From the IMG/VR virus record IMGVR_UViG_3300003877_000001, positions 1 through 64,000 of that record: a stretch of DNA of 64,000 bases; one strand, given 5' to 3'. Shown piece after piece: positions 1 through 64,000 of the stretch. Both the position numbers and the translations under genes were made by a program. The notes under the pieces were generated by a model. It had not been told where the DNA came from. It did no database searches and was given only the letters and a program-made list of their open reading frames with translations. How positions within the stretch are numbered: position 1 is the stretch's first letter; every line of letters begins with the position of its first letter.

Positions 1-1018
1 TTGCAGTGAAATTAATTGTACCTGCGGTTATACCAACTTCTTGTATATTTGTAGTATCATCTGCAAACGTATTATCAGGTGCAACTAATGTTGGAAAAAA
101 TGTTGTTACTAACATTTCTTCAATAATATTTTCTACGGTTCTACCTGTTAAAACAGTACCTGTTGTAATTCCACCAACATCAATATTTGAAGGTGATGCA
201 CTATTATAAATTCCAGTAGCACCTGATGATGTAATTATTACAGTGTCACCAGATGTTGTTACATTTGTATTACCAGAACCTAATAATGTTCTTATTTGTG
301 CAGTTTCACCATTAATACCACTTGTTATTCCTGAAAATATTTCACCAGTACCCAAACCAATATTTTCCATACTACTAATACCTGATGTTACACCACCACC
401 TGTTGCTCCTGATGATATTACAAAACCTCTATATTGATAGATTAATGCACTATTATTATCAAAAGTTACCAATATTGGTTTTGATATTTGACCAAATACT
501 GTTGGATCTGTTGATTGTATTCCACCTGCTGTACTTGTTGAAAGATAATATGTTGTACTTGGATTTAAAACAAGTCCACTTATACTAGCACCCTCAAGAT
601 AACCAGCATATACTACAATAAATTCATCAATAGTATTAACCTGACTAACAAAACCAATTACCTCACCACCTTGTGTACCATCAGCAATTGCTTTAATATA
701 TGTACCACCAGAATATGTGATGACATCACCAATTCCAAAACCGTGTGCAACTTGATTAACAATTTTTTCAATTCTTTCACCAGAACCACTTCCACCACCA
801 GAACCCTTAATAACTAAGTTACCATTACTTACACCTAATTCATACCAATATTCAACATTAGCAATATTAACTGTCAATCCTAAATACCTTTGAGCAATAG
901 GAATCTTGGTATTAACTTCATTAGTGTCAATATATGGTGAATTAGCAGCACTAAGATATTTTTCATCTATTGGTGCACCTACATTTATCTTTAAATTATC
1001 ACTTAATTGTATTGCCAT
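1..1018 (-). CDS. Virion structural / tail-fibre-like protein, 3' end runs off the window (not in ORF track)
   Basis: ATG at 1016-1018; my translation MAIQLSDNLKINVGAPIDEKY... stays open to base 1; G/T/S-rich; shares the GxYNxASPS..VGGI..GT.LTG module with 1021..2085. Confidence 0.75.
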   Translation of the reverse strand, partial: MAIQLSDNLKINVGAPIDEKYLSAANSPYIDTNEVNTKIPIAQRYLGLTVNIANVEYWYELGVSNGNLVIKGSGGGSGSGERIEKIVNQVAHGFGIGDVITYSGGTYIKAIADGTQGGEVIGFVSQVNTIDEFIVVYAGYLEGASISGLVLNPSTTYYLSTSTAGGIQSTDPTVFGQISKPILVTFDNNSALIYQYRGFVISSGATGGGVTSGISSMENIGLGTGEIFSGITSGINGETAQIRTLLGSGNTNVTTSGDTVIITSSGATGIYNSASPSNIDVGGITTGTVLTGRTVENIIEEMLVTTFFPTLVAPDNTFADDTTNIQEVGITAGTINFTA

Positions 1019-1020
1019 AA

Positions 1021-2085
1021 TTAATTATTTCTAAATTCCATATAAGTTGAATTAACTTGTTTATTACTCAAATATATTTTATATTGTATTCCATTCCAAT
1101 ATGCACTAGGTGAATCTACATTTGGTATTGCAGGGTCTGGGAATAAATTACCTGCTGGAGAAACTGCACCACCAATAGTACCATTATCTAATCCATTTAC
1201 ATACCATTTTAGTTTTGATGTTGATGTACTTGGAATTGCAAACCATATATAATCATCTGGTGTTCCAGCGAAACTATTTACTACAATAGTTCCATTACTA
1301 TTTCCAACAACAATATTTCCATTATCTATTAATGATTGTGCTGTTACTGGATTAGTAGGATCAGGTCTATTACTACCTGAAGGTGCACCACCTGAACTTA
1401 TCTTTCCAAAAAACCAAGGATAAATTGATGTTATTGTATAATTCTTTTGTCCCATAGGATTAGCTTCAGTATTTGTACCCTTAACACCCCATGTATGTGA
1501 TATTGGAATATTATTATTTATTGTTATTCCTAATGCTAAACTTTCATTACCATCATTTGCGAGTCCAGTACCTAAAATAGCATTACCATTAGTAACATCA
1601 ATAATTTCAATACTGTTAGGTTGAACATTTCCAGAATTTGTTGTGTTCCAATTAAATGTTTTTGAACCTGACCATGAAACTGGATTACCTACTTGATTTA
1701 ATAAACTAATATTATTATTAAATAAAGTAAATGTTGGTACTTGATATACTACTAATAAATCTTCCCATAGTTGTTCTAATGGTTTACCTGTAAGTGTAGT
1801 ACCTGCTGGAATACCACCAACAGTTATTGTAGATGGTGATGCTAAATTATAAAATCCTGTTCCACCAGATGTTGATGGTTCTAAAACTATTCTACTTAAT
1901 GAATCGTTATATGTTAAAACATAACCATTAACTAATGCACTTGATCCTGTGATAGTTGCATCAATTTCTACACCTTTAGATTGAAGAATACCAACAAAAT
2001 TAGTTGTACCACTAAGCGTTAAAGTTGTGCCAGCTAATTGTTTAAATTGTTCATCAATAAGTTCTGGTCTTGTGAAAAATGGCAT
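1021..2085 (-). CDS. Virion structural / tail-fibre-like protein
   Basis: 354 aa, G/T/N/S-rich beta-type composition; GTATTTAT motif upstream at 2178-2185; paralogous module with the downstream gene. Confidence 0.65.
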   Translation of the reverse strand: MPFFTRPELIDEQFKQLAGTTLTLSGTTNFVGILQSKGVEIDATITGSSALVNGYVLTYNDSLSRIVLEPSTSGGTGFYNLASPSTITVGGIPAGTTLTGKPLEQLWEDLLVVYQVPTFTLFNNNISLLNQVGNPVSWSGSKTFNWNTTNSGNVQPNSIEIIDVTNGNAILGTGLANDGNESLALGITINNNIPISHTWGVKGTNTEANPMGQKNYTITSIYPWFFGKISSGGAPSGSNRPDPTNPVTAQSLIDNGNIVVGNSNGTIVVNSFAGTPDDYIWFAIPSTSTSKLKWYVNGLDNGTIGGAVSPAGNLFPDPAIPNVDSPSAYWNGIQYKIYLSNKQVNSTYMEFRNN

Positions 2086-2225
2086 ATTATATATTTTATT
2101 TCCTTTCTAATTAACGTAACACATTGACCGTCCAGTGAGTTACAAAAAAAATCGAAGTTTATATCGATTATTTGTATATAAATACATAATAAAAATAAAG
2201 AAAACCAGAATATTTTAGATTAAAC

Positions 2226-2260
2226 AAAAAAAAACCCATAGGAATGTCCTATGGGTTTTT
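2226..2260. terminator. Bidirectional intrinsic terminator
   Basis: A-run, CCCATAGGA-atg-TCCTATGGG 9-bp stem, T-run. Confidence 0.8.
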
Positions 2261-2321
2261 AAATCAAACTATTAACTAATTTCGGGAGAACCTAATCACC
2301 ATTTTTACAAGCAGGGCTTTC

Positions 2322-2362
2322 TAGCTGACAAAACCACCTCTCATAGGTGGTTTTGTCAACTA
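2322..2362 (-). terminator. Hairpin downstream of the tRNA (terminator or processing stem)
   Basis: TGACAAAACCACCT-ctcat-AGGTGGTTTTGTCA, 14-bp perfect stem. Confidence 0.6.
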
Positions 2363-2371
2363 TTTTATATG

Positions 2372-2458
2372 TTGCGAGTGCTGGACTCGAACCAGCGTAA
2401 ACCCAAAAGGGACTCCGTGCTTATGAGACAGGCGAGATACCAACTTCTCCAACTCGCT
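2372..2458 (-). tRNA. tRNA with CAU anticodon (Met-like), atypical long variable arm, CCA not encoded
   Basis: Cloverleaf by eye: acceptor GCGAGT/ACTCGC with a 1:72 mismatch, D arm GAGA-AGTTGGTA-TCTC, loop CT-CAT-AA, T arm GCTGG-TTCGAGT-CCAGC; 87 nt. Confidence 0.9.
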
Positions 2459-2559
2459 AATCTTAAATATTTTTAGTAGGTTACGTTTCAGGGACTAAAG
2501 GGAATATTTTCACCCAATAGTTTGAAAGAGGTTTTTACCTACTATAATTTCTTTTTAAA

Positions 2560-3380
2560 TAAAACTCTGAGACTACAAGTTTAACAATAGGTCTTGAGAG
2601 CATTATCTTATTCTCTCATTGTCCAATGCAGTTGCCCACATTATCCTATCATCGCAAGTTAATTACGTTAACCAATCGTATCGTTACATTTTCTACTGCT
2701 GTTTCATATCTATCTCACCCGTTTCAGAGCAAACTAACTAGATCGACTAGAATAAACATCCACAACAAATATTCGGATTGGCTACCGACTTACCCCACCT
2801 CAATGGCGAGTTATGCGACTTTCTAATGCAACGCCTAAACACTTGTGCTTTTATATTGATATAAAATCTGTTTTGATCTAAATTCAAAAGATTATAAAAT
2901 TTACAGCTAATTCGGAGTTTTGAAGTCGTGGTTTAGGATGCAGTTGCCCGTCTTTTGAACGATCAATGCTGCACGACTCCATGCGTATACCAATCCGCAA
3001 TTAATAACCTTCCTGACTTATTTCCCCACCCGAAGATGGTTGTGTTCGCCTTACGGTTTAAGTTACCAACTGGTTGCTTGCCCTTCATCCTTGGTAGGAA
3101 TTATGAACATCAACCCTACATTTACATTTATTGTATTTTCATACTCAACTATGCAGTCCTTTCTGCATAATCTATGTCTTCATCTGGTTAGACCGTTAGG
3201 CACTCCCCAAAAGAAGGAAGATGTATTGTAGTGCTTATTTGAGGTCGCAAGCGACCCGATAGAGTGGACAATTAGCATTTCCACCTAACCCTTATCCCGA
3301 TTTCTCGGTTTATCTTTTCAATACCCGAAGGTAATGAACTTACTATCCGAAGACAGCAGGGAGCATAAGCACCCCCAAAA
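2560..3380 (-). ncRNA. Large structured non-coding RNA (GOLLD-class candidate), boundaries approximate
   Basis: No credible ORF; GC-richer than flanks; many stems capped by UUCG/GNRA loops (TAC-CTTCGG-GTA, CCGA-GAAA-TCGG, CC-GTAA-GG, GTAT-GAAA-ATAC, TATGCAG/CTGCATA); long-range helices GTGCTTAT/ATAAGCAC and AGTCGTG/CACGACT; directly upstream of a tRNA. Confidence 0.75.
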
Positions 3381-3390
3381 GTTTTCAATA

Positions 3391-3402
3391 TATTAAAGAA
3401 CG
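3391..3402 (-). promoter_or_regulatory. boxA-like antitermination element
   Basis: CGTTCTTTAATA resembles the rrn boxA TGCTCTTTAACA and lies between the promoter and the ncRNA. Confidence 0.55.
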
Positions 3403-3516
3403 TTTTCTTAATAAGTGGAGTTGATAGGTCTTACACCTATACCTGCACCTCACAGGTGCTATACTAATTTATACTACATCCCCATAATTTATTACCTTTA
3501 CTTCTTAAAGGTGTTG

Positions 3517-3547
3517 CAAATGTAAAATACTTAAATTTAATATGCAA
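3517..3547 (-). promoter_or_regulatory. Bacteroidota primary-sigma promoter for the ncRNA-tRNA unit
   Basis: TTG-N20-TACATTTG matches the -33/-7 consensus TTTG-N19-21-TAnnTTTG. Confidence 0.7.
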
Positions 3548-3600
3548 GTATTTTGTAAAATATTTTAAAACTTTTATTTTTTGTTTTTGTGTGATAATAA

Positions 3601-3627
3601 ATACGGATTTATTCCTCAAAGGTTACA
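3601..3627 (-). promoter_or_regulatory. ECF-like promoter motif
   Basis: TGTAAC-N16-CGTAT; the motif recurs at 9856, 33906, 57295, 57347 and 57867. Confidence 0.5.
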
Positions 3628-3653
3628 AAAAATTCCATTTTTTTATAAATAAT

Positions 3654-5276
3654 TTAATTATTTTTCATAACATTTTGACTTTCACGTTGTTGTCTTAATA
3701 TTTCAGTTAAATCTGTTTTAGATTTATCTCCAATATCTTCTCCTTCGTGAAGATTTTTCAATATTTCTTTACCATTTTCAATAGCAATAGGTTTAATGTG
3801 TTCAATATTTTCATTACTATTATTTATTTCATCTGCTTCATTTTCACTACGTGCTTTATATCTTTCACTTATTTCTTGATTTAAATTATCTATTTTTTCT
3901 TCAGTAATTGTAGGTAAATTAATTCTAGTAGGATCATTAACTGGATCAGTCAATGCTATTTCCATAGTATCATTATTAAATATACAATCTTTAAATACAT
4001 GTCCATCACTTGCCATTCTTGCTTTTAGAATAGCAATATTAGCTTGTCCTATTAATTTTTGTTCTTGAGTTTTTGCAACAGACATCAAAAAATGTGTTTT
4101 TTGTGCACGTTTTATATTACCACCCATTTGACCTGTATCTACTAATTCAGAACCAAATCCACTTCTATTAGTTTGAAGTGCAGTCCAACATGGAATATCT
4201 AATTCATGTGCCATACCTTCAAATGATTTAACTATTTGAAGTTCACCAGCATTTTGATCTAAACCTCTTGTATGTGGTTCTAGGACATCCAAATAATCTA
4301 ATATTATAATATCAAACGATAACCCAAATTTCTTTTTATATCTATTAACATATTGTCTAACTTTAGGCATTGTGGTATCTTCCTGCGAAAATTTCTTTAT
4401 TATTAATTTACCAAATATATTTTCTTTGTGCCAATCAATAATTTTATCATTTACCTTAACTAGATTATCATCCATTTCAGATAGTGGGATTTTAGACCAT
4501 TTAGCAAAATGTTTTCTCCTAATATCATCTTCTTTATCTTCAAAAATAATTTGTAAAACATTTAACCCTAAATTATATGCAGTATTTGCAATATATGTTA
4601 ATATTGTTGATTTACCAACACCTGATGGTGCTAATATAATTCCAATCTCACCACCACCGAGACCACCATTAGTTAACGTATCAATACCTTTAATACCTGT
4701 TGGTATTGGTTTACGAAATTCTTTAGTAAGTGCTCGACTAATATTATCCATAATTTCGATACCCATATCATCTTCATCACCAATCTCACCGATTTTCTTT
4801 AAGTCATTTTCAACATTAAATAAAAATTCATCACTATTATTACCTTGTTTAACTTCACCTTGAATATAGGATGCTATTTTTCTATATTCTTGTTGTTTAA
4901 TAAAATTTAATGTTTCCTTTTGAATTGTATCACCATCATGTTGAAGTTCTTTATTTAAAACTCTTTCGTTCCAATTATTTAATTGGATTGCAACTGCATC
5001 CAATAAATCAATTTCAATAGGGTCATTTTTTTTACTGAATTTTCTAATTGCATGTAAAATACTTTTATTTTGTAAATTAGGTGGTTTACCATTTAATTCA
5101 AAATATTGTTGTATTATAGAAAAAAATCTTTTAAATGTAGCATCATCAAAATACGATATTTCTAATAATGGAATTGATTTTTCTGCAAATTCTGGTTCAC
5201 TTACTAATTGCCATAAAATTTTTAATTGAAATTCAGCACCTAAATATTGTGAAATAGTATATTCATCTCCCATCAT
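3654..5276 (-). CDS. dnaB: Replicative DNA helicase (DnaB / T4 gp41-like)
   Basis: IPTGIKGIDTLTNGG, Walker A APSGVGKS, IIILDYL, TALQTNR. Confidence 0.9.
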   Translation of the reverse strand: MMGDEYTISQYLGAEFQLKILWQLVSEPEFAEKSIPLLEISYFDDATFKRFFSIIQQYFELNGKPPNLQNKSILHAIRKFSKKNDPIEIDLLDAVAIQLNNWNERVLNKELQHDGDTIQKETLNFIKQQEYRKIASYIQGEVKQGNNSDEFLFNVENDLKKIGEIGDEDDMGIEIMDNISRALTKEFRKPIPTGIKGIDTLTNGGLGGGEIGIILAPSGVGKSTILTYIANTAYNLGLNVLQIIFEDKEDDIRRKHFAKWSKIPLSEMDDNLVKVNDKIIDWHKENIFGKLIIKKFSQEDTTMPKVRQYVNRYKKKFGLSFDIIILDYLDVLEPHTRGLDQNAGELQIVKSFEGMAHELDIPCWTALQTNRSGFGSELVDTGQMGGNIKRAQKTHFLMSVAKTQEQKLIGQANIAILKARMASDGHVFKDCIFNNDTMEIALTDPVNDPTRINLPTITEEKIDNLNQEISERYKARSENEADEINNSNENIEHIKPIAIENGKEILKNLHEGEDIGDKSKTDLTEILRQQRESQNVMKNN

Positions 5277-5278
5277 TA

Positions 5279-5308
5279 TTGTTTACTTGTTTTTACTTGT
5301 TTTTACTT
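5279..5308 (-). repeat. Short 10-bp tandem repeat in the helicase leader
   Basis: AAGTAAAAAC x2 plus AAGTAAAC directly before the ATG. Confidence 0.6.
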
Positions 5309-5407
5309 CTAGAATAATACATCTAGTACATTAGTCTACGTATATATTCAAAACGCTAGAGTTAACTTTCCAACTATAGGTTTATAAAAATATAACAGGA
5401 ATTTGTG

Positions 5408-6073
5408 TTAATTATTTAATTGTTGATGAGTTTGATTACAATAATGAGATTTAATCATTTTAATATAGCTTCTATCAGTTGATTTTTCAATCATTTCACT
5501 TCTTCTATTTTTGGATAGTTCTCTTATTTGATTTACATATAATCCATATATGTTAATCAAAGTGTAATCATCCCACATATGATTAACATCTAACTCTTTT
5601 AAAGATTCATGTATATCATCAATAATTTCATTAATAATTTCTCTTATTTCAATAGAAAATCTCGAAGCAGGGTTATAATTATCAACATAAAATTTCCTCT
5701 CAACAATAGGATTATCATTAATATATAAACCAAATTTACATTCAATACCTTTTATGGTTTTATTACCATATTTATATTTAATAAAATTTGGTTTAGATAG
5801 TTTATTTTCATCAATACAATATAAATCTATTAATTTCTTATAATTTTCTAAGAAATCATACCCATAATCCTTATAATTTAAATTTCTTCCTGACATAACT
5901 CTTTGTAGATTTTGAATTATTTCAGGAATGGAATCCCGAATGTCAACCGAATATCTAATTATGGGATTAAAAACATCTGCATTGAATATTCTTTCAATTA
6001 TTATGTCTTTACCTTGATAAAGGACAAATTTGAATTTATTTGTATGTGATTTTTCTTGTACTTTTTCAGTCAT
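5408..6073 (-). CDS. Hypothetical protein in the replication block
   Basis: 221-aa ORF with its own host-type promoter. Confidence 0.7.
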   Translation of the reverse strand: MTEKVQEKSHTNKFKFVLYQGKDIIIERIFNADVFNPIIRYSVDIRDSIPEIIQNLQRVMSGRNLNYKDYGYDFLENYKKLIDLYCIDENKLSKPNFIKYKYGNKTIKGIECKFGLYINDNPIVERKFYVDNYNPASRFSIEIREIINEIIDDIHESLKELDVNHMWDDYTLINIYGLYVNQIRELSKNRRSEMIEKSTDRSYIKMIKSHYCNQTHQQLNN

Positions 6074-6108
6074 TTTATGTGTGTGTTATTGTTATAAATT
6101 GTTTAATA

Positions 6109-6140
6109 CAAATATACGTTAAATTTGTCTAATATGTCAA
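6109..6140 (-). promoter_or_regulatory. Bacteroidota primary-sigma promoter
   Basis: TTG-N21-TATATTTG. Confidence 0.65.
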
Positions 6141-7186
6141 CCATTTACATGTGATTTCTTGTAATCTTTTAACATTTTTTTCTCACTCATTATAATAGGA
6201 TAAAATGGTTCTATATAATTAACAAAGTTACCATTATATACTGTTAAAAATTCGTCTTCAATCATCATATTAATTAAATTTTTAGAATTTCTATTTTCAT
6301 CATTTAGTGGTAGTGATAGTTGTTCTAATTCTTCTTCAGCATCATCATTTAAAAATGGATCATCTAGATTAATAAGTTGATAATTTAATTTTAATCTATC
6401 TACATTTTCGGTTAAATTTGTAAGTGCTTTTAGTGGTTTCATTTTCTTACTAACACGTTCTTCATTAATCTTATCTGCATTAGTACATATTTCTTTTACA
6501 GATACATATCTATTTGCTAATTCTGGGAAATGTTTTAATAATGTTTTTATTTTTAATCCCTGAATACCTTGAATATTATCCGAGACATCACCTTCAATTA
6601 TTTTCAAAGTTAATCCGTTTTTATAATCATATGGAAAATGTAAGAAGAAATTATGTTTATCTATAATCATATCAATATTATCAAACATAATTTTAATATT
6701 TAATTTTAATAATTGAACAAAATCTCTATCATTGGTATAAATTATAATATCTTCTTTATTATGATTTTCATTGCAATATTCTGCAATTAAATCATCAGCT
6801 TCTACATTAAATACCTCAATTTGTCTTAGAAAAAGTTCTTCTGCATATGCTTGAATTCTCTTACGTTGTTTTAAAACAGATTCGTCTTTTTCTTTCTCTT
6901 TCTTAATATCGTAATCAGACATTACTATTCTATCACCCCAAGTCTTATCTTTTCTATTTGCTTTATATGCAGGATCAATATTGTGTCTATATATACCACC
7001 ATTTTCACCATCCCATGCAAGAACAACTTTATTAATTTGATTCTCTTTAACCAATTTCCTAAGTTTGGTCATAAATTGGTATAACCCACCAATATGACCA
7101 AACTTTGGTGTATAAACATCTTTAGCACCATGAATCGATCTCTTTAATAGAAATGATGAATCAACTAATAATGTTTTTATTTTCAT
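6137..7186 (-). CDS. 5'-3' exonuclease (T4 RNase H / PolA N-terminal FEN family)
   Basis: LLVDSS, LAWDG, YKANR, EADDLIA, TNDRDFVQL, GDVSDNIQGI. Confidence 0.9.
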   Translation of the reverse strand: MKIKTLLVDSSFLLKRSIHGAKDVYTPKFGHIGGLYQFMTKLRKLVKENQINKVVLAWDGENGGIYRHNIDPAYKANRKDKTWGDRIVMSDYDIKKEKEKDESVLKQRKRIQAYAEELFLRQIEVFNVEADDLIAEYCNENHNKEDIIIYTNDRDFVQLLKLNIKIMFDNIDMIIDKHNFFLHFPYDYKNGLTLKIIEGDVSDNIQGIQGLKIKTLLKHFPELANRYVSVKEICTNADKINEERVSKKMKPLKALTNLTENVDRLKLNYQLINLDDPFLNDDAEEELEQLSLPLNDENRNSKNLINMMIEDEFLTVYNGNFVNYIEPFYPIIMSEKKMLKDYKKSHVNG

Positions 7187-8295
7187 GTAACTTCACCTGT
7201 TTCAGTATCTACATTTTCTAGAAAAGATAAATCCTCATCATTTCTTATTGATACAAATTTAGTTGCAATATCATTTAAATCAACATCACCACCTAATGCA
7301 TCTCTAAAGAATTTTAAATTATTTTTCTTATAAGTATCAATATCATCCTTATCTGTACCAATAAATCCATGTTTAGTTGAAATAAGTTTACCTTCCATAT
7401 TTATACCACCTAAAGCACCGTCTATCTGATTCTTCACAATTGCTACTTTTGATTCAATTCCATAGGCAACATCTCTTCCTTTGCTAGTAGCCGTTACTTT
7501 TCTAGTTCCATGTGATTGAATACCACCATGATGATATATTAATCTTGCTCCAAAGAAAAACGCTTCACCACCTTTATGTTTTACAACACCAGCACCTTGC
7601 ATTGAATCTAACCATATTTTTTGTACACCAATAATTGTATTTATATATGGTTTATTTTCTTTTCTTGAAGATGGTATTCTACTATTTAATAGATATTTAA
7701 ATGATCTTTCAAAAGCACCTGCATTCCACATATTATTATCAGAAGTCCCTTTATCTGCTGCATTAATACTTCTAACACAATCTAAACTACCAAGAGAATC
7801 TATAATAATACATAAGTTGTTTTGTAATTCACCTGAATCTTGTAAATTAAGAAAATGTGTTATACAATCAGCCATATCTTCTATTGCTGCTTCTGATCTG
7901 TTTTTATCTTTTACTTTTCCAAAATGTTTTAACAAATAATCATTTCTAATCATTATTACTTCATTAACATCTAACCCCATTGCTGTTAATCTATCTTCAC
8001 CAATATTATTCTCAGTGTCAATAAATATAACTAAATCACCTTCCTTTTGTGCTGCAACTGCTGCTTCTGATACTGATGTTGATTTACCTGTATTTGAAAA
8101 ACCACGTGCAAGTGATACGTATCCTTTAGGAAAACCGGGTAATCCTGTTGCTTTTTGTAAAGCACTAGATGTTTTATACCAATTTAATTGTTTATCTTTA
8201 ATTATTTCAGTTCCTGTTTTTTTTCTAAAATCATCTAATGAAAATGATTTTTTATTGGTAGGTTTTCTTTTACCACCTTTAGGTATATCGCTCAT
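7183..8295 (-). CDS. RecA/UvsX-like recombinase
   Basis: Walker A GFSNTGKS, FIDTEN, IIIDSLG, GGEAFFF. Confidence 0.88.
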   Translation of the reverse strand: MSDIPKGGKRKPTNKKSFSLDDFRKKTGTEIIKDKQLNWYKTSSALQKATGLPGFPKGYVSLARGFSNTGKSTSVSEAAVAAQKEGDLVIFIDTENNIGEDRLTAMGLDVNEVIMIRNDYLLKHFGKVKDKNRSEAAIEDMADCITHFLNLQDSGELQNNLCIIIDSLGSLDCVRSINAADKGTSDNNMWNAGAFERSFKYLLNSRIPSSRKENKPYINTIIGVQKIWLDSMQGAGVVKHKGGEAFFFGARLIYHHGGIQSHGTRKVTATSKGRDVAYGIESKVAIVKNQIDGALGGINMEGKLISTKHGFIGTDKDDIDTYKKNNLKFFRDALGGDVDLNDIATKFVSIRNDEDLSFLENVDTETGEVT

Positions 8296-8330
8296 ATTAA
8301 TGTTTTTTTATTTGTGTGTTTTAGTGTAAT

Positions 8331-8369
8331 AAAAAAAGGGGGAAGATCTAATTCCCACTCTCCCCTTTT
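8331..8369. terminator. Probable terminator between SSB and recombinase
   Basis: AAAAGGGG...CCCCTTTT imperfect stem. Confidence 0.45.
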
Positions 8370-8382
8370 ATGTTCATCCTAT

Positions 8383-9678
8383 TTAGAATGGTAGATCATC
8401 GTACTCTTCACTTTCTACATCATCTTCAACTGATGGTGTAAATATATGTGGTGCTTGTTCTACAACAGGTTGCGGTGCAACTTGTTCAGTAGGTGTATTA
8501 GTAAATTCTGCACCAACATCAACTGCATCATCTTTATGTGTTCCTACATCTTCTGCTGTAACATTTGTGATGTTAACATTATAAGAATCATTTACAACAT
8601 TAGCTGCTGCTACGTCTGAAGCCATCTCATAACTTTCTGTTGAATCTGCATCAAGACTTTCTGATTTTTCATTTGCTTTTACCATTAAATCTGCATCAGC
8701 AACATCTGGAAATATATATCTCTTATTATCTTGATCTCTATCATCCCAAAATGGGTCTGTACCTTTAGCAACTCTTTCAAGATATTCTGACGAAGTTAAA
8801 ACTTTCGTCATTGTTGCTTCTTTAAATACATCTCTCCAAGTAACTTGATCACTTAACCATTGATTAACTACGATATGATCATCATATAATTTACTTGGTT
8901 GTCTTGCAGTAATTGAAGAAACATCTTTATATGTGTTACCATTTGGCATTCTAGAGTCTACTACATTAATATATAAATCAGTACCTTCATTAATATCAGT
9001 TGGATTTTTTTGTTGATCTTCGTAATATAATTTAAGAGCAGGAACTAACTTATCAAGAATACCTTGATTCTTAAAGTTGTCTTTAAATCTCCAAAATTTT
9101 ACACCATCTTTTACTTTACCTCTATCGATACCACGAACAATGTGATATTTTCTAGCTTCCCACTTACCTGCTTCCTTATAAATCATAATATTCTTTTCAC
9201 GAATTGCTAATTGTGCATCATTCATAGCATCTTTCTTAATAAACTTAACACTTGTGTCAAGACGTTGCTTAATTTGTTCTGCCTTTTCACATAAAGGGCA
9301 TTTTTCGGCAACTAATACAGGATTGCCACCCTGATCTTTAATTACCATACCTTGTGCATCTAATTTAGGAACTTTAGGAGAGTTGTGTGCAGGACAGTAG
9401 ATTTTCCTCCAACCTTTACCTGCTGTTATTGCTTTATTAACAGGTACATAGTGAAAAAATGCTGATTCAATTATTTTTCTACCTTTAAGTGGTGGTAAAA
9501 TTCTAAATTGTTCAATCCCATTACGTGGGGTGAAATATTTAGCAAGAATGTCTTCTTTTGTTTGTTTAGGCTTGTTGTCCGTTGATTTATTTTCATAATC
9601 ATCAAACATTGTCATTACATCAGAGTAATCAGCACCTTGTGCCGTTCCCTGATTCGGGTTTTCATGTGTGTTTTCCAT
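8383..9678 (-). CDS. Single-stranded DNA-binding protein (T4 gp32-like)
   Basis: FRILPP, FFHY, C..H...CPLC Zn-type motif, GVKFWRF, acidic tail ending EEYDDLPF; replication context. Confidence 0.8.
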   Translation of the reverse strand: MENTHENPNQGTAQGADYSDVMTMFDDYENKSTDNKPKQTKEDILAKYFTPRNGIEQFRILPPLKGRKIIESAFFHYVPVNKAITAGKGWRKIYCPAHNSPKVPKLDAQGMVIKDQGGNPVLVAEKCPLCEKAEQIKQRLDTSVKFIKKDAMNDAQLAIREKNIMIYKEAGKWEARKYHIVRGIDRGKVKDGVKFWRFKDNFKNQGILDKLVPALKLYYEDQQKNPTDINEGTDLYINVVDSRMPNGNTYKDVSSITARQPSKLYDDHIVVNQWLSDQVTWRDVFKEATMTKVLTSSEYLERVAKGTDPFWDDRDQDNKRYIFPDVADADLMVKANEKSESLDADSTESYEMASDVAAANVVNDSYNVNITNVTAEDVGTHKDDAVDVGAEFTNTPTEQVAPQPVVEQAPHIFTPSVEDDVESEEYDDLPF

Positions 9679-9680
9679 TT

Positions 9681-9778
9681 ATTTACATTGTTATTATTTA
9701 CATTGTTATTATTTACATTGTTATTATTTACATTGTTATTATTTACATATTTACATTGTTATTATTTACATTGTTATT
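9681..9778 (-). repeat. 15-bp tandem repeat filling the SSB 5' leader
   Basis: ATTTACATTGTTATT x6 (9681, 9696, 9711, 9726, 9749, 9764) plus one 8-bp partial copy at 9741. Confidence 0.95.
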
Positions 9779-9797
9779 ACAATTTTAAATACATTTA

Positions 9798-9828
9798 CAA
9801 ATCTACAATTTTTTTCAGTGTTCTACAA
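9798..9828 (-). promoter_or_regulatory. Bacteroidota primary-sigma promoter for the SSB gene
   Basis: TTG-N20-TAGATTTG. Confidence 0.65.
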
Positions 9829-9887
9829 GTGTTTTTGAAAATAAATTAATATTTTCGTAACCTTTACTAATATAAATACGTATAACT

Positions 9888-11309
9888 TTAGTTTTGTGCA
9901 CCAGTAACACCATCGGAAACAACAGAAAATTTAATTTTTTCTTTTACATAAAAAATGTCTCCTTCTACCATTCTAACTTGAAGAGAATAGTCTTGTGGAA
10001 TTAACCACGAAGTATCTAATGTGAATTCATAACCTTTGGATGTTCTATCTACTTTAGTCCAAGGAATTACATCAAATTCATAATTATTATTCTGTGTTGA
10101 AAATAATCTATATTCGATATCAAATGTTTGATTATTATCTTGATTAGGATAAAATGCTTTAGTTTCAACAAAAATCTTTCTGAATCTACCTCGTTTGATA
10201 TTTTCACTTTCTTTAATACCACTATATGTAAAATAGTGATTATCTGATAATACTCTATTTGTATTTTCAAAGTTAAAATATTTATCTTGAGAAATCAAGT
10301 AAAATTCTTGATCAACATCTTTATTTTTTCCATTTTGTGTAATATTCCAACGATCAGTAAATAATACAGCATCTGGATATTCATCGGAATTAATATTAAG
10401 TGTTATTCTATTAACACCTTTTCTTATATTTTCAATTGATGTACCACTTACAACTGCTACTTCAATATCATTATAATCAATAATCGTAACACTGTTAACG
10501 GTAACATCTTGTAGTGTTCCACCAACATTAGAATATAAATATAATTCATTATCCTTATCTAGGTAGAAGTAATTTCTATCATCTGTAATTCTATTATCGT
10601 ATATGGTTTCAATATATGGTTCAAAAAATGTTGTTGTATCTTTAACATGGAAAGCTACAGCTTGTCTATTTAACGTTTCAAGTATTTCTAAATTATCAGG
10701 AAATTTTAAACCTAAACCATAAGTAACACCTGATGTTGTTGCTGTATATCCTGTTGAACCACTGAATAATATATCATTAATATAATCAGTTACATCAATT
10801 TCAATATCTTCATTTCCGACTTCAAAATGTTGTGATGCTAATATGTTAGTTGAACCACTAATATAACCACCTTCAACAGTCCAAGGTACATCTGTTTTTC
10901 TATCGAACCAATTAACTGCTTGATGTGGTATTTGTGGAAATTGTTCATCTATATAAACAAAATCATATCCATTTCCTTCATCCCAATCTTCATCTATATT
11001 ATATAAATCCAAATCAAAAGAAGTTGTTCTATCAGTAATGAAATCATTAAACTTTCCACCTATTCTATCTTCACTAAATCTTATTGTATTAACCATTTTA
11101 AGAACGTGTCCTACAATCATTTCTGGTTTGATAGTACCATTATCAATATAGGTTTTAAGTCCTTCTAAGTCAATATTAAATATGAATCTACTTACATCAG
11201 AATTTGGTGTACCGTAAGAAATTTCGGTAACAGGATTTTGAGAATTGTTAGTTCTATTATTCTCTATCAGCGTATTGTTTTTAAGAAAATATGATCGATA
11301 TATACTCAT
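9888..11309 (-). CDS. Putative virion structural protein
   Basis: Long ORF; start revised to MSIYRSY (11309) to avoid overlap with the upstream gene. Confidence 0.6.
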   Translation of the reverse strand: MSIYRSYFLKNNTLIENNRTNNSQNPVTEISYGTPNSDVSRFIFNIDLEGLKTYIDNGTIKPEMIVGHVLKMVNTIRFSEDRIGGKFNDFITDRTTSFDLDLYNIDEDWDEGNGYDFVYIDEQFPQIPHQAVNWFDRKTDVPWTVEGGYISGSTNILASQHFEVGNEDIEIDVTDYINDILFSGSTGYTATTSGVTYGLGLKFPDNLEILETLNRQAVAFHVKDTTTFFEPYIETIYDNRITDDRNYFYLDKDNELYLYSNVGGTLQDVTVNSVTIIDYNDIEVAVVSGTSIENIRKGVNRITLNINSDEYPDAVLFTDRWNITQNGKNKDVDQEFYLISQDKYFNFENTNRVLSDNHYFTYSGIKESENIKRGRFRKIFVETKAFYPNQDNNQTFDIEYRLFSTQNNNYEFDVIPWTKVDRTSKGYEFTLDTSWLIPQDYSLQVRMVEGDIFYVKEKIKFSVVSDGVTGAQN

Positions 11310-11341
11310 TACCTTGTATGTGATTAAGAATATTTTATTAA

Positions 11342-12520
11342 TTATGTGATTGATGTATGTAGTGCATTCTTTCCTTCTTCCCAACTATCAGTAACTTTAA
11401 TAATATCATCAAGTTCACCATTAATATCTAAAGTAACTACTACAACTTTCCAATTATCACTACCTAATGGTTGTTCTAATGATCTTAAAGCAATTTTTTT
11501 ATCTTCATAACCTTCAGGTATCCAATTACCCTTTTGATCATATTTAAATTTAATCCCTTCCATCTTGTCAACAACACCTGTTTTTTTATTTAAGTCATAG
11601 TACGATGTTTCAAACATATTTCTTTGATTTGGGTCTTTAGTTTTTTTATCCCAAGCTAATTTAACATCTCCTTTACTCCAATCACCACCAGAAATTGCAT
11701 ATTCATGATTCATTATATCATAAAGAGTATTAAAATCATGTTGTGTATAATCAATATTTTTTTCATCTAAATCTTTCAAAAATCTATTAAAAATATCATC
11801 TAATTCTTCTTCATTTTCAGTATTTACCATATTATTAATATCTGCAATTACATTTGCAGCAACATTAATAATATATTCATCATCTACATTATACATTTGA
11901 GAAACATCAGTAATGTCGTTATGTGGTATTGTTTTTAATGAATTTGAATATCTCATTTCTAATTCATTATAAATTTCTTGATGTAATTCTTCATCTGATT
12001 GTTCTTCTTTAATTATACCTTCATTTTCTAAACTATCTTTACGAGCAAAATCAGCACGACTATATTCATCTTCTCCATCAACATTAATTGCTTTTTCTGT
12101 AATATCTTCTAATACTTTACCATCAAACTGTACCTTTTGATTTAATTTTTGTAATGCATCACTTGATAATTTATATTCATTATCATTCCTATCCCATATT
12201 ACAATATCTGAAATTTCACCTTGAACATTTTCAGGATATCCACCTTCTTCAGGTTGTATTTGTGTTGCTGCTTGATATGATGGTTCATCCCATGTTATAG
12301 GATTTGCTTCAATTTGAACTGTTAATTCACCTACTTGAAATTCCTCTTCAGTAATAGTATTTTTAGAAATATAAGTAAATAATATTTTGAAAATTACACT
12401 ATCAGTTCCTACTTCATTACTTAATGTATCAACATATGATTCATTTAGATTTACCTTATTAACATTTTCGAACATCTCGAAAAGTCTTTCTTTAGTCCCT
12501 ATTTTTTTATGTATTCTCAT
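11342..12520 (-). CDS. Acidic hypothetical protein (putative head/internal protein)
   Basis: 392 aa, D/E-rich; N-terminus shared with 12524..13984. Confidence 0.6.
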   Translation of the reverse strand: MRIHKKIGTKERLFEMFENVNKVNLNESYVDTLSNEVGTDSVIFKILFTYISKNTITEEEFQVGELTVQIEANPITWDEPSYQAATQIQPEEGGYPENVQGEISDIVIWDRNDNEYKLSSDALQKLNQKVQFDGKVLEDITEKAINVDGEDEYSRADFARKDSLENEGIIKEEQSDEELHQEIYNELEMRYSNSLKTIPHNDITDVSQMYNVDDEYIINVAANVIADINNMVNTENEEELDDIFNRFLKDLDEKNIDYTQHDFNTLYDIMNHEYAISGGDWSKGDVKLAWDKKTKDPNQRNMFETSYYDLNKKTGVVDKMEGIKFKYDQKGNWIPEGYEDKKIALRSLEQPLGSDNWKVVVVTLDINGELDDIIKVTDSWEEGKNALHTSIT

Positions 12521-12523
12521 AGT

Positions 12524-13984
12524 TTAAATATCCATTACACTTTCAATTGTTACTGTTAATCTATAATAATCACCAACATCTTCAATATCCTTTCTTTCTT
12601 TAGTAACCCAACCACCAGCATTTCCCTCAACACCAGCATCACTATAACCCATATATTGTTTCATGGAATTGTACCAATTTTCGTCAAATTTTGATTTAGG
12701 AAAATCAAAAACCCAAACATCAGTACCCCCTTCAAATTTATTACTAGATGGATTACTTAATTCATTATTAAGATATTTTTCATATTTATTAATAGGGACA
12801 CCATTAATATCAATACCATTAATAGAATCTACATTTTCATCTATTGTTTTTTCATCATCATCTTCAAACTCACCATTTTTAGCTTTTTCATAAAATTCAT
12901 ATTCTTCTTCACCAGCTTCAGGGTCACCACCTTCAAGTGGATAATCCTCTTCTAGTTCTTCATCTCTCATTGAAACATTTTGTGGTGTATAATCATCAAC
13001 CCAATGCTTAGAAGGGTCTAATAGACTATCTTCAGGAGCACCCATATCTGTTTCCATTCCTTTAGCTTCAGCTTCCATAGCTTCTAATCTATCGTAGTAA
13101 TCAGAAATTTCGGTTAAATGATCCATTGCAATTTCTAATGCTTTGTGAGGATCATCCGTATGTTCCATTTCTACTTGAATACCTTTAGCAATTTGAACAG
13201 GACAAAAATCACTAGGTTGTGCATCATCTGCTAAACCACCTTCGATTTGATCAACATGTGGTTCTTCCATAGTATTTGTCATTTGTTCAACACCACCATT
13301 TTCAATTTCACCACCTAATTCTGGTGCATCTTCTGCTGCTTCATCTGGTGGGAGTGTATCCATTTCCATATCATCAGGTTCTGGTTCATCACCAAAATTT
13401 TCATCCCACGCTGGTTTTTCTTCAGCACTTTCACCATCATCATTATCTACTGGTTCTTCATCAGGATTTACATCTAATTGTGTTTCTTCAGAATTTTTAT
13501 CTACAACATCTTGATCATCTTCATCAAACGCTTCTTTAATTGGAGCATCATCACCTTTAAGTTTTTCTAATGATGGGTCTTTAACTTTTAACCTATCTTC
13601 TACTGGATAACGTATACCATCATCATATTTAGAAACTTGTGAACTTTCATCACCAACAGTCTTATCTAAATATTTTTTATCTTTTTCCTTTGGAGAATCA
13701 AATGATTCATTTGTATCAAATTTACCTATTGATGGTCTTTTTTTATAATACTTTAACTCATTATTTGCAATAAATTTACCTCCCCTATCACCCCTTACAT
13801 TAACATGACCATCTTCAAAACTTTGTATTGAAAATTGATTTCCTTCAGAATCTTCAAGTCTATCATATTGTTTTAAATCATCAATCGAAGTATTGTGGAT
13901 TTCCTCATTTAATTTAATCTTATTAACGTTTTCGAACATTTCAAAAAGTTTTTCTTTAGTGCCTATTTTTTTATGTACTCTCAT
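12524..13984 (-). CDS. Acidic protein with a DUF5661-like segment (putative head/internal protein)
   Basis: KGIQVEMEHTDDPHKALEIAMDHLTEISDYYDRL motif; very acidic linkers. Confidence 0.65.
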   Translation of the reverse strand: MRVHKKIGTKEKLFEMFENVNKIKLNEEIHNTSIDDLKQYDRLEDSEGNQFSIQSFEDGHVNVRGDRGGKFIANNELKYYKKRPSIGKFDTNESFDSPKEKDKKYLDKTVGDESSQVSKYDDGIRYPVEDRLKVKDPSLEKLKGDDAPIKEAFDEDDQDVVDKNSEETQLDVNPDEEPVDNDDGESAEEKPAWDENFGDEPEPDDMEMDTLPPDEAAEDAPELGGEIENGGVEQMTNTMEEPHVDQIEGGLADDAQPSDFCPVQIAKGIQVEMEHTDDPHKALEIAMDHLTEISDYYDRLEAMEAEAKGMETDMGAPEDSLLDPSKHWVDDYTPQNVSMRDEELEEDYPLEGGDPEAGEEEYEFYEKAKNGEFEDDDEKTIDENVDSINGIDINGVPINKYEKYLNNELSNPSSNKFEGGTDVWVFDFPKSKFDENWYNSMKQYMGYSDAGVEGNAGGWVTKERKDIEDVGDYYRLTVTIESVMDI

Positions 13985-13986
13985 AA

Positions 13987-14697
13987 TTAAAAACTGTCAG
14001 TTACTTCTTGATCTGTGTATTTAGGTAGTGTATCAAAATCAGCAACAAATGAACCATCATCAGTTTGTTTCATACCTTCACTATTTTCAACTTGTCTTCT
14101 TGCTTGAAATGAATTACCATCCCACATATCATTTAAATTATAATAAAAGGGATGTGAATCTTCCTTTTTTGACATTAATTTTTCAACATTAGTTGGTTCT
14201 CTAACTTCTTCAACTTCTTTGTTTAATCCATCAATCTTTGAATTCAACATACCTAATGTTGATTCTAAACTATTTAATTCATCATTCATTTTCTGCATTG
14301 CAGATATGCTTGACTTTAATATATTATTTTGTATTTCATCTGCTGATGGTGGTGCTGGTTCTTCTGGTATTGGTTCTTCCATACTCATTTCACCATCCAT
14401 AGCCATAGGGTCTTCAACTCCCATTTCTTCTTTTGGAAATTCACCTTCAGCAGGTACAGGTTCTTCAACAGGCAATCCTTCGTTATCCATTTGTGGTTCT
14501 TCATCTTCCATAACATTAGAATTGTTAGGAGATACAGGTGATACCGATGATGGTTCTGTCCAGATTTCTTCTGGAATACTATCATCTTCCTCTATTCCAT
14601 CAATAAGGGTATAACTAGCCTCATTCAACGTATATTTGAACAAGTATTTCATTCTATCAACGGTTTCGTTCATAGATTTCTTTTTCTCTATTGCCAT
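13987..14697 (-). CDS. Acidic coiled-coil protein (putative scaffold/head protein)
   Basis: E/P-rich linker followed by a heptad region LESTLGMLNSKIDGLNKEVEEV. Confidence 0.55.
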   Translation of the reverse strand: MAIEKKKSMNETVDRMKYLFKYTLNEASYTLIDGIEEDDSIPEEIWTEPSSVSPVSPNNSNVMEDEEPQMDNEGLPVEEPVPAEGEFPKEEMGVEDPMAMDGEMSMEEPIPEEPAPPSADEIQNNILKSSISAMQKMNDELNSLESTLGMLNSKIDGLNKEVEEVREPTNVEKLMSKKEDSHPFYYNLNDMWDGNSFQARRQVENSEGMKQTDDGSFVADFDTLPKYTDQEVTDSF

Positions 14698-14709
14698 ATT
14701 TTAAAAGTT

Positions 14710-14889
14710 TTAGTATTGCTCTCTTAATAATTGACGACCTTTACTATCTACAAATGTACGATCAATTCTCTCAATCAATCCCTCACGTTCATCTAGGATT
14801 ATTTTTTTTTCGTTCTTAATCTTTTCATCAACAACCTCTTCTTCAGTACCAAGAAAATCATTTAATACTTTTTCATTATTATCTTTCAT
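14710..14889 (-). CDS. Small hypothetical protein, 59 aa (not in ORF track)
   Basis: My translation: MKDNNEKVLNDFLGTEEE...GRQLLREQY*; AGTATTTAT motif at 14920-14928. Confidence 0.7.
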   Translation of the reverse strand: MKDNNEKVLNDFLGTEEEVVDEKIKNEKKIILDEREGLIERIDRTFVDSKGRQLLREQY

Positions 14890-14934
14890 TATTTTTTTTT
14901 TAAAATAAAGTTATTTTATATAAATACTTACAAA

Positions 14935-15251
14935 TTCATTAAATCTTCACAAACAAATAAACAATTAACTCAACCACTTCTTTTTGCAATGTTATATAGT
15001 TCAATGTCATCATTTTTAAATTCATCCAAACAATCATATTTTCTAATCAATTTATTCATTCTATTAAAATCCAATACAGTAGAACAACTCCCAATTCCAC
15101 CTGTTTTTCTTCTATTTAATTTTATTCATTTATTTTTATTACAAACTTTATATACTCTTTCAGAATTTTTTCTAAATTCATGTAAAAATTCATATTTTAG
15201 TGCTTCTAATTTACTATTTTCATACGTCCATTTTTTTATGTTATTATAGAC
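14935..15251 (-). pseudogene. Relic of a repeat-type homing endonuclease
   Basis: The frame reads KKWTYENSKLEALKYEFLHEFRKNSERVYKVCNKNK*I...YDCLDEFKNDDIELYNIAKRSG*V, resembling the repeats of 28145..29215; no ATG; two in-frame TGA codons. Confidence 0.7.
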
Positions 15252-15264
15252 TTAAACTAAAAAA

Positions 15265-15909
15265 CTAAGGTTTTAACATTAAAACTACTAGGTATCTTTT
15301 TAATTCTTCGAAAAAAGGAAAAATTTTATATTGTTTTTGATAGATAGAACCATCTATATCGTGTTTTGTTGTAATACTTCTATCAATAAGAATAGATGTT
15401 AATTTATCTAGATTAAAATTAAAATATTCATACATTTTTAAATCAATACCAAATATATTATTATTATTATCTAATATGTAAATCATTTCATCCTTATATT
15501 GAAATGTATTAAATTTTTCATTAGGTAGTATATTTTTAAAATTTTCTAAATTAGATATTTTATCAAATATGGGATCAATATTTTTATATGTATATTTACC
15601 TCTAAAATAATAATACGGTGCATTTCTAACAAACATTTCTATTCCACCTACATGTTGTGCTTTATTTTCATTGAAAGAAAATTCCCAATATAATTGATTT
15701 GATTTGATTTCTTTATTTAGAATTGATATTTTATCATGGAAATCATTGAGTGTTACTTTAAACTGATTCCACCCTACAAACAATATTGGTATATCTGTTG
15801 GTATATTTAAATCATTACCACCATTTTTCATATCAATATAATTAATATAATCAACCTTAGTATGATTAACTAATTCATCTTCATATATAATATTACCTAT
15901 TTTGAACAT
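15265..15909 (-). CDS. Hypothetical protein
   Basis: 214-aa ORF, translationally coupled to the end of the glycan operon. Confidence 0.65.
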   Translation of the reverse strand: MFKIGNIIYEDELVNHTKVDYINYIDMKNGGNDLNIPTDIPILFVGWNQFKVTLNDFHDKISILNKEIKSNQLYWEFSFNENKAQHVGGIEMFVRNAPYYYFRGKYTYKNIDPIFDKISNLENFKNILPNEKFNTFQYKDEMIYILDNNNNIFGIDLKMYEYFNFNLDKLTSILIDRSITTKHDIDGSIYQKQYKIFPFFEELKRYLVVLMLKP

Positions 15910-16688
15910 TAAATTTTATCATTATCTACAACAACAACCCCCTTTTGTGTAACAACATATGATGCACATCTGTTTGCAAAATTAATTGCAGATGCAATAT
16001 CGTTATTTTCTAGATAATCCGCAACAAAACTAGCTAAAAATGTATCACCAGCTCCTGATAAATCTCGAACTTCTGATTTGTTTTTAATTGGGTGTATTAT
16101 AGTTGTTCCTAATGTCTTATCATAATGTTTAGCACCCTCTTTTCCTAGTGTTGTTATAAGATGATTTTTAAACCCATATAACTCATCTTCATTTTCCAAA
16201 TATTCTTTTTCATTAATTTTAATGAAATTAATATCATTTGCCCAACTACCTATTTTTTTCTTAGTATCTAGAAATGTTGGTATTTTATGTCCCTTACAAT
16301 ATGTAACTATTTTAAATATAATTTCTTCATCTAAAAACCCTTTATTATAGTCAGAGATAACAACACCATCCCAATGCGTTAGTTTTAATTTACCCCAAAA
16401 ACTTTTTAATGGTTTAACTTTATCTTCAGTATCTATACGTAAAAGCATTTGATTTGATACTTCATCAACATATCTTACTTTTGTAGGTTTATCTGAATCG
16501 TTTGTAATAATATCAACATGAACATTCAATGCTAATAAATTATTTAATACATTTTCAGCCATACCTACATTACTTTCCGTATTTGTTGGTTCAAATATTG
16601 GTACTGGTGCTTCAGGACTTATTCTATTACATTTTCCATATTGGAATACATCCAAACAACTATCTCCTATTACTAATACTTTTTTCAT
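15909..16688 (-). CDS. PfkB-family sugar kinase, heptose-7-phosphate kinase (RfaE/HldE domain I)-like
   Basis: VIGDSCLD, RISPEAPVP, SDYNKG, DLSGAGDTFLA. Confidence 0.85.
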   Translation of the reverse strand: MKKVLVIGDSCLDVFQYGKCNRISPEAPVPIFEPTNTESNVGMAENVLNNLLALNVHVDIITNDSDKPTKVRYVDEVSNQMLLRIDTEDKVKPLKSFWGKLKLTHWDGVVISDYNKGFLDEEIIFKIVTYCKGHKIPTFLDTKKKIGSWANDINFIKINEKEYLENEDELYGFKNHLITTLGKEGAKHYDKTLGTTIIHPIKNKSEVRDLSGAGDTFLASFVADYLENNDIASAINFANRCASYVVTQKGVVVVDNDKI

Positions 16689-17701
16689 AATTCTTTTAGT
16701 ATTTTTACTATCTTTTCTGAAGCATGTCCATCACCAAATGGTGATTCATATTTAATAATTGAATTGTTTATATATTTTTCAAATATATCTGGTAATTCTA
16801 ATGGTGATTTAACCATTCTTGTAGAATATCCTATTGCTTCGGGTCTTTCCGTTACTTTTCTGCAAGTTAAACAAATTTTATTTAAAAAGCTACATTCTTC
16901 TTGTATCCCACCTGAATCAGTTATAACTAATCTTGAATTTACTAAAACATCTAATAGTTCATCATGATCTAATGGTTCAATTATTTTAATGTTTGGTGCA
17001 TCAATGAATACTTTATTTATTTGAACTTTTGGGTTTGGATGCATTGGAAATATAAAATTAAGATAATTATGTTTTTTTGCTATTTCATTTATTAATAAAA
17101 ACCACTCTTTCATCCAATGATGATTTTCTCTTCTATGGAGTGTAATTAAAATATCGTTGCTACCTGTAAATGTTTTTAATTTTTCTTTCCAAGGTAATAG
17201 ATTATCTAATCCTGTATTTCCCACAACATATATATCACCTTCTGTTTTTTCTCTTTCTAAGTACGTTTTAGATAAATCTGTTGGACATAAATGTATATCA
17301 GCAATTGATGACACTATACGTCTATTTGTTTCTTCTGGATATGGGTTTTTCTTATCAAATGTTCTTAATCCAGCTTCAAGATGAATTACTTTTATTTGAT
17401 GATGAAATGCAGACAATGCAACGGCTAATACTGATGTCGTATCGCCTTGTACTAAAACATATTTTAATGTTGGTTCTAATCTAATTATAGATGTTAATTC
17501 ATTCATTATTGAACTAACTATTGAATCTAAACGATTTTCACCATCTTTAATTGATATTACATAATCTGATTTAAAATCAGCAATATTTAAATGTTGACCA
17601 GTAAATAGTATTTTATAATCAATATTATTTTTTATAAACTCTTTAATTAAAGGTTTAATTTTCAAATATTCTGGTCTTGTTCCAAATGTTAATAGTATCA
17701 T
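16685..17701 (-). CDS. wecB: UDP-N-acetylglucosamine 2-epimerase
   Basis: FGTRPEYLK, TGQH, VQGDT, HLEAGLRT, PYPEE, TLHRREN, TDSGGIQEE, PFGDG. Confidence 0.93.
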   Translation of the reverse strand: MILLTFGTRPEYLKIKPLIKEFIKNNIDYKILFTGQHLNIADFKSDYVISIKDGENRLDSIVSSIMNELTSIIRLEPTLKYVLVQGDTTSVLAVALSAFHHQIKVIHLEAGLRTFDKKNPYPEETNRRIVSSIADIHLCPTDLSKTYLEREKTEGDIYVVGNTGLDNLLPWKEKLKTFTGSNDILITLHRRENHHWMKEWFLLINEIAKKHNYLNFIFPMHPNPKVQINKVFIDAPNIKIIEPLDHDELLDVLVNSRLVITDSGGIQEECSFLNKICLTCRKVTERPEAIGYSTRMVKSPLELPDIFEKYINNSIIKYESPFGDGHASEKIVKILKEL

Positions 17702-18399
17702 AAGTTTTCAATTATTTTTTTTACATATTGAATATCATCATCATTTAATTGTTTATTGGTATATAATGATTTATACCATGTTTCCGTTATCATACCACCC
17801 CTTCTAAGTATATGCCCAAAATCTAAAACATGTTTTTTATCAGTACCTAATATGATAGCACCATCATTTTTTGCAACATCTCTTAATTCCCATTCCCAAG
17901 GAGAAATTCCTAATTCAAAATATTTCATAAAATATGATGTTCTCCATACACCATAATGTAACGATAATCTATATTCCCCATTATTAGGTAATTTAATAAA
18001 ATTATAATCATTCCCATTTTTATAAATATCATTACCATATACACTTGGTGCAGCAGATGTTAAACAGATTTTTACTACTTTGTCATCATTATCCATTAAT
18101 TTTTTAAATTCATTTATCATTTCAATATTTAATTCATCAACTGCAACAATATCATCATTACCATATATAAAATATTCATCTTTAAAATCTTTAAAAAAAT
18201 TATATATATCATTAGTGAAATTATCTGCACCATTATCATTACCCAAACAAAAAAACTTCCAATTACCCATATCAAATTCAGGTTTTTTATATCCTAAAAT
18301 AGTAATGTCTAAATTTGAACCGCCAAATTTATCCATTGTATATTTATTAGCTTCTAATATATTACGATATTTATCACATGTAGGTATTATTATTTTCAT
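17698..18399 (-). CDS. Putative glycosyltransferase (GT-A-like)
   Basis: IIIPTCDKY N-terminus, YGNDD, SPWEWE; glycan-cluster context. Confidence 0.55.
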   Translation of the reverse strand: MKIIIPTCDKYRNILEANKYTMDKFGGSNLDITILGYKKPEFDMGNWKFFCLGNDNGADNFTNDIYNFFKDFKDEYFIYGNDDIVAVDELNIEMINEFKKLMDNDDKVVKICLTSAAPSVYGNDIYKNGNDYNFIKLPNNGEYRLSLHYGVWRTSYFMKYFELGISPWEWELRDVAKNDGAIILGTDKKHVLDFGHILRRGGMITETWYKSLYTNKQLNDDDIQYVKKIIENL

Positions 18400-19391
18400 T
18401 ATCTATTCGATTTAATACCCTGTAATTCATCCATCCAATGATCAACCATTTCATGCATCATTATCTCAAATGAATATTCTGGTTTCCAACCTAAAACATT
18501 TCTTGCTTTTGTTGAATCACCCTTTAGATATGGTAACTCTTCTGGTCTAATAAATTTAGGGTTTTGTACTACATAATCTTTATAATTCATATCTAAATAA
18601 CTAAAAACAACATCACACATTTCACGAACTGAATGTGTTTCCATTGTTGATATAACAAAATCGTCTGCAATATCATGATTAATTACTTTATGCATTGCAC
18701 GAACATAATCTTTTGAATGCCCCCAATCTCTATAAGAATCAATATTCCCTAATTCTAGTTTATCTGCCTTTCCTAATTTAATCATACATGCAATTTTAAC
18801 TACTTTATTTGTAACAAAATTACTTCCTCTTCTTGGTGATTCATGATTAAATAATATTCCGTTGGTTGCGTGTAAATTATAAGCACGTCTATAATGACGA
18901 ACCATATTATATGAGAATACTTTAGCACAACCATAAGGAGATACTGGATTCATTAATGTAGTTTCTCTTTGAAACTTATCATTCTCAACAGTTAAACCAA
19001 ACATTTCAGATGAACTTGCTTGATAAAATTTAGCATCAGGGCAAAGTCTTTTATACGCTTCTAATATATTAACAACACCCAACGCATTTGTTTGTACTGT
19101 AAATTGTGGTATATCAAAACTAATTCTAACGTGTGACTGAGCACCTAAATTATATATTTCATCGGGCATTATTTCGGTTAATAGACGTTCTATTGATGTT
19201 TGATCTAATAAATCACCATAATGTACGTACATATTTTTATTACTTCTTAAACCTTCAATCCTATATTGTTGGTTTTCAGCAACAGAGTTTCTTCTAATCA
19301 TTCCATGTACTTCATATCCTAGTGATAATAAATATTCACTAAGATAACTACCATCTTGACCACTAATTCCTGTTATAAACGCTTTTTTCAT
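18399..19391 (-). CDS. gmd: GDP-mannose 4,6-dehydratase
   Basis: ITGISGQDGSYL, AQSHVRISF, YQASSSEMFG, SPYGCAK, GILFNHESPRRG, RDWG. Confidence 0.95.
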   Translation of the reverse strand: MKKAFITGISGQDGSYLSEYLLSLGYEVHGMIRRNSVAENQQYRIEGLRSNKNMYVHYGDLLDQTSIERLLTEIMPDEIYNLGAQSHVRISFDIPQFTVQTNALGVVNILEAYKRLCPDAKFYQASSSEMFGLTVENDKFQRETTLMNPVSPYGCAKVFSYNMVRHYRRAYNLHATNGILFNHESPRRGSNFVTNKVVKIACMIKLGKADKLELGNIDSYRDWGHSKDYVRAMHKVINHDIADDFVISTMETHSVREMCDVVFSYLDMNYKDYVVQNPKFIRPEELPYLKGDSTKARNVLGWKPEYSFEIMMHEMVDHWMDELQGIKSNR

Positions 19392-19408
19392 ATTTTATAT
19401 TTATTTTA

Positions 19409-20140
19409 CTATATTCTTATATTTTTTATCATTTCTTCAATATCTGGATACATCGTACTATTTCCACTATCTTCATTTTCTTCAGGTACACTATCCATTA
19501 ATATTATTCCTCTTGCTGCATCTTCAGGTGTCATATACATATGATATCCCTTTGTTTTTATATGATTACAATCATTATATGATACTGTCAGATCTCTACC
19601 ATCATAACTCATTAATTTTAACATCTTTGCTGCTTCCTTATCATCAGTTAAAATAATACCACCCTTACCAATTGGTATTCTTTTCTTTATTTGAAAAGAT
19701 ACAACCTGTAATGCATTATTTCCAACATACATGTCTTTAGTCCAACGTACTGCACCATCATATACTCTAGTAGGATTTAATCGATAAATTCCACTCCATT
19801 CATAATCTTTAAACTCATAATCTAATCCTACTTGATTAATTAACATAGGTAATGAAACATATGTTCTATTAGGTATGGTTATTTTAGGATGAATATTCCA
19901 TTCAACCATTATTTCACCAATATTCATTAGATATTTTAATGATAAAAACATACCATTTGTACAACAATCAGTTAAAATACCATATTTTGCACCTGCAAAT
20001 TCAGCAACTTTTTGTTCAAACATGTCAATCACTTCTCTTGGGTCGTTCCAATAATAACCCATTTCTTTTATTATGTCAAGTTCTGGACGTTGTAAATGTT
20101 TGGGTATTTGACCTAAAGGATAACTATCATATTTTTCCAT
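19409..20140 (-). CDS. DegT/DnrJ/EryC1/StrS-family aminotransferase (short)
   Basis: FEQKVAEFAGAKY, SFQIKK, GKGGIILTDD, MTPEDAARG. Confidence 0.8.
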   Translation of the reverse strand: MEKYDSYPLGQIPKHLQRPELDIIKEMGYYWNDPREVIDMFEQKVAEFAGAKYGILTDCCTNGMFLSLKYLMNIGEIMVEWNIHPKITIPNRTYVSLPMLINQVGLDYEFKDYEWSGIYRLNPTRVYDGAVRWTKDMYVGNNALQVVSFQIKKRIPIGKGGIILTDDKEAAKMLKLMSYDGRDLTVSYNDCNHIKTKGYHMYMTPEDAARGIILMDSVPEENEDSGNSTMYPDIEEMIKNIRI

Positions 20141-20990
20141 TCTTTATATTTTTTATTTCATTTTTTAATATCCAATCATTCATTTTAATATGTCTCATTT
20201 TAGGATAAACTACAATACCATTACATAATAGTGCAGATGCATAACTAAAAGAACTTATAGATAATACTAATAATTTAGCATTTATCATTCTAATAAACAT
20301 TTCATTTGAACTAATTTCATCATCATATATTATTTTATATTTATTATATGGTTTTGGATTAAAATTCAATCTTTGTGTGGTTATTATTATGTTTTCATTT
20401 CCATTTTTTGTTAATGTATCTAATATATTTAAATAATAATCATCGTTTAATATTCTATTTTGATATTTTACAATGTCTGATCTTCTAATATGTATGATTA
20501 TTTCGTTTGACATTTCATGTTTAAATTGAAATAATGAAAATATCTTACTTCTATATTTTTTCATTATTTCAATACTTAAATCTTTTCTATCTAAATGTTT
20601 ATGTAATGTTGATATTAAATATATTTTATTTTTATGTTCATTATTTTTTATTTCTCTAACTACTTGGGTCATATCACCTTTAACAATAGTAAAATCATTT
20701 AAAATTATATTATTAACATCAACACCCACATAATTTAATGTTTTATCCCATTCATTAGCACTCTTAATATACCCTTCTCTATTCCATGTACTATAATTTT
20801 TTGATCTTGTTTTTTCACCAGCAAGAAAATTAACACCAAACCCTTCATATGATAGTGGAACATTTAAGTATTCAATATCTTTAGAATATTCTTCATTTAA
20901 ATAATATGCAAACGCACAAACATTGAAAATTCTTTGAACTCTAGCACCCATTCCATCTTGTGCTATATTACATGCAATATATGTTTTCAT
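20127..20990 (-). CDS. GT11 (alpha-1,2-fucosyltransferase)-like glycosyltransferase
   Basis: IHIRRSD (cf. HVRRGD) and SISSFSYASA (cf. SNSTFSWWAA). Confidence 0.6.
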   Translation of the reverse strand: MKTYIACNIAQDGMGARVQRIFNVCAFAYYLNEEYSKDIEYLNVPLSYEGFGVNFLAGEKTRSKNYSTWNREGYIKSANEWDKTLNYVGVDVNNIILNDFTIVKGDMTQVVREIKNNEHKNKIYLISTLHKHLDRKDLSIEIMKKYRSKIFSLFQFKHEMSNEIIIHIRRSDIVKYQNRILNDDYYLNILDTLTKNGNENIIITTQRLNFNPKPYNKYKIIYDDEISSNEMFIRMINAKLLVLSISSFSYASALLCNGIVVYPKMRHIKMNDWILKNEIKNIKNGKI

Positions 20991-21691
20991 ATTAATATGT
21001 TTACATTTCTTTCTAAAGCAATTGTATTATACATTTGAATATCTTCTCTATACATATTCATTATTTTCATTTTAATATTAAAATTTGTTTTAATATAATT
21101 TGAAATTAATTTTTTCTTTTCCTCATTACCAACATTATCGTTTGGGAAATCTAAATCATTTTTAATCTTATATTTCTCTTTAAATTCTTTATATTCCCAT
21201 GATAAATTCTTCTCTAACATTATTTCGTCAATATCATTAATATTTAAACCTCTATCTTCTATAAATTTAATTTGTGGATATGTAACAGCATCATAATAAT
21301 TATTATCACTAATAGCATTCAAAAAATATTTAAAACTTTCAATAACATCATCTTGATTCTTATAAAAACAAGATTTTTTTGTTTCTTCTATTGGATGTTG
21401 ATTTGGATATCCATTATCTTCAAGTCTTAATAAATAAAGATACATTGAAATTACTCTATCAATTGGATTTCTTAATATACAAACAGTAACTAATCCTTTA
21501 TCTTTAACATCAATATATTTAAAATATCTACCACGCATATTTAATGCATTTCTAAATGAAATTGATGCGTTTTTATATATATGAATAAATGCAAACCTTT
21601 CTTCTGGGTCTACAAAACAACCATCAATTTTATAATTATATTTATTATATGGTTTATGTATACACATATCCCAATTTTTTCGCATTTTCAA
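20987..21691 (-). CDS. Sulfotransferase family 2 protein
   Basis: FIHIYKNASIS (5'-PSB) and ILRNPIDRVISMY (3'-PB) motifs. Confidence 0.8.
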   Translation of the reverse strand: MKMRKNWDMCIHKPYNKYNYKIDGCFVDPEERFAFIHIYKNASISFRNALNMRGRYFKYIDVKDKGLVTVCILRNPIDRVISMYLYLLRLEDNGYPNQHPIEETKKSCFYKNQDDVIESFKYFLNAISDNNYYDAVTYPQIKFIEDRGLNINDIDEIMLEKNLSWEYKEFKEKYKIKNDLDFPNDNVGNEEKKKLISNYIKTNFNIKMKIMNMYREDIQMYNTIALERNVNILI

Positions 21692-22202
21692 TTATTTTAT
21701 TACCATCAATCTTTTTTATCAACTTTGCAGGATTACCCTTATATATACCCCATTCTTCAGTATCACCATATATTAAACTTCCTGCTGTAACTAAAACACC
21801 TTTTCTTAGTATTGTACCCGGTAATATAATTGCATTTGAACCAACATTTGAAAATTCTTTCATTATGATTGGTTTTATTATTTGACTACCAACCAGTTCT
21901 TTAGGTATTAAAGCACCAAATAAACCAGAATCATCAAACCTATCTGAACCACATACAATTCTAGCACCAGCCATAATATTATTAAATCCTTTTAATGTTA
22001 ACATTCCATCAATACCGCCAATAGATGTCACATGTGGTGCAATATGGATATAATCACCTGTTTTCATTCCAGTTGTACAATAAAAACCATAATCAATTGC
22101 AATATGATTACCCAGTTCAATTAATTCTGGTCTTTTAAATTCAACATTTGAATGTATAAATATATCTTTACCTTGTTTAATTTTCATATTTGTTACATTC
22201 AA
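21654..22202 (-). CDS. Hexapeptide-repeat O/N-acyltransferase
   Basis: Left-handed beta-helix repeats, VGSNAIILPG, IYKGNPAKLIK; real start may be the second Met (22187). Confidence 0.85.
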   Translation of the reverse strand: MNVTNMKIKQGKDIFIHSNVEFKRPELIELGNHIAIDYGFYCTTGMKTGDYIHIAPHVTSIGGIDGMLTLKGFNNIMAGARIVCGSDRFDDSGLFGALIPKELVGSQIIKPIIMKEFSNVGSNAIILPGTILRKGVLVTAGSLIYGDTEEWGIYKGNPAKLIKKIDGNKIIENAKKLGYVYT

Positions 22203-22734
22203 TATTTAAACTTATTAGTTGTCCATTTTTTTTATTCATATGTGGTAAATACGATTGTGAATGATCATCAAATTGTGAATGGTCTGTATTTCTCCAATCA
22301 TATTTCTTAACATTTTTAAAATTAATACCATTTAATATATTTTTTAATGAATCAAAATCATATATTGTTTTATGATAAATTATATTATTACCCATTTTCA
22401 TTTTGCCGAAAATAGGACCTAAAAAATTTTCTATTTGATAATTTTTATTATTATATAGGTTAGATATTGATTCAATATCAGGTGTTGCAATTCTTAACAC
22501 ACCGTTTGGTTTTAATACTCTATACCATTCTTTAAATACATCAATAATTTCATCTCTATCAAAATATCCAATCACATGTGATGCATAAATTATATCAGCA
22601 AAATTATTATTAAAGGGTAATAATGAGACATTACAATTATAATCTAAATGATTATAATCACCATTATCAACATGAATCCAATCTTTACCAAAATTTCTCC
22701 AACCACAACCTAAATGTAATTTAATTTCTTCCAT
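22177..22734 (-). CDS. Class I SAM-dependent methyltransferase
   Basis: LHLGCG, IYASHV, WYRVLKPNGVLRIATPD. Confidence 0.85.
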   Translation of the reverse strand: MEEIKLHLGCGWRNFGKDWIHVDNGDYNHLDYNCNVSLLPFNNNFADIIYASHVIGYFDRDEIIDVFKEWYRVLKPNGVLRIATPDIESISNLYNNKNYQIENFLGPIFGKMKMGNNIIYHKTIYDFDSLKNILNGINFKNVKKYDWRNTDHSQFDDHSQSYLPHMNKKNGQLISLNIECNKYEN

Positions 22735-23153
22735 TATATAAACCTTTTATCTAATTCTTGACCCTCATAAGGACCTGTCTTATATTCATATACTATGGTA
22801 TTATCTTCCAATATTTCATATGTATGACCACCATACAATGTAAATGAAGCATCCCCAACTTTAAGTGTTGGTGTTGCAATAACATTATCATTAATATCAT
22901 AAAAAGTACATTTAACACTACCATTAATAATCACCCAAGATTCTTGTGCAATTTGATTTTCATATGTTCTTTTCTTCTTAATATGTTTATGTGGTTTAAA
23001 TTTCTTACCTTTTTTCATTTTTAGTGAAGAACACTGAATAAAATTATCTTCAGGTACTAATTCAACTCTAGTTTCTTGTTTTTTTATATCATCTAATCTT
23101 CTTATAATATGAAGAAGTAATTTTGGATCTACTTTTGAATATATTTTTTCCAT
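22734..23153 (-). CDS. WbuC-like cupin-fold protein
   Basis: FKPHKH, QESW, GGHTYE, KTGPY. Confidence 0.75.
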   Translation of the reverse strand: MEKIYSKVDPKLLLHIIRRLDDIKKQETRVELVPEDNFIQCSSLKMKKGKKFKPHKHIKKKRTYENQIAQESWVIINGSVKCTFYDINDNVIATPTLKVGDASFTLYGGHTYEILEDNTIVYEYKTGPYEGQELDKRFI

Positions 23154-23791
23154 TATATTTTTTTATTTTTAAATGTCATTTCTTTATGCATTGTTATACC
23201 ATCATTTAAATCGATTAATACATCAAAATATTTTTTTAAATAATCAATTAATTTTGATAATTTTTCTTTTAATTGAATATGAATTTCTACTGATATATAT
23301 TTAATTTTAGATAAATCCTTATTCATTAATAGATTATATTCACTCCCCTCACAATCAACCTTCAAGTAATCAATTTCTTTAGTTCCAATTATTTCATAAA
23401 TATCTTCAATAGTAATTGTTTCAACCATTTCATAGTTATTATCATCCCATCTATCATCATCATATGTAGATGCATTTCCTGAATAATTAGATGCTTTATA
23501 TGCTTTTAATTTAATTTTATCACCAGATTTATTTGAAACAGCATATTTATAAAGTTTAACATTATCAAACATTTCAATATTTTTTAAGCATTCATTATAT
23601 GTATATTCTGCTGGTTCAAAACAATATATTTTTTCAAATTTATTATGATTAACAATTGGAAACCCACCAACATTTGCACCAACATCTACTGCAACACCAA
23701 AACCATTAAATTCATCAGGCACATAATATGCCTTTTTTACACCATTTATTCTTGTTGTTAACCAATTTGTAGGGTCGTTAAATTCTATCAT
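23153..23791 (-). CDS. FkbM-family methyltransferase
   Basis: VDVGANVG, FEP, LKVDCEGSEY. Confidence 0.88.
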   Translation of the reverse strand: MIEFNDPTNWLTTRINGVKKAYYVPDEFNGFGVAVDVGANVGGFPIVNHNKFEKIYCFEPAEYTYNECLKNIEMFDNVKLYKYAVSNKSGDKIKLKAYKASNYSGNASTYDDDRWDDNNYEMVETITIEDIYEIIGTKEIDYLKVDCEGSEYNLLMNKDLSKIKYISVEIHIQLKEKLSKLIDYLKKYFDVLIDLNDGITMHKEMTFKNKKI

Positions 23792-24840
23792 ATTTGTTTA
23801 AATTTATTAAATACATCATTAGTTTTTAAATCTTTATATCCACCGTTTTCACCTAAATCAGCAACATTTTGTGGATAATTTTGCATTAATGCAAGACCAT
23901 GTGCTGCTTCTTGTGGTGTCATATACATATTCCAACCAAGTGTTTTTATATTATCATCTTTATAACCAATTGCTGATCTTCCTTCATATCTTGCTTTCTT
24001 AAACCATTCAACAGCTTCAGGGTTGTCGGTTAATATCATACCACCCTTACCCATTGGTAGTGTTTTTTTTATATGAAATGACAAACATATAAATTTACCT
24101 TTCATATACATATTAGATGTAAATCTTTTAGCAGCATCAATTACAGGTAAAGGTTCTAATGAATACATACCAGACCATTCATAATTTCTAAATTTTACAT
24201 CATAACCAGCATGAATTGCAGACATTGGTACTGATAAATATGTTTTATTTGGAATAATAACATATTCATTATCATAATCTTCTAGTTCTTTCATATACAT
24301 TAAAGAAAGAAATATTGCATTAGTACAACTATCAATAGCTACCGCATAAGGTGCACCAGTATATTTAGCAACTTCTTCTTCAAACATTTCAACAATTTTA
24401 AATGGATTATGTAAATTTGTTTTATATTCTACAAATTCTTTTTTATAATATTTGAATTTTGAATCTTCCATTACAAACTTAAACCCACATGAAATAAAAA
24501 GTTTATTACTAGACTCATTATCATGTTTAACTTTAGCAAAAGATGTTGGGGCTAATCTCATTAGTTCGTTAATCATTAATTTACCATATCCTTTCTTTTG
24601 GTGATCAGGATGTGTACAAACCCTAATATCATTATCAACAGAACCAACAAAACCTACTGGAATATCATTAACCAAACAAATCCAATATTCGTCATTATGC
24701 TTTTCCATATACTTTTCCTGTTGTTTTGATGTAATTTGAACATTTTCAATAAACCCATCTTGAACTTGATCATTAGATCTTAGTTTTCTAATAAATTCCC
24801 AATACCTTTTCTCGTTCTTTACTAACTTTACCATATACAA
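23788..24840 (-). CDS. GNAT acetyltransferase fused to a DegT-family aminotransferase
   Basis: N-terminal THPDHQKKGYGK GNAT motif; C-terminal FEEEVAKYTGAPYAVAIDSCT, LSFHIKK, GKGGMILTD. Confidence 0.8.
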   Translation of the reverse strand: MYMVKLVKNEKRYWEFIRKLRSNDQVQDGFIENVQITSKQQEKYMEKHNDEYWICLVNDIPVGFVGSVDNDIRVCTHPDHQKKGYGKLMINELMRLAPTSFAKVKHDNESSNKLFISCGFKFVMEDSKFKYYKKEFVEYKTNLHNPFKIVEMFEEEVAKYTGAPYAVAIDSCTNAIFLSLMYMKELEDYDNEYVIIPNKTYLSVPMSAIHAGYDVKFRNYEWSGMYSLEPLPVIDAAKRFTSNMYMKGKFICLSFHIKKTLPMGKGGMILTDNPEAVEWFKKARYEGRSAIGYKDDNIKTLGWNMYMTPQEAAHGLALMQNYPQNVADLGENGGYKDLKTNDVFNKFKQI

Positions 24841-25589
24841 ATTTTTCTATTTCCTCCTTTTAAATACCCCCTTATACCTTTCATACCTAAATAATCATTC
24901 ATTGTAGTACCAACATCTATATATGTATTATTTGGGTATTTCTTATATAAATGATGTATTAAAAAATTACTTAGTGATGATGCCGAAAATAAAAATACAT
25001 GATTTTCAATTAAATTTTCACTAATCCAATTGTCCATATGTTCAATTAATTCATAATCATTAATAATACAATTTTTACCAACTCTAAAATCTTTTTCAAC
25101 CTTAAATGGTAGTCCATCAATATGTCCAATTTCATTTAGAACGTAAACAATTTTCTTATTTGAAAATTCTGGAATCATATATTCTTTAAATAATGGGAAA
25201 TTACCATTAACCCATAAATTAGACCATGTTAATAAATCACTATTTGGATTACCATCATACCAATCAACCATTTCATCAAAATCTGCTTGACCAACACAAC
25301 AACGACAAGATAATCCCACATAATAGTTATTTTGAAGATGTTGATAAGCATCCATTAATTCTTGTCTATAAAATTGGTGTTTATTTGGATCAAAATGTTT
25401 ATAATCCTCTGGATGATAAAATCCTGCTGTTTTTTTATTACCTATTTTAAAATAATCATTAGCAAGAATAAGTTCTTTATTTTGCATTATACGTAATTCA
25501 CCATCTGAAAATCTACTAAAGGCAAAATTTTCACCCCTTTTAAATTTATCAAATAACATAAAAAAATGTTCTTTAAATATTTTACTCAT
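24828..25589 (-). CDS. GT-D fold (DUF1792-like) glycosyltransferase
   Basis: FAFSRFSDGE motif and C-terminal IDVGT. Confidence 0.65.
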   Translation of the reverse strand: MSKIFKEHFFMLFDKFKRGENFAFSRFSDGELRIMQNKELILANDYFKIGNKKTAGFYHPEDYKHFDPNKHQFYRQELMDAYQHLQNNYYVGLSCRCCVGQADFDEMVDWYDGNPNSDLLTWSNLWVNGNFPLFKEYMIPEFSNKKIVYVLNEIGHIDGLPFKVEKDFRVGKNCIINDYELIEHMDNWISENLIENHVFLFSASSLSNFLIHHLYKKYPNNTYIDVGTTMNDYLGMKGIRGYLKGGNRKICIW

Positions 25590-26323
25590 TTTATTTTATG
25601 TACAGTATTCCAACCTTTATCAATACATTTAGAACAAACCAAATCTCTTAATCCATAATGATCTGCATTTATCTTAAATGATGCAACATTATCATTTCCT
25701 AACCCACCATCTCTTTCTGGGAGATTACCCCACATTTCTCTATCACTTTCAGGATGTGGTGGTACAAATGTATTTATTCCACCATATTTTTGTGCTAAAT
25801 ATGAAAACATAATATCTTCACCATTATCCCATGATACTGGTTTTTCATACCACATATATTTTGCCCATTCTTGTTTAAAAAACCACCCATGACCAACTAA
25901 ATCAACTCTCATTGTCCCATCACTATGTGTTCCTGTCCACCCAGCCTTAGAGTGTGGTCTATACGCTTTACTATTAATTATAACACCACTAGACCCTAAT
26001 ATACCATTATGTTTTTTCATCGTAGTTAAACAATTTTCAAACCATTTATTACCCGGAATAGTATCATCATCAAACATTGCAATATAGGGTGTTCTTATTA
26101 ATAATGGAATTGTAAATCTTCCATGGAATTTACTATTCCAATTAGTCACATATGTTTTTACGTTTTTATTTATTGGTAAATTTTGTCGAATATCTGATTT
26201 ATTAAACCAAACATGAATATTTTCTGGTTTAATTTTAACTGTTTGATTTAAAACAGCCTCAATTTGTTTATCTAAACTATGTGGTCTTTTATATACGTTT
26301 AATATAACTGATATTTCTTCCAT
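25586..26323 (-). CDS. GT2-like glycosyltransferase
   Basis: VILNVYKRP, AMFDDDTIPG, GEDIMFS. Confidence 0.75.
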   Translation of the reverse strand: MEEISVILNVYKRPHSLDKQIEAVLNQTVKIKPENIHVWFNKSDIRQNLPINKNVKTYVTNWNSKFHGRFTIPLLIRTPYIAMFDDDTIPGNKWFENCLTTMKKHNGILGSSGVIINSKAYRPHSKAGWTGTHSDGTMRVDLVGHGWFFKQEWAKYMWYEKPVSWDNGEDIMFSYLAQKYGGINTFVPPHPESDREMWGNLPERDGGLGNDNVASFKINADHYGLRDLVCSKCIDKGWNTVHKIK

Positions 26324-26325
26324 AT

Positions 26326-27312
26326 TTATTTGTTTTTATCATCAATAAATCTCCATGTATGTATTGGTTGTTTATCTCTTTGTAATTTATTCATTTTAGA
26401 ATCTTCATTTCCATTATGTTTAACTAATGAGAATTCGGTTTTATGTACTAATAATTTCATTTGATGAATTTTTTGACTTACTTGTCTCCAAACACCTGAA
26501 CTTAATTCTTTATCATTTTTCCATCTACTTTCTGATATTTCATCAATATTAAATTTTATTTTTTCTATAAATTTATAATCAAAAAGAGTTCCACCATCAA
26601 CCCAATGTTTAAAACCCCATGCTAATTGATTTGAATTATGTGTAATATGATATGAAATTCCAACATATCTATTATTTATTTCTTTCAATTCAAAAAATTT
26701 ATCTAGTAAAATATCTAAATAATTTTCACATAAAATATAATCATCATCAATTTGTAATATTGCATGGGATTTATTTTCTGAACTAACTTTAAATAATTCA
26801 TTAATTGTTTTCCAATATCTATATTTCCCACCATTTTTAACATTTTCAATATATTCTAATTTAGGAAAATAATCTTTTATTGTTTTATATTTATAATACG
26901 TTGAACCGTCATTCAATAATACTATTTTAAATTTATATTTACTGTCTTGTGTATATAATTGACTAATTAATCTTTTAACTTTGGCATATCTATTAAATGA
27001 TGATATTAAAATTACAACATCATATTTTATATTTAATTCTTTTAAATAATCAACATCAAAAATATCATCATAAACACCTCTTCTAATAAGCCCTCTTTGC
27101 TCATGTTTAGTTAATCCTTTTTTTATTTCTATTCTTTCTTTTCCTTTTGTTTGAGAAGCATCAATTTTTATATAACTCTGTTTTGGTTTTGGTGTACTAA
27201 TTAATTTTGGTTGTTTTTTTGATATTAATTTATTATTAATACGACTTTCTCTATTATTATTAATAACAATCCTTTTTTTTATAATATTTTTTATTGTTCT
27301 ATTTTTAGCCAT
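26326..27312 (-). CDS. GT2-like glycosyltransferase with a basic N-terminal extension
   Basis: ISSFNR, LNDGS, QIDDD; first ~80 aa K/R/I-rich. Confidence 0.75.
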   Translation of the reverse strand: MAKNRTIKNIIKKRIVINNNRESRINNKLISKKQPKLISTPKPKQSYIKIDASQTKGKERIEIKKGLTKHEQRGLIRRGVYDDIFDVDYLKELNIKYDVVILISSFNRYAKVKRLISQLYTQDSKYKFKIVLLNDGSTYYKYKTIKDYFPKLEYIENVKNGGKYRYWKTINELFKVSSENKSHAILQIDDDYILCENYLDILLDKFFELKEINNRYVGISYHITHNSNQLAWGFKHWVDGGTLFDYKFIEKIKFNIDEISESRWKNDKELSSGVWRQVSQKIHQMKLLVHKTEFSLVKHNGNEDSKMNKLQRDKQPIHTWRFIDDKNK

Positions 27313-27337
27313 TTCTTTTATATTTTTTTTATAAATA

Positions 27338-27997
27338 CTACCATGACCCTAATTTATGTTTATTAATTATTTTTAGTAAATTTTCTCTTTCATTATTAGT
27401 GTTTGATGTTATTCCTTCATCTAGATAATATGCAAAGAATTCAATATCTTGTACTGCAATACCCTCTATTCCTTGTTTCAATAATGTCAACCAAATATCC
27501 CAATCTTGTAATCTTTTTAATGATTCATCAAACATAGGAAAAATATCACTTCTTATTAATGACATTGTTGATATATAATTTTCTCTTTTTAATACTCTAC
27601 CATCAAATGGTCTTGTTGATATTCTAAAATTCGTTTTTATTGGGTGATTAATTTTATCTTGTACTATACCAAAATATCCTCCATATGCATATCCTTTATC
27701 TGGATTTTTTTCTAAAACATCAATTGCTTTTTCTAAAAAACTAGATGGAAATATAATATCATTATCACTAAATAAAACATATTTTTGTGTAGATTTTTTA
27801 AATCCGTCATTACGTTTTTTAGGTGCACCACCATCATCAGTATTTATAATAATTTCATTTGGTAGCATTCCTTCTATTGATGGGTAACAAAAATCTTTAA
27901 AGAATTTGTCTCTTATTGGTGTTACTTTATGTGGTATTATTACTGATACTGGATATCCATCATCATATTTTTCTATGTTTATCATATATGTGTCCAA
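27338..27997 (-). CDS. GT2 glycosyltransferase
   Basis: PVSVIIP, GAPKKRNDG, FSDND, FDESLKRLQDWDIW. Confidence 0.85.
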   Translation of the reverse strand: MDTYMINIEKYDDGYPVSVIIPHKVTPIRDKFFKDFCYPSIEGMLPNEIIINTDDGGAPKKRNDGFKKSTQKYVLFSDNDIIFPSSFLEKAIDVLEKNPDKGYAYGGYFGIVQDKINHPIKTNFRISTRPFDGRVLKRENYISTMSLIRSDIFPMFDESLKRLQDWDIWLTLLKQGIEGIAVQDIEFFAYYLDEGITSNTNNERENLLKIINKHKLGSW

Positions 27998-28144
27998 CTT
28001 ATATTTCTAATTATTCTTGATATGGTTAATAGTGATACTTTATATTTTTTACCAATACTCATATCTATTTATTTATATTTTTTTGAACTTCCAATATAAC
28101 AATTTCCACTAATTTTATTTAATATATATTGAATAATTCTACTT

Positions 28145-29215
28145 TTATCGGTAATTCCGATTTATATTTTTAAATTCATTGTACCATTTATTTTTTGTTA
28201 TTGCATCATGTGCACCAAGTTGATTTTTTTTAAAATCATTATATGATTTATATTTTTTTACTTCAATTAAACAATTCTCCAATGTCCAATAATTATTTGG
28301 TTTTTTTAAAAGAATCATATGTTTGGTAATATCAATATACCAATTATTTCTATGTGCTGCTTGATAGGCATTAGAACTATTTTTTTTAAATTCACTTTTT
28401 GTTTTATATTTTTTTGCCTCAATTAAACATTTTTCTTTTGTCCATTTTATTTTTTGTTTTTTCATATGTTTACAACATTCTTTTAACCACCCATTATTTA
28501 ATGTACTATTATATGCTGTTCTATTATTTTTTATAAATTCAGTTTTTGTTTTATATTTTTTTGCCTCAATTAAACATTTTTCTTTTGTCCATTTTAAATG
28601 ACTATTTTTTGGCATATGATTATAACATTCTTTTAACCATCCATTTCTTTTTGCGGAATTATATGCACCACCAAATTTTATTTTAAATTCTGATTTTGTA
28701 TTACATAATAATCCAGCTTCAACACATTTTTTTTTCGTCCAAAAGATAATACCACAACCCAAAGCACCACATTTATTTTTATTTAAAATATTCCAACCTT
28801 TCTTATTATAGTGTTCTAGAATATCACCCACAACAATTGAAGCAAGTTTTTTATCTAATAATTTAGTTTTTTGAATAAAAATTGGTACTAATTCAGTTTT
28901 TTTTATATATTTATATACAGTACTTTTTTTAGATGTTAAATGTTCATTTTTCCTTCTACTAAGATCATATGTTAAACCAACATATATTGATTTATCTAAA
29001 AATTCAAATACATAAATAAATCTTTTAAACCTAGAACCTAAAATCTCCATATGTTTAATAGAGTCTTCAAAACAATTTAATTTTTTAGATGCTTTATATG
29101 AACTATTCGATTTTATTGCCCATTCGGTCTTCGAATTAAATTTTAATGCTTCTATTTTAATATTCTCAATATTCCATTTTTTATTTTTTCTTTTAAATTT
29201 CCCTTGGTAATTCAT
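28145..29215 (-). CDS. GIY-YIG-type homing endonuclease with tandem repeats of about 44 aa
   Basis: FIYVFEF..KSIYVGLT...RRKNEH; several KWTxExCxxEAKKY...AY....NGW repeats; start revised to MNYQG (29215). Confidence 0.75.
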   Translation of the reverse strand: MNYQGKFKRKNKKWNIENIKIEALKFNSKTEWAIKSNSSYKASKKLNCFEDSIKHMEILGSRFKRFIYVFEFLDKSIYVGLTYDLSRRKNEHLTSKKSTVYKYIKKTELVPIFIQKTKLLDKKLASIVVGDILEHYNKKGWNILNKNKCGALGCGIIFWTKKKCVEAGLLCNTKSEFKIKFGGAYNSAKRNGWLKECYNHMPKNSHLKWTKEKCLIEAKKYKTKTEFIKNNRTAYNSTLNNGWLKECCKHMKKQKIKWTKEKCLIEAKKYKTKSEFKKNSSNAYQAAHRNNWYIDITKHMILLKKPNNYWTLENCLIEVKKYKSYNDFKKNQLGAHDAITKNKWYNEFKNINRNYR

Positions 29216-29900
29216 CTTTATATAATTCACTAAAGATTTTTTTATTATTATCCCATTCAATGTTTGTTTGACCAATAGAATTATGAATTATTGAGATTTT
29301 ATCTATAACACCAATATTACATCCATCTAAATAGTTTGGAAATATCATTCCTAGATCGTAATAGTGAAACCCTTTAAATCTTTCATCAAATCTATTTATA
29401 ATAGTTTCACCATTAACACAAATAAAAACACCATCAACAACAACAACTTCTTTAATATTTTTTATTTCTCTACTATAAATACTCTCAAAAATTCTAATTC
29501 CATTATTATGATAAACTCTACCATACATTTTTTTTCTGTTCATTTCTTTACCGTCTTCGGTTAACCACCAACATCCATGTTTAGGCAATTCCGTACTACC
29601 TGCCAAACCAATAATATCATAATCATTTTTATTAAATATATTTACTATTTTTTTGCTCCAATCTTTTGTTCTAATTAATATATCATTATGTAGAAATACA
29701 ATTATATCCTTACCAAGACCTAATTTATCTAAAGTTTTCCATCCCATATTATATGCTTCAGATAGTGAAAATTCATTCATATTTACAATACATTCTACAT
29801 GAATAGGTATACCAGCAGTATTTTTTAAATGAGATATAAATTTATTATTATCTTCTTCAGAATAATGACTACTAAAAATTACTGATAAATTTTTTTTCAT
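29193..29900 (-). CDS. Glycosyltransferase-like protein (GT-A)
   Basis: SLSEAYN, VFLHNDI, IIGLAG, VDGVFI, FHYYD. Confidence 0.8.
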   Translation of the reverse strand: MKKNLSVIFSSHYSEEDNNKFISHLKNTAGIPIHVECIVNMNEFSLSEAYNMGWKTLDKLGLGKDIIVFLHNDILIRTKDWSKKIVNIFNKNDYDIIGLAGSTELPKHGCWWLTEDGKEMNRKKMYGRVYHNNGIRIFESIYSREIKNIKEVVVVDGVFICVNGETIINRFDERFKGFHYYDLGMIFPNYLDGCNIGVIDKISIIHNSIGQTNIEWDNNKKIFSELYKDELPREI

Positions 29901-30103
29901 AAAATATAATTAGTTATCGCATCTTCACTAGAAGATAGAGAAATGGTTTTATTATAAATATCATGAAGCAAATACTGATTATGATTAACAAAAGCATGTA
30001 CGATATGAGGTATTTCACATGTATCATTAATATATTGTATAAACATATCGTTTTCATATGTAGTTAGATGTGAACTAAAGACTACTATTATCCTTTTTTT
30101 CAT
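29897..30103 (-). pseudogene. Truncated paralogue of the N-terminus of 29193..29900
   Basis: MKKRIIVVFSSH...YN aligns with MKKNLSVIFSSH...AYN and stops after 68 aa. Confidence 0.6.
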
Positions 30104-30156
30104 ATGTATTTGCTATAATATACAAATGTAGTAAATAAAATTCAAAAAGTAAAGTA

Positions 30157-30468
30157 TTATCTATCTCTTATTTTTTTTAATTCAGTTTCGTAATCTGTTT
30201 TAACTTTTTCAAGAGGAAAGGGTATTCTAATAAGATCACCATCTTCAATATCAAACTCAGATATATATTGTGGATTTCCCCATAGAATCAAAAAATCAAA
30301 AAATTCATTACCATAATATCTTTTAGCAACTTTATCTAATCTACTAAAACCTGCTTTCCAAGTTTCATATTTATCAGAACTATTTGCAGGTAATGTTACA
30401 TATGGTAATTGATCAGTTGTACCATTCTGATTTTTAAAAATTTCATATCTATTATAATCTATTCTCAT
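30157..30468 (-). CDS. Baseplate wedge protein (T4 gp53 / LysM-like)
   Basis: RLDKVAKRYYGN..FDFLILWGNP...GDLIRIP. Confidence 0.75.
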   Translation of the reverse strand: MRIDYNRYEIFKNQNGTTDQLPYVTLPANSSDKYETWKAGFSRLDKVAKRYYGNEFFDFLILWGNPQYISEFDIEDGDLIRIPFPLEKVKTDYETELKKIRDR

Positions 30469-33400
30469 TATGCTGATGTTGGTTGTTTAACTTTTCTAGC
30501 TATTTCTTGTGTATTATTTCTTACTTCTCTCACTTCATTACCATCAACATCTTTACTACCAAAAAGTTCAGTCATTTGTGCTTTTTCCATTTCACTTGCT
30601 CTTTCATAAATACCCGTATTATAAAATGTTGAATTAGCATAGTAATTAAATGATACCGCATTTTGTAGTGCATTAATTGGTGTTTGAAGTGATTGACCAC
30701 CAACAAGTTTTAATTGTAATTTTATATCAGCTATCATAAATTGCATACCCATACCTTCAGGATTCATATCCCAAGGAGCATCAGTATAATCTATTTGTAA
30801 ATTATCAATAACAACTTTAGTATGGAACATATCTCCAATTCTTAATATTTGAACTGGTTGTCTACCAAATACTGAATTACTAGCACTAAATGTATTATTT
30901 TTACCTCTTTGTTTTCGTATTGCATTACCTTGACGTGTACATTGATGTAAAAATGTTAATCTTCTATGAAAATCTTCTGGTGTTTGAGAATGAAAAATTG
31001 GTTTATATTTATTCTTTTGACTTGATTCAAATCCTTTTAAAACACCATCTTCGATTGTATATGTATTATATGTACAATTAGCATTATTTTTTGCTTTTTG
31101 AGTTGAAATATTTGTTTCTAAAACTTGAATTTCTTCATTTAATGAATCTATATTTTCTTGATCTGTTGTTGTTATTGGAACTTCTTTATTAATTGTTACA
31201 TTATTTTGTCCAAACGTTACAAATGCTCTTCTAGCTTCTTTAGCAGGTTGACTAGCTATTTCACTTATTTCATCAGTTGCAGTACCACCAACTTCACCAA
31301 TAGGGGTTTTTGGTATTACTACCTTTATACCTGCTTGTTCTAATGATTGACCTGTAAGTGTTTTAAATTTTTCATCAATAAATGCTACAACAGCATTAAT
31401 TCTTCTTCTACTTAATCTTACATTATAATCATCATCATTACCAAGAAATAAAACTGATGCAGATCCATTAATACGTAATTCAGTATATTCCCTAACTTTT
31501 TCATCAACAAGATATTTGGTAATATTTTCTTCAATATCTTGAATAAATGATTCATTCAATCCAAAATTTGCACCATCGACATCACTTGTATGTGCAGCAA
31601 TATCATGATTTTTATCTATTTCATAATATCTACTGATATGATCTCCAATTGATGTTGATTCACCACCAATTTTAGGTTCATCATTAATAAAGAAAAAATT
31701 ATTTGTTAATTCAATAAAATCAGGTCTAGCTTGTTTTATTTTAGGTTGAATACTTTCTCTTTCCTCAATTAATTTCTCTTTTTTTCTAATTTTATCACCT
31801 AAATTACTACCTTGAAGTGGTGCTTCACCACCAAAAGCAAAAAATCTATTAGCCTCTACATGACTCATCCCTTTTATTTGTGGTGGATAATCAATTAATA
31901 ATTTAAAAGATAAGTTTGCAATTCTTTCAGTATTATTATATGTATAAATTGGTTCACCTCTACCAATAAAATTTGTACTTTCATGATTAACTACAACATT
32001 TTCAGTTACACTTATATCATATGGTGGAAACCACATAAGACGACCACCAAATTTACCAACTTCACATAATGGTAGTTCAGTACCTTTTTCATCTTGAACT
32101 AAACCATAATTCATTGTTTCATCTGGATATACTTCAAATGCTAAATTTTCAATAGAAAACATCATATTCCTATTATTAATATCATTACCATCAATAATTG
32201 GATGTATTTTAGGTATAACATTTTTATAAACTACTGAATTTTCATTACCATTATAAATTTTATTTCCATTAAATCTTATTGCTTTAACAAACGTATTATA
32301 TGGGTCAAGAACAGTATGTTGACGGTTTTTATCTATTTCACCATCTAATCTAACTCTCAATGGTGAACCGTTAAAATGTAATTGTTCATCATTATCAATA
32401 AATTTCTTTCTCGTTAAATCAAAACTACTATTTTTACCTTTAGAGTTTAATAATTCTCTAGTATAGCTTAATAATCCACCATTTTTTATATTAAATTTAT
32501 CAATCTCACTAATATTACCAAATCTATCTAATTTACTTTCAACACCACCATTATCACTTGGTTGTATACCATCAACAGGATTATCAAAACCACCTACTTC
32601 GTCCTTATATGATGTATTATCAGTATCACGACCCCAAACTAATTGTTGTTTAGGATCATCAACTAAACCATAATCATCACCATCTAGTGAATATATTCCT
32701 GTACTAATAATTTGACCATTTAAACCAATATCAATATTATTACTATCTAATTCAGCATTACCCATTCCATCAATGAATATTTGTGATGCACCATATTCTA
32801 AATAACCAGAACTATCTTGATTTTGGTTTATGAATGTTATTCTTTCTTGATAAAGTTTATTGTTAAGTGCTGTTATATCAGCAGTTGTTTTATATTGATT
32901 ATATGGATTGAATACTTCATCTCTACCTAAGAAATATTTATTATTAAATTGAACATCAACATTCATTCCATAATTAAATCCTTCTGCATTTGATAAATCT
33001 ACAAATGGTCTTGATGAAGGTTGGTATAGATTTTTGCTTAATTCTTTATAAAATAATTGAAGTTGTCCTTTTCCTGAATTTCTAATAAAATCAAGATTAT
33101 TTGTTTCTTTAGTAAATGGATTTCCTTTTAATGGATAATTACCACTAACTTCTTCTAATATTTTTCCTACATTACCTTGGGTTTCTCTTCTTGTTATTTG
33201 AAAATCTTCCTTTTTCATTATAAATTTAGTATCAGGATTACCATCAAATAAATTTTCAAACTTTATTGCTGGAAGATATTCAGCAGCAGCATTAGATGCA
33301 GCAGTATAACCTAATTGTATTGCAAGCATTTTTAAACCTATTGCTGTTAATGGTGTTTGACCTTCAGCTAATCTACCTACGATAGTTGTAACAGTAGTAC

Positions 33401-33545
33401 CAAAAGGATTTATAACATTAGCTATATTTCCAATTACATTAATAGTTTCAGTACCACTAACATTATATGGATCATTAGGAGTATATAAATTTCTTGTTTC
33501 TAAAAACTCTCTGGTTTGAACACTATTATCTTCTAATCTTGACAT
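30468..33545 (-). CDS. Large baseplate/tail protein with an OmpA-like insertion
   Basis: 1025 aa between the tape-measure and gp53-like genes; NFIGRGEPIYTYNNTER; GSAS...YNVRLSRRRINAV. Confidence 0.6.
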   Translation of the reverse strand: MSRLEDNSVQTREFLETRNLYTPNDPYNVSGTETINVIGNIANVINPFGTTVTTIVGRLAEGQTPLTAIGLKMLAIQLGYTAASNAAAEYLPAIKFENLFDGNPDTKFIMKKEDFQITRRETQGNVGKILEEVSGNYPLKGNPFTKETNNLDFIRNSGKGQLQLFYKELSKNLYQPSSRPFVDLSNAEGFNYGMNVDVQFNNKYFLGRDEVFNPYNQYKTTADITALNNKLYQERITFINQNQDSSGYLEYGASQIFIDGMGNAELDSNNIDIGLNGQIISTGIYSLDGDDYGLVDDPKQQLVWGRDTDNTSYKDEVGGFDNPVDGIQPSDNGGVESKLDRFGNISEIDKFNIKNGGLLSYTRELLNSKGKNSSFDLTRKKFIDNDEQLHFNGSPLRVRLDGEIDKNRQHTVLDPYNTFVKAIRFNGNKIYNGNENSVVYKNVIPKIHPIIDGNDINNRNMMFSIENLAFEVYPDETMNYGLVQDEKGTELPLCEVGKFGGRLMWFPPYDISVTENVVVNHESTNFIGRGEPIYTYNNTERIANLSFKLLIDYPPQIKGMSHVEANRFFAFGGEAPLQGSNLGDKIRKKEKLIEERESIQPKIKQARPDFIELTNNFFFINDEPKIGGESTSIGDHISRYYEIDKNHDIAAHTSDVDGANFGLNESFIQDIEENITKYLVDEKVREYTELRINGSASVLFLGNDDDYNVRLSRRRINAVVAFIDEKFKTLTGQSLEQAGIKVVIPKTPIGEVGGTATDEISEIASQPAKEARRAFVTFGQNNVTINKEVPITTTDQENIDSLNEEIQVLETNISTQKAKNNANCTYNTYTIEDGVLKGFESSQKNKYKPIFHSQTPEDFHRRLTFLHQCTRQGNAIRKQRGKNNTFSASNSVFGRQPVQILRIGDMFHTKVVIDNLQIDYTDAPWDMNPEGMGMQFMIADIKLQLKLVGGQSLQTPINALQNAVSFNYYANSTFYNTGIYERASEMEKAQMTELFGSKDVDGNEVREVRNNTQEIARKVKQPTSA

Positions 33546-33841
33546 TAATATAAAATATTTATTATAAATACTTGTATTTGAAATTAGAATTTATTAGATT
33601 TACATTGAATTACTATGTACTATCGCTAAATACTATATATTTTTTTTCTAAAATCTAGTTGAGTTGTATATAATAGAAATTATTAAATAATCTAAATCTT
33701 ATCCATATAACCATAGACCTAAAAATAAAAGCAAAAGGGTTGCCCTGTATAATTTCGAAATGCTTTTAAATATTTGTTGTTTTTGTTTTGTGTTATTTCT
33801 CTTTTTGTTTCTTGTTATTAAGTTCTAAAAGCAAAGTTTTG

Positions 33842-33872
33842 CAAATTTACCGTTTTTATTTGATAAAGTCAA
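33842..33872 (-). promoter_or_regulatory. Bacteroidota primary-sigma promoter
   Basis: TTG-N20-TAAATTTG. Confidence 0.6.
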
Positions 33873-33938
33873 GTCTTTTTAATAAAAAATGAAAATAAAT
33901 ATTTATGTAACCTTTTTTATTTATATACGTATATTCTA

Positions 33939-34310
33939 TTGTCACAAGTTTGACAAATATACAAAAAATATTGAATATGAGGAAGTTAATTAAAAAAATT
34001 AACCCAAATGAATATCTAAAATTATCAACATATGCTAAAAAATATAGTATAGTTAAAAGAAAGATATATCGTTATGTTGATGATGATTTAGTAGATAATG
34101 TTAAAATAGATGGAATCCCATTTATTAAAGATATTCATTTTCCTATCCTAGAACGTGATAATCGTGAATCTATTGTCCCAAGTTTGTCAATAGATACTTC
34201 TATTGTCCCAACTGTGACATTAAAAAGTGGTGAAAGTACTGATAATCAAGTAGATAATCCTATTGTCCCAACTGTGACATTAGATAAGTATATTGTCCCA
34301 AGTGTGACAA
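33939..34310. repeat. Array of five palindromic TTGTCM-N6-TGWCAW sites
   Basis: Copies at 33939, 34173, 34203, 34263 and 34293; a sixth at 38244. Confidence 0.85.
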
Positions 34311-34417
34311 TAGAAGAAAATGAAAAAATAGAATTAAATAATCTTTTAAATAAGCCTGAAAGTGATACAACTATTAGTGATTATAAAAGAATTGAAGAAT
34401 TAAAAAATAAATATTAA
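33977..34417 (+). CDS. Putative HTH DNA-binding protein
   Basis: YLKLSTYAKKYSIVKRKIYRYV (excisionase/MerR-like); start revised to the ATG at 33977; IVP(S/T)(L/V) repeats encoded by the DNA palindromes. Confidence 0.55.
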   Translation: MRKLIKKINPNEYLKLSTYAKKYSIVKRKIYRYVDDDLVDNVKIDGIPFIKDIHFPILERDNRESIVPSLSIDTSIVPTVTLKSGESTDNQVDNPIVPTVTLDKYIVPSVTIEENEKIELNNLLNKPESDTTISDYKRIEELKNKY

Positions 34418-34420
34418 ATA

Positions 34421-36928
34421 TTAAACACTACCACCTTGTACATGTACCAATTGTGCAGGTACTTTCTTAGCAATATTTGTGTAGAATGAACTATCACCAA
34501 CATTAACATCAATATTAGCCACAAGTGCTACTTCTTGTTCACTGAATTGAACTTTAAGCGGTTTAGATAACATATTAACTAATTGACCAATTCCACTATT
34601 ACTACTTACATCTGTTGATGCAATAGATTGTATTGTATTTTTAACATCTGCAAGCTGTCCTACCGATCCACTCATAACAGCTCCAATACTTGTAAATGCA
34701 TCACCTACAATTTTCATACCATTAGAACTTGAAGCTATTGCCATTACTGAAGCTGCCATACCAGCAACACCTAACATTGTAATAGGGTTTGCAAATAATA
34801 AAGTTGCAGCACCAATAGCTGCTAAATCACCACCAATTCCAGATAAATCTGCACCACTTAACATTGCTAAACCTTCTCCCATATATCCAATACCAGCAGC
34901 AGCAATACCAATACCTGCTCCAATACCTAATACAGCTAATGTCAGAATTCCTATACCAATTGCTGATACTTCTGCTGCTTTACCGAATATTAACATACCA
35001 GCAGCCATAAGTGGAACAGCAATAGCTAATCCTAGTGCAACTCTTTCGAAACTTTCTAATTGTTCTACACTTAATTTAGACATGGAATCTGCTAAAGCAG
35101 CAACACCTTTAGCTGCAATCATTATACCAGTACCCATACCAACAGCAGCAACACCAACACCAGCACCTTTACCTAAAGCAGCCATTCCACCACCTCTTGC
35201 AGCACCACTAGCACCTTTAGCAAGACCACCAACACCTTTAGTTGCAGTACGTGCAATACCTTTACCAGCACCACCAATCAGACCACCAATACTTGGTAAT
35301 ATACCTTTTAATATTCTGATCATTGGAGATGCCATCATTAAAACAGCACCAATTGCACCAGCACCTGAAAGTATATCTTTATTTGTTTTAGATAAATCAC
35401 CAAACCATTCCGATATATTTGTAACAATAGGTCTTATAAATTCTAATACTGAATTAATACCATTAAGCATAGGAAGTAATGTTGATTTTAATTCCATTAT
35501 AGTATTTTTCATTGCATCATCAAATGTTTGAGAATCTAATGCACGTTGTTTTAAACTAGCACTTTGTTCTTTTAAACCACTTAATTGATCAGAACCAATA
35601 TTTGATACATCAGTAGCAATACCACCTATTTCAACAAACATTCTACCTGTAGTTTTATCAAATTTAGCAAGACCCTCAATAATATCTTTTTCGTCTTTAG
35701 TAAATCCTTTAGAATTCATTTGTGAACGAGTTTGTTGAATTTCTCTCATTCTAAATGCTTGTTTAGTAAGTTCTTCAGTAGTCATACCAAGTGCTTTAGC
35801 TGCTTGTGAAAGCTGATCTTTAGCCATAGGAGAAGCTAATGCAAAATCAAATCCATCAGCAGTCTTATTCAACGTAACCATACCTTGTGTCATTTCGTTA
35901 ATACGTTTCATATATGCTTCAGGATCATTTCTAGATTCAAAAAGCATAGACATAGGATCTGCTAAACTAGCAAATTTACCACCAAGTACTTGTAATTGTG
36001 CACTCATTTCAATTACTGAATCTAATCTTCTACCCTTTTCCATAGGTTCAAAAACAGAATTCATATCTATTTTAAATTTTTCAGCATAAATAGCCATATC
36101 AGCCATAGATTTTACACCATTTCTAAATGAATATTTTTGAAGTTTTTTGAAGTTCGAATTAACAGCTTTTAATACTTTACCAGTATTAACACCCATTCTT
36201 TCAGTAGTATCAACAATTCTTTGTACTTCACCAGCAGTATCAGTAGCATTGAAACCCATCATTTCATATTGACCAGCCATACGAGCAGCACCTTCAATAC
36301 CTAAAGAAGTACCTTTAGCTATTAAAGTCATTGATTCTAAATTTTCTTGATTAAATTGTCTAACTCTACCTGTTTCATCAGCATATGTACTAACCATTTG
36401 AGTAAGACCTTTCATATCAATACCCATACGAGCAGCAAACATGGAAGAATCTTCTAAATTATTTCGCATCATTGCTGAACGATCACCAGATAATCCCATT
36501 TCAAGATTAAGATTTTTAATACTTGCATCAGCATCCATTAAAAATGTTTTCATAATACCAGCATTTTTACTAATTGCAGTGCCTAATGAACTAACTGTTT
36601 TAAGGAGTAATTTTTGTGTATCTAATGTTTTTTCTGATTTTGATAATATTTTATCTTGAGCATCGGATTGATTTTTATATTTTTTTAGTAAATATTTACT
36701 AATTTTATCTTGATTAGATAGATGTTTAGTTATGGTTTCATCAATATTAGCTTGTTTATTTCTTTTTTGATTAATAATTTCTTCCTCTACTGCTTGTTTT
36801 CTTCTTAGGTTATAGATATTATCTAATTTTGATAATTCCCTTTCAAGTAAACGAATATTTTCATTAGCAATAGCATTAGCTGCTTCTGTTTCTTCTTTTA
36901 ATTGTTTAGCCGATATTTTTTTTGCCAT
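34421..36928 (-). CDS. Tail tape measure protein
   Basis: 835 aa, helical, with an A/G-rich hydrophobic C-terminal half; downstream of the chaperone frameshift pair. Confidence 0.8.
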   Translation of the reverse strand: MAKKISAKQLKEETEAANAIANENIRLLERELSKLDNIYNLRRKQAVEEEIINQKRNKQANIDETITKHLSNQDKISKYLLKKYKNQSDAQDKILSKSEKTLDTQKLLLKTVSSLGTAISKNAGIMKTFLMDADASIKNLNLEMGLSGDRSAMMRNNLEDSSMFAARMGIDMKGLTQMVSTYADETGRVRQFNQENLESMTLIAKGTSLGIEGAARMAGQYEMMGFNATDTAGEVQRIVDTTERMGVNTGKVLKAVNSNFKKLQKYSFRNGVKSMADMAIYAEKFKIDMNSVFEPMEKGRRLDSVIEMSAQLQVLGGKFASLADPMSMLFESRNDPEAYMKRINEMTQGMVTLNKTADGFDFALASPMAKDQLSQAAKALGMTTEELTKQAFRMREIQQTRSQMNSKGFTKDEKDIIEGLAKFDKTTGRMFVEIGGIATDVSNIGSDQLSGLKEQSASLKQRALDSQTFDDAMKNTIMELKSTLLPMLNGINSVLEFIRPIVTNISEWFGDLSKTNKDILSGAGAIGAVLMMASPMIRILKGILPSIGGLIGGAGKGIARTATKGVGGLAKGASGAARGGGMAALGKGAGVGVAAVGMGTGIMIAAKGVAALADSMSKLSVEQLESFERVALGLAIAVPLMAAGMLIFGKAAEVSAIGIGILTLAVLGIGAGIGIAAAGIGYMGEGLAMLSGADLSGIGGDLAAIGAATLLFANPITMLGVAGMAASVMAIASSSNGMKIVGDAFTSIGAVMSGSVGQLADVKNTIQSIASTDVSSNSGIGQLVNMLSKPLKVQFSEQEVALVANIDVNVGDSSFYTNIAKKVPAQLVHVQGGSV

Positions 36929-36972
36929 TTTTTCAGAATAATTTTACTAATTATAAATACATTTAAATATAA

Positions 36973-37155
36973 TTACTTTCTTCTGGCTTGTTGACTTGCT
37001 TTTGCATTTGCTTTTTCATGAGCTTTTTTAGTACTCTCAAGTTCTTCCTTTAAAAGATTAAGATAAAATCTTCTTTTATATACAGGAATCCCTTCAACAT
37101 ATTCAGCATTAAATTTTGCATGTTTTGTAAGGAGATAAATCTCTTCCATTATCAT
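36973..37155 (-). CDS. Tail assembly chaperone C-terminal ('T') segment, probably reached by frameshift
   Basis: The -1 frame of 37173..38144 is open from the T9 run into this ORF. Confidence 0.7.
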   Translation of the reverse strand: MIMEEIYLLTKHAKFNAEYVEGIPVYKRRFYLNLLKEELESTKKAHEKANAKASQQARRK

Positions 37156-37172
37156 CTTTTTATATTCACCTG

Positions 37173-38144
37173 CTAGTGACTTGGGAAAAAAAAATCAATA
37201 CCCATACTTAACGGTGCTTCGAATTTATAACCGTCTGGTGCTGTAAACATATATTTCATTTCAACTTCAGGAGATACATCTAATAATTTTCTTCTTATAG
37301 TAAATGCATCTAAGGCTGGCATAACATCAACAAAACGTTCAATATATGATCTATCTCTATTACCATTAATTTCCATAATAGATGCTTTTAATCTCATAGT
37401 ATTAAATTCTGATACTTCTTCTTGATATGCTTCTCTACGTGCTTCTGCTTGTTTAAATATAATATCTTCAGCACCTGAAGTTAAAAGTTTTACACTAACT
37501 TTTTTCTTTCTCATAGGTATTTCAACTACAAACTCACCAGCAGCATTAGGTTTTTCATTAACTTCTTTATATTTTAATGTTAATAAATCCACATCTTCTT
37601 CAAAACTATTTCCGTTTCTAGGATCAGGAACAGAAACCTTATATATATTACCATATGATGATGTTCTTAAAAATAAAATAAGTGCACTTCTATCACCACT
37701 TAATAAATTTTTAGGATTAATATTTTTATCTACAATTTTTCTAGCTAATAACTTATCTAATACCGAACCATCATCAATGAATGATGGTGTGGTTAAAAGG
37801 TCTTCATCTCTTGAAGTAAGATATTCAATTTGAACTTCTTTTAATCCATCTGGATAAAATAAACCTTTTGATGGTAATGAAACAACTTCATATGACATCA
37901 ATAAATCAGGATCATTTTCAGTTTGAATTTGATTTTGTAAATTATCTGCATTATAATTTAATGTTTGTGCAGGTATATTAATTGGTTCAGGTATTTGTGG
38001 TGTTGGTATAACTGATGGATCATCTACTGTTGGTATAGAATTATCTTTTGGTGGTTCAATTCCTTTTGATTTATAATATTCTTCCATAGCGTTTTTCATT
38101 GCTATTCCTTCTAATTCTTTTTCTGTTTTTTTTTCTGTTGCCAT
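37173..38144 (-). CDS. Tail/baseplate assembly chaperone (T4 gp26-like)
   Basis: VSLPSKGLFY, LTSRDEDLL, LLSGDRSALILFLR; ends GIDFFF. Confidence 0.7.
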   Translation of the reverse strand: MATEKKTEKELEGIAMKNAMEEYYKSKGIEPPKDNSIPTVDDPSVIPTPQIPEPINIPAQTLNYNADNLQNQIQTENDPDLLMSYEVVSLPSKGLFYPDGLKEVQIEYLTSRDEDLLTTPSFIDDGSVLDKLLARKIVDKNINPKNLLSGDRSALILFLRTSSYGNIYKVSVPDPRNGNSFEEDVDLLTLKYKEVNEKPNAAGEFVVEIPMRKKKVSVKLLTSGAEDIIFKQAEARREAYQEEVSEFNTMRLKASIMEINGNRDRSYIERFVDVMPALDAFTIRRKLLDVSPEVEMKYMFTAPDGYKFEAPLSMGIDFFFPSH

Positions 38145-38274
38145 TTTATAATATTTTATAAAAATTTATTAGTTCTACAAATAAATAGTACATAATAAAA
38201 TTTAATTCAAGATTTTCTTTTTTCATTCGTATAATATAGTACAATGTCAAAAATTTGACAATATAAATTAATAT

Positions 38275-40116
38275 ATGGCAGTAAAAAGAGGAAACAAAAG
38301 AAAAAATTCAATTGATCCAGAATCAATTGAACGGGACGAAAATACGACAAGGATTAATGATGAAAAGAAAAGAATTAGGTCTGCTTTAAACAGGGATGTT
38401 AATATATCGGCTAAAAATGTTAGTCAAAAAGACCTAATTAAATCTATATTGAGAAATGAGATAACCATCTGTTCAGGACCTGCTGGTACTGGTAAAGCAC
38501 AACCATTAGATAGTCTTATTTTAACTGAAAATGGTTATGTTAGAATGGGAAATATAAATATTGGTGATAAAATATTTGGTAAAAACGGAAAATTAACTAA
38601 AGTTAATGGTGTTTTTTATCAAGGAAAAAGGGAAGCATATTTGGTTACATTTTCAGATGGGTCAAAAGTTGAATGTTGTGATGAACATTTATGGTTAACA
38701 TATAATGATTATGAAAGAAATTATTTAAAAAATAGTCGTGGTACAATAAAAACATTGTCTGAAATAAACATTAACTATAAGAATAAATCAAATAAATTGA
38801 AATATTCAATTCCTATTGTTGATGCAATTGAGTTTAAGAAAAAAAAATTATTAGTTGATCCATATTTATTAGGGGTATTATTAGGTGATGGTTCACTAAC
38901 AACGACAATTAGAATTAGTAGTTCTGATAAACAAATAATTAATGAATGTGATTCTAGATTACCAAATGATTATTTTATAAAAAAAATAAAATCATCTAAA
39001 TATGATTATTCTATTTTAAATAAAATATCAAACAAAAAATATTCATATAGAAAATATATTAATGAATTAAAGTTAAATGGTATTAAATCTGAAAATAAAT
39101 TTATACCGAATAATTATTTATATTCATCAATAAATGATAGAATTGAATTATTACAAGGACTAATGGATTCAGATGGTACTGTAGATAAAAAAAGTGGAAC
39201 ATTATCATTTACTAGTACATCTAAAGAATTAATTTTAAATTTAAAATTTATTATAGAATCTTTAGGTGGGGTAATAAACCCAATTAAAGAAAAGGTAAAA
39301 AAATATAAATATAAAAATGAAATTAAATTAGGAAGAATTTCATATAGTATGTCATTTAGGTTACCAAATAAAATAATTCCATTTAAATTAAATAGGAAAA
39401 AAGGTTTATTTAAAAATAAAACAAAATATTTCCCTGTTAGATATATAAAAAATATTGAATTTATTGGTAAAAAGGAAATGAAATGTATAAGTGTTGAAGC
39501 TAATGATAATTTATATATTACAAATAATTTTATTATAACACACAATACTTTTATTTCACTTGCTTTAGCATTGGGTTTGTTAAGAGCAGAAAATAATAAA
39601 TTTTTAAAAATTTATCTTGTTAAATCAGTAACAACATTAAAGGGTGAAGAAATTGGATTCTTAAAAGGTGATTTAAATGAAAAAATTGAACCATTCATTT
39701 GGAGTTTTGTATTAAATGTTGAAAAATTATTACCAGATACAAAAATTAAATCATTAATGGAAAATGATTTTATTCGCCCATTTCCTTTAGCATATGCACG
39801 TGGTGCATCAATTGATAATGCTATTATTATAGCTGATGAAGTACAAAATATTTCAATAGGTAATATGCGTACTTTAATGACTAGAATAGGTGAAGATAGT
39901 AAAATGATTTTATTAGGTGATTCTAATCAAATTGATTTAAGAAATAAAGATGAAAGTTCGTTAGATATTTTATTAAATATGTTTAAAAATGTTGAAGAAA
40001 TTGGATGTATTAGTATGAATGATAAAGATGTAAATATTAGAAATCCAATAATAAATAAAATCGAAGATAAATTTAAAGAACATAATGATGAAAAAATCAG
40101 AAGAAAATCAAAATAA
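38275..40116 (+). CDS. phoH: PhoH-like ATPase interrupted by an intein
   Basis: GPAGTGK|T P-loop, LAYARGASIDN, ADEVQN, LMTRIGE, GDSNQIDL. Confidence 0.9.
   Translation: MAVKRGNKRKNSIDPESIERDENTTRINDEKKRIRSALNRDVNISAKNVSQKDLIKSILRNEITICSGPAGTGKAQPLDSLILTENGYVRMGNINIGDKIFGKNGKLTKVNGVFYQGKREAYLVTFSDGSKVECCDEHLWLTYNDYERNYLKNSRGTIKTLSEININYKNKSNKLKYSIPIVDAIEFKKKKLLVDPYLLGVLLGDGSLTTTIRISSSDKQIINECDSRLPNDYFIKKIKSSKYDYSILNKISNKKYSYRKYINELKLNGIKSENKFIPNNYLYSSINDRIELLQGLMDSDGTVDKKSGTLSFTSTSKELILNLKFIIESLGGVINPIKEKVKKYKYKNEIKLGRISYSMSFRLPNKIIPFKLNRKKGLFKNKTKYFPVRYIKNIEFIGKKEMKCISVEANDNLYITNNFIITHNTFISLALALGLLRAENNKFLKIYLVKSVTTLKGEEIGFLKGDLNEKIEPFIWSFVLNVEKLLPDTKIKSLMENDFIRPFPLAYARGASIDNAIIIADEVQNISIGNMRTLMTRIGEDSKMILLGDSNQIDLRNKDESSLDILLNMFKNVEEIGCISMNDKDVNIRNPIINKIEDKFKEHNDEKIRRKSK
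38497..39546 (+). mobile_element. Intein with LAGLIDADG endonuclease (350 aa)
   Basis: Starts AQPL, ends ITHN, +1 residue Thr; LLGVLLGDGS and LLQGLMDSDG motifs. Confidence 0.92.
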
Positions 40117-40393
40117 ACTAATATTAGTATATTATATATCAATTGCTGATGTTGAGATTGATGCTGTTGAAGAATTTATGGAAAGAGTTATGAATAAAAT
40201 ATCTTCAAATTCTGTAAGTGAAAATAGTGAAATTATTGCTATCCCGATTTATGGTGAAAGTAGGGTAGATTGTATTAATCCTAAATATATAACTGATAGT
40301 AATTTAATAAAAAAGCATGAAAGACTAATGAGTGAACTTCATGAAAAATTAAATAATCAAATTGAAGAATTAAATAATAAAACAAATGAGTGA
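40085..40393 (+). CDS. Hypothetical protein
   Basis: 102-aa ORF, coupled in the operon. Confidence 0.65.
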   Translation: MMKKSEENQNKLILVYYISIADVEIDAVEEFMERVMNKISSNSVSENSEIIAIPIYGESRVDCINPKYITDSNLIKKHERLMSELHEKLNNQIEELNNKTNE

Positions 40394-40793
40394 TTTTAAT
40401 GATGAAGATTTTCATAAATTTATAGATAGGATTAATGATAAATTAGATAATAATCCAGAATTAAGAGAAGAAATCGAACAAAATGTTAGTAGATTATCTG
40501 AAATATTTGAAACAAATGTAAATATTGATTTAGAATATTATCCAAATGCTGAAAATTATATGGATATTTTTGGAGAATATGATGATGAAGATTTTAATGG
40601 TGTAATTATACAACCTGATTTAGAATCACCAATGACATTAAATAATTTAAAAACAATGTTAAATGACGAAGAAGGTGATTTATATTTATCTATTGATCCT
40701 CTTTACATTAAAGATGGAATAAATGACATAAATGATATGCTAATTACAACAGTAAAAGATAGAATAATATTAATACCAACAATAAAAAAATAA
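40386..40793 (+). CDS. Hypothetical acidic protein
   Basis: 135-aa ORF, coupled in the operon. Confidence 0.6.
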   Translation: MSDFNDEDFHKFIDRINDKLDNNPELREEIEQNVSRLSEIFETNVNIDLEYYPNAENYMDIFGEYDDEDFNGVIIQPDLESPMTLNNLKTMLNDEEGDLYLSIDPLYIKDGINDINDMLITTVKDRIILIPTIKK

Positions 40794-40794
40794 A

Positions 40795-41568
40795 ATGAAA
40801 AAAGTAATAGGAATAGATATTAATGAAGTATTAAGATCAAGATCAATGCAATTTGATAGATTTTATGCTATGGAATTTGGTGAAGAAGGATGTCCATCAT
40901 CAGATGACCCATATAAATTTGATTTAAGAAATGATTATGTATGGGAAGATGGTGAAGAAACAACTAAATTTTTAAATGAAGATTTACCTGATGATATTTC
41001 ACCAATAGATTATACTATTGATGAAAAAACAGGTGAAGCACCTGTTGATAGTATGGCATTTAAATCTGAAACTAAAACGGTTACTGCTGATGAAAAATAT
41101 AAAAGATTTATGTATGAAGATTTTAATTTTGAAATACATGGTTCAGCATCACCAACATATAATGGTCTAGATAAACATTTAGAATTGTTTTATAAAACAT
41201 ATAAAGATCAATTTGATATTAAAATAGTATCAAAAGAAAATTGGTTTACAATTCCACCAACATTATTTTTTCTTTCTAAATTAATGCCTAGAATAGGTCA
41301 ATACCATTTTGTTGAAACCAATAAAGAGATTTGGGATTCTGTTGATATTCTATTAACAACTGATCCTGAACTACTTAATAGACCTATAGAAAAAAAAGTT
41401 GTTAAAATAACAAGACCTTATAATGATGGATTAGAAGCTGATTTTGATGTTTTACAAATTATTGATTTAATTGAAAATGAATTTGACGAAGAAACTAAAA
41501 AAATAAAAATAAAAAAATCGTGTAGAGATTTCCAAGAATTTATTGGATTTAAAAATACAGAAGAATAA
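40795..41568 (+). CDS. HAD-superfamily 5'(3')-deoxyribonucleotidase-like protein (degenerate motif I)
   Basis: IGIDINEVL (DxN instead of DxD), KITRPYN. Confidence 0.6.
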   Translation: MKKVIGIDINEVLRSRSMQFDRFYAMEFGEEGCPSSDDPYKFDLRNDYVWEDGEETTKFLNEDLPDDISPIDYTIDEKTGEAPVDSMAFKSETKTVTADEKYKRFMYEDFNFEIHGSASPTYNGLDKHLELFYKTYKDQFDIKIVSKENWFTIPPTLFFLSKLMPRIGQYHFVETNKEIWDSVDILLTTDPELLNRPIEKKVVKITRPYNDGLEADFDVLQIIDLIENEFDEETKKIKIKKSCRDFQEFIGFKNTEE

Positions 41569-41590
41569 TATAAATTAAAAATATAAAATA

Positions 41591-42760
41591 ATGGTAAATA
41601 AAAGAGAAGAAGAAATTCAAAATGCTGAAATTTCAAAAATTAATAAAGTAGAAGTAGCACTTAATAAATTAAAAAATAAGGAATCAAGAATATTAATGTT
41701 TGTTGCAAAAGGAACAAATCCAGCTGCATCAGTATATGAAATTTATTTTCATGCTAAAACATTAAAAAATTTGGGGTATAATGTAACGATGTTAACAGAT
41801 GTTGTTGATTATGAAATTCCTAGCTGGATAGAACCAGAATTAACTAACATTACACATGAACCAATGGAAAAAGCAAAATTAACTGTTGGAACACAAGATA
41901 TGGTTATAATACCTGAAATATTTTCAAATGTTATGGAACAAACTAAAAATTTACCATGTATTAGAGTAGGTTTATTACAATCGTTAGATTATAAGTTAAA
42001 TAGTTTACTTCCTGCAACAGATTGGACATCATTTGGTATTACTGAAGTTATTACAACAACAGATGAAGTTGTTAATTTAATAAATGAATTTTATCGTAAT
42101 GCTAATTTTAATATAAATGTTTCAGCACCAGCAATTCCAGATTATTTTAATAACACTAAAAATGTGATAAAAAGACCAGTAATTTCTATTGTTGGTAGAA
42201 ATCCTAATGAAATATCTAAAATTGTAAAATTATTTTATTCAAGAAATCCACAATTTGGTTGGATAACTTTTGATTCTATGATTACAGACTCAAAACCACC
42301 TTCACCATTAAGAAGAATTGATTATGCTGAAAGACTAAAGAAAAATTTTGCAACTGTTTGGGTTGATAGAATTTCAACATTCGGTACACTACCACTTGAA
42401 GCAATGAAAGCAGGATCAATACCAATTGCATTAGTACCAGACATTACACCAGAATATTTATTAGATGATGATGGTGAATTTATTGAAAATTCTGGTGTTT
42501 GGACTAGAGATATATATTCTCTCCCAATATTAATTGGAGATTTAGTAACTAAATTTTTAGATGATACTATTGATGATAAAGTATATGAAACAATGTCAAC
42601 AATTGCAAATAAATATACTGTTGAAAAAGCAACTAAGAGATTAGAAAAAATTTATAGTGATATTTTTCAAACACGTATTGATTTACTTCAAAAAGTTGTT
42701 GATGATTATAATAAAGCACAAGAAGTTACTACATCAACTGATGAAGAAATTAAAAAATAA
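41591..42760 (+). CDS. GT-B (GT4-like) glycosyltransferase
   Basis: VIIPEIF, STFGTLPLEAMKAGSIP. Confidence 0.7.
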   Translation: MVNKREEEIQNAEISKINKVEVALNKLKNKESRILMFVAKGTNPAASVYEIYFHAKTLKNLGYNVTMLTDVVDYEIPSWIEPELTNITHEPMEKAKLTVGTQDMVIIPEIFSNVMEQTKNLPCIRVGLLQSLDYKLNSLLPATDWTSFGITEVITTTDEVVNLINEFYRNANFNINVSAPAIPDYFNNTKNVIKRPVISIVGRNPNEISKIVKLFYSRNPQFGWITFDSMITDSKPPSPLRRIDYAERLKKNFATVWVDRISTFGTLPLEAMKAGSIPIALVPDITPEYLLDDDGEFIENSGVWTRDIYSLPILIGDLVTKFLDDTIDDKVYETMSTIANKYTVEKATKRLEKIYSDIFQTRIDLLQKVVDDYNKAQEVTTSTDEEIKK

Positions 42761-42783
42761 TTTAAATTAAAAATATAAAGAAA

Positions 42784-43596
42784 ATGAATATAACAACAAT
42801 AATACCTGTTCACGAATATAGTGAAGAAATTGAAAAATTACTTACTAATGCTCTTGATAGTATTTCTAAGCAAGATAAAATTGGAAAAGAAAGACCAGTA
42901 ACATTATTAGTATTTGCTGCTAAAATTGAAAAAGAAATTAATAAATTTGTTGATAAATATGAAACAGAGGTTAATTTAGTTTTACTTAAAAACGAAGATA
43001 AAACTGATTTTCAAAGTCAAATAAATTATGGTGTTGAAAATGTTGAAACCGATTGGTTCACTATACTAGAATTTGATGATGAATTAAGTACAACATATTA
43101 TAAAAATGCTTTAGATCATATTTCTAGTGTTGATAATATTGAATTATTTCTACCCATAATAGTTGAAACTAATAATAAGGAAGAAATTCTTAAAATAACT
43201 AATGAAACTGTTTGGTCTAAACAATTTGTTGGTGAAAATGGTGAAATGGGTTATCTAAATGTAAACGCACTTAATCAATATACTGACTTCAAATTTAGTG
43301 GTGGAATTTTCAATACTGAAGACTTTAAAGCTGTTGGTGGGTTAAAATCAAATATAATATTAACATTTACATATGAATATCTATTAAGAGTTCTTAATAA
43401 TGGTGGTAATATTTATATTATTCCTAAAATAGGACTAAAACACTTTGCAACTAGAGAAGGTAGTTTATTTGATACTTATAGTACTACATTATCAATAAAT
43501 GAAAGAAAATTTTGGTTTGATACTGCAAAAAAAGAATCTAATTTTATAAGTGATAGAATTATAGATATGTCATTGCTAAAAGCAAACGAAAAATAA
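42784..43596 (+). CDS. GT2-like glycosyltransferase
   Basis: TTIIPVH, FQSQINYGV, ILEFDDE. Confidence 0.75.
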   Translation: MNITTIIPVHEYSEEIEKLLTNALDSISKQDKIGKERPVTLLVFAAKIEKEINKFVDKYETEVNLVLLKNEDKTDFQSQINYGVENVETDWFTILEFDDELSTTYYKNALDHISSVDNIELFLPIIVETNNKEEILKITNETVWSKQFVGENGEMGYLNVNALNQYTDFKFSGGIFNTEDFKAVGGLKSNIILTFTYEYLLRVLNNGGNIYIIPKIGLKHFATREGSLFDTYSTTLSINERKFWFDTAKKESNFISDRIIDMSLLKANEK

Positions 43597-43620
43597 CTCT
43601 AAATTGATAATTTATGATAT

Positions 43621-44382
43621 ATGACAACAAAAAGAAAATTAAAAGTTGGAACACTATACTTTGCAGAACGTGAAGAACAAGCAGTGGTAGATTATATTAA
43701 TGCTAATAGTTCTGATATAAGACATAAAATATATAATGATATTTTAAGAGAGCCATTCAGAAAAATGACTGAATCAATACTCCGTAGGTATCCAATACAT
43801 ATTGGAAATTATGATATTCATGAAGTAGAAGCAGATGCTTTATCACACTTAATTGTTCAAATGGTTAAATTTAATCCAAATAAAATTAATAAGGCAGGAA
43901 AGAAAGTAAAAGCTTTTAGTTATTGTCAAACAATTGTAAGAAATTTTTATAAAGATCATAGTAAAAAAAGTAATAAGGAAAAATTAACTTTATTATCGTG
44001 GGAAGATTATTCATCTGATGTAATGGGTAGAGATGAGTATCTATATGAAATAGATGGGTATTATAATGATCTTGAAATATTAATGAAACAAATAATTAAA
44101 AGTATGAGAGAAAGAATAGATACCGATGCTTCTTTAAAGAAAAATGAAATTATTGTTGGTGAAGCAATTATTGATGTATTATCCAATTGGCATATCTTAT
44201 TCATGGAAGATACTCCTGATGGTAAAGTTACTAAAAAAATAACAAATAAATATCAGAAGAATAAAATTTTACAACTCCTAAAAGAACAAACAAGGCTCAA
44301 CACTAAAGAAATTAGAATATCAATGAAGCCATTTAAAGAGATATATTATTTAGAAAAGAAAACTTTCTATGAAGACGAATAG
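43621..44382 (+). CDS. Phage sigma factor-like protein (T4 gp55-like, putative late sigma)
   Basis: KFNP....KAFSYCQTIVRNF resembles sigma region 2.3-2.4. Confidence 0.6.
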   Translation: MTTKRKLKVGTLYFAEREEQAVVDYINANSSDIRHKIYNDILREPFRKMTESILRRYPIHIGNYDIHEVEADALSHLIVQMVKFNPNKINKAGKKVKAFSYCQTIVRNFYKDHSKKSNKEKLTLLSWEDYSSDVMGRDEYLYEIDGYYNDLEILMKQIIKSMRERIDTDASLKKNEIIVGEAIIDVLSNWHILFMEDTPDGKVTKKITNKYQKNKILQLLKEQTRLNTKEIRISMKPFKEIYYLEKKTFYEDE

Positions 44383-44426
44383 TATAAAGTTTTGTTATAC
44401 TCAGTATTTATATTAAATATTGTATT

Positions 44427-44789
44427 ATGCCAAGAAAGAAAAGAACCAAGTTAAAATTTACTGAAGATGGTGTGAATCAATACATGCAAGAACTGTATGA
44501 TGATTCATTTACTTTAAAATCAAAAATTGATGTATTATTCAGAAAATGGGAAGCTAAAATTAAAGAAGGTGGTGAAATTGCTGCAATGGGCGATAGTATC
44601 GTTAAATTAATAGGTGCTATGGCAAAAAACCAAGATCAAAGAATTATGATTTTAAAATATCTTAAAGAAATTGTATTTGTTGATGGTAAAAATGGTGAAA
44701 ATACACCAGAATCTGGTAATACTGATAGAGAAGCAATTATTAAAGCTGCTCAAGATGCAATGAAAGAATTAGAAAAAAAGAAAGATTAA
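44427..44789 (+). CDS. Hypothetical protein
   Basis: 120-aa ORF; AGTATTTAT at 44403. Confidence 0.65.
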   Translation: MPRKKRTKLKFTEDGVNQYMQELYDDSFTLKSKIDVLFRKWEAKIKEGGEIAAMGDSIVKLIGAMAKNQDQRIMILKYLKEIVFVDGKNGENTPESGNTDREAIIKAAQDAMKELEKKKD

Positions 44790-44795
44790 AATGGG

Positions 44796-46103
44796 ATGGG
44801 GATTATTGATAATAAAAGAAACGTATTTAGCCAAATTGGTGCATTAACATCGGTTAAGGATAATCAAAATGTACCAAATCCAAAAGATTCTATATCATCA
44901 ATAAATAATTCAAAAGAAATTGTACCTTTTTTATTAGATCTATTAGTTGTAATGGTAGGTAGTGAAAAATTAAAAAGTACTGTTGGTGAATTAATGACAA
45001 CATTCATTAGAAATGTTGAACCGAAATTAAAAGATGAATTAAAAAATCAAACAATTGAGTTTAATTCAGATCAAACATTACCATCATCATTTAATACTAG
45101 TGGTATTGCCGTACCAGCAGGGGATATTGATACTTACGAAAAATTAAAAACCGATCCATCATCACAAACAGGTAGTTTATTATATAATAATAATCCTAAT
45201 GATTTTGATGTGAAATCACGTAGTGCACAAGTAAATGCTGGTACTGATGTAACATTTAATAATACGAAAATAAATTTTAATGCAACATCAAATGAGTTTA
45301 GATATAAACCTACTAATTCATCTCAAACAATTGGAGATTTTACTAATGATTATATAGATGGTCTTACAATTATTAATGAAAAAGAATTTACATCTAAAAT
45401 AACAAATCAAATATTTGGTACAATAGATACTAATCAAAATAAAACTCAAAATCAATTAATATTAGAAGGAAAGTTAGATAAGAGTATAAACAAATTAATT
45501 AATGAAGCAGAATCGATTGAAATATCTGATGATGAACTTCGTAAAATTGAACAAGATGCTCAAAAAAGATTAGAAGGAATTCAAGATGTTGATGTTGGTT
45601 GTGGTGTTTTAATTAATATTGTTACATTAGATTCATTAGAAAATATGATTAGTATTACAACAGGTAGTACAGATCCCCTTACCGTAGGTAATGCATATTT
45701 AGAACTTGTTGAAAGTGGTTTTGATCCTGAAGATGAATCACAAGCAAAGGAAGATGGTGAGACAATAAAAGATGGATTTTTAAAACGTTTAATTAATGCT
45801 ATTGTTAGTACGTTAGTAGGTTCTGTAATATCACCACCACAAATAAGAGCATTATTTGCAATGACATCAGCATTTAAAAATAATGGAGTACCAGATATTG
45901 GTGACCCAATTGATGATTTAGTTAAAAGAAGAAAACTTGCAGATTGTTTAGCTAAACAAGCAAAAGCAACAATAAATGAATTTTTATTCGAATTAATAAA
46001 AAATGAAATGTTAAATTTAATTATTCCAGTAAGTAAATTAATATTAAAGGAAAAAATTAATCAGTATTTACAAATACTAAGAAGTTTAATAGGATTTATA
46101 TAA
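44796..46103 (+). CDS. Putative virion protein
   Basis: 435-aa ORF in a late-motif operon upstream of the gp5-like gene. Confidence 0.55.
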   Translation: MGIIDNKRNVFSQIGALTSVKDNQNVPNPKDSISSINNSKEIVPFLLDLLVVMVGSEKLKSTVGELMTTFIRNVEPKLKDELKNQTIEFNSDQTLPSSFNTSGIAVPAGDIDTYEKLKTDPSSQTGSLLYNNNPNDFDVKSRSAQVNAGTDVTFNNTKINFNATSNEFRYKPTNSSQTIGDFTNDYIDGLTIINEKEFTSKITNQIFGTIDTNQNKTQNQLILEGKLDKSINKLINEAESIEISDDELRKIEQDAQKRLEGIQDVDVGCGVLINIVTLDSLENMISITTGSTDPLTVGNAYLELVESGFDPEDESQAKEDGETIKDGFLKRLINAIVSTLVGSVISPPQIRALFAMTSAFKNNGVPDIGDPIDDLVKRRKLADCLAKQAKATINEFLFELIKNEMLNLIIPVSKLILKEKINQYLQILRSLIGFI

Positions 46104-46112
46104 AATAAAATT

Positions 46113-46283
46113 ATGATAACAGATCAAAAAATAAACAAAATCGTAGGAGTATATTTAATAGGTAATGATATTGAGAATATGACTCAATTAGCTGTTGGAT
46201 TTAAACCTAATTGGTTTAGAAGAATATGTACACAACTTTTTCTAGGATGGAAATGGGTTAGTGTAGAAGAATTAAAAAAATAA
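46113..46283 (+). CDS. Small hypothetical protein, 56 aa (not in ORF track)
   Basis: My translation: MITDQKINK...KPNWFRRICTQLFLGWKWVSVEELKK*; fills the operon gap. Confidence 0.65.
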   Translation: MITDQKINKIVGVYLIGNDIENMTQLAVGFKPNWFRRICTQLFLGWKWVSVEELKK

Positions 46284-46284
46284 T

Positions 46285-46692
46285 ATGGCAACAGATTTCG
46301 GCAATTTAGATTCAATTATTGGTGGATTCAATAGAATATTACAAATACAAACTATTGGTGCTCCTACTAATATACCCTCACCATTAATATTGATTGGTGC
46401 ACCAAGAAGATCTGGATTATCTCCAACAGCAATAGCTTCAAGAATAATAACAAGAAAAAGTGAAGCAGGGTTACCTGTTGGTGCATTACCTTCTGGTGGT
46501 GTTGCACCTGATGAAATAATGGAAAGAATTAGAGTTGAAGAAATAATTAAAGCATTTCAAAATGAAAGTTTGATTACAGTTGTAATACCACCCGGTACTT
46601 CATTAACAGCAGCAGGTGCTTCGGTGGCAGGACCTGTTACAGTAGTAGGTTCAACAATAACATTAACAAAAGGATATGGAGTAATACAATAA
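46285..46692 (+). CDS. Putative virion/baseplate protein
   Basis: 135 aa, G/P-rich, near the gp5-like gene. Confidence 0.55.
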   Translation: MATDFGNLDSIIGGFNRILQIQTIGAPTNIPSPLILIGAPRRSGLSPTAIASRIITRKSEAGLPVGALPSGGVAPDEIMERIRVEEIIKAFQNESLITVVIPPGTSLTAAGASVAGPVTVVGSTITLTKGYGVIQ

Positions 46693-46904
46693 TGAAGGAT
46701 TTAAATGAAATGACCCCAATAGAGTTGAATATATTAGTAAATAAGATAAATGAAAATCATCAAATGGTTAGAGATGAAATATATAAATCACTAGACCAAG
46801 TTGATGATCTAAAGAAAACTATAAATTCTAAATTAATAATAATGAAAAATTTAGAAGATAAATATGTTGAAATAATGGGTGTTTTAATGTCAAAACAAGA
46901 ATAA
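46692..46904 (+). CDS. Hypothetical coiled-coil protein
   Basis: 70-aa ORF, coupled. Confidence 0.6.
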   Translation: MKDLNEMTPIELNILVNKINENHQMVRDEIYKSLDQVDDLKKTINSKLIIMKNLEDKYVEIMGVLMSKQE

Positions 46905-46905
46905 A

Positions 46906-47793
46906 ATGTACGAAAAGAAACACATACAACAAACTAACACATATAAAAAACAAACAAACCAAGAAGCAAAAATAAAAAGTGTTTATTGGGGTGAAGTTAT
47001 ATCTATTGTAGATACAACTGATGGTGGTAGAATTAAAGTACGTATTCATGATCTTGATAATCAAATAACCAATAAAAATCTAGTTGATTGTTACCCATTA
47101 ATTCCTAAATTTTTACACGTATATCCTAAAGTTGGAGAAGTTGTAAGAATTATTTTAGAAGATTTACAATATCCACAAAGAGGTAGATATTGGGTTGGTA
47201 GCGTAATATCACAACCACAAAAAATTAATTTTGATAATATTTATACGGCATTATCGACAACACATCAAGCAGTATCTACACCAGAAATAGCACCTTCAAA
47301 TGTTCCAGAAGCAACTGGTATTTATCCAGAATTAGCTGACGTTGCTTTATTAGGTAGAGATAATACTGACATTATTTTACGTGAAAGAGATATTGAACTT
47401 AGAGCAGGTAAACACGAATTAGAAAATAATCTTAAATTAAATAAATTAAATCCAGCATCAATAAGACTTAGTTTTGATATTTCTACTGGTAATAGTGAAA
47501 CTGTGAGTTCTAATGTTGTAATGGCAGATAGAATTGCCTTAATATCTCACGATGGTATTCCTAAATTTAAAGGAGTCGAATTAGATGCTGCTGACAGGAA
47601 TAAAATATTTTCTGAGGCACATCCATTAGGTCGTGGAGATGTTATTGTGGATGCGCTAGAAATACTACGTAAAGCAATAATTCAACATATACATCCATAC
47701 GCTAGTCTACCAGTTGACAAATCAGGAATAGTTATTGACCTAGAGAAAATAGACTTTACTCAATTACTACAAAAAAATATAGTTATAAATTAA
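46906..47793 (+). CDS. Baseplate hub/spike protein (T4 gp5 N-terminal OB-fold-like)
   Basis: YWGEVISIVD..DGGRIKVRI, PKVGEVV, RYWVG. Confidence 0.75.
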   Translation: MYEKKHIQQTNTYKKQTNQEAKIKSVYWGEVISIVDTTDGGRIKVRIHDLDNQITNKNLVDCYPLIPKFLHVYPKVGEVVRIILEDLQYPQRGRYWVGSVISQPQKINFDNIYTALSTTHQAVSTPEIAPSNVPEATGIYPELADVALLGRDNTDIILRERDIELRAGKHELENNLKLNKLNPASIRLSFDISTGNSETVSSNVVMADRIALISHDGIPKFKGVELDAADRNKIFSEAHPLGRGDVIVDALEILRKAIIQHIHPYASLPVDKSGIVIDLEKIDFTQLLQKNIVIN

Positions 47794-47795
47794 AT

Positions 47796-48122
47796 GAACC
47801 ACTAAAAAATAATAGATTTTTAGTTACTTTTACCGAAGGAATTAATATAGATGTAATACAAGTACAAAAACTTAAAATAACAAAAGATTTTCATACAATG
47901 GAAATAATGGAAATTGTTGGAAAACCTACAATATTTAACAATATTGAAATTAATACAGAAGTGAAATATGCAATTGATTTAGTAGACCCAACAGGTAAAT
48001 CATCAGAAACATTAAAATTTGAAGGTAAAATTGAAAATATGGAAATGAGTGAATTATCATATAATAATGATTCTATATTAACAACAAATATCCTAATTAA
48101 ACTAAAAACCTTGAAAATTTAA
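47796..48122 (+). CDS. Degenerate tail-tube paralogue; homology begins upstream of the first ATG (47898)
   Basis: EPLKNNRFLVTF resembles EPKRENRFFAEF of 49014..49502; also LVDPTG versus ALDPTG. Confidence 0.55.
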   Translation, partial: EPLKNNRFLVTFTEGINIDVIQVQKLKITKDFHTMEIMEIVGKPTIFNNIEINTEVKYAIDLVDPTGKSSETLKFEGKIENMEMSELSYNNDSILTTNILIKLKTLKI

Positions 48123-48146
48123 ATAATTAATAGTATTATTGTATTT

Positions 48147-48947
48147 ATGGTTATACCAAATATACCACAAGAACTATTCTATAAATTTAATGACATCAAA
48201 TATCATGATGAACCACATAAATATTTTTTAGATGATAAGCAGTTTACTTCTGTAACTACATTAATTAATTCCTATGAAGAAGGGTTTGAAGAAGAAAAAT
48301 GGTCTAGAATAAAAGGTAAACAATTTAATGTTCACCCTAATGATGTTAAATATGGTTGGAGATTTATTAATGAAAGGGCAACAACTAAGGGTTCTGCTAT
48401 CCACGACTATATTGAAAATTTATTCTTAAATAAAATTTTCCCATATCCTAAAGATATGATTGAAAAAAAGTTTGGATATGATCCTGTTGAAGAAGAATAT
48501 CTTAAAACAAAAAAACTTGTTGATAATTTCTATAGTACTGTTAAAAATATATTAATACCAATTAAAACTGAATTAGTTGTTTATGATGAAGAATTCATGA
48601 TTGCTGGTATGGTTGATATGTTATTTTATAATCGTAAATCTAAGAAGTTTGAAATTTGGGACTGGAAAACTAATTCTGCCGATAATGCATTTAATGAAGA
48701 TGAAAATAATATTAGATTTTTAGAATATCCACTATATTTGGTTAATAATACTGAAATAGATATTTATTCACTTCAACTTTCAACATATAAATATATTATT
48801 GAGAAAAATATTAATATTCAATTAGGTGATTCACATATTGTTTGGTTCTCACATAAGAATGAAAACTTTGAAGTAAAAAAATGTAAAAATTTTACAAACT
48901 TAGCTGATGATATGCTTAGAGATCATCGTATGAAATTAAGTATATAA
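48147..48947 (+). CDS. PD-(D/E)XK exonuclease (Cas4/lambda-exonuclease-like)
   Basis: SVTT, GSAIH, AGMVD, IWDWKT, YSLQLSTY. Confidence 0.85.
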   Translation: MVIPNIPQELFYKFNDIKYHDEPHKYFLDDKQFTSVTTLINSYEEGFEEEKWSRIKGKQFNVHPNDVKYGWRFINERATTKGSAIHDYIENLFLNKIFPYPKDMIEKKFGYDPVEEEYLKTKKLVDNFYSTVKNILIPIKTELVVYDEEFMIAGMVDMLFYNRKSKKFEIWDWKTNSADNAFNEDENNIRFLEYPLYLVNNTEIDIYSLQLSTYKYIIEKNINIQLGDSHIVWFSHKNENFEVKKCKNFTNLADDMLRDHRMKLSI

Positions 48948-48975
48948 AAAAAAGGAACAATAAGTCCCTTTTTTT
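48946..48975. terminator. Bidirectional terminator between convergent genes
   Basis: A-run-GG..CC-T-run hairpin. Confidence 0.5.
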
Positions 48976-49013
48976 AGTCTAGTTATAACATAACCAAGTC
49001 CTAAAGCGAATTT

Positions 49014-49502
49014 TTAGTAATTTAAAATACATCTCCAAGGTTGGATTGTTACAGTAATTTTCTGTAATTCATCCGAACTATGATCATTTGTACCAAAGTC
49101 AACATCTACAATTTGTGCTTGCTCTATAAACCATTTTTCAACTTCTACACCTGTTGGATCAAGTGCCTTTAAGTTAATATTTTTCTTATATCCAGCTGCG
49201 TAACCCATACGACCAGTAAGTGATTCTGCGTGTAGTCTTACCCATTCCATTAATTGATTTGAGGTCGAAGGACCTATCGTATCAATAAATGTTATATCTA
49301 ATGTTCCCCACTTATATTTACCAGCAACGTAATTGAATTCATTAAGGTATGGTATTTCCACAGAATTTATATTTAATGTTGGTCTTTTGAAAGTTTGTAC
49401 TTTCCATACTTCTATTCCTAATTCGCTTGAAAACTCCGCAAAGAATCTATTTTCTCTTTTAGGTTCAAAATCAAACGGAATTCCTCTTAACATTTCTGCC
49501 AT
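49014..49502 (-). CDS. Tail tube protein (T4 gp19-like)
   Basis: EPKRENRF, YVAGKYKW, LMEWVR, LDPTGVEVEKW. Confidence 0.85.
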   Translation of the reverse strand: MAEMLRGIPFDFEPKRENRFFAEFSSELGIEVWKVQTFKRPTLNINSVEIPYLNEFNYVAGKYKWGTLDITFIDTIGPSTSNQLMEWVRLHAESLTGRMGYAAGYKKNINLKALDPTGVEVEKWFIEQAQIVDVDFGTNDHSSDELQKITVTIQPWRCILNY

Positions 49503-49569
49503 TTCTCTAGTATTTATATTTAATTGTTATTATCTTTGTTGATAAATACTTTACAAATAAAAAAAAAAT

Positions 49570-51291
49570 ATGATTATTGAAAAATTTAAACAATATTTTA
49601 CAACTAATAATAAATCTGGATATAAAACTAGAGAAAAACACGTAGAAAAAAAATTTTCTAAATTATATAATAATATTGAAAATTATCAATTAAATCATTC
49701 TAAGATGTTATTTAATCAAAAATTATATAATTATTTATATAACATAAAAAAAATCCCAAAATGTCTAACATGTGGTAGTGAAATTAAATGGAGAGGTGTT
49801 TTTACCGAAGGATATAGAAAATATTGTAATTTACAATGTGGGGGGAAGGGTGAAAAAAGATTAAATAATATTAAAAATACTGTAAAAGAAAAATATGGTG
49901 TTGAGTATATTAGTCAATCTGATGAAATTAAGAATAAAATTAAAAGTAATAATCTAAAAAAATATGGTGTTGAACACTGTTTTCAATCTGATGAAATTAA
50001 GAATAAAATAGAAAAAACAAACCTAGAAAGATATAAAACAAAACACCCAATACAATCTGATGAAATTAAGAATAGAATTAAAAGTAATAATTTAAAAAGA
50101 TATGGTGTTGATAATCCAAGTAAATTAAAATCTGTTAAAGAAAAACTAAGACATACTAATTTAAAAAAATATGGTGTTGATAGTGTGATGAAGGTTGAAA
50201 GTATTAAAAATAAATTATTAGATAGTAAACTAAATAAATTCGTATTAAAAAATAAATTAAATTTTGGTGTTGATAATATTGTTAATAAAAGTAGTAGTCA
50301 ATACTTAATAAAAAATCAATGTACTGAACATGATGAATATTTAATTGATAAGTCATTATTTTATCATAGAGTAAAATATGGAGTAAGAAACACATGTACA
50401 ATATGTAATCCTATCTCTGAACAATCATCAATAAAAGAAAAGGAAATTAAAGATTGGTTAATATCAGATTTAAAACTTAATATCATTGAAAATGATAGAA
50501 AAATTCTTAATGGTAAAGAAATTGATATATTTCTTCCAAATTTTAATTTAGCAATTGAATTTAATGGATTATATTGGCATTCAGATTTATTTAAAGATAA
50601 AAATTATCACTTAAATAAAACAGAATTAGCAAATGCAAAGGGAATTCAACTACTACATATCTTTGAGGATGAATGGGTTTATAAATCTGATATTGTTAAA
50701 TCCATAATTAAAGCTAAATTAGGATTAATTGAAAATAAAATATTTGGTAGAAAATGTATTATTAAAGAAATAACTTCTAAAGAATCAAAAGAATTTCTTA
50801 ATAAAAATCACATACAAGGTAATGTTAATGCAAGCATTAGATTAGGTTTGTTTTATAATGAAAAATTAGTTAGTTTAATGACCTTTGGAAAATTAAGAAA
50901 AATGATGGGTGGTAAGTCTAAAGAAGGTGAATATGAAATGTATAGGTTTTGTAATAAATTAAATACAAGTATAATAGGTGGAGCAAGTAAATTATTTAAA
51001 TATTTTTTAAATAATTATAAACCAAAACAAATAATTTCATATGCCGATAGGAGATATTTTGATGGTAATTTATATGAGAAATTAAAATTTAATTTTATTC
51101 ATTCAACAAAACCAAATTTTTGGTATTTTAAACAAAATAGTTTAAATAGAGAATATAGATTTAAATATAATAAAAATATTTTAATAAAAAAAGGATATAA
51201 TAAAACTAAAACAGCAAATGAAATTATGTCTGAAATTGGTTATTTATGGATTTATGATTGTGGAAATCTAAAATTTAATTATTCATCTTAG
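49570..51291 (+). CDS. Hef-like (very-short-patch-repair/DUF559-type) endonuclease with KYGV repeats
   Basis: Many KKYGV(E/D) repeats; [19 protein letters not shown]; LLHIFEDEW; YADR; IYDCG. Confidence 0.75.
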   Translation: MIIEKFKQYFTTNNKSGYKTREKHVEKKFSKLYNNIENYQLNHSKMLFNQKLYNYLYNIKKIPKCLTCGSEIKWRGVFTEGYRKYCNLQCGGKGEKRLNNIKNTVKEKYGVEYISQSDEIKNKIKSNNLKKYGVEHCFQSDEIKNKIEKTNLERYKTKHPIQSDEIKNRIKSNNLKRYGVDNPSKLKSVKEKLRHTNLKKYGVDSVMKVESIKNKLLDSKLNKFVLKNKLNFGVDNIVNKSSSQYLIKNQCTEHDEYLIDKSLFYHRVKYGVRNTCTICNPISEQSSIKEKEIKDWLISDLKLNIIENDRKILNGKEIDIFLPNFNLAIEFNGLYWHSDLFKDKNYHLNKTELANAKGIQLLHIFEDEWVYKSDIVKSIIKAKLGLIENKIFGRKCIIKEITSKESKEFLNKNHIQGNVNASIRLGLFYNEKLVSLMTFGKLRKMMGGKSKEGEYEMYRFCNKLNTSIIGGASKLFKYFLNNYKPKQIISYADRRYFDGNLYEKLKFNFIHSTKPNFWYFKQNSLNREYRFKYNKNILIKKGYNKTKTANEIMSEIGYLWIYDCGNLKFNYSS

Positions 51292-51688
51292 GAGTTTCAT
51301 CATCAAATCTAGTATATCTATTAATTGTTATTTGTGGTAATATACCTGTTCTACGATATGCACGTTGTTCCATTGGACTTAATTTAGTAATATCAACTAC
51401 AATTTCTTCATTAATAACTTCTTCTTTTGTTTTTTCTATTTCTTGTTCTAATATTTTAATTAATTCTGCTTCAGCATCAATACCATGATTATCTTCTAAT
51501 ATTTTTATATCTTCTTCAACTACATTAACAGTAATTTCTAAATCTTCGGAAAAATCATCATCCTCATACTCGATAGAAAATCTTTCATCAAATAATTCTT
51601 GAACTTGTTCAACCTTCATTTTATTTAATTCCTTTTTAGTAAATTCACCATTTTCAATTAAATGTTTAATCATATCGTCCTTTTTCAT
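51275..51688 (-). CDS. Hypothetical acidic protein
   Basis: 137-aa ORF; AGTATTTAT at 51706-51714. Confidence 0.65.
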   Translation of the reverse strand: MKKDDMIKHLIENGEFTKKELNKMKVEQVQELFDERFSIEYEDDDFSEDLEITVNVVEEDIKILEDNHGIDAEAELIKILEQEIEKTKEEVINEEIVVDITKLSPMEQRAYRRTGILPQITINRYTRFDDETPKMNN

Positions 51689-51715
51689 AAGAATTATATT
51701 TTTTCATAAATACTG

Positions 51716-51759
51716 AACATAATCTAAAGTGGTCTAATTAGACCACTTTAGATTATGTT
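51716..51759. repeat. Perfect 44-bp palindrome (terminator or cruciform)
   Basis: AACATAATCTAAAGTGGTCTAA|TTAGACCACTTTAGATTATGTT. Confidence 0.9.
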
Positions 51760-51765
51760 TATTAA

Positions 51766-54519
51766 TTATAAATCATCAAACGATGCACCTTCAGGAGTAA
51801 TAGTGAACGTAATACCGATGAATTCAAGAGACTTGGTAGGCTTCAAGAATATTTCACCAAATAATTCGTTTCTATCTCTACTTTCAGGAGAGTTATTTGA
51901 ATCATCCATCTTAATTCTAAATTCAGTAAGACCTCTTTCTCTTCTAATAGAATCCAATACTGGATTAGCTTTAGATAAGAATTCATCTACTGTTGCTTGA
52001 TCATTTTGTTCAAATAATAACTTACTTGCTATGTTAGCAATAAGAACTTTAATTTGAAGTAATAATCTTCTTACATTAATTCTATCAAGTGCACTTTCTT
52101 TAAATTGAAGAGTCTTTTGACCAAATATTGCAGTTCCAACATCTGAAAAATCAGCCATTGGATTAATTCTACCAGCATAAAGTGTATCTCTAGAATCTTG
52201 AGACATTCTATATTTTGATCTTCTTGCATCAGTCACACCTCTTTGTAAACCAGCAGGTGCATACCAAGGGAATTTAACATTATCAGTAAATGCCATTGCT
52301 TTAAGTACCTCACCAGTAGGTGGTAACCAAATGTTAACGTTATTTTGTGTATCTGGAATTTGAATCCAAGGGAAATATGTACAAGCATAACTTGTATCAA
52401 TTGCAGTATTTTCTAGTAAATCAACAATCTCTGTTGCTGCAAGATTATCTGCTCTTTCACCTACTTCGATAGCAATATCAATATCAGGAGAATCAATAAT
52501 ATATAATGTATCAGTTCTTTGTGTTTCCATTATTTCAATAGTATCTTGAACAATTACAGTATTATCACCAAAATTAATTCCCGGTGTTGCAAATATGTTA
52601 ATTGTAACTTCTTCAGGGTTTGCAAATGTTAATATTGCAGTTTCCCATGCTTGGAAATCATTATGTGGTGTAACACCATCTTCAACACCATCAAATATTC
52701 CACCTTTTCTATAATTATCACCAAAAGTTCTTGATCCACGATGTTCATCCCAACCATCAAAACCACCAGCAGGAACTAATGTAAATTTACGTGAATTTAC
52801 TTCACCATAAACATCACCATCTTGAATATCACCTGAAGTTCTAAATCTACCAGCACCAACTTCAAATTCTCCTATTAATGTATTACCATCATAGAAAATA
52901 CCTGTAGCACCAGAATCCATATGGAAACCTTTAGATTTAGCAGGAGTACCTTTACCTCTGTAATTAAAATGATTTTGATCTATACCTATTGTATTAATAA
53001 AATTATCTGCTGAATAAGCAGTTTCAGAAATACCTAATGATACTCTATTTAATCTTTCGTCTGGTAAATAAAATGTTTTATAAAGTATTGATGGTGCAAT
53101 ACCTTCGGCAGAAGCTGTTGTAGCAGAAGCTGCCCAATCATTTTGAATATAACCCTCAAAACCAGCAGGGAAAGCATCTGGTTCAGCATTTTCATTAATC
53201 TCTAACATAATATATTCACTTTGAAGAACATATTCACCATTAGCAGTACCAATTCTATTACCAATAAAATTAGTTTCACCTTTTCTCATTACACAACGTG
53301 AAAACGATTCTAATACAATAGGATTTGCATCTGTATCATTAAAGTCACGAACTATAATATTAAATTCTTTTGAAATTGGATCAATATTAGTTATTGATAT
53401 TTTAATTTCTTTATTTGCATTATCACCATCAGATATTGATATGAATTTAAATAATTGATCAACATCATTACCTTTTAATTGTGATACAACCCAAGGGGTT
53501 TCAGGTGTTTGAAATTGCTCTTGATAATCTGTAAATATTGATGCATCTGCATCAATCATTATTGTATTTAAACCATAACCACTACCATTAGCATCTAATA
53601 ATCTTGTTAAATCTGGATAAACTCTTTCACACCAAATTTTACCATTTTTACCTTTAGGTTCGCTACCAATTACACTTGGTAAGAATTCTGCTGAATTAGG
53701 ATCTAATGATACTACAAAAGTTTCTGTTGATGGATCAGTATCAAATGCATCAGGTGCTTTGAATGCACTTAATTCAAAATTCCCAAACATATTACCAATA
53801 CCTGTATTAGTTTCATTTGCAATCATTGTTAATGTGTCAGTATCAAATCTTGTTGTAGGTACTGCATCATCATTATCCGTTACACTACCTCTTGAACGAA
53901 CTACTGCAAGTACCATATTTTCTAATTCAGTTTGAGATGTTGCACTAAAAGTTACCAATGTATCATCAACAGTACCACTTAATGAAGTTCCTGTATATGA
54001 TGTTACTACAAAATCATGTCTTACACCAGTAAAAGCTGAACCAGATTTAGTAAATCCAGTAAAAGTTGAACCAGTTTGTCCAATAGCATTTAAACCTACA
54101 CCTAAATAGCTTCCATTACTGAAAGGTACACTAACAGGTGCTGCGGTAGATACTTCTCCTATTGTTGCTTCATCAACACCTGCACTTAATGTAATTGCCC
54201 ATGCAGTACCTGCATCATATCCCGATAAACCAAGTACTCTTGTTACCCATGCTTGGTTTGATTCATTTAGATATGCATTAACTGCATAGGGTAATTGATA
54301 TCTTAATTCTAAATTCCCACTTGGAAATTTTTCAGTGTTTTGTTCACCAAAACGAGTTCTAAATTGTCCTTTGTCCTGTACGAATACTGGTTCAAAAGCA
54401 GGTCCTTTAACAGTTTCACCTACGATTCCCAATGTTGTTACACCAACATTTCTAGTAACGAAAGATAAGTCTCTTTCACGAAATTTATAACCGGGTGAGG
54501 TAAATACAAATTCAGCCAT
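51766..54519 (-). CDS. Tail sheath protein (T4 gp18-like)
   Basis: FTSPG....ERD, GETVKGPAFEP, PWYAPAG..RG, FGQKTL, LDRINVRRLL. Confidence 0.93.
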   Translation of the reverse strand: MAEFVFTSPGYKFRERDLSFVTRNVGVTTLGIVGETVKGPAFEPVFVQDKGQFRTRFGEQNTEKFPSGNLELRYQLPYAVNAYLNESNQAWVTRVLGLSGYDAGTAWAITLSAGVDEATIGEVSTAAPVSVPFSNGSYLGVGLNAIGQTGSTFTGFTKSGSAFTGVRHDFVVTSYTGTSLSGTVDDTLVTFSATSQTELENMVLAVVRSRGSVTDNDDAVPTTRFDTDTLTMIANETNTGIGNMFGNFELSAFKAPDAFDTDPSTETFVVSLDPNSAEFLPSVIGSEPKGKNGKIWCERVYPDLTRLLDANGSGYGLNTIMIDADASIFTDYQEQFQTPETPWVVSQLKGNDVDQLFKFISISDGDNANKEIKISITNIDPISKEFNIIVRDFNDTDANPIVLESFSRCVMRKGETNFIGNRIGTANGEYVLQSEYIMLEINENAEPDAFPAGFEGYIQNDWAASATTASAEGIAPSILYKTFYLPDERLNRVSLGISETAYSADNFINTIGIDQNHFNYRGKGTPAKSKGFHMDSGATGIFYDGNTLIGEFEVGAGRFRTSGDIQDGDVYGEVNSRKFTLVPAGGFDGWDEHRGSRTFGDNYRKGGIFDGVEDGVTPHNDFQAWETAILTFANPEEVTINIFATPGINFGDNTVIVQDTIEIMETQRTDTLYIIDSPDIDIAIEVGERADNLAATEIVDLLENTAIDTSYACTYFPWIQIPDTQNNVNIWLPPTGEVLKAMAFTDNVKFPWYAPAGLQRGVTDARRSKYRMSQDSRDTLYAGRINPMADFSDVGTAIFGQKTLQFKESALDRINVRRLLLQIKVLIANIASKLLFEQNDQATVDEFLSKANPVLDSIRRERGLTEFRIKMDDSNNSPESRDRNELFGEIFLKPTKSLEFIGITFTITPEGASFDDL

Positions 54520-54666
54520 ATTAATCTTGTTTTATTCTTTTATTTTTATTATTTTTGCATTCTAACACAATAGTTATACTATGTTTTTTTATAAATACTT
54601 TTTTATTTATGAAAATCAAGAATTTATAACAGAACTATTTATAAAAAACTCTAAAATTGTTATATT

Positions 54667-56757
54667 ATGAACAAATCATATAGAATAAAAACCGACATAG
54701 GTACAAATGCAGATAAGTCCATTAAATTGAAACTTGAACAAGATGTAGATACTTTTGAAATTTTATCATTAAAAATAGATCAAAAGGATATTTATGAAGC
54801 ATTTAATTGTGATTATGGTATTATTGTTGGTAGAGTTAATGCTAATGGTTCTGTTGGAATACCTAATGCTAAGATTTCAATATTTATACCTATTAGTGAA
54901 GATGATAAACAAAATGCAGAAATAAGGGCGATATATCCATATGAAAATCCACGTGATAAAAATACAACAGGTAAAAGATATAATTTATTACCACGTGTAG
55001 CGCAAATACAAACAGATGGTACTGTAAGACCAAAACAACCATTTGGGACATTTCCAACAAAAGAAGAAGTGGTAACAAATGATAGTTGGTTAGAAGTATA
55101 TGATAAATACTATAAGTTTAGTACTGTAACTAATGAATCTGGTGATTATATGTTGTTTGGAGTTCCAGTAGGTACACAAACAGTTCATATGTCAGTCGAC
55201 ATTACGGACATTGGACAATTTTCAATGACACCTGCTACAATGGTAACTAATCTAGGTTATTCACCTAATTTATTTACTGACAATGGAACTAAAATTAAAC
55301 CAAGTACTGATTTAGATGATTTACCAAATATTGAAACACAAGAAATTAGTGTGGATGTTATACCTTTTTGTGGTGATAATGAAATATTTGATATTGGCAT
55401 AACAAGACAAGATTTTAGAATACGTGCAGAATTAGTTTCAACATTTACTATGTTTGGTAGTGGATTTACTAATGGTGATGATGAAATGTGGATTGCCGAA
55501 GAAGGTGGTAGTAATAAGACAGTTAGAGAACTTTATAGAGAACATAATTTAGAAAAATTTATGGCAACTAATAGAGCAGCAGAAGTAACTGAACAAATAT
55601 TTTATTATCCTGCAAATGTTAGTGATGCAGATATTGCAAATTCTACACTTGATCCATTAGAAGAAAGAATGATTAAATTAAGTGATACTCAATATGCAAA
55701 ATTTATTAATGAAGGTGATTTTGTTTATATTATTCCATGTAATAGAAATAAAGTAGTTACAAATGAAGAAGGTGAACTAGTTCCAGTTGATGATGATAAC
55801 CCATCAGGAGTGTTTACAGAATTTAAAGGATTTTTAACATTAGAAATTAGTTCAGAAACACTACCAATGGGATTTAGTGGTGAACTAACATCTGGTAATA
55901 ATCGAGCAGTTAGACCTTTAAGATATAAATATAAATTTCCACAATCATCAACAACACTTGGTAATACTCTTAGTTCAACAGATGATGAACCAATAATTAA
56001 TGCTTGGAGAAAACAACATCATACATTTAATTTGAATAAAATATATAGTGTTGCAAGATTTCATGGTACAACATTTAATTCGAGCAGTAGTTCACAAAAT
56101 AGTGCATTAAATCAAGTTAATGGTTTTGTTAATAATGGTACTGCTTGGGATTTAAATAATATAATGACTTCAACAGAAAGTCATTGGAATGTTGGTATTT
56201 TATGGGTTCAAGATACTGCTGATATATTAAGTAGTACTAAAGAATTTCCATCAAACAAATCTGATGGTACTCAATTTGGTGGTAATTGGATGAATTTTAC
56301 TATATATTTTGTTCAAAATGGTAGATTTCAAGGTGATGTTTCAGCATATCAAGATATGAAATCAAATCCAAATTTTCAACATGCTAGTAATCATGGTTAT
56401 CATTTTATTGATTCTAACAACCAACCAATTGCGGCAAATGTTTTAAATACACAATGGTTTCCTAGAATTGATTTACACTTTACAGATATAATTGAAGTAC
56501 CGAAGGAAGATATATTATTATTTAACAACATATCATCAAAAGGATTTAAAAAATCAACATTACTAGATCCTCTGATTGGTAGTGATTATAAAAATGGTTT
56601 GAGTCTCGTTCCTATTGCAGGTAGTAGTGATAAAACAATGGGTAGTGGTAAAATAGATGGTAGTACAACAGGTACACAAGACACTGATATATATTTCTAT
56701 AAAGGATTAAATGGATCAAATTGTACACAATTTTTAGCAGACTTAGGATTGGTATAA
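54667..56757 (+). CDS. Putative virion structural protein
   Basis: 696 aa; GRVNANGSVGIPNAKISIF and TNESGDYMLFGVPVG (prealbumin-like fold motif). Confidence 0.6.
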   Translation: MNKSYRIKTDIGTNADKSIKLKLEQDVDTFEILSLKIDQKDIYEAFNCDYGIIVGRVNANGSVGIPNAKISIFIPISEDDKQNAEIRAIYPYENPRDKNTTGKRYNLLPRVAQIQTDGTVRPKQPFGTFPTKEEVVTNDSWLEVYDKYYKFSTVTNESGDYMLFGVPVGTQTVHMSVDITDIGQFSMTPATMVTNLGYSPNLFTDNGTKIKPSTDLDDLPNIETQEISVDVIPFCGDNEIFDIGITRQDFRIRAELVSTFTMFGSGFTNGDDEMWIAEEGGSNKTVRELYREHNLEKFMATNRAAEVTEQIFYYPANVSDADIANSTLDPLEERMIKLSDTQYAKFINEGDFVYIIPCNRNKVVTNEEGELVPVDDDNPSGVFTEFKGFLTLEISSETLPMGFSGELTSGNNRAVRPLRYKYKFPQSSTTLGNTLSSTDDEPIINAWRKQHHTFNLNKIYSVARFHGTTFNSSSSSQNSALNQVNGFVNNGTAWDLNNIMTSTESHWNVGILWVQDTADILSSTKEFPSNKSDGTQFGGNWMNFTIYFVQNGRFQGDVSAYQDMKSNPNFQHASNHGYHFIDSNNQPIAANVLNTQWFPRIDLHFTDIIEVPKEDILLFNNISSKGFKKSTLLDPLIGSDYKNGLSLVPIAGSSDKTMGSGKIDGSTTGTQDTDIYFYKGLNGSNCTQFLADLGLV

Positions 56758-56788
56758 AAAAACCCATCGAATTCGATGGGTTTTTTTT
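56756..56788. terminator. Bidirectional terminator
   Basis: A7-CCCATCGAATTCGATGGG-T8. Confidence 0.85.
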
Positions 56789-56789
56789 A

Positions 56790-57269
56790 TTATTTCACAA
56801 CGTGATAGTAAATACCAATTGTGACATTATTAATGGTTATACTATCATGAATTAATCTAATAGTCGCTGTTTTTTGAGTTAAATCATATTCAGTAATTTG
56901 CCATTGAATATTATCAGTACTATTTTGAATAGTGTATTTTATTATTAATGTTTCAGGATCAAATGTAACAACCCAATTTCTTTCAAAATTATTTCGACAT
57001 ACATCAGTAAATATAATTAAATTATCTGCTGATTTAATGTTGAAATCTGTTAATTGCCAAGTAAGATGACTTAAATTACCACAAACAGAATTTCTATCAT
57101 AGGTTTCATTTTGATATGTAACAGACTCACTCAACCAAACACCATCAAAATCTGCTAATGTAATACCATTACTAGGATTATCTGGTGTAACTTCATTTGG
57201 GTCGCATGACATAACACCTAGTGCTAGTACTACTGCGAAAATCGACATTAAATTTTTCATTTTTTTCAT
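56790..57269 (-). CDS. Lipoprotein 1 (lipocalin-like)
   Basis: Signal peptide II with lipobox LGVMS-C; FDGVWL motif. Confidence 0.8.
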   Translation of the reverse strand: MKKMKNLMSIFAVVLALGVMSCDPNEVTPDNPSNGITLADFDGVWLSESVTYQNETYDRNSVCGNLSHLTWQLTDFNIKSADNLIIFTDVCRNNFERNWVVTFDPETLIIKYTIQNSTDNIQWQITEYDLTQKTATIRLIHDSITINNVTIGIYYHVVK

Positions 57270-57373
57270 AATTTTTAATAGTTTTATTTTGTTATACGGA
57301 AAAATTCTTATAAAGGTTACAAATTTTTAATATTTTTTTTTATAATTGTAACCTTTTTATTGATAATGGGTAT

Positions 57374-57405
57374 AAAAAAACCCATAGTATATACTATGGG
57401 TTTTT
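57374..57405. terminator. Bidirectional terminator
   Basis: A7-CCCATAGTATATACTATGGG-T5. Confidence 0.85.
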
Positions 57406-57421
57406 AATTAAATTTCATCTA

Positions 57422-57835
57422 CTATATATTAAGATTATCACTATATGTAGCAACTAATCCACTATCTGTTAATGACGTAACATTTAGATTATAAACAGTC
57501 CCATAATATTTTATCAGAATATTTTTACCCCTTAAATCCCAAGTTGCTAGTTGTGGATTATGACTACCAGTGTATTTTGGATTTACGGCAAATGCAGTTC
57601 CATCTGCATTAAGAATAAAAACAAAATGTTTCCAAGATTGATCAAAATCATTACCAGTATCGAATGGTGGGTTTATTGGTGATGTTTCATCAGTACAACA
57701 CATTGAACTTGTCTGTGTGTAAGTTTCAATATATTCCTCTAATGAATTATCAGGTGTAATAGAATTTTCATTTGGGTCGCATGACATAACACCTAGTGCT
57801 AGTACTACTGCGAAAATCGACATTAAATTTTTCAT
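57422..57835 (-). CDS. Lipoprotein 2
   Basis: Same signal peptide and lipobox, different mature domain. Confidence 0.8.
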   Translation of the reverse strand: MKNLMSIFAVVLALGVMSCDPNENSITPDNSLEEYIETYTQTSSMCCTDETSPINPPFDTGNDFDQSWKHFVFILNADGTAFAVNPKYTGSHNPQLATWDLRGKNILIKYYGTVYNLNVTSLTDSGLVATYSDNLNI

Positions 57836-57912
57836 TTTTTTTATTTTTATATTTTATATTAACATATACGTAATAAAATAAATAAAGGTTACATTTTTTT
57901 ATAATCGTATTT

Positions 57913-59103
57913 ATGATTAGAATGGATATAAAGGAAAAAATACAATTAGGAGAGGATAGTTATATTGATAGTGTAAATGTGAATACAACAATTAAATTTC
58001 CATTACAATCAAATAATGACCTTAATTTTGAATATGATATACAAAACGTATTAGATGTTACTCAAGTATTTGATACAGAAAGACAAGAATCTAAAAAATA
58101 TAGGCTTCATGGCGAATTTGAATACCTTTCAATATTAAATGGATTACCTAAAGATTATACATTGTTAAGTGATTTTTTTAGTTTAATACCATTATCTGCT
58201 GATACAAAAAATATATATAGCGATTTAAATATATATTTAGTTAAACCATCAATAGAATTTACTGAATTAATTACAAATGAAAGATATATAAAAAACTATG
58301 AAATTATTGCAAACATAAATAATGTAGAAATATTTAATTCTGGATTTGCAAAAAATATTTATAGTGAACAACAATATACATATGTTATTAATTTAGATAT
58401 TGATATTGCTGATCAATACGATGGATTAAACTTTCCAATTACAGAATTAGCATTATATATTGAATACCAACCACAACAAAACGGTAATGGTGTTTTAGAA
58501 ACAATGGAGAGAAAAAATTATAATTCTACTGGTGGAACAATCACACAAAATTTTACACCAATATCTTTAAATGTTGGTGATATAATTGTTGGGGATGTAA
58601 TTAATTACAATAAATTACAATATGAACAAACTGATTTTATATATAATAATGAACCACAAACAATGGAACATTATATTAATACAACATATAAGGATACACC
58701 AACATCAGGAAATAAAATTTTAAAATATAAATATAAACCATTTATACCAATTACATTAAAATTTCTTGAATCTAATATAACAAGAGGAAACACTGGTAGT
58801 ACATCCTATGAAGTGACTAGTACAATACCACCATTTGCAACTCAAATTGATAATGATGGTAATTTTATATGGAGAAAATTATTACCTAATGGATTTTTTG
58901 ATCCAATTGAAGAAATAGGTGTTAATTTTCCTTTTATAAATCAAAGACATTATGTATTTTCAAATATAATATTTAAAATGCAACCAGATTTAAGTGATTT
59001 TAATACATCAAACGTATTTAATCAAATATTATTTGATCAAAATAATTTAATCAATGCTGAACCTAATAGTTCATTAGATAATATAGGAGAAATATGCAAT
59101 TAA
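57913..59103 (+). CDS. Putative virion structural protein
   Basis: 396 aa; FDTERQES..YR, WRKLLPNGF..G..FPF.N..HY; CGTATTTAT motif at the start. Confidence 0.55.
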   Translation: MIRMDIKEKIQLGEDSYIDSVNVNTTIKFPLQSNNDLNFEYDIQNVLDVTQVFDTERQESKKYRLHGEFEYLSILNGLPKDYTLLSDFFSLIPLSADTKNIYSDLNIYLVKPSIEFTELITNERYIKNYEIIANINNVEIFNSGFAKNIYSEQQYTYVINLDIDIADQYDGLNFPITELALYIEYQPQQNGNGVLETMERKNYNSTGGTITQNFTPISLNVGDIIVGDVINYNKLQYEQTDFIYNNEPQTMEHYINTTYKDTPTSGNKILKYKYKPFIPITLKFLESNITRGNTGSTSYEVTSTIPPFATQIDNDGNFIWRKLLPNGFFDPIEEIGVNFPFINQRHYVFSNIIFKMQPDLSDFNTSNVFNQILFDQNNLINAEPNSSLDNIGEICN

Positions 59104-59873
59104 TAAAAGAAAAGACTAGATTTACGGGTAGAGATATTAAAATAAAAATACCTCTAGATTCCACCAATAATTTAGGTGGTCTTCAACAATCTATTAATGA
59201 TTATATAGAAAGAGAAACTGGTTTATCTATTAATCCTATTACTGATGGTGAAACGTTTAAATATAAATCAACAACTAATAGAAGTATTACTCCATACTTT
59301 TATAATGGCATAGGTCTTGGTAATAGCTTAGAATATGCAGGATTTACTCCTGATGAAATTAATAATAGTAACGATGTGGTTACAAATAGTTTTTACATAT
59401 TACAAGTTTATGATACTATTGTAGGTGAAAATCAAACATTATTACATAATTCATATCATAACGGATATGAAATCGAGCATATTTCAACTACTTTTCTTTT
59501 AAAAGAAGGGAATGAAGATTCAAATTTTTACATACCTGAATGGTATATAAATGAAAATTTAAATGGTGGTGAAATCAAATTTGTTATTAAATTATTGTTT
59601 TATAATGCTAAAACAGGTAAATTACAAATATTTTATAATAGAAATAAAGCTATTAATACTACTGAAGATAAAATATATTACGATGGTACACTATTTTTAG
59701 ATGATAAAACATATACCTTAGAAACCAATGCAATGAGATACAATGAATTTGAAAACGCTGATTATGCTAATAAAATTAATGAAAGTTTAGATTCGTTTGA
59801 TAATGAAGCACCAGTATTTCCTGATGGTAAACAATTTAACAATGATGGTACATATACTGAAGTTACTACTTAA
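59094..59873 (+). CDS. Putative virion structural protein
   Basis: 259-aa ORF coupled to the previous gene. Confidence 0.5.
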   Translation: MQLIKEKTRFTGRDIKIKIPLDSTNNLGGLQQSINDYIERETGLSINPITDGETFKYKSTTNRSITPYFYNGIGLGNSLEYAGFTPDEINNSNDVVTNSFYILQVYDTIVGENQTLLHNSYHNGYEIEHISTTFLLKEGNEDSNFYIPEWYINENLNGGEIKFVIKLLFYNAKTGKLQIFYNRNKAINTTEDKIYYDGTLFLDDKTYTLETNAMRYNEFENADYANKINESLDSFDNEAPVFPDGKQFNNDGTYTEVTT

Positions 59874-60570
59874 ATAAACCGTTTAGAATGTTAGGTAGCA
59901 TTGTTCTTGCAGCAGTAGCTACTTCAGCACCTTTTACACCACTAAGTCCACCTTCAATTGCTGATAATCCAATATTACCTGCTTTTGCAGCACTAGCAAA
60001 TCCACTTAATGATGCTATACCAGCAGCAACGGTAAGACCTAATATAATACCACTAGCAATTTTTCTAAGTTGTGCATCTTCAACTTTACCATATTTAGGT
60101 AGTTTTCTTAAACCATTTATAATTACATTTTGATATGCATGTTCTAATTTATGACTTGCTTCATAGGCAGCTTCACCAGCACTTCTAATCCATTCTGATT
60201 TTGTCTTAATACCTAATTGACGAACACCTTTACCGATCATACTCATAATCTTAGGTGCTGCAATTAAAGTACCGCCAACAAGTGCAAGTCCAGATTCATT
60301 AACATCAACAGGTTCACCTTGAACAGTTAATACACCATCTCTATCACCTACAATATTACCTAATCTATTTATATCATCAACATCAACATCATCTACCAAA
60401 TCTTTAATTAAAGATTCTATTCTATGAGCAAATTCAGGGGATTCAACAGCATCATCTAATGGACTGTCACCTGTATTAGGATTGTCTTTATTTGGATCGA
60501 TAAATTCATCTTCAGTAATGAGAGATAATTTTTTTATTCTAGCAATATGTTCTTCGTAAGTTTTTCTCAT
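59866..60570 (-). CDS. Hypothetical protein with A/G-rich hydrophobic helices
   Basis: IILGLTVAAGIASLSGFASAAKAG segment; acidic N-terminal half. Confidence 0.6.
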   Translation of the reverse strand: MRKTYEEHIARIKKLSLITEDEFIDPNKDNPNTGDSPLDDAVESPEFAHRIESLIKDLVDDVDVDDINRLGNIVGDRDGVLTVQGEPVDVNESGLALVGGTLIAAPKIMSMIGKGVRQLGIKTKSEWIRSAGEAAYEASHKLEHAYQNVIINGLRKLPKYGKVEDAQLRKIASGIILGLTVAAGIASLSGFASAAKAGNIGLSAIEGGLSGVKGAEVATAARTMLPNILNGLFK

Positions 60571-61334
60571 TACATTAAATTTATACCAAATCTTGGTAGT
60601 CTTGACGTTTTAGTTATCTCAAATTCTTCCTCTTTTTGAATATAACCCAAAACCTTTAAAACATATTTAGATACATAAAATCTATCACCATCGATATTTT
60701 CAATTGTATTAGCTTCTTCTACTGATTCTAAATGTACAGGCATTGGATGTCCTTTAGGGAATATATACCCTTGTCTTGATGCAAAATTAGGAAATATGGT
60801 TTCATCAAAACTGTTTACATCTACACGAAATTTAGTGAATAATCTTACTTCATATGTAAAATCAATATTCGTTGGTTCAGGTATTTTAAATCTTAAATTA
60901 ATTATTTGACCTTCATCTAAAATGGGAACATCTAAATACATAAATGTTTTACCTTGTGGTATTCTCCATTGTGTACCTAATCTAGTACCTGCTTCTTTAT
61001 TTGTTCTTCTAACTGTAATATATGGAGTTGGAATGTTTTTATCACCGTCCATAAATTTCCATGTTTTAGAAAATTCACCCCATCTTTCATTTTCAAGATA
61101 AAATACAGGTACATTTTTACCATCAATAATCAATTTTAATTCACCATTATCAACATAATCATTAATTGATTGATCTATATTATGAAATTCAATTGTTCTA
61201 GGAAGGAAATTGGTATTAGTATCTGTATCACGCATTAACTGCTCAATTCTATCAAATCCATATTTGAGATATTCTGAACCTACTTTAGGTGGTTCTAAAT
61301 TTATATCAAATTTGCTTTTCTTAGGTAATCCCAT
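60570..61334 (-). CDS. Putative neck / tail-completion protein
   Basis: 254 aa; IDQSI...VPVFY..ERW...PYITVRR pattern; late motif upstream. Confidence 0.45.
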   Translation of the reverse strand: MGLPKKSKFDINLEPPKVGSEYLKYGFDRIEQLMRDTDTNTNFLPRTIEFHNIDQSINDYVDNGELKLIIDGKNVPVFYLENERWGEFSKTWKFMDGDKNIPTPYITVRRTNKEAGTRLGTQWRIPQGKTFMYLDVPILDEGQIINLRFKIPEPTNIDFTYEVRLFTKFRVDVNSFDETIFPNFASRQGYIFPKGHPMPVHLESVEEANTIENIDGDRFYVSKYVLKVLGYIQKEEEFEITKTSRLPRFGINLM

Positions 61335-61421
61335 ATTAATTCTTTTTTATAAATACTCTTTACATTATTGTTTTTTATTATTATCTTAGTATTTATATTT
61401 GTACGGCAAAATACAGCACTT

Positions 61422-61556
61422 ATGAAAGAAAAGAAAATAACAATCAGAATCGATGAAAATTTAAGAAAAAAATATAGAGAATTTTGTAATAAAAATGGAT
61501 ATTCATTATCTAAAAGATTAAGATTAATAATAAAAAGAGATATGAATGAAGAATAA
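61422..61556 (+). CDS. Ribbon-helix-helix (CopG/Arc-like) protein, 44 aa
   Basis: [34 protein letters not shown]; start revised to the ATG at 61422; TATATTTG at 61394. Confidence 0.75.
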
Positions 61557-63318
61557 ATATAAAATACATCAAATATTAAGTTACGTTTTTTTATTAAGAA
61601 AAAATGAAATTAAATTCATAAATATGATAAATGAATTTAATGTGAATTTTCCTAATTCAATAAGATGGTCAAATAAAATATTTAATTATTATAATAATAT
61701 CATCACCCAAGTAAAATGTAAAGAATGTAATAGTAAAAATGTTAAATATTTATCATACAATAGAGGATATGGTAAATATTGTTCCACTAAATGTAGTGCT
61801 TGTTCTAACGAAACAAAAGAAATGAAAATAATAACGTCCATCAAAAATTATGGTACTACACATCGTTTAAAAAACAAAAAAGAATATCAAAAACAAATAA
61901 AAAATAATTTAAATAAATATGGTGTAGAAAATATATCACAAAATGAAGAAACTAAAAAAAAGAGAAAAAACACCTTTTTAAAAAAATATGGGGTGGAACA
62001 TCCTCTTCAATCTAAAAAAATAAAAGAAAAACAAAGAAATACGATTTATAATAAATACGGAGTAAAAAATCTATCCAATTCAAAAATAATCCAAGAAAAG
62101 AAAAAAGAAACTTCATTAAAAAAATATGGTGTTGAACACCCCTTCCAAAATAAAGAAATAAAAGAAAAAATAAGAGAAACAAATTTAAAAAAATATGGTG
62201 TTGAATATTATGTTTCTTCAGAAAAAAATAAAATCTATTTAAAAGAAAAATTAGAATTAAATAAAAAATTAATATGGAAAAATAAACTAAACATTAGTGA
62301 AAAAGATATAATAACACTAAAAGATAATTCTTTTCAAATTAAAAACAATTGTAATAATCATTTAGATGGATTTGAAATTAATAAATATAATTTATATAAT
62401 AGAATAAAATATGGTGTAAAAAATATTTGTACGATCTGTAACCCAATTTCCGAACAATCATCAATTAAAGAAAATGAAATTAAGGATTGGTTGAAAAACG
62501 ATTTAAAATTAAATATTATTGAAAATGATAGAGAAATCCTTAATGGTAAAGAATTAGATATTTATCTTCCTGATTTTAACTTAGCAATTGAATTTAATGG
62601 TCTTTATTATCATTCAGATAAGTTTTTACCTAATAATTATCATTTAGATAAAACTGAATTATGTGAAGAAAAGGGAATACAGTTACTTCATATCTTCGAA
62701 GACGAATGGATATATAAATCTGACATTGTTAAAAGTATAATTAAGGCTAAATTAGGATTAATAGGAAATAAAATATTTGGTAGGAAAACGGAATTAAAAG
62801 AAATAACTTCTAAAGAAAGTAGAGAATTTCTTAATAATAATCATATACAAGGTAATGTAAATTCAAGCATTAGAATTGGTTTATTTCATGAAAATGAATT
62901 AGTTAGTTTAATGACTTTTGGTAAAAAAAGGGTTATAATGAAATCTAAATCAAAAGAAGGTGAATATGAAATGTATAGATTTTGTAATAAACTAAATACT
63001 TCAGTCATTGGTGGTGCAAGTAAATTATTTAAATATTTTATTAATAATTATAAACCAGAAGAAGTAATATCATATGCAGATAGAAGATATTTTGATGGTA
63101 AAATGTACAAAAAATTGGGTTTTAATTTAGAAACTATTACCAAACCTAATTTTTGGTATGTTAAGGGGTTAAATAGATTTTATAGGTTTAACTTTAGAAA
63201 AGATAAATTAGTTTCAGAGGGCTATAACCCCAATAAAACAGCAGAAGAAATAATGATTCAAAGGAACTATTTTAAAATATATGATTCTGGAAATTTAAAA
63301 TATAGTCTTTATTTTTAA
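61546..63318 (+). CDS. Hef-like endonuclease with KYGV repeats (paralogue of 49570..51291)
   Basis: [19 protein letters not shown]; LLHIFEDEW; near-identical C-terminal half. Confidence 0.75.
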
Positions 63319-63423
63319 GCTTTATTCATTCCACATGGGTATATGATACAACCAATCATAATATTAATTCTTTTTTATAAATACTCTTTACTTTTATGTT
63401 TTTTTATATTATATTTGTAAAAT

Positions 63424-63753
63424 ATGATAGTACAAACGAAAACACACACAGAAGAAGATGGAACTACGGGATATATAGAATGTATTTTTGATTCATCAAA
63501 TATCCTAATGAGTACATATTTCCCAAAAACAGAAACTCTATATATTTCATTTAATAGAGGTGGTGTCTATTCGTATGGTGGTGTTGATCAAGAAAAATAT
63601 GATCAATTCGAATCATCGGATTCACAAGGTAAATTTTTTGTAAAAGAAATAAAAGGTGGTGATCATCCATTTAGAAAAGAATTTAAACTGTTTGAATCAG
63701 AAATAACAGCAGCGAAAGATATATTAAACGAATGGAAAGAAAACCAGAAGTAG
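63424..63753 (+). CDS. KTSC-domain protein
   Basis: SSNI...Y......LYISF..GGVYSY.GV....Y..F..S.S.GKFF...IK; TATATTTG at 63410. Confidence 0.85.
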   Translation: MIVQTKTHTEEDGTTGYIECIFDSSNILMSTYFPKTETLYISFNRGGVYSYGGVDQEKYDQFESSDSQGKFFVKEIKGGDHPFRKEFKLFESEITAAKDILNEWKENQK

Positions 63754-64000
63754 AAGATTTATTAAGTCAAATAAAATTATTAGAAATAACATTAGATTTT
63801 TACGGAAATGAAATGAATTATCCAGAAATGGTTAATAAAGACTTGGGAAATCAAGCTAGGTTTGCATTAAAACAAATTAAAAATACAAATAAATATACTG
63901 ATGATTTAATTGTTAATTTTAATAAAGCAATTGAAGGAAGAGATGATATTGACCAAGATCAAATTGATAAGGCAATGGAAATAATTAATAAGATTAAAAT
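63732..64000 (+). CDS. Hypothetical protein, 3' end runs off the window (not in ORF track)
   Basis: My translation: MERKPEVEDLLSQIKLLE..., open to the end of the window. Confidence 0.65.
   Translation, partial: MERKPEVEDLLSQIKLLEITLDFYGNEMNYPEMVNKDLGNQARFALKQIKNTNKYTDDLIVNFNKAIEGRDDIDQDQIDKAMEIINKIK

What the first reader, a model, noticed from the sequence alone, without database searches (positions are those of the whole stretch)
33560..34417. HTH gene carrying an in-phase array of its own candidate binding sites: possible origin, centromere or regulatory hub
Seen: the palindrome TTGTC(A/C)-N6-TG(A/T)CA(A/T) occurs at 33939 (between the -10 element and the ATG) and four times inside the ORF at 34173, 34203, 34263 and 34293 (spacings of 30, 60 and 30 bp, about 3 helical turns per step). 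A sixth copy at 38244 sits between a CGTATAAT element and the PhoH ATG. A ~400-bp AT-rich non-coding region with divergent promoters lies next to it. Established: lambda ori is an iteron array inside its initiator gene O next to an AT-rich region, and plasmid parS arrays also sit next to their binder genes. Inference: a compact origin/partition module or a looping autorepressor that also controls the PhoH operon.
Basis: partly seen in the sequence, partly recalled or inferred. Interest (0 to 1): 0.72.

Follow-up and report, generated by a model that had tools for sequence, protein, structure and literature searches.

The report
Phage gene built around its own binding sites
A small DNA-binding protein gene of an uncultured 326-kb T4-like jumbo phage carries, inside its own coding sequence, a conserved array of the palindrome that also covers three promoters, so the DNA sites dictate part of the protein; it is most likely a self-targeting regulator, and it remains a candidate replication origin.

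Summary
TTGTCM-N6-TGWCAW occurs 6 times in the window (0.15 expected): once 3 nt after the -10 of the gene's own promoter, four times in frame inside ORF 33977-34417, and once over the PhoH promoter start. The whole genome has one more perfect copy, on a promoter at 127.7 kb.

The ORF encodes a MerR/Xis-type winged-helix domain, a disordered linker and two C-terminal helices. About 45 unnamed relatives exist, all metagenomic. Every locus checked (14) has the same synteny and 3-6 in-ORF sites.

Selection acts on the DNA. Third codon positions in half-sites are 98% identical (80% in the N-terminal domain), while the encoded peptides change (IVPSLSI, NVTSLTI, NVKILTK). The Val codon is nearly always GTC, which is 2.3% of Val codons genome-wide.

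Operators over the promoter starts indicate repression of its own, the PhoH and a vWA-like operon promoter. Three clades lack promoter operators but keep the array, so the array is the core element and not just a looping partner.

Its role is unresolved: roadblock or autoregulation is favoured, and a lambda-O-like or T4-oriE-like origin is possible. GC skew gives the origin no support. No ParA or tubulin was found, and TerL is distant.

The parts
33546..33976 (.). 431-bp AT-rich (19.5% GC) non-coding region between the divergent 1025-aa late gene and the HTH gene. It has blocks conserved in relatives.
   Evidence: A comparable 440-505-bp gap is present in L009, L014, L011, L140, L141 and L142.
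33563..33571 (-). Late-type promoter motif GTATTTATA, 26 nt upstream of the 1025-aa gene start (33545).
   Evidence: The motif is enriched upstream of genes: 61 upstream regions against 7 expected. There are 78 copies in the genome, 45 within 60 nt of a start. It also lies upstream of the 835-aa gene, at 36960. It is invariant in relatives.
33906..33935 (+). Promoter of the HTH gene, TGTAACC-N15-CGTATATT. It belongs to a genome-wide ECF-sigma-like promoter class.
   Evidence: 14 genome copies of GTAAC[CA]-N~16-CGTATAWT, mostly 35-56 nt upstream of gene starts. It is invariant in relatives. The phage encodes two ECF-size sigma factors.
33939..33956 (.). Promoter operator, the perfect palindrome TTGTCA-N6-TGACAA. 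It starts 3 nt after the -10 element and covers the predicted transcription start.
   Evidence: It occupies the same position (-37 to -49 from the ATG) in 10 of 14 loci.
33977..34417 (+). ORF of 146 aa (P0001). Residues ~10-60 form a winged-helix domain, ~63-111 a disordered linker encoded by the site array, and 112-145 two helices.
   Evidence: The ATG start is supported by the alignment of relatives.
34173..34190 (.). In-ORF site 1 (TTGTCC-N6-TGTCAA), encoding IVPSLSI.
34203..34220 (.). In-ORF site 2, 30 bp after site 1, encoding IVPTVTL.
34263..34280 (.). In-ORF site 3, 60 bp after site 2, encoding IVPTVTL.
34293..34310 (.). In-ORF site 4, 30 bp after site 3, encoding IVPSVTI.
38228..38235 (+). 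The -10-like element CGTATAAT of the PhoH operon promoter. The upstream TTCAAGA box is conserved in L141 and L155.
38244..38261 (.). Operator over the predicted PhoH transcription start (ATGTCA-N6-TGACAA), 8 nt after the -10 element and 13 nt before the ATG.
   Evidence: An orthologous perfect site with the same 8-nt offset is in L141. It is absent in L155.
38275..40116 (+). PhoH gene, interrupted by a LAGLIDADG intein. It is the first gene of the rightward 14-gene block.

Best explanation
The locus is a self-contained 'binder plus site array' module. It is conserved in a clade of uncultured, AT-rich, T4-like jumbo phages.

The 146-aa product has an N-terminal MerR/Xis-type winged-helix domain. 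I infer that it binds, probably as a dimer, the palindrome TAWTGWCA-N6-TGWCAWTA, whose half-sites lie 11 bp (one helical turn) apart.

Its primary, universally conserved target is a cluster of 3-6 sites, here 2+2. These sites are embedded in frame in the part of its own gene that encodes the disordered linker. The DNA sites therefore dictate that stretch of peptide (x-V-x-x-[LVM]-T-x).

In this phage and three related clades, further single copies lie directly over predicted transcription starts. One follows the -10 element of the gene's own ECF-sigma-type promoter. One covers the start of the PhoH-led operon promoter. In this genome one more overlaps the promoter of a vWA-like-led 24-gene block at 127.7 kb. 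At these sites the protein should act as a repressor by occlusion.

The intragenic array most likely forms a high-occupancy nucleoprotein block. Such a block would stop RNA polymerase inside the gene, giving autogenous control by roadblock. It would also insulate this lone rightward gene from the convergent late transcription of the abutting 835-aa hub/tape-measure gene. No terminator separates the two.

What is shown: the sites, their DNA-level selection, their conservation, their promoter positions and the protein fold. What is inferred: that this protein is the binder, that it represses, and the roadblock mechanism.
For: 1. The sites are far beyond chance and specific in spacing.
2. Selection acts on the DNA. 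Across six close loci, third codon positions in half-sites are 98% pairwise identical. The figures are 80% in the N-terminal domain and 74% in other linker codons. Amino-acid identity in site codons is only 58%, against 78% in the N-terminal domain.
3. Codon choice fits the motif and not the genome. In 54 in-ORF sites from 13 loci the C of GTC/GAC is invariant, although GTC is 2.3% of Val codons. TTG and GTG fill the next constrained codon, at 7.9% of Leu and 6.1% of Val codons.
4. The link to this family is complete. All ~45 family proteins carry the V-x-x-[LVM]-T repeats. All 14 loci with DNA carry the array.
5. Coding and non-coding copies evolve in concert. The L140 variant TGTCG is in all four ORF sites and in its promoter operator. 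The L009 promoter operator is identical to its ORF sites.
6. The fold is DNA-binding. AF2 gives pLDDT ~90 for residues 10-60, arranged strand-helix-helix-strand-strand. The top structural matches are almost all MerR/Xis DNA-binding domains: BldC, Pukovnik Xis, CvkR, SoxR, BmrR and TipAL, at Z 4.6-5.8.
7. Operator geometry fits repression. The offset from the -10 element is 3 nt at the gene's own promoter and 8 nt at PhoH. Both are conserved in L141 at 40% protein identity. The 127.7-kb copy overlaps a TTGACA-17-TATATT promoter.
8. The array is kept where promoter operators are lost, in L142, L075, L143 and L155.
9. The gene ends 3 nt from, or overlaps, the convergent 835-aa late gene. No terminator is predicted between them. 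The neighbours use a different, late-type promoter.
10. An RNA or DNA hairpin is unlikely. Eight of 54 sites have the same central base in both half-sites (TGACA..TGACA or TGTCx..TGTCA), which breaks the central pair.
Against: - No binding data exist. The homodimer prediction gave no answer.
- The protein has no Pfam or PHROG hit. Structural Z scores of 5-6 are moderate for a 50-residue domain.
- Pairs of TGTCA-N6-TGACA are common in unrelated IMG/VR contigs (more than 120). Another, widespread factor could therefore recognise this palindrome.
- Roadblock autoregulation with four sites inside one's own ORF has no close precedent known to me.
- A conserved 430-500-bp AT-rich region next to the gene is not explained by this model and is more typical of origins.
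- Deep conservation of the array without promoter operators would also fit a non-transcriptional cis function.
Confidence: 0.45

Rival explanations
1. Replication origin. The array would be an iteron cluster bound by the gene's product, as with lambda O and ori-lambda. Alternatively it would stall the gene's own transcript so that it primes DNA synthesis, as at the R-loop origins of T4 (oriE with repEA/repEB). The adjacent 431-bp AT-rich region would be the unwinding element.
For: - Four inverted-repeat sites lie inside the gene of a protein with an N-terminal DNA-binding domain, in the linker-coding part. In lambda, likewise, 4 iterons, each a 19-bp inverted repeat, and an AT-rich tract lie in the middle of O (PMC7466680).
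- The array is the universally conserved element, independent of promoter operators.
- A conserved, unusually long 19.5%-GC non-coding region with promoters lies beside it.
- There is a positional parallel with T4 oriE. That origin lies in the baseplate-hub gene 5, has small genes and a primer transcript antisense to late transcription, uses a non-late promoter and has evenly spaced repeats (PMC3016281).
- T4 origins tend to lie near transcriptional divergence points. The genome's main divergence is 4 kb away, at 38.2 kb.
Against: - The GC3 skew of the coding strand is the same for genes of either orientation on both sides of 38 kb. The skew minimum therefore reflects gene orientation only.
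- There is no homology to O or other Rep families.
- The C-terminal part is only ~35 residues. No helicase-loader gene is adjacent. The helicase is 29 kb away and the polymerase is at ~300 kb.
- No conserved AT tract directly abuts the sites.
- The copies at the PhoH and vWA-like promoters look like operators.
- The T4 oriE 'iterons' coincide with the gp5 beta-helix octapeptide repeats. No role for them in replication has been established.
Confidence: 0.22
2. Centromere-like or anchoring site. The protein would coat the array to position, tether or organise the phage chromosome, as RacA does at ram sites, as pSK1 Par does at its centromere, or as Spo0J does at the parS inside spo0J.
For: The same winged-helix fold occurs in the RacA and pSK1 Par DNA-binding domains (ranks 20 and 22). 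The site cluster lies in or next to the binder's gene. The C-terminal helices could mediate oligomerisation.
Against: No ParA/CbiA and no tubulin/PhuZ gene is in the genome. The gene content is that of a T4-like lytic phage. The C-terminal part is much shorter than the coiled coils of RacA or Par. No plasmid-type maintenance genes were seen.
Confidence: 0.08
3. Packaging recognition site. The protein would be a small-terminase-like pac binder whose recognition site lies in its own gene, as in P1 pacA, P22 gene 3 and SPP1 gene 1 (own knowledge).
For: It has an N-terminal MerR-like winged helix, as many small terminases do. Packaging-related domains are among the structural matches (ranks 8 and 23). 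The 2+2 sites with a central gap resemble the layout of P1 pac (own knowledge).
Against: The large terminase is at 92.8-93.6 kb, 59 kb away. A 165-aa ORF occupies the canonical small-terminase slot just upstream of it. There is no oligomerisation core. Contig ends of relatives lie at very different distances from the array. The promoter copies look like operators.
Confidence: 0.05
4. The palindromes are read by some other factor, for example a host CRP/FNR-type regulator or a widespread phage repressor. Alternatively they reflect a protein-level or RNA-hairpin constraint, and the gene merely hosts them.
For: TGTCA-N6-TGACA pairs occur in more than 120 unrelated viral contigs that lack this protein family. 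The half-site resembles CRP-family sites (own knowledge).
Against: The array co-occurs with this family in 14 of 14 loci. Site variants are lineage-specific and shared by coding and non-coding copies. A protein-level constraint is rejected by the codon-position test. A hairpin is disfavoured by the 8 sites whose central bases cannot pair.
Confidence: 0.07

Closest known systems
Lambda O protein and ori-lambda (iterons inside the initiator gene)
   Same: An array of four inverted-repeat binding sites lies in the middle of the gene of the protein presumed to bind them. The sites sit in the segment between an N-terminal DNA-binding domain and the C-terminal part. Binder and sites are thus inherited as one unit (PMC7466680).
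   Different: There is no sequence homology, and the protein is half the size, with only ~35 C-terminal residues. No P-like helicase-loader neighbour is present, and no AT tract directly abuts the sites. Extra copies sit on promoters, and the site spacing is 30/60/30 bp. Replication function is untested and the skew is uninformative.
Repressors with intragenic operators or roadblocks (lac O2, gal OI, CcpA or PurR roadblocks; own knowledge)
   Same: A palindromic operator covers the transcription start, and further copies lie downstream inside coding sequence. Repression by occlusion, looping or roadblock is expected.
   Different: There are four intragenic sites, inside the regulator's own ORF. 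They are conserved even where the promoter operator is lost, and they dictate the protein's linker sequence.
T4 oriE with repEA/repEB
   Same: Both are in T4-like phages, with small non-late gene(s) in the baseplate-hub late cluster. These are transcribed opposite to the late genes, and evenly spaced repeats lie in coding sequence.
   Different: The T4 repeats are 12-nt direct repeats every 24 nt. They coincide with the gp5 beta-helix octapeptide repeat, and their role is unproven. Here the repeats are palindromes under DNA-level selection within the small gene itself.
MerR/Xis-type small DNA binders (BldC, phage Xis, P2 Cox)
   Same: The winged-helix fold is the same. These proteins bind arrays of closely spaced sites and build higher-order complexes (own knowledge of how BldC, Xis and Cox bind).
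   Different: Those proteins bind direct repeats head to tail and lack the linker plus C-terminal helical hairpin. Sequence profiles do not place this family in HTH_17.
pac sites inside small-terminase genes (P1 pacA, P22 gene 3, SPP1 gene 1; own knowledge)
   Same: The recognition site cluster lies inside the gene of its binder, which has an N-terminal winged helix.
   Different: The gene is not next to the large terminase, another ORF fills that slot, and there is no evidence of DNA ends.

Membership tests
MerR/Xis-type winged-helix DNA-binding domain (HTH_17-like) | Strand-helix-helix-strand-strand winged-helix fold | tested here: met
   The AF2 model from the 45-sequence alignment has pLDDT ~90 for residues 10-60. 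VIA-align top matches at Z 4.6-5.8 are almost all MerR/Xis domains. Foldseek gives rmsd 1.6 A over 40 residues to BldC.
MerR/Xis-type winged-helix DNA-binding domain (HTH_17-like) | Match to the Pfam HTH_17/MerR profiles above threshold | tested here: not met
   P0001 has no Pfam hit at E<=0.1. Only 3 of 24 family members hit HTH_17, with a best E of 0.0057.
Lambda-O-type origin (iterons in initiator gene) | Array of inverted-repeat sites inside the coding sequence of a DNA-binding protein | tested here: met
Lambda-O-type origin (iterons in initiator gene) | Homology to O/Rep initiators, with a helicase-loader partner adjacent | tested here: not met
   There are no Pfam or PHROG hits. The neighbours are baseplate-hub genes. 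The helicase is at 3.7-5.3 kb and the polymerase at ~300 kb.
Lambda-O-type origin (iterons in initiator gene) | AT-rich unwinding tract directly beside the iterons | tested here: inconclusive
   A 431-bp, 19.5%-GC region lies about 200 bp upstream of the first ORF site. No conserved AT tract abuts the array.
Lambda-O-type origin (iterons in initiator gene) | Replication-linked strand-composition switch at the site | tested here: not met
   The cumulative skew minimum is at 37.8-38.2 kb. GC3 skew does not differ between co-oriented and counter-oriented genes (p 0.35 and 0.36).
Lambda-O-type origin (iterons in initiator gene) | Initiation of replication at the site | not testable with these tools
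   Only assembled contigs of the source runs are available, and there are no time series.
Autoregulated operator-repressor unit | Palindromic operator overlapping the core promoter or transcription start of its own gene | tested here: met
   33939-33956 starts 3 nt after the -10 element. The same position holds in 10 of 14 loci.
Autoregulated operator-repressor unit | The same operator at other promoters (a regulon) | tested here: met
   Copies at 38244 (PhoH) and at genome position 127700. The PhoH copy is conserved in L141 but absent in L155.
Autoregulated operator-repressor unit | Specific binding of the protein to the operator | not testable with these tools
   The homodimer prediction gave no answer. 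No verdict is offered for jobs that include DNA.
Partition system (ParABS, TubZRC, ParMRC) | Motor protein gene (ParA, TubZ/PhuZ or ParM) | tested here: not met
   No CbiA/ParA match and no tubulin match. ParM was not searched.
Small terminase with pac site | Gene adjacent to the large terminase | tested here: not met
   TerL is at 92.8-93.6 kb, and a different 165-aa ORF lies directly upstream of it.
T4 oriE-type origin | Non-late transcription unit antisense within the baseplate-hub late cluster, with repeats | tested here: met
   The flanking genes resemble gp26, gp51 and gp29 and have late-type promoters. The HTH gene has an ECF-type promoter. The T4 layout was checked.
T4 oriE-type origin | Homology to RepEA/RepEB | not tested
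   RepEA and RepEB are ~45-50 aa. No comparison was run.

The most novel reading that the evidence does not exclude
The module is a replication origin of a clade of T4-like jumbo phages. A minimal winged-helix initiator would be encoded around its own iterons, so that the iterons write the protein's linker. It would fire either by lambda-O-like origin melting or by stalling its own ECF-sigma-driven transcript to leave an R-loop primer. That would give T4-type phages an iteron-and-initiator origin of a kind not yet demonstrated for them.
Probability: 0.2. Interest if true: 0.85.

Novelty: new variant of a known kind. Interest (0 to 1): 0.62.

Why it matters
The family has no name, no Pfam or PHROG model and no cultured representative. 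Yet it is conserved, with its site array and its synteny, across jumbo phages down to ~25% protein identity.

It is a clean natural case in which protein-binding DNA sites override codon usage and amino-acid conservation and so shape part of the binder itself. It also gives a concrete, cheap entry point into the gene regulation or replication of uncultured T4-like jumbo phages: one 146-aa protein and one 22-bp site.

If the array proves to be an origin, it would supply the iteron-plus-initiator logic that has been suspected but never shown at T4 oriE. If it is a roadblock or insulator, it is an unusual way to separate convergent early and late transcription in a dense genome.

Tried and rejected
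- Complex prediction. The homodimer job (protein with the 45-row alignment, 2 copies) scored 0.25, below the 0.42 mark, so it gives no answer and is not used as evidence.
- First structure model. The 7-sequence alignment gave pLDDT 48, which was unusable. It was replaced by the 45-sequence model.
- Foldseek against PDB gave no hit at E<=0.001. The fold assignment rests on the consistency of the VIA-align and Foldseek top rows.
- Deposited phages. blastn of 33000-38500 and tblastn of P0001 and P0017 found no match.
- The search for related loci with the 24-sequence alignment failed for lack of a conserved 7-10-column stretch. With closer queries it returned only an identical copy of this phage, L008/L018.
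- Pattern scan of IMG/VR for paired palindromes. It returned 120 loci, of which only L075 encodes the family. The rest are mostly non-coding pairs in unrelated contigs, and the 'ORFs' covering them look spurious.
- Rfam on 33400-34500 found nothing.
- GC skew as origin evidence was rejected.
- A DnaA-box-like TTATCCATA at ~33700 is not conserved in relatives.
- The sigma-70 promoter scan of the locus found fewer matches than shuffles, and no terminator.
- A minus-strand terminator-like hairpin at ~33716-33747 has alifold z -5.4 against column shuffles. The single-sequence fold gives only z -1.3, so the element is weak.
- Sequencing runs. Only Logan contigs from a hydrothermal-vent or marine source are held, with no RNA run.
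- The original T4 oriE paper (PMC94188) is not held.
- The search for covariation between the recognition helix and half-site variants had too few informative changes.
Full report
**What the window is.** The window is the first 64 kb of a 325,854-bp IMG/VR virus record with 27.5% GC. CheckV rates the record complete, and its ends are classed as linear. The best-matching sequencing run is a hydrothermal-vent metagenome, and weaker holders are marine.

The gene content is that of a distant T4-like myovirus:
- gp26-like baseplate hub at 37173-38144
- gp51-like gene at 36973-37155
- an 835-aa hub/tape-measure-like gene at 34421-36928
- tail sheath at 51766-54519
- DnaB-like helicase at 3654-5276
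- TerL at 92.8 kb
- DNA polymerase B at ~300 kb

The nearest deposited phages share only ~30% identity in the sheath protein.

**Observation.** The pattern TTGTCM-N6-TGWCAW hits 33939 (a perfect palindrome), 34173, 34203, 34263, 34293 and 38244. Shuffles give 0.15 expected. The 22-nt form matches only the five local copies, with 0 expected.

Genome-wide, the only other site with at most 1 mismatch is a perfect palindrome at 127700. No other half-site spacing gives a perfect match. Spacings of 30, 60 and 30 bp and a single shared codon phase are confirmed.

**The gene and its family.** ORF 33977-34417 encodes 146 aa (P0001). It has no Pfam or PHROG hit.

Word-indexed and exhaustive HMM searches found about 45 relatives of 131-190 aa. 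All come from metagenomes and none carries a functional name. All share three parts:
- a conserved N-terminal domain
- 3-6 copies of x-V-x-x-[LVM]-T-x
- a C-terminal segment ending in two helices

With the 45-sequence alignment, AF2 models three regions. Residues 10-60 have pLDDT ~90 and form a strand-helix-helix-strand-strand winged helix. The repeat region (residues 77-109) is below pLDDT 50. Two C-terminal helices (112-125 and 133-145) score ~85.

An exhaustive structural alignment puts MerR/Xis-type DNA-binding domains in nearly all top rows, at Z up to 5.8. They include BldC, Pukovnik Xis, CvkR, RdfS, SoxR, BmrR, GlnR/TnrA, TipAL, Tn916 Xis, RacA, pSK1 Par and P2 Cox. This fold is used by transcription factors, excisionases, centromere binders and small terminases. 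It shows DNA binding but does not decide the function.

In six close loci the sites sit at identical positions: -37, then +197, +227, +287 and +317 from the ATG. The encoded heptapeptides nevertheless change, for example IVPSLSI, IVPTVTL, NVTSLTI and NVTNLTI.

| Region | Pairwise identity at third codon positions | Amino-acid identity |
|---|---|---|
| Half-sites / site codons | 98% | 58% |
| N-terminal domain | 80% | 78% |
| Other linker codons | 74% | not computed |

Across 54 in-ORF sites from 13 loci, positions G2, C4, G13 and A16 are invariant and C15 is kept in 53 of 54. The motif extends to TAWTGWCA-N6-TGWCAWTA, while the two central codons vary freely: K-I, K-N, E-P, P-S, T-N, N-I and K-G.

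The invariant C4 is the third base of GTC, which accounts for only 2.3% of Val codons in this genome. TTG (7.9% of Leu codons) and GTG (6.1% of Val codons) fill the other constrained codon.

Eight sites have the same central base in both half-sites, so the central pair of a hairpin would be broken. This favours protein recognition of TGWCA half-sites over an RNA or DNA hairpin.

Site variants are lineage-specific and are shared by coding and non-coding copies. L140 has TGTCG in all five of its sites. The L009 promoter operator equals its ORF sites.

**Architecture across the family.** Synteny is conserved wherever flanks exist: L009, L140, L141, L142 and L155. A ~1030-aa gene lies to the left on the minus strand, followed by a 440-505-bp non-coding gap. 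Then comes the HTH gene on the plus strand. An ~840-aa gene on the minus strand ends within 3 nt of the HTH gene or overlaps it. Beyond it lie the gp51-like and gp26-like genes, and then PhoH on the plus strand.

The array is usually 2+2. Steps within a pair are 30-33 bp (24 bp once), and steps between pairs are 54-69 bp. Pairs are therefore roughly on one DNA face, but the two pairs are not phased with each other.

**Promoters.** K-mer enrichment upstream of genes reveals two classes.
- GTAAC[CA]-N~16-CGTATAWT has 14 copies. The AAC...CGT pattern is typical of ECF sigma promoters (own knowledge), and the phage encodes two ECF-size sigma factors.
- GTATTTATA has 78 copies, 45 of them within 60 nt of a gene start. 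It lies upstream of the structural genes, including both neighbours of the HTH gene.

The HTH gene uses the first class, at 33906-33935. The neighbours use the second, at 33571 and 36960 on the minus strand. The HTH gene is therefore a lone, differently timed gene inside a late block.

Its operator begins 3 nt after the -10 element, both here and in L141. The PhoH operator begins 8 nt after a conserved CGTATAAY, both here and in L141.

The 127.7-kb copy overlaps a TTGACA-17-TATATT promoter. That promoter lies ahead of a weakly vWA-like gene (below the Pfam cut-off), which opens a 24-gene block. All three positions are those expected of a repressor.

**The array is the core element.** In L142, L075 and L143 the class-1 promoter is intact, but the operator is degenerate or reduced to a half-site.

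In L155 both the gene's own promoter operator and the PhoH operator are absent, although both promoters are recognisable. Three in-ORF sites remain.

The in-ORF array is therefore the universal feature, and the promoter operators are clade-specific additions. This rules out 'auxiliary looping operator' as the array's general function.

**Testing the rivals.**

Origin:
- The cumulative GC-skew minimum is at 37.8-38.2 kb and the maximum at 198.7 kb.
- GC3 skew of the coding strand is equal for genes of either orientation in both halves of the genome. The curve therefore only tracks gene orientation.
- There is no O-like or Rep-like homology, and no replication genes are adjacent.
- The lambda analogy in layout is real. 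So is the positional analogy with T4 oriE.
- However, the T4 'iterons' coincide with the gp5 beta-helix octapeptide repeat, and their role is unproven.

Partition: no ParA/CbiA and no tubulin was found.

Packaging: TerL is 59 kb away, and another 165-aa ORF fills the small-terminase slot.

Another binding factor: paired TGTCA-N6-TGACA sites are common in unrelated viral contigs. The complete association of the array with this family, together with the concerted site variants, favours self-recognition.

**Conclusion.** It is firmly shown that these palindromes are binding sites selected at the DNA level. They are embedded in the linker-coding part of a winged-helix protein gene. They form part of a conserved module in an uncharacterised clade of T4-like jumbo phages.

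I consider it likely (about 0.85) that the gene's own product binds them. In this phage it then probably represses three promoters: its own, the PhoH operon's and the vWA-like operon's.

What the intragenic array does is not settled. I favour a transcriptional roadblock, autoregulation and insulator role, because of three observations: the operator-type copies, the convergent late gene with no terminator, and the absence of any replication, partition or packaging partner. An origin function remains a serious alternative, at about 0.2.

Noticed in passing
window 38275-40116: PhoH is interrupted by a LAGLIDADG homing-endonuclease intein. The PhoH and AAA matches fall at residues 48-78 and 425-600, with LAGLIDADG_3 and Hom_end between them. 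The PhoH genes of relatives L141 (267 aa) and L155 (255 aa) lack the intein.
   Followed up: partly
genome-wide; window 33906-33935, 33563-33571 and 36952-36960: There are two phage promoter classes. GTAAC[CA]-N~16-CGTATAWT has 14 copies and is ECF-like. GTATTTATA has 78 copies and is late-type. Two ECF-size sigma genes lie outside the window, at genome positions 188.8-189.3 kb (+) and 260.0-260.5 kb (-). Which sigma reads which class is unknown.
   Followed up: partly
window 33727-33880: The long intergenic region has blocks conserved in relatives that the model does not explain. They are two TAAAAGCAAA boxes 99 bp apart (the second inside the near-palindrome GCAAAGTTTTGC), a ~50-bp T-rich tract at 33776-33822, and a CAAAGTCAAGTC box ~35 bp upstream of the -35 element.
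   Followed up: partly
window 33716-33747 (minus strand): A weak terminator-like hairpin followed by a U-tract lies on the minus strand, between the HTH promoter and the late promoter of the 1025-aa gene. The alifold z is -5.4 against column shuffles, but the single-sequence z is only -1.3.
   Followed up: partly
IMG/VR loci L019-L138: Pairs of TGTCA-N6-TGACA 25-54 nt apart occur in more than 120 unrelated viral contigs. Most are non-coding. A recurrent subtype has starts offset by ~41-42 nt in 32-37%-GC contigs. L069 has 12 copies with a 132-bp period inside an 816-aa ORF, and L079 and L085 have 10-11 copies. This suggests a widespread operator type with an unknown binder.
   Followed up: partly
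L152 (T4 NC_000866) 5403-5570: The T4 oriE 'iterons' (GTTGAAGGTAAT every 24 nt) coincide with the octapeptide repeats of the gp5 C-terminal beta-helix. A protein-level repeat could therefore explain them.
   Followed up: partly
proteins P0030 and P0032: Two proteins of ~300 aa consist of 4-5 tandem copies of a domain related to the N-terminal winged helix of this family (...YLTVKEYCEKY...IKIGGRRFIKDEP...).
   Followed up: no
window 28145-29275: A 376-aa ORF with a GIY-YIG nuclease domain lies inside the structural gene block. It is probably a homing endonuclease.
   Followed up: no
L155 7136-7151: In the clade that lacks promoter operators, one extra perfect TGTCAAAATTTTGACA lies inside a 386-aa ORF downstream of PhoH. 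It could be chance or a further target.
   Followed up: no
L007 200-407 (genome 126.4-126.6 kb): Two tRNA-Lys(UUU) genes lie just upstream of the third operator-bearing promoter. A class-1 promoter at genome position 112224 also precedes tRNA-like sequence.
   Followed up: no

Follow-up and report, generated by a model that had tools for sequence, protein, structure and literature searches.

Introduction

Lipoproteins by which a phage remodels the host envelope have been described in a few coliphages, but hardly at all for Bacteroidota-type hosts or for jumbo phages. In phage T5, the small lipoprotein Llp is encoded beside the receptor-binding gene pb5, blocks FhuA and faces the periplasm (PMC9586334). 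The two proteins analyzed here, A and B, resemble Llp, and Cor of T1/phi80-like phages, in being predicted small lipoproteins of a virulent phage, encoded by accessory genes within the tail region. Llp is a product of the infected cell that works at the outer membrane (PMC9586334), and the genes of A and B carry a promoter class common to early genes. In contrast to Llp and Cor, our locus has two tandem genes with a common leader and predicted lipocalin-like barrels, the neighboring 696-aa protein is only a candidate receptor-binding protein (RBP), and neither A nor B is similar in sequence or family to Llp, Cor or any PADLOC or PHROG family (compared in Pfam, PHROG, PADLOC and NCBIfam). An earlier, sequence-only reading of the locus had inferred a display system for receptor-blocking or host-surface effectors; T5 Llp itself is periplasm-facing.

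The lipocalin-like lipoproteins of Bacteroidota (PF13648; BACUNI_01346, PDB 4qrl) have a lipobox at the N-terminus and a short tether like A and B, and a small barrel of 8 strands as modeled for A and probable for B; structure matches of A reach Z 7.8-8.4 and the Atlas neighbors are Lipocalin_4 and Bacteroidota clusters. Inhibitor and immunity members of this group include potempin E (8ehc), BtaiB (9jdd) and the staphostatin-like Bfi proteins of Bacteroides fragilis. The difference is that A and B are phage-encoded with a phage-specific promoter, and that only their relatives approach the Pfam profile (17 vs. 22.4 bits).

A conserved leader is also found in variable lipoprotein families, such as Vpma, Vsp and Vlp of Mycoplasma and the surface loci of Borrelia, and the likeness extends to conserved upstream regions, divergent mature parts and recombination within the family. 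The Mycoplasma Vpma genes undergo switching and rearrangements (PMC5634654). In contrast, the present locus holds two genes with their own promoters and nothing to switch, there is neither a recombinase gene nor an inverted repeat connecting the A and B copies, and variation exists between phage genomes rather than within a clone. The hallmarks of Vpma-type systems (many silent copies, one expression site, recombinase switching) are absent from A and B.

Phage morons, a concept from lambdoid phages, are autonomous promoter-gene-terminator units between late genes. The cassettes resemble them as self-contained units antisense to tail genes, whose presence or absence and content vary among relatives, but the conserved site is always occupied in the relatives found and the promoter is of the phage's own class instead of a host-type lysogenic one. 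Finally, BFVD entries of uncultured Caudoviricetes annotated as "Lipocalin-like domain-containing protein" or "Lipoprotein" are the best viral structure matches to A, although these matches are weak and no shared-leader tandem has been described for them. Genes such as A and B are an interesting yet not unprecedented type of phage accessory gene, and the locus offers a compact case, with its pair of small proteins, one defined class of promoter, single- and double-cassette variants that occur naturally, and a frozen leader against a racing payload.

Organization of the locus

The cassette pair originates from a 325,854-bp (326-kb) phage of a hydrothermal-vent metagenome; the window is the whole 64-kb stretch of its DNA that was analyzed. 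The phage is a lytic-type myovirus, and the pair sits within its tail-gene region. Searches with the sheath protein recovered only distant myoviruses (≤33% identity), and a tblastn search of 50,697 phage records was negative for both A and B. The features are as follows:

51766-54519: tail sheath gene (PHROG 23, E 4e-62)
54667-56757, plus strand: gene of the 696-aa protein, neighbor on the A side
56756-56787, bidirectional: terminator of cassette A (minus) and of the 696-aa gene (plus), perfect 16+16 palindrome with CCCAT stem
56790-57269, minus strand: lipoprotein A ORF, 159 aa (156 aa from an alternative ATG at 57260)
57192-57269, minus strand: leader repeat copy 1 (cassette A), 6-9 nt of untranslated 5' sequence and 23 codons up to and including C-DPNE
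57270-57375, no strand assigned: A/B junction, decayed copy of the entire proximal intergenic region
57293-57321, minus strand: promoter of cassette A, TGTAAC-N17-CGTATA
57347-57374, plus strand: third promoter-like motif (motif match), in the A/B junction
57376-57405, bidirectional: terminator of cassette B, perfect 15+15 palindrome with CCCAT stem
57422-57835, minus strand: lipoprotein B ORF, 137 aa
57767-57844, minus strand: leader repeat copy 2 (cassette B), direct repeat of copy 1
57865-57893, minus strand: promoter of cassette B, TGTAAC-N17-CGTATA
57913-59103, plus strand: gene of the 396-aa protein, divergent from cassette B

Every ORF, promoter, leader repeat and terminator listed in the sequence-only reading was found in place. 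Its view of each unit as a self-contained cassette also held, since promoter, leader, payload and terminator were all located for both A and B. The pair had further been described as inserted antisense between structural genes: both lipoprotein genes are indeed antisense to their neighbors, the 696-aa and 396-aa ORFs, which adjoin the tail sheath gene, but a structural role of these neighbors is only plausible, as both proteins are without a family match. Protein A starts with a signal peptide whose lipobox ends at Cys22 and continues with a tether and a lipocalin-like β-barrel. Protein B shares leader and tether with A, and its barrel, of ~105 aa, is probably Lipocalin_4-like. In both proteins the tether comprises ~12 aa (DPNE..TPDN), and the barrels measure 105-125 aa.

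The N-terminal half of the 696-aa protein is 82-89% identical to relatives (omega 0.13-0.21) and the C-terminal half 55-63% (omega 0.36-0.47). Based on this conserved N-half and variable C-half, it is a candidate tail fibre or RBP; no receptor-binding domain is recognizable in it. Relatives keep the gene order, and their versions of the 396-aa protein share 75-77% identity with it. Payload type and 696-aa C-terminus show no visible co-variation across five full or partial loci. A link between the two was set aside, as five loci are too few and the two B-carriers were the only ones near one another.

Genome-wide, Shine-Dalgarno sequences are not enriched (3% vs. 6.5% background), and start regions are A-rich at -14 to -10. 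These two features make a Bacteroidota-like host plausible, in line with what the sequence-only reading had assumed. The 5' UTRs of A and B are likewise short and A-rich, without a Shine-Dalgarno sequence. No host homologue came out of two scans of genome contigs, one using the A-family alignment and the other a degenerate pattern of the leader.

Promoters and terminators

The motif TGTAAC-N17-CGTATA occurs 28 times in the 325,854-bp genome compared to 0.85 expected copies, nearly always immediately upstream of an ORF. Besides the cassettes, it precedes rIIA (E 2e-71), rIIB (E 2e-34), the CCA-adding enzyme/tRNA nucleotidyltransferase, Thg1 and a tRNA sequence, and it is kept upstream of the cassette in related phages. 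It is a promoter class used across the whole phage genome and not specific to the cassettes. As the motif is common to rIIA, rIIB and tRNA genes, this is probably an early class; for A and B, promoter sharing is the one piece of evidence that points to probable early timing. No RNA run carrying the phage was found, the runs matched being DNA contigs of one hydrothermal-vent study, among them perhaps the source sample.

Both terminator palindromes stand between runs of A and of T. Folded as RNA, positions 56756-56787 reach -18.6 kcal/mol on the minus and -19.5 kcal/mol on the plus strand (z about -5.5 to -5.7), and positions 57376-57405 reach -15.9 and -16.4 kcal/mol (z about -4.5 to -4.6).

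Leader repeat and lipoprotein signal

The two leader copies are identical at 77 of 78 positions, with an exact run of 75 nt (69 coding and 6 upstream). Within the window there are exactly two instances of the 69-nt coding leader, and none of 100 shuffles reached two copies. In the source DNA run, the repeat forms a 75-nt unitig with a depth of 47.3, about twice the 19-21 of the flanking sequence, which argues for only two leader copies in the genome; a search of the whole phage genome likewise gave two. An assembly break at the repeat had been considered, since one locus (L004) seemed to stop just past it, and was discarded when later loci showed the contig continuing. Public proteins found with the leader fall into two payload types only, A-type and B-type. 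The proposed scan for the leader and count of payloads thus came out at two and two rather than many, and the term "recombination-fed display system" of the sequence-only reading is overstated. No RNA structure is apparent in the leader (fold z-scores ~0) and no Rfam family matched it, all Rfam matches lying below the gathering score and on the terminators.

Lipoproteins processed by signal peptidase II follow a rule of the PROSITE PS51257 type, in which a basic n-region precedes a hydrophobic core free of charges and the lipobox Cys falls at residues 15-35. Both proteins conform to it, with K at position 2 (B) or at 2-3 and 5 (A), a hydrophobic core and G-V-M-S-C ending at Cys19 in B and Cys22 in A; Met at -2 is unusual and still compliant. 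A and B are predicted SPII lipoproteins. The mature N-terminus is C-D-P-N-E, with acidic residues only at +2 and +5. It had been argued that acidic residues after the Cys imply surface export, but C-D-P-N-E matches none of the published Bacteroidota lipoprotein export motifs, namely CS(D/E)2, K-(D/E)2 and Q-A-(D/E)2 (PMC6222051). As the export signal is incompletely defined across the phylum, A and B may still be surface-exposed.

Folds of the two payloads

The AF2 model of A has a pLDDT of 77 overall and ~90 in the barrel. The mature domains had been put forward for a Foldseek search, and for A this gave a clear answer: the top PDB matches are all lipocalins (best E 8e-4). VIA-align placed A near Tp0751, BACUNI_01346, BtaiB and potempin E with Z 9.7-7.8, although by the tool's own caveat values of 8-10 are commonplace for any small barrel. 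Atlas TM scores were 0.54-0.60, and the best viral matches in BFVD had E 4e-3 to 1e-2 and a probability of 0.99-1.0 at TM 0.4-0.5 and high rmsd. On the basis of the model, we are confident in assigning A, whose relatives are P0002-P0004 and P0029, to a lipocalin-like barrel of about eight antiparallel strands with a flanking helix.

For B, the AF2 model was too poor for searching (pLDDT 48). Two B-type relatives, P0006 and P0007, scored 17.4 and 17.0 bits against PF13648 (E 0.009 and 0.011), under the gathering threshold of 22.4; the window proteins A and B themselves gave no Lipocalin_4 match even at E 10. Atlas leads for B, drawn from features and structure, were Lipocalin_4 and Bacteroidota clusters, with TM 0.56/0.61 to a Lipocalin_4-containing cluster, and a profile search from B reached Lipocalin_4-bearing proteins (P0010 at E 8e-12). 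Weak matches of the B profile to WD40/PD40 propellers (P0015, P0021) were treated as false positives. Taken together, several weak signals suggest that B is probably a Lipocalin_4-like barrel.

The sequence-only reading had called the mature domains dissimilar. This is true of the window proteins, which show no BLASTP or profile similarity to each other past about residue 30; a payload identity of 31% in a global alignment proved to be an artefact (shuffle tests, z ~0.2). It is not true in the sense of unrelated domains, as the families cross-match (P0002 vs. P0006, 34% over 61 aa, E 4e-5). A and B appear to be extremely diverged paralogues and not heterologous effectors.

Relatives and history of the cassettes

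Related phages carry a single cassette at precisely this site, either of A-type (L007, L010, L034) or of B-type (L008, L013-L020, L011, L033). The site is occupied in every relative found, and among these loci the A+B stack exists only in the present genome. In one case (L009), an A-type copy has moved elsewhere, taking ~40 nt of the 696-gene end along. Searches of IMG/VR with the 396-aa protein and its alignment brought up no further related phage, apart from another record of the phage itself.

When the upstream regions, distal and proximal, are aligned together with those of relatives, the A/B junction turns out to hold what is left of the 696-gene stop (TATACC) and the 396-gene start (CCAT). 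The tandem appears to have arisen by head-to-tail joining of the intergenic units of an A-carrier and a B-carrier at TATAYCC microhomology.

Leader alleles cluster by genome and payloads by type; the leader behaves as a module with an evolution of its own. Over 63 nt, the phage's own A and own B leaders are identical (63/63), as are L007_A and L015_B, and the flanking genes of those phages have a pS of 0.35-0.46 (~0.4). About five synonymous leader changes are expected and none is seen (P ~1e-3). In the L033 lineage the leader has diverged freely, which argues against a hard constraint at the nucleotide level. Payloads are 36-56% identical at orthologous positions in comparison to 73-77% in the flanks, their omega is 0.32-0.91 vs. 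0.13-0.25 at similar dS, and they evolve 3-6 times faster than the flanks. The clustering of alleles by genome, the unchanged synonymous sites and the faster payloads point to recombination or gene conversion that would keep promoter, leader and tether near-identical, with fast-evolving barrels behind them.

A plain tandem duplication in situ followed by divergence, with leader identity held by purifying selection alone and no exchange of cassettes, would account for the remote homology of A and B and for their tandem placement with duplicated promoter and terminator. It accords poorly with single cassettes of either type at this site in relatives, and with a non-coding junction that is still recognizable though the payloads have diverged past pairwise detection. 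Leader synonymous sites are unchanged where flanks reach pS ~0.4, the alleles follow the genome and not the payload type, and the A-type copy of L009 moved together with the 696-gene end; we consider such a duplication quite unlikely. In the anatomy and evolutionary history of exchanged and stacked cassettes as described above we have high confidence.

Possible function of the lipoproteins

For the function of A and B, Llp-like superinfection exclusion or envelope modification is our preferred reading, inferred from the features above. The cassettes would be transcribed with the early regulon, by way of the promoter class of rIIA, rIIB and the tRNA genes, and their products would pass through Sec, acquire a lipid anchor and end up in the outer membrane of a Bacteroidota-like host, where each barrel might bind a component of the host envelope, most likely the phage receptor or an entry factor. 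Such binding would exclude superinfecting relatives and spare progeny from adsorbing to debris, like T5 Llp, and two barrels would provide two specificities. We put the exclusion function itself forward tentatively, as a possibility with more doubt than assurance; the explanation as a whole, with anatomy, history and exclusion function together, comes somewhat nearer to an even chance and still falls short of it.

If exclusion is the function, phages would diversify exclusion specificities via recombination at a conserved leader, and lipocalin-like lipoproteins, a very large uncharacterized class in Bacteroidota, would gain a role in phage-host conflict. If it is not, these 1.1 kb still illustrate mosaic evolution cleanly. 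A bolder version, which we deem unlikely, would have promoter, leader and tether (~150 nt) serve as a population-wide homology arm. At a fixed site beside a variable tail-fibre gene, co-infecting jumbo phages would exchange or stack up receptor-blocking barrels that evolve quickly, exclusion specificities would be shuffled independently of the rest of the genome, and the A+B tandem would be the first stacked state caught.

The main rival to exclusion is that A and B are inhibitor or immunity lipoproteins which neutralize a periplasmic or surface enzyme, so that the infected cell stays intact until lysis. The target could be a protease, from the host or from a competitor, an effector of the T6SS or bacteriocin kind, or an incoming tail with its muralytic or depolymerase activity (like T4 Sp). 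Among the closest folds to A are BtaiB, a T6SS immunity protein of B. fragilis (Z 8.3), and potempin E, a lipoprotein of Tannerella that inhibits a protease (Z 7.8), values in a range common for any small barrel, and fast payload evolution fits an enzyme-inhibitor arms race as well. In B. fragilis, genes of C10 proteases, some of them on mobile elements including a prophage, adjoin genes of putative staphostatin-like inhibitors, a lipocalin-like inhibitor class (PMC2873492). Beside the cassettes there is no cognate protease or effector gene, and neither A nor B has sequence similarity to inhibitor or immunity families; we regard this role as unlikely. The lipocalin fold, together with uncharacterized lipocalin-like domain proteins in other uncultured phages, would also suit barrels that bind a small hydrophobic molecule or cofactor and aid metabolism or membrane homeostasis as auxiliary metabolic genes, apart from any phage-phage conflict. 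Payload omega of 0.3-0.9 and 36-56% identity (flanks 73-77%) would be unusual for a conserved pocket, and two divergent copies on one promoter class add little for a single ligand, which makes ligand binding improbable. As phage-encoded candidates for outer-membrane lipoproteins, A and B could finally be lysis components, i.e. an outer-membrane spanin subunit or a unimolecular spanin, and a faint N-terminal match to NCBIfam spanin2_2 exists (12.8 bits), but it spans the signal peptide only and lies far under the cut-off of 100 bits. Spanin subunits of the outer membrane are small Pro-rich lipoproteins paired with an i-spanin, unimolecular spanins have a membrane segment at the C-terminus, and both are encoded in a lysis cassette. 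A and B are predicted globular barrels without a C-terminal membrane or hydrophobic segment, no i-spanin, holin or endolysin is encoded nearby, and the promoter class is that of rIIA, rIIB and tRNA genes and not of late genes; a role in lysis is extremely improbable.

With regard to the exclusion function preferred here, the inhibitors and the immunity protein among the closest folds of A fit neutralization of an enzyme equally well.

Two autonomous lipoprotein cassettes in a tail-gene region

The two tandem lipoprotein genes, A and B, belong to a genome of 325,854 bp that is rated complete in IMG/VR; the window is its first 64 kb and has a GC content of 27.5%. The tail genes, the cassette pair and its direct neighbours are arranged as follows:

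34421..36928, tape-measure-like protein
37173..38144, baseplate hub
49014..49502, tail tube
51766..54519, tail sheath
54667..56757, plus strand, 696-aa protein
56790..57269, minus strand, lipoprotein ORF A (159 aa)
57422..57835, minus strand, lipoprotein ORF B (137 aa)
57913..59103, plus strand, 396-aa protein

Every sequence detail of the tandem-cassette observation was borne out, including the ORFs, the leader repeat, the promoters, the terminators and the lipobox. A and B have a direct repeat in common (57192-57269 / 57767-57844), which is identical at 77 of 78 positions, 75 of them in one uninterrupted stretch. The window contains two exact copies of its 69-nt coding leader, a number that no shuffle equalled, and the whole genome has no further copy. 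The leader repeat forms a 75-nt unitig in the source run, at a depth of 47 compared to about 20 in the flanks. Both ORFs are preceded by TGTAAC-N17-CGTATA and each terminates at a perfect palindrome, consisting of a CCCAT stem with A and T runs on either side. The palindromes fold at -16 to -19 kcal/mol on both strands, indicating that they act as bidirectional terminators. Both N-termini carry a lipoprotein signal that follows the lipobox rule (Cys19 in B, Cys22 in A). The start in the relatives corresponds to the upstream ATG of A, and the same codon is ATA in B.

Two large homing-endonuclease-like ORFs of about 580 aa each (49570..51291 and 61546..63318, both on the plus strand) break up the tail-gene block and match homing/HNH endonuclease families (PHROG 3339, E about 1e-135). 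As they bracket the block of sheath, 696-aa gene, cassettes and 396-aa gene, this part of the tail module appears to be a hotspot for selfish or accessory insertions.

A search for close cultured phages yielded none, the sheath protein being at most 33% identical to any cultured-phage match. All public runs with DNA of this phage come from one hydrothermal-vent metagenome study, with 0 RNA runs among them; the examined runs may include the source sample and thus provide no independent support. Upstream of 255 long ORFs in the whole genome, Shine-Dalgarno motifs were found in 3% of the start regions, compared to a background of 6.5%, together with an A-rich tract at -14 to -10. A-rich starts without Shine-Dalgarno motifs are a translation-initiation signature of Bacteroidota. 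A host from this phylum, as assumed in the sequence-only reading, is therefore plausible but unproven.

Related phages carry a single cassette at the same site

Relatives were searched with a word index, using A, B or the leader region alone as query, and with DNA-pattern scans for the leader in IMG/VR, JGI metagenomes and 185,579 species genomes (ENA and Logan assemblies were outside the scan). The word-index searches returned eight further protein clusters, a stub and a fragment, and the related loci are short metagenomic contigs. The recombination-fed display system of the sequence-only reading is overstated: every match is A-type or B-type, and a third payload type on the leader was not seen in IMG/VR, the JGI metagenomes, the species genomes or the word-index searches.

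In the related phages, the sheath gene is followed by the 696-aa homologue and one cassette, with the 396-aa homologue next in most contigs. This single cassette is A-type in the contigs L007, L010 and L034, and B-type in L008, L013-L020, L011 and L033. The site is thus fixed and singly or doubly occupied; among the loci found, both cassettes are stacked only in this genome. The 105-nt inter-cassette junction can be aligned to the proximal intergenic sequence in every relative. Read as complements, the 696-gene stop (TATACC) and the 396-gene start (CCAT) are still present in it, fused to each other. These remnants indicate that a whole intergenic unit was joined beside another one at the short microhomology TATAYCC. 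The non-coding junction can still be recognised, but the barrels have diverged too far for a pairwise comparison to detect; the joining therefore postdates the split between A and B, which means that two already different cassettes were brought together.

A third promoter-like motif (TGTAAC-N16-GGTATAA, 57347-57374, plus strand) lies inside the junction (57270-57375) and aims directly at the bidirectional terminator at 57376-57405. Together with promoter A it forms an inverted repeat (57309-57322 / 57346-57359), and its '-10' is a leftover of the 696-gene stop. The motif may have arisen by chance along with the junction, or it may give rise to a very short hairpin RNA or to an RNA antisense to B.

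Copies were also found at other places. The closest relative of A (L009:1-1448, JGI 3300003876; 75% aa identity in the barrel) has a different context and adjoins an XRE-like gene; its source metagenome also yields a second IMG/VR record of this phage. This copy retains about 40 nt from the 3' end of the 696-gene, its leader has diverged and the promoter motif is missing. In contig L021, a B-type gene (31-426) with the leader allele of the window and without a start codon is located directly upstream of an IS1595-family transposase gene (474-1367). A stub in L012:1-114 (VAPH01040760.1) consists of the leader and the -10 element, followed by just eight codons and a stop; beyond it lies unrelated higher-GC DNA with small signal-peptide ORFs resembling outer-membrane beta-barrel proteins. 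Either the contig is chimeric, or the stub is a cassette that decayed in another genome. These three copies indicate that the unit moves by illegitimate recombination.

Both payloads point to a lipocalin-like fold

Searches of A and B against Pfam, PHROGs, PADLOC and NCBIfam gave nothing above threshold. A structural model of A, built with a four-sequence alignment, reached a pLDDT of about 90 in the barrel. The top Foldseek matches in the PDB were all lipocalins (best E 8e-4), and an independent all-against-all aligner found the Treponema lipoprotein Tp0751 (Z 9.7), a lipocalin-like protein of Bacteroides uniformis (8.4), the B. fragilis T6SS immunity protein BtaiB (8.3) and potempin E (7.8). 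Among viral proteins, the best matches come from uncultured phages and are lipocalin-like but uncharacterised.

The model of B was poor (pLDDT 48), and its assignment comes from four weak lines of evidence that agree on a Lipocalin_4-like protein: two B-type relatives score just under the threshold of Pfam Lipocalin_4, an Atlas feature search and a structure search both lead to Lipocalin_4 / Bacteroidota clusters, and a B-barrel profile matched Lipocalin_4-bearing proteins among 1.8 billion representatives (P0010, E 8e-12). A and B of the window have no similarity past the tether. The fourth line is at the family level: the barrels of P0002 (A family) and P0006 (B family) align with 34% identity over 61 aa (E 4e-5), and P0002 also matches the B-type protein of L021 (E 6e-5). 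The mature domains had been described as dissimilar and swapped, which is overstated in view of these cross-alignments and the common lipocalin-like signals. Based on the convergence of the A fold, the B-type Lipocalin_4 signals and the cross-matches, we conclude that A and B are most likely very divergent paralogues of a single lipocalin-like lipoprotein family rather than unrelated effectors.

Leader and barrel have different histories

The leader comparison covered 63 nt, comprising the 17 codons before and including the Cys, through the E of DPNE. The leaders of A and B in this genome are identical (63/63), and so are those of L007 (A-type), L015 and L011 (both B-type); the two alleles differ at 4 positions. 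Leader alleles hence cluster by genome or lineage and payloads by type, a conflict that requires an exchange between leader and barrel, by recombination or gene conversion. Flanking genes of the same phage pairs show a pS of 0.35-0.46, from which about 5 synonymous changes are expected in the 14 synonymous sites of the leader, compared to 0 seen (P about 1e-3). A strict constraint at the nucleotide level could preserve the leader as well, but is unlikely, because L033 combines a freely diverged leader with an ordinary B-type barrel and an unusual structure was not found in the leader mRNA. Exchange of the promoter-leader segment is the better explanation for the frozen leader.

In crude pairwise Nei-Gojobori estimates, omega was 0.32-0.91 for the barrels and 0.13-0.25 for the 396-aa gene and the N-terminal half of the 696-aa protein, with a similar dS of 0.6-0.9. 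The exception is A compared to its L009 relative (omega 0.06, dS saturated), which shows that the barrel of A is constrained and functional. The C-terminal half of the 696-aa protein is intermediate (0.36-0.47); it is mosaic and evolves fast, with 55-63% aa identity compared to 82-89% in the conserved N-terminal half. In a related vent sample, whole segments of this gene are replaced (joints at 55485/55679, 56065/56239 and others). The protein has no family assignment and is a candidate tail fibre or receptor-binding protein.

The cassette promoters belong to a genome-wide class

TGTAAC-N16-18-GTATA occurs 28 times in the genome (0.85 expected), nearly always directly upstream of an ORF. Many copies end just 6 nt before the ATG, which suggests that many mRNAs of this phage are leaderless or near-leaderless. 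Homologues of rIIA (E 2e-71), rIIB (E 2e-34), tRNA nucleotidyltransferase and tRNA-His guanylyltransferase are located behind such promoters, and a tRNA sequence follows one of them. In T4, rII and tRNA genes are transcribed ahead of the late genes; by this analogy, the cassettes may belong to an early or middle regulon. The class is concentrated at 108-236 kb and is restricted in the tail region to the two cassettes and one other antisense small gene. The promoter of the latter (33906-33933, plus strand) drives ORF 33977..34417 (146 aa, HTH-like by eye), which is wedged between a 1025-aa ORF and the tape-measure-like gene. Six promoters of the class (G000:C1, the whole genome, 191399, 191956 and 193805 on the plus strand; 211129, 214567 and 233104 on the minus strand) have a near-identical palindromic spacer, TTTAGGATATCCTAAA-like, with the appearance of an operator through which a dimeric regulator would control part of the regulon, including rIIA.

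Possible function of the cassettes

After early transcription, Sec/Lgt/LspA/Lol processing would carry the products to the outer membrane, where the barrels may bind a component of the host envelope. Surface export, as claimed before, is weakly founded, since C-D-P-N-E fits none of the motifs CS(D/E)2, K-(D/E)2 and Q-A-(D/E)2 (PMC6222051). We favour a role in superinfection exclusion or receptor masking, because the cassettes would be accessory genes of the early class inside the tail module, adjoin a protein with a variable distal half, evolve at arms-race rates and resemble llp of T5. The latter gene adjoins pb5, and its lipoprotein acts from the periplasmic side to block FhuA (PMC9586334). 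Inhibition or immunity is the main rival function, suggested by BtaiB and the potempins among the structural matches of A, as well as by the staphostatin-like Bfi proteins, candidate inhibitors in B. fragilis (PMC2873492). A spanin role for A and B was rejected.

Among known systems, the locus would work most like the Llp/Cor class, but is separated from it by sequence. By structure, its place is among the Lipocalin_4-type lipoproteins of Bacteroidota, although it scores under the Pfam threshold. The conserved leader resembles that of mycoplasma variable-lipoprotein families, whose multi-copy switching with a single expression site is absent from this locus, and the locus architecture is that of a moron. 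Taken together, the cassettes represent a family of lipocalin-like phage lipoproteins that had not been described before; its members share a promoter-leader module and occur naturally in a single or a stacked state. The evolutionary pattern of the locus is clean and testable, with only two payload types.

Two more small ORFs of this genome have lipobox-like N-termini, neither of them related to A or B: G000:C1 220942..221211 (minus strand, 89 aa) and 216833..217093 (minus strand, 86 aa). The second one sits behind a promoter of the same class as those of the cassettes.
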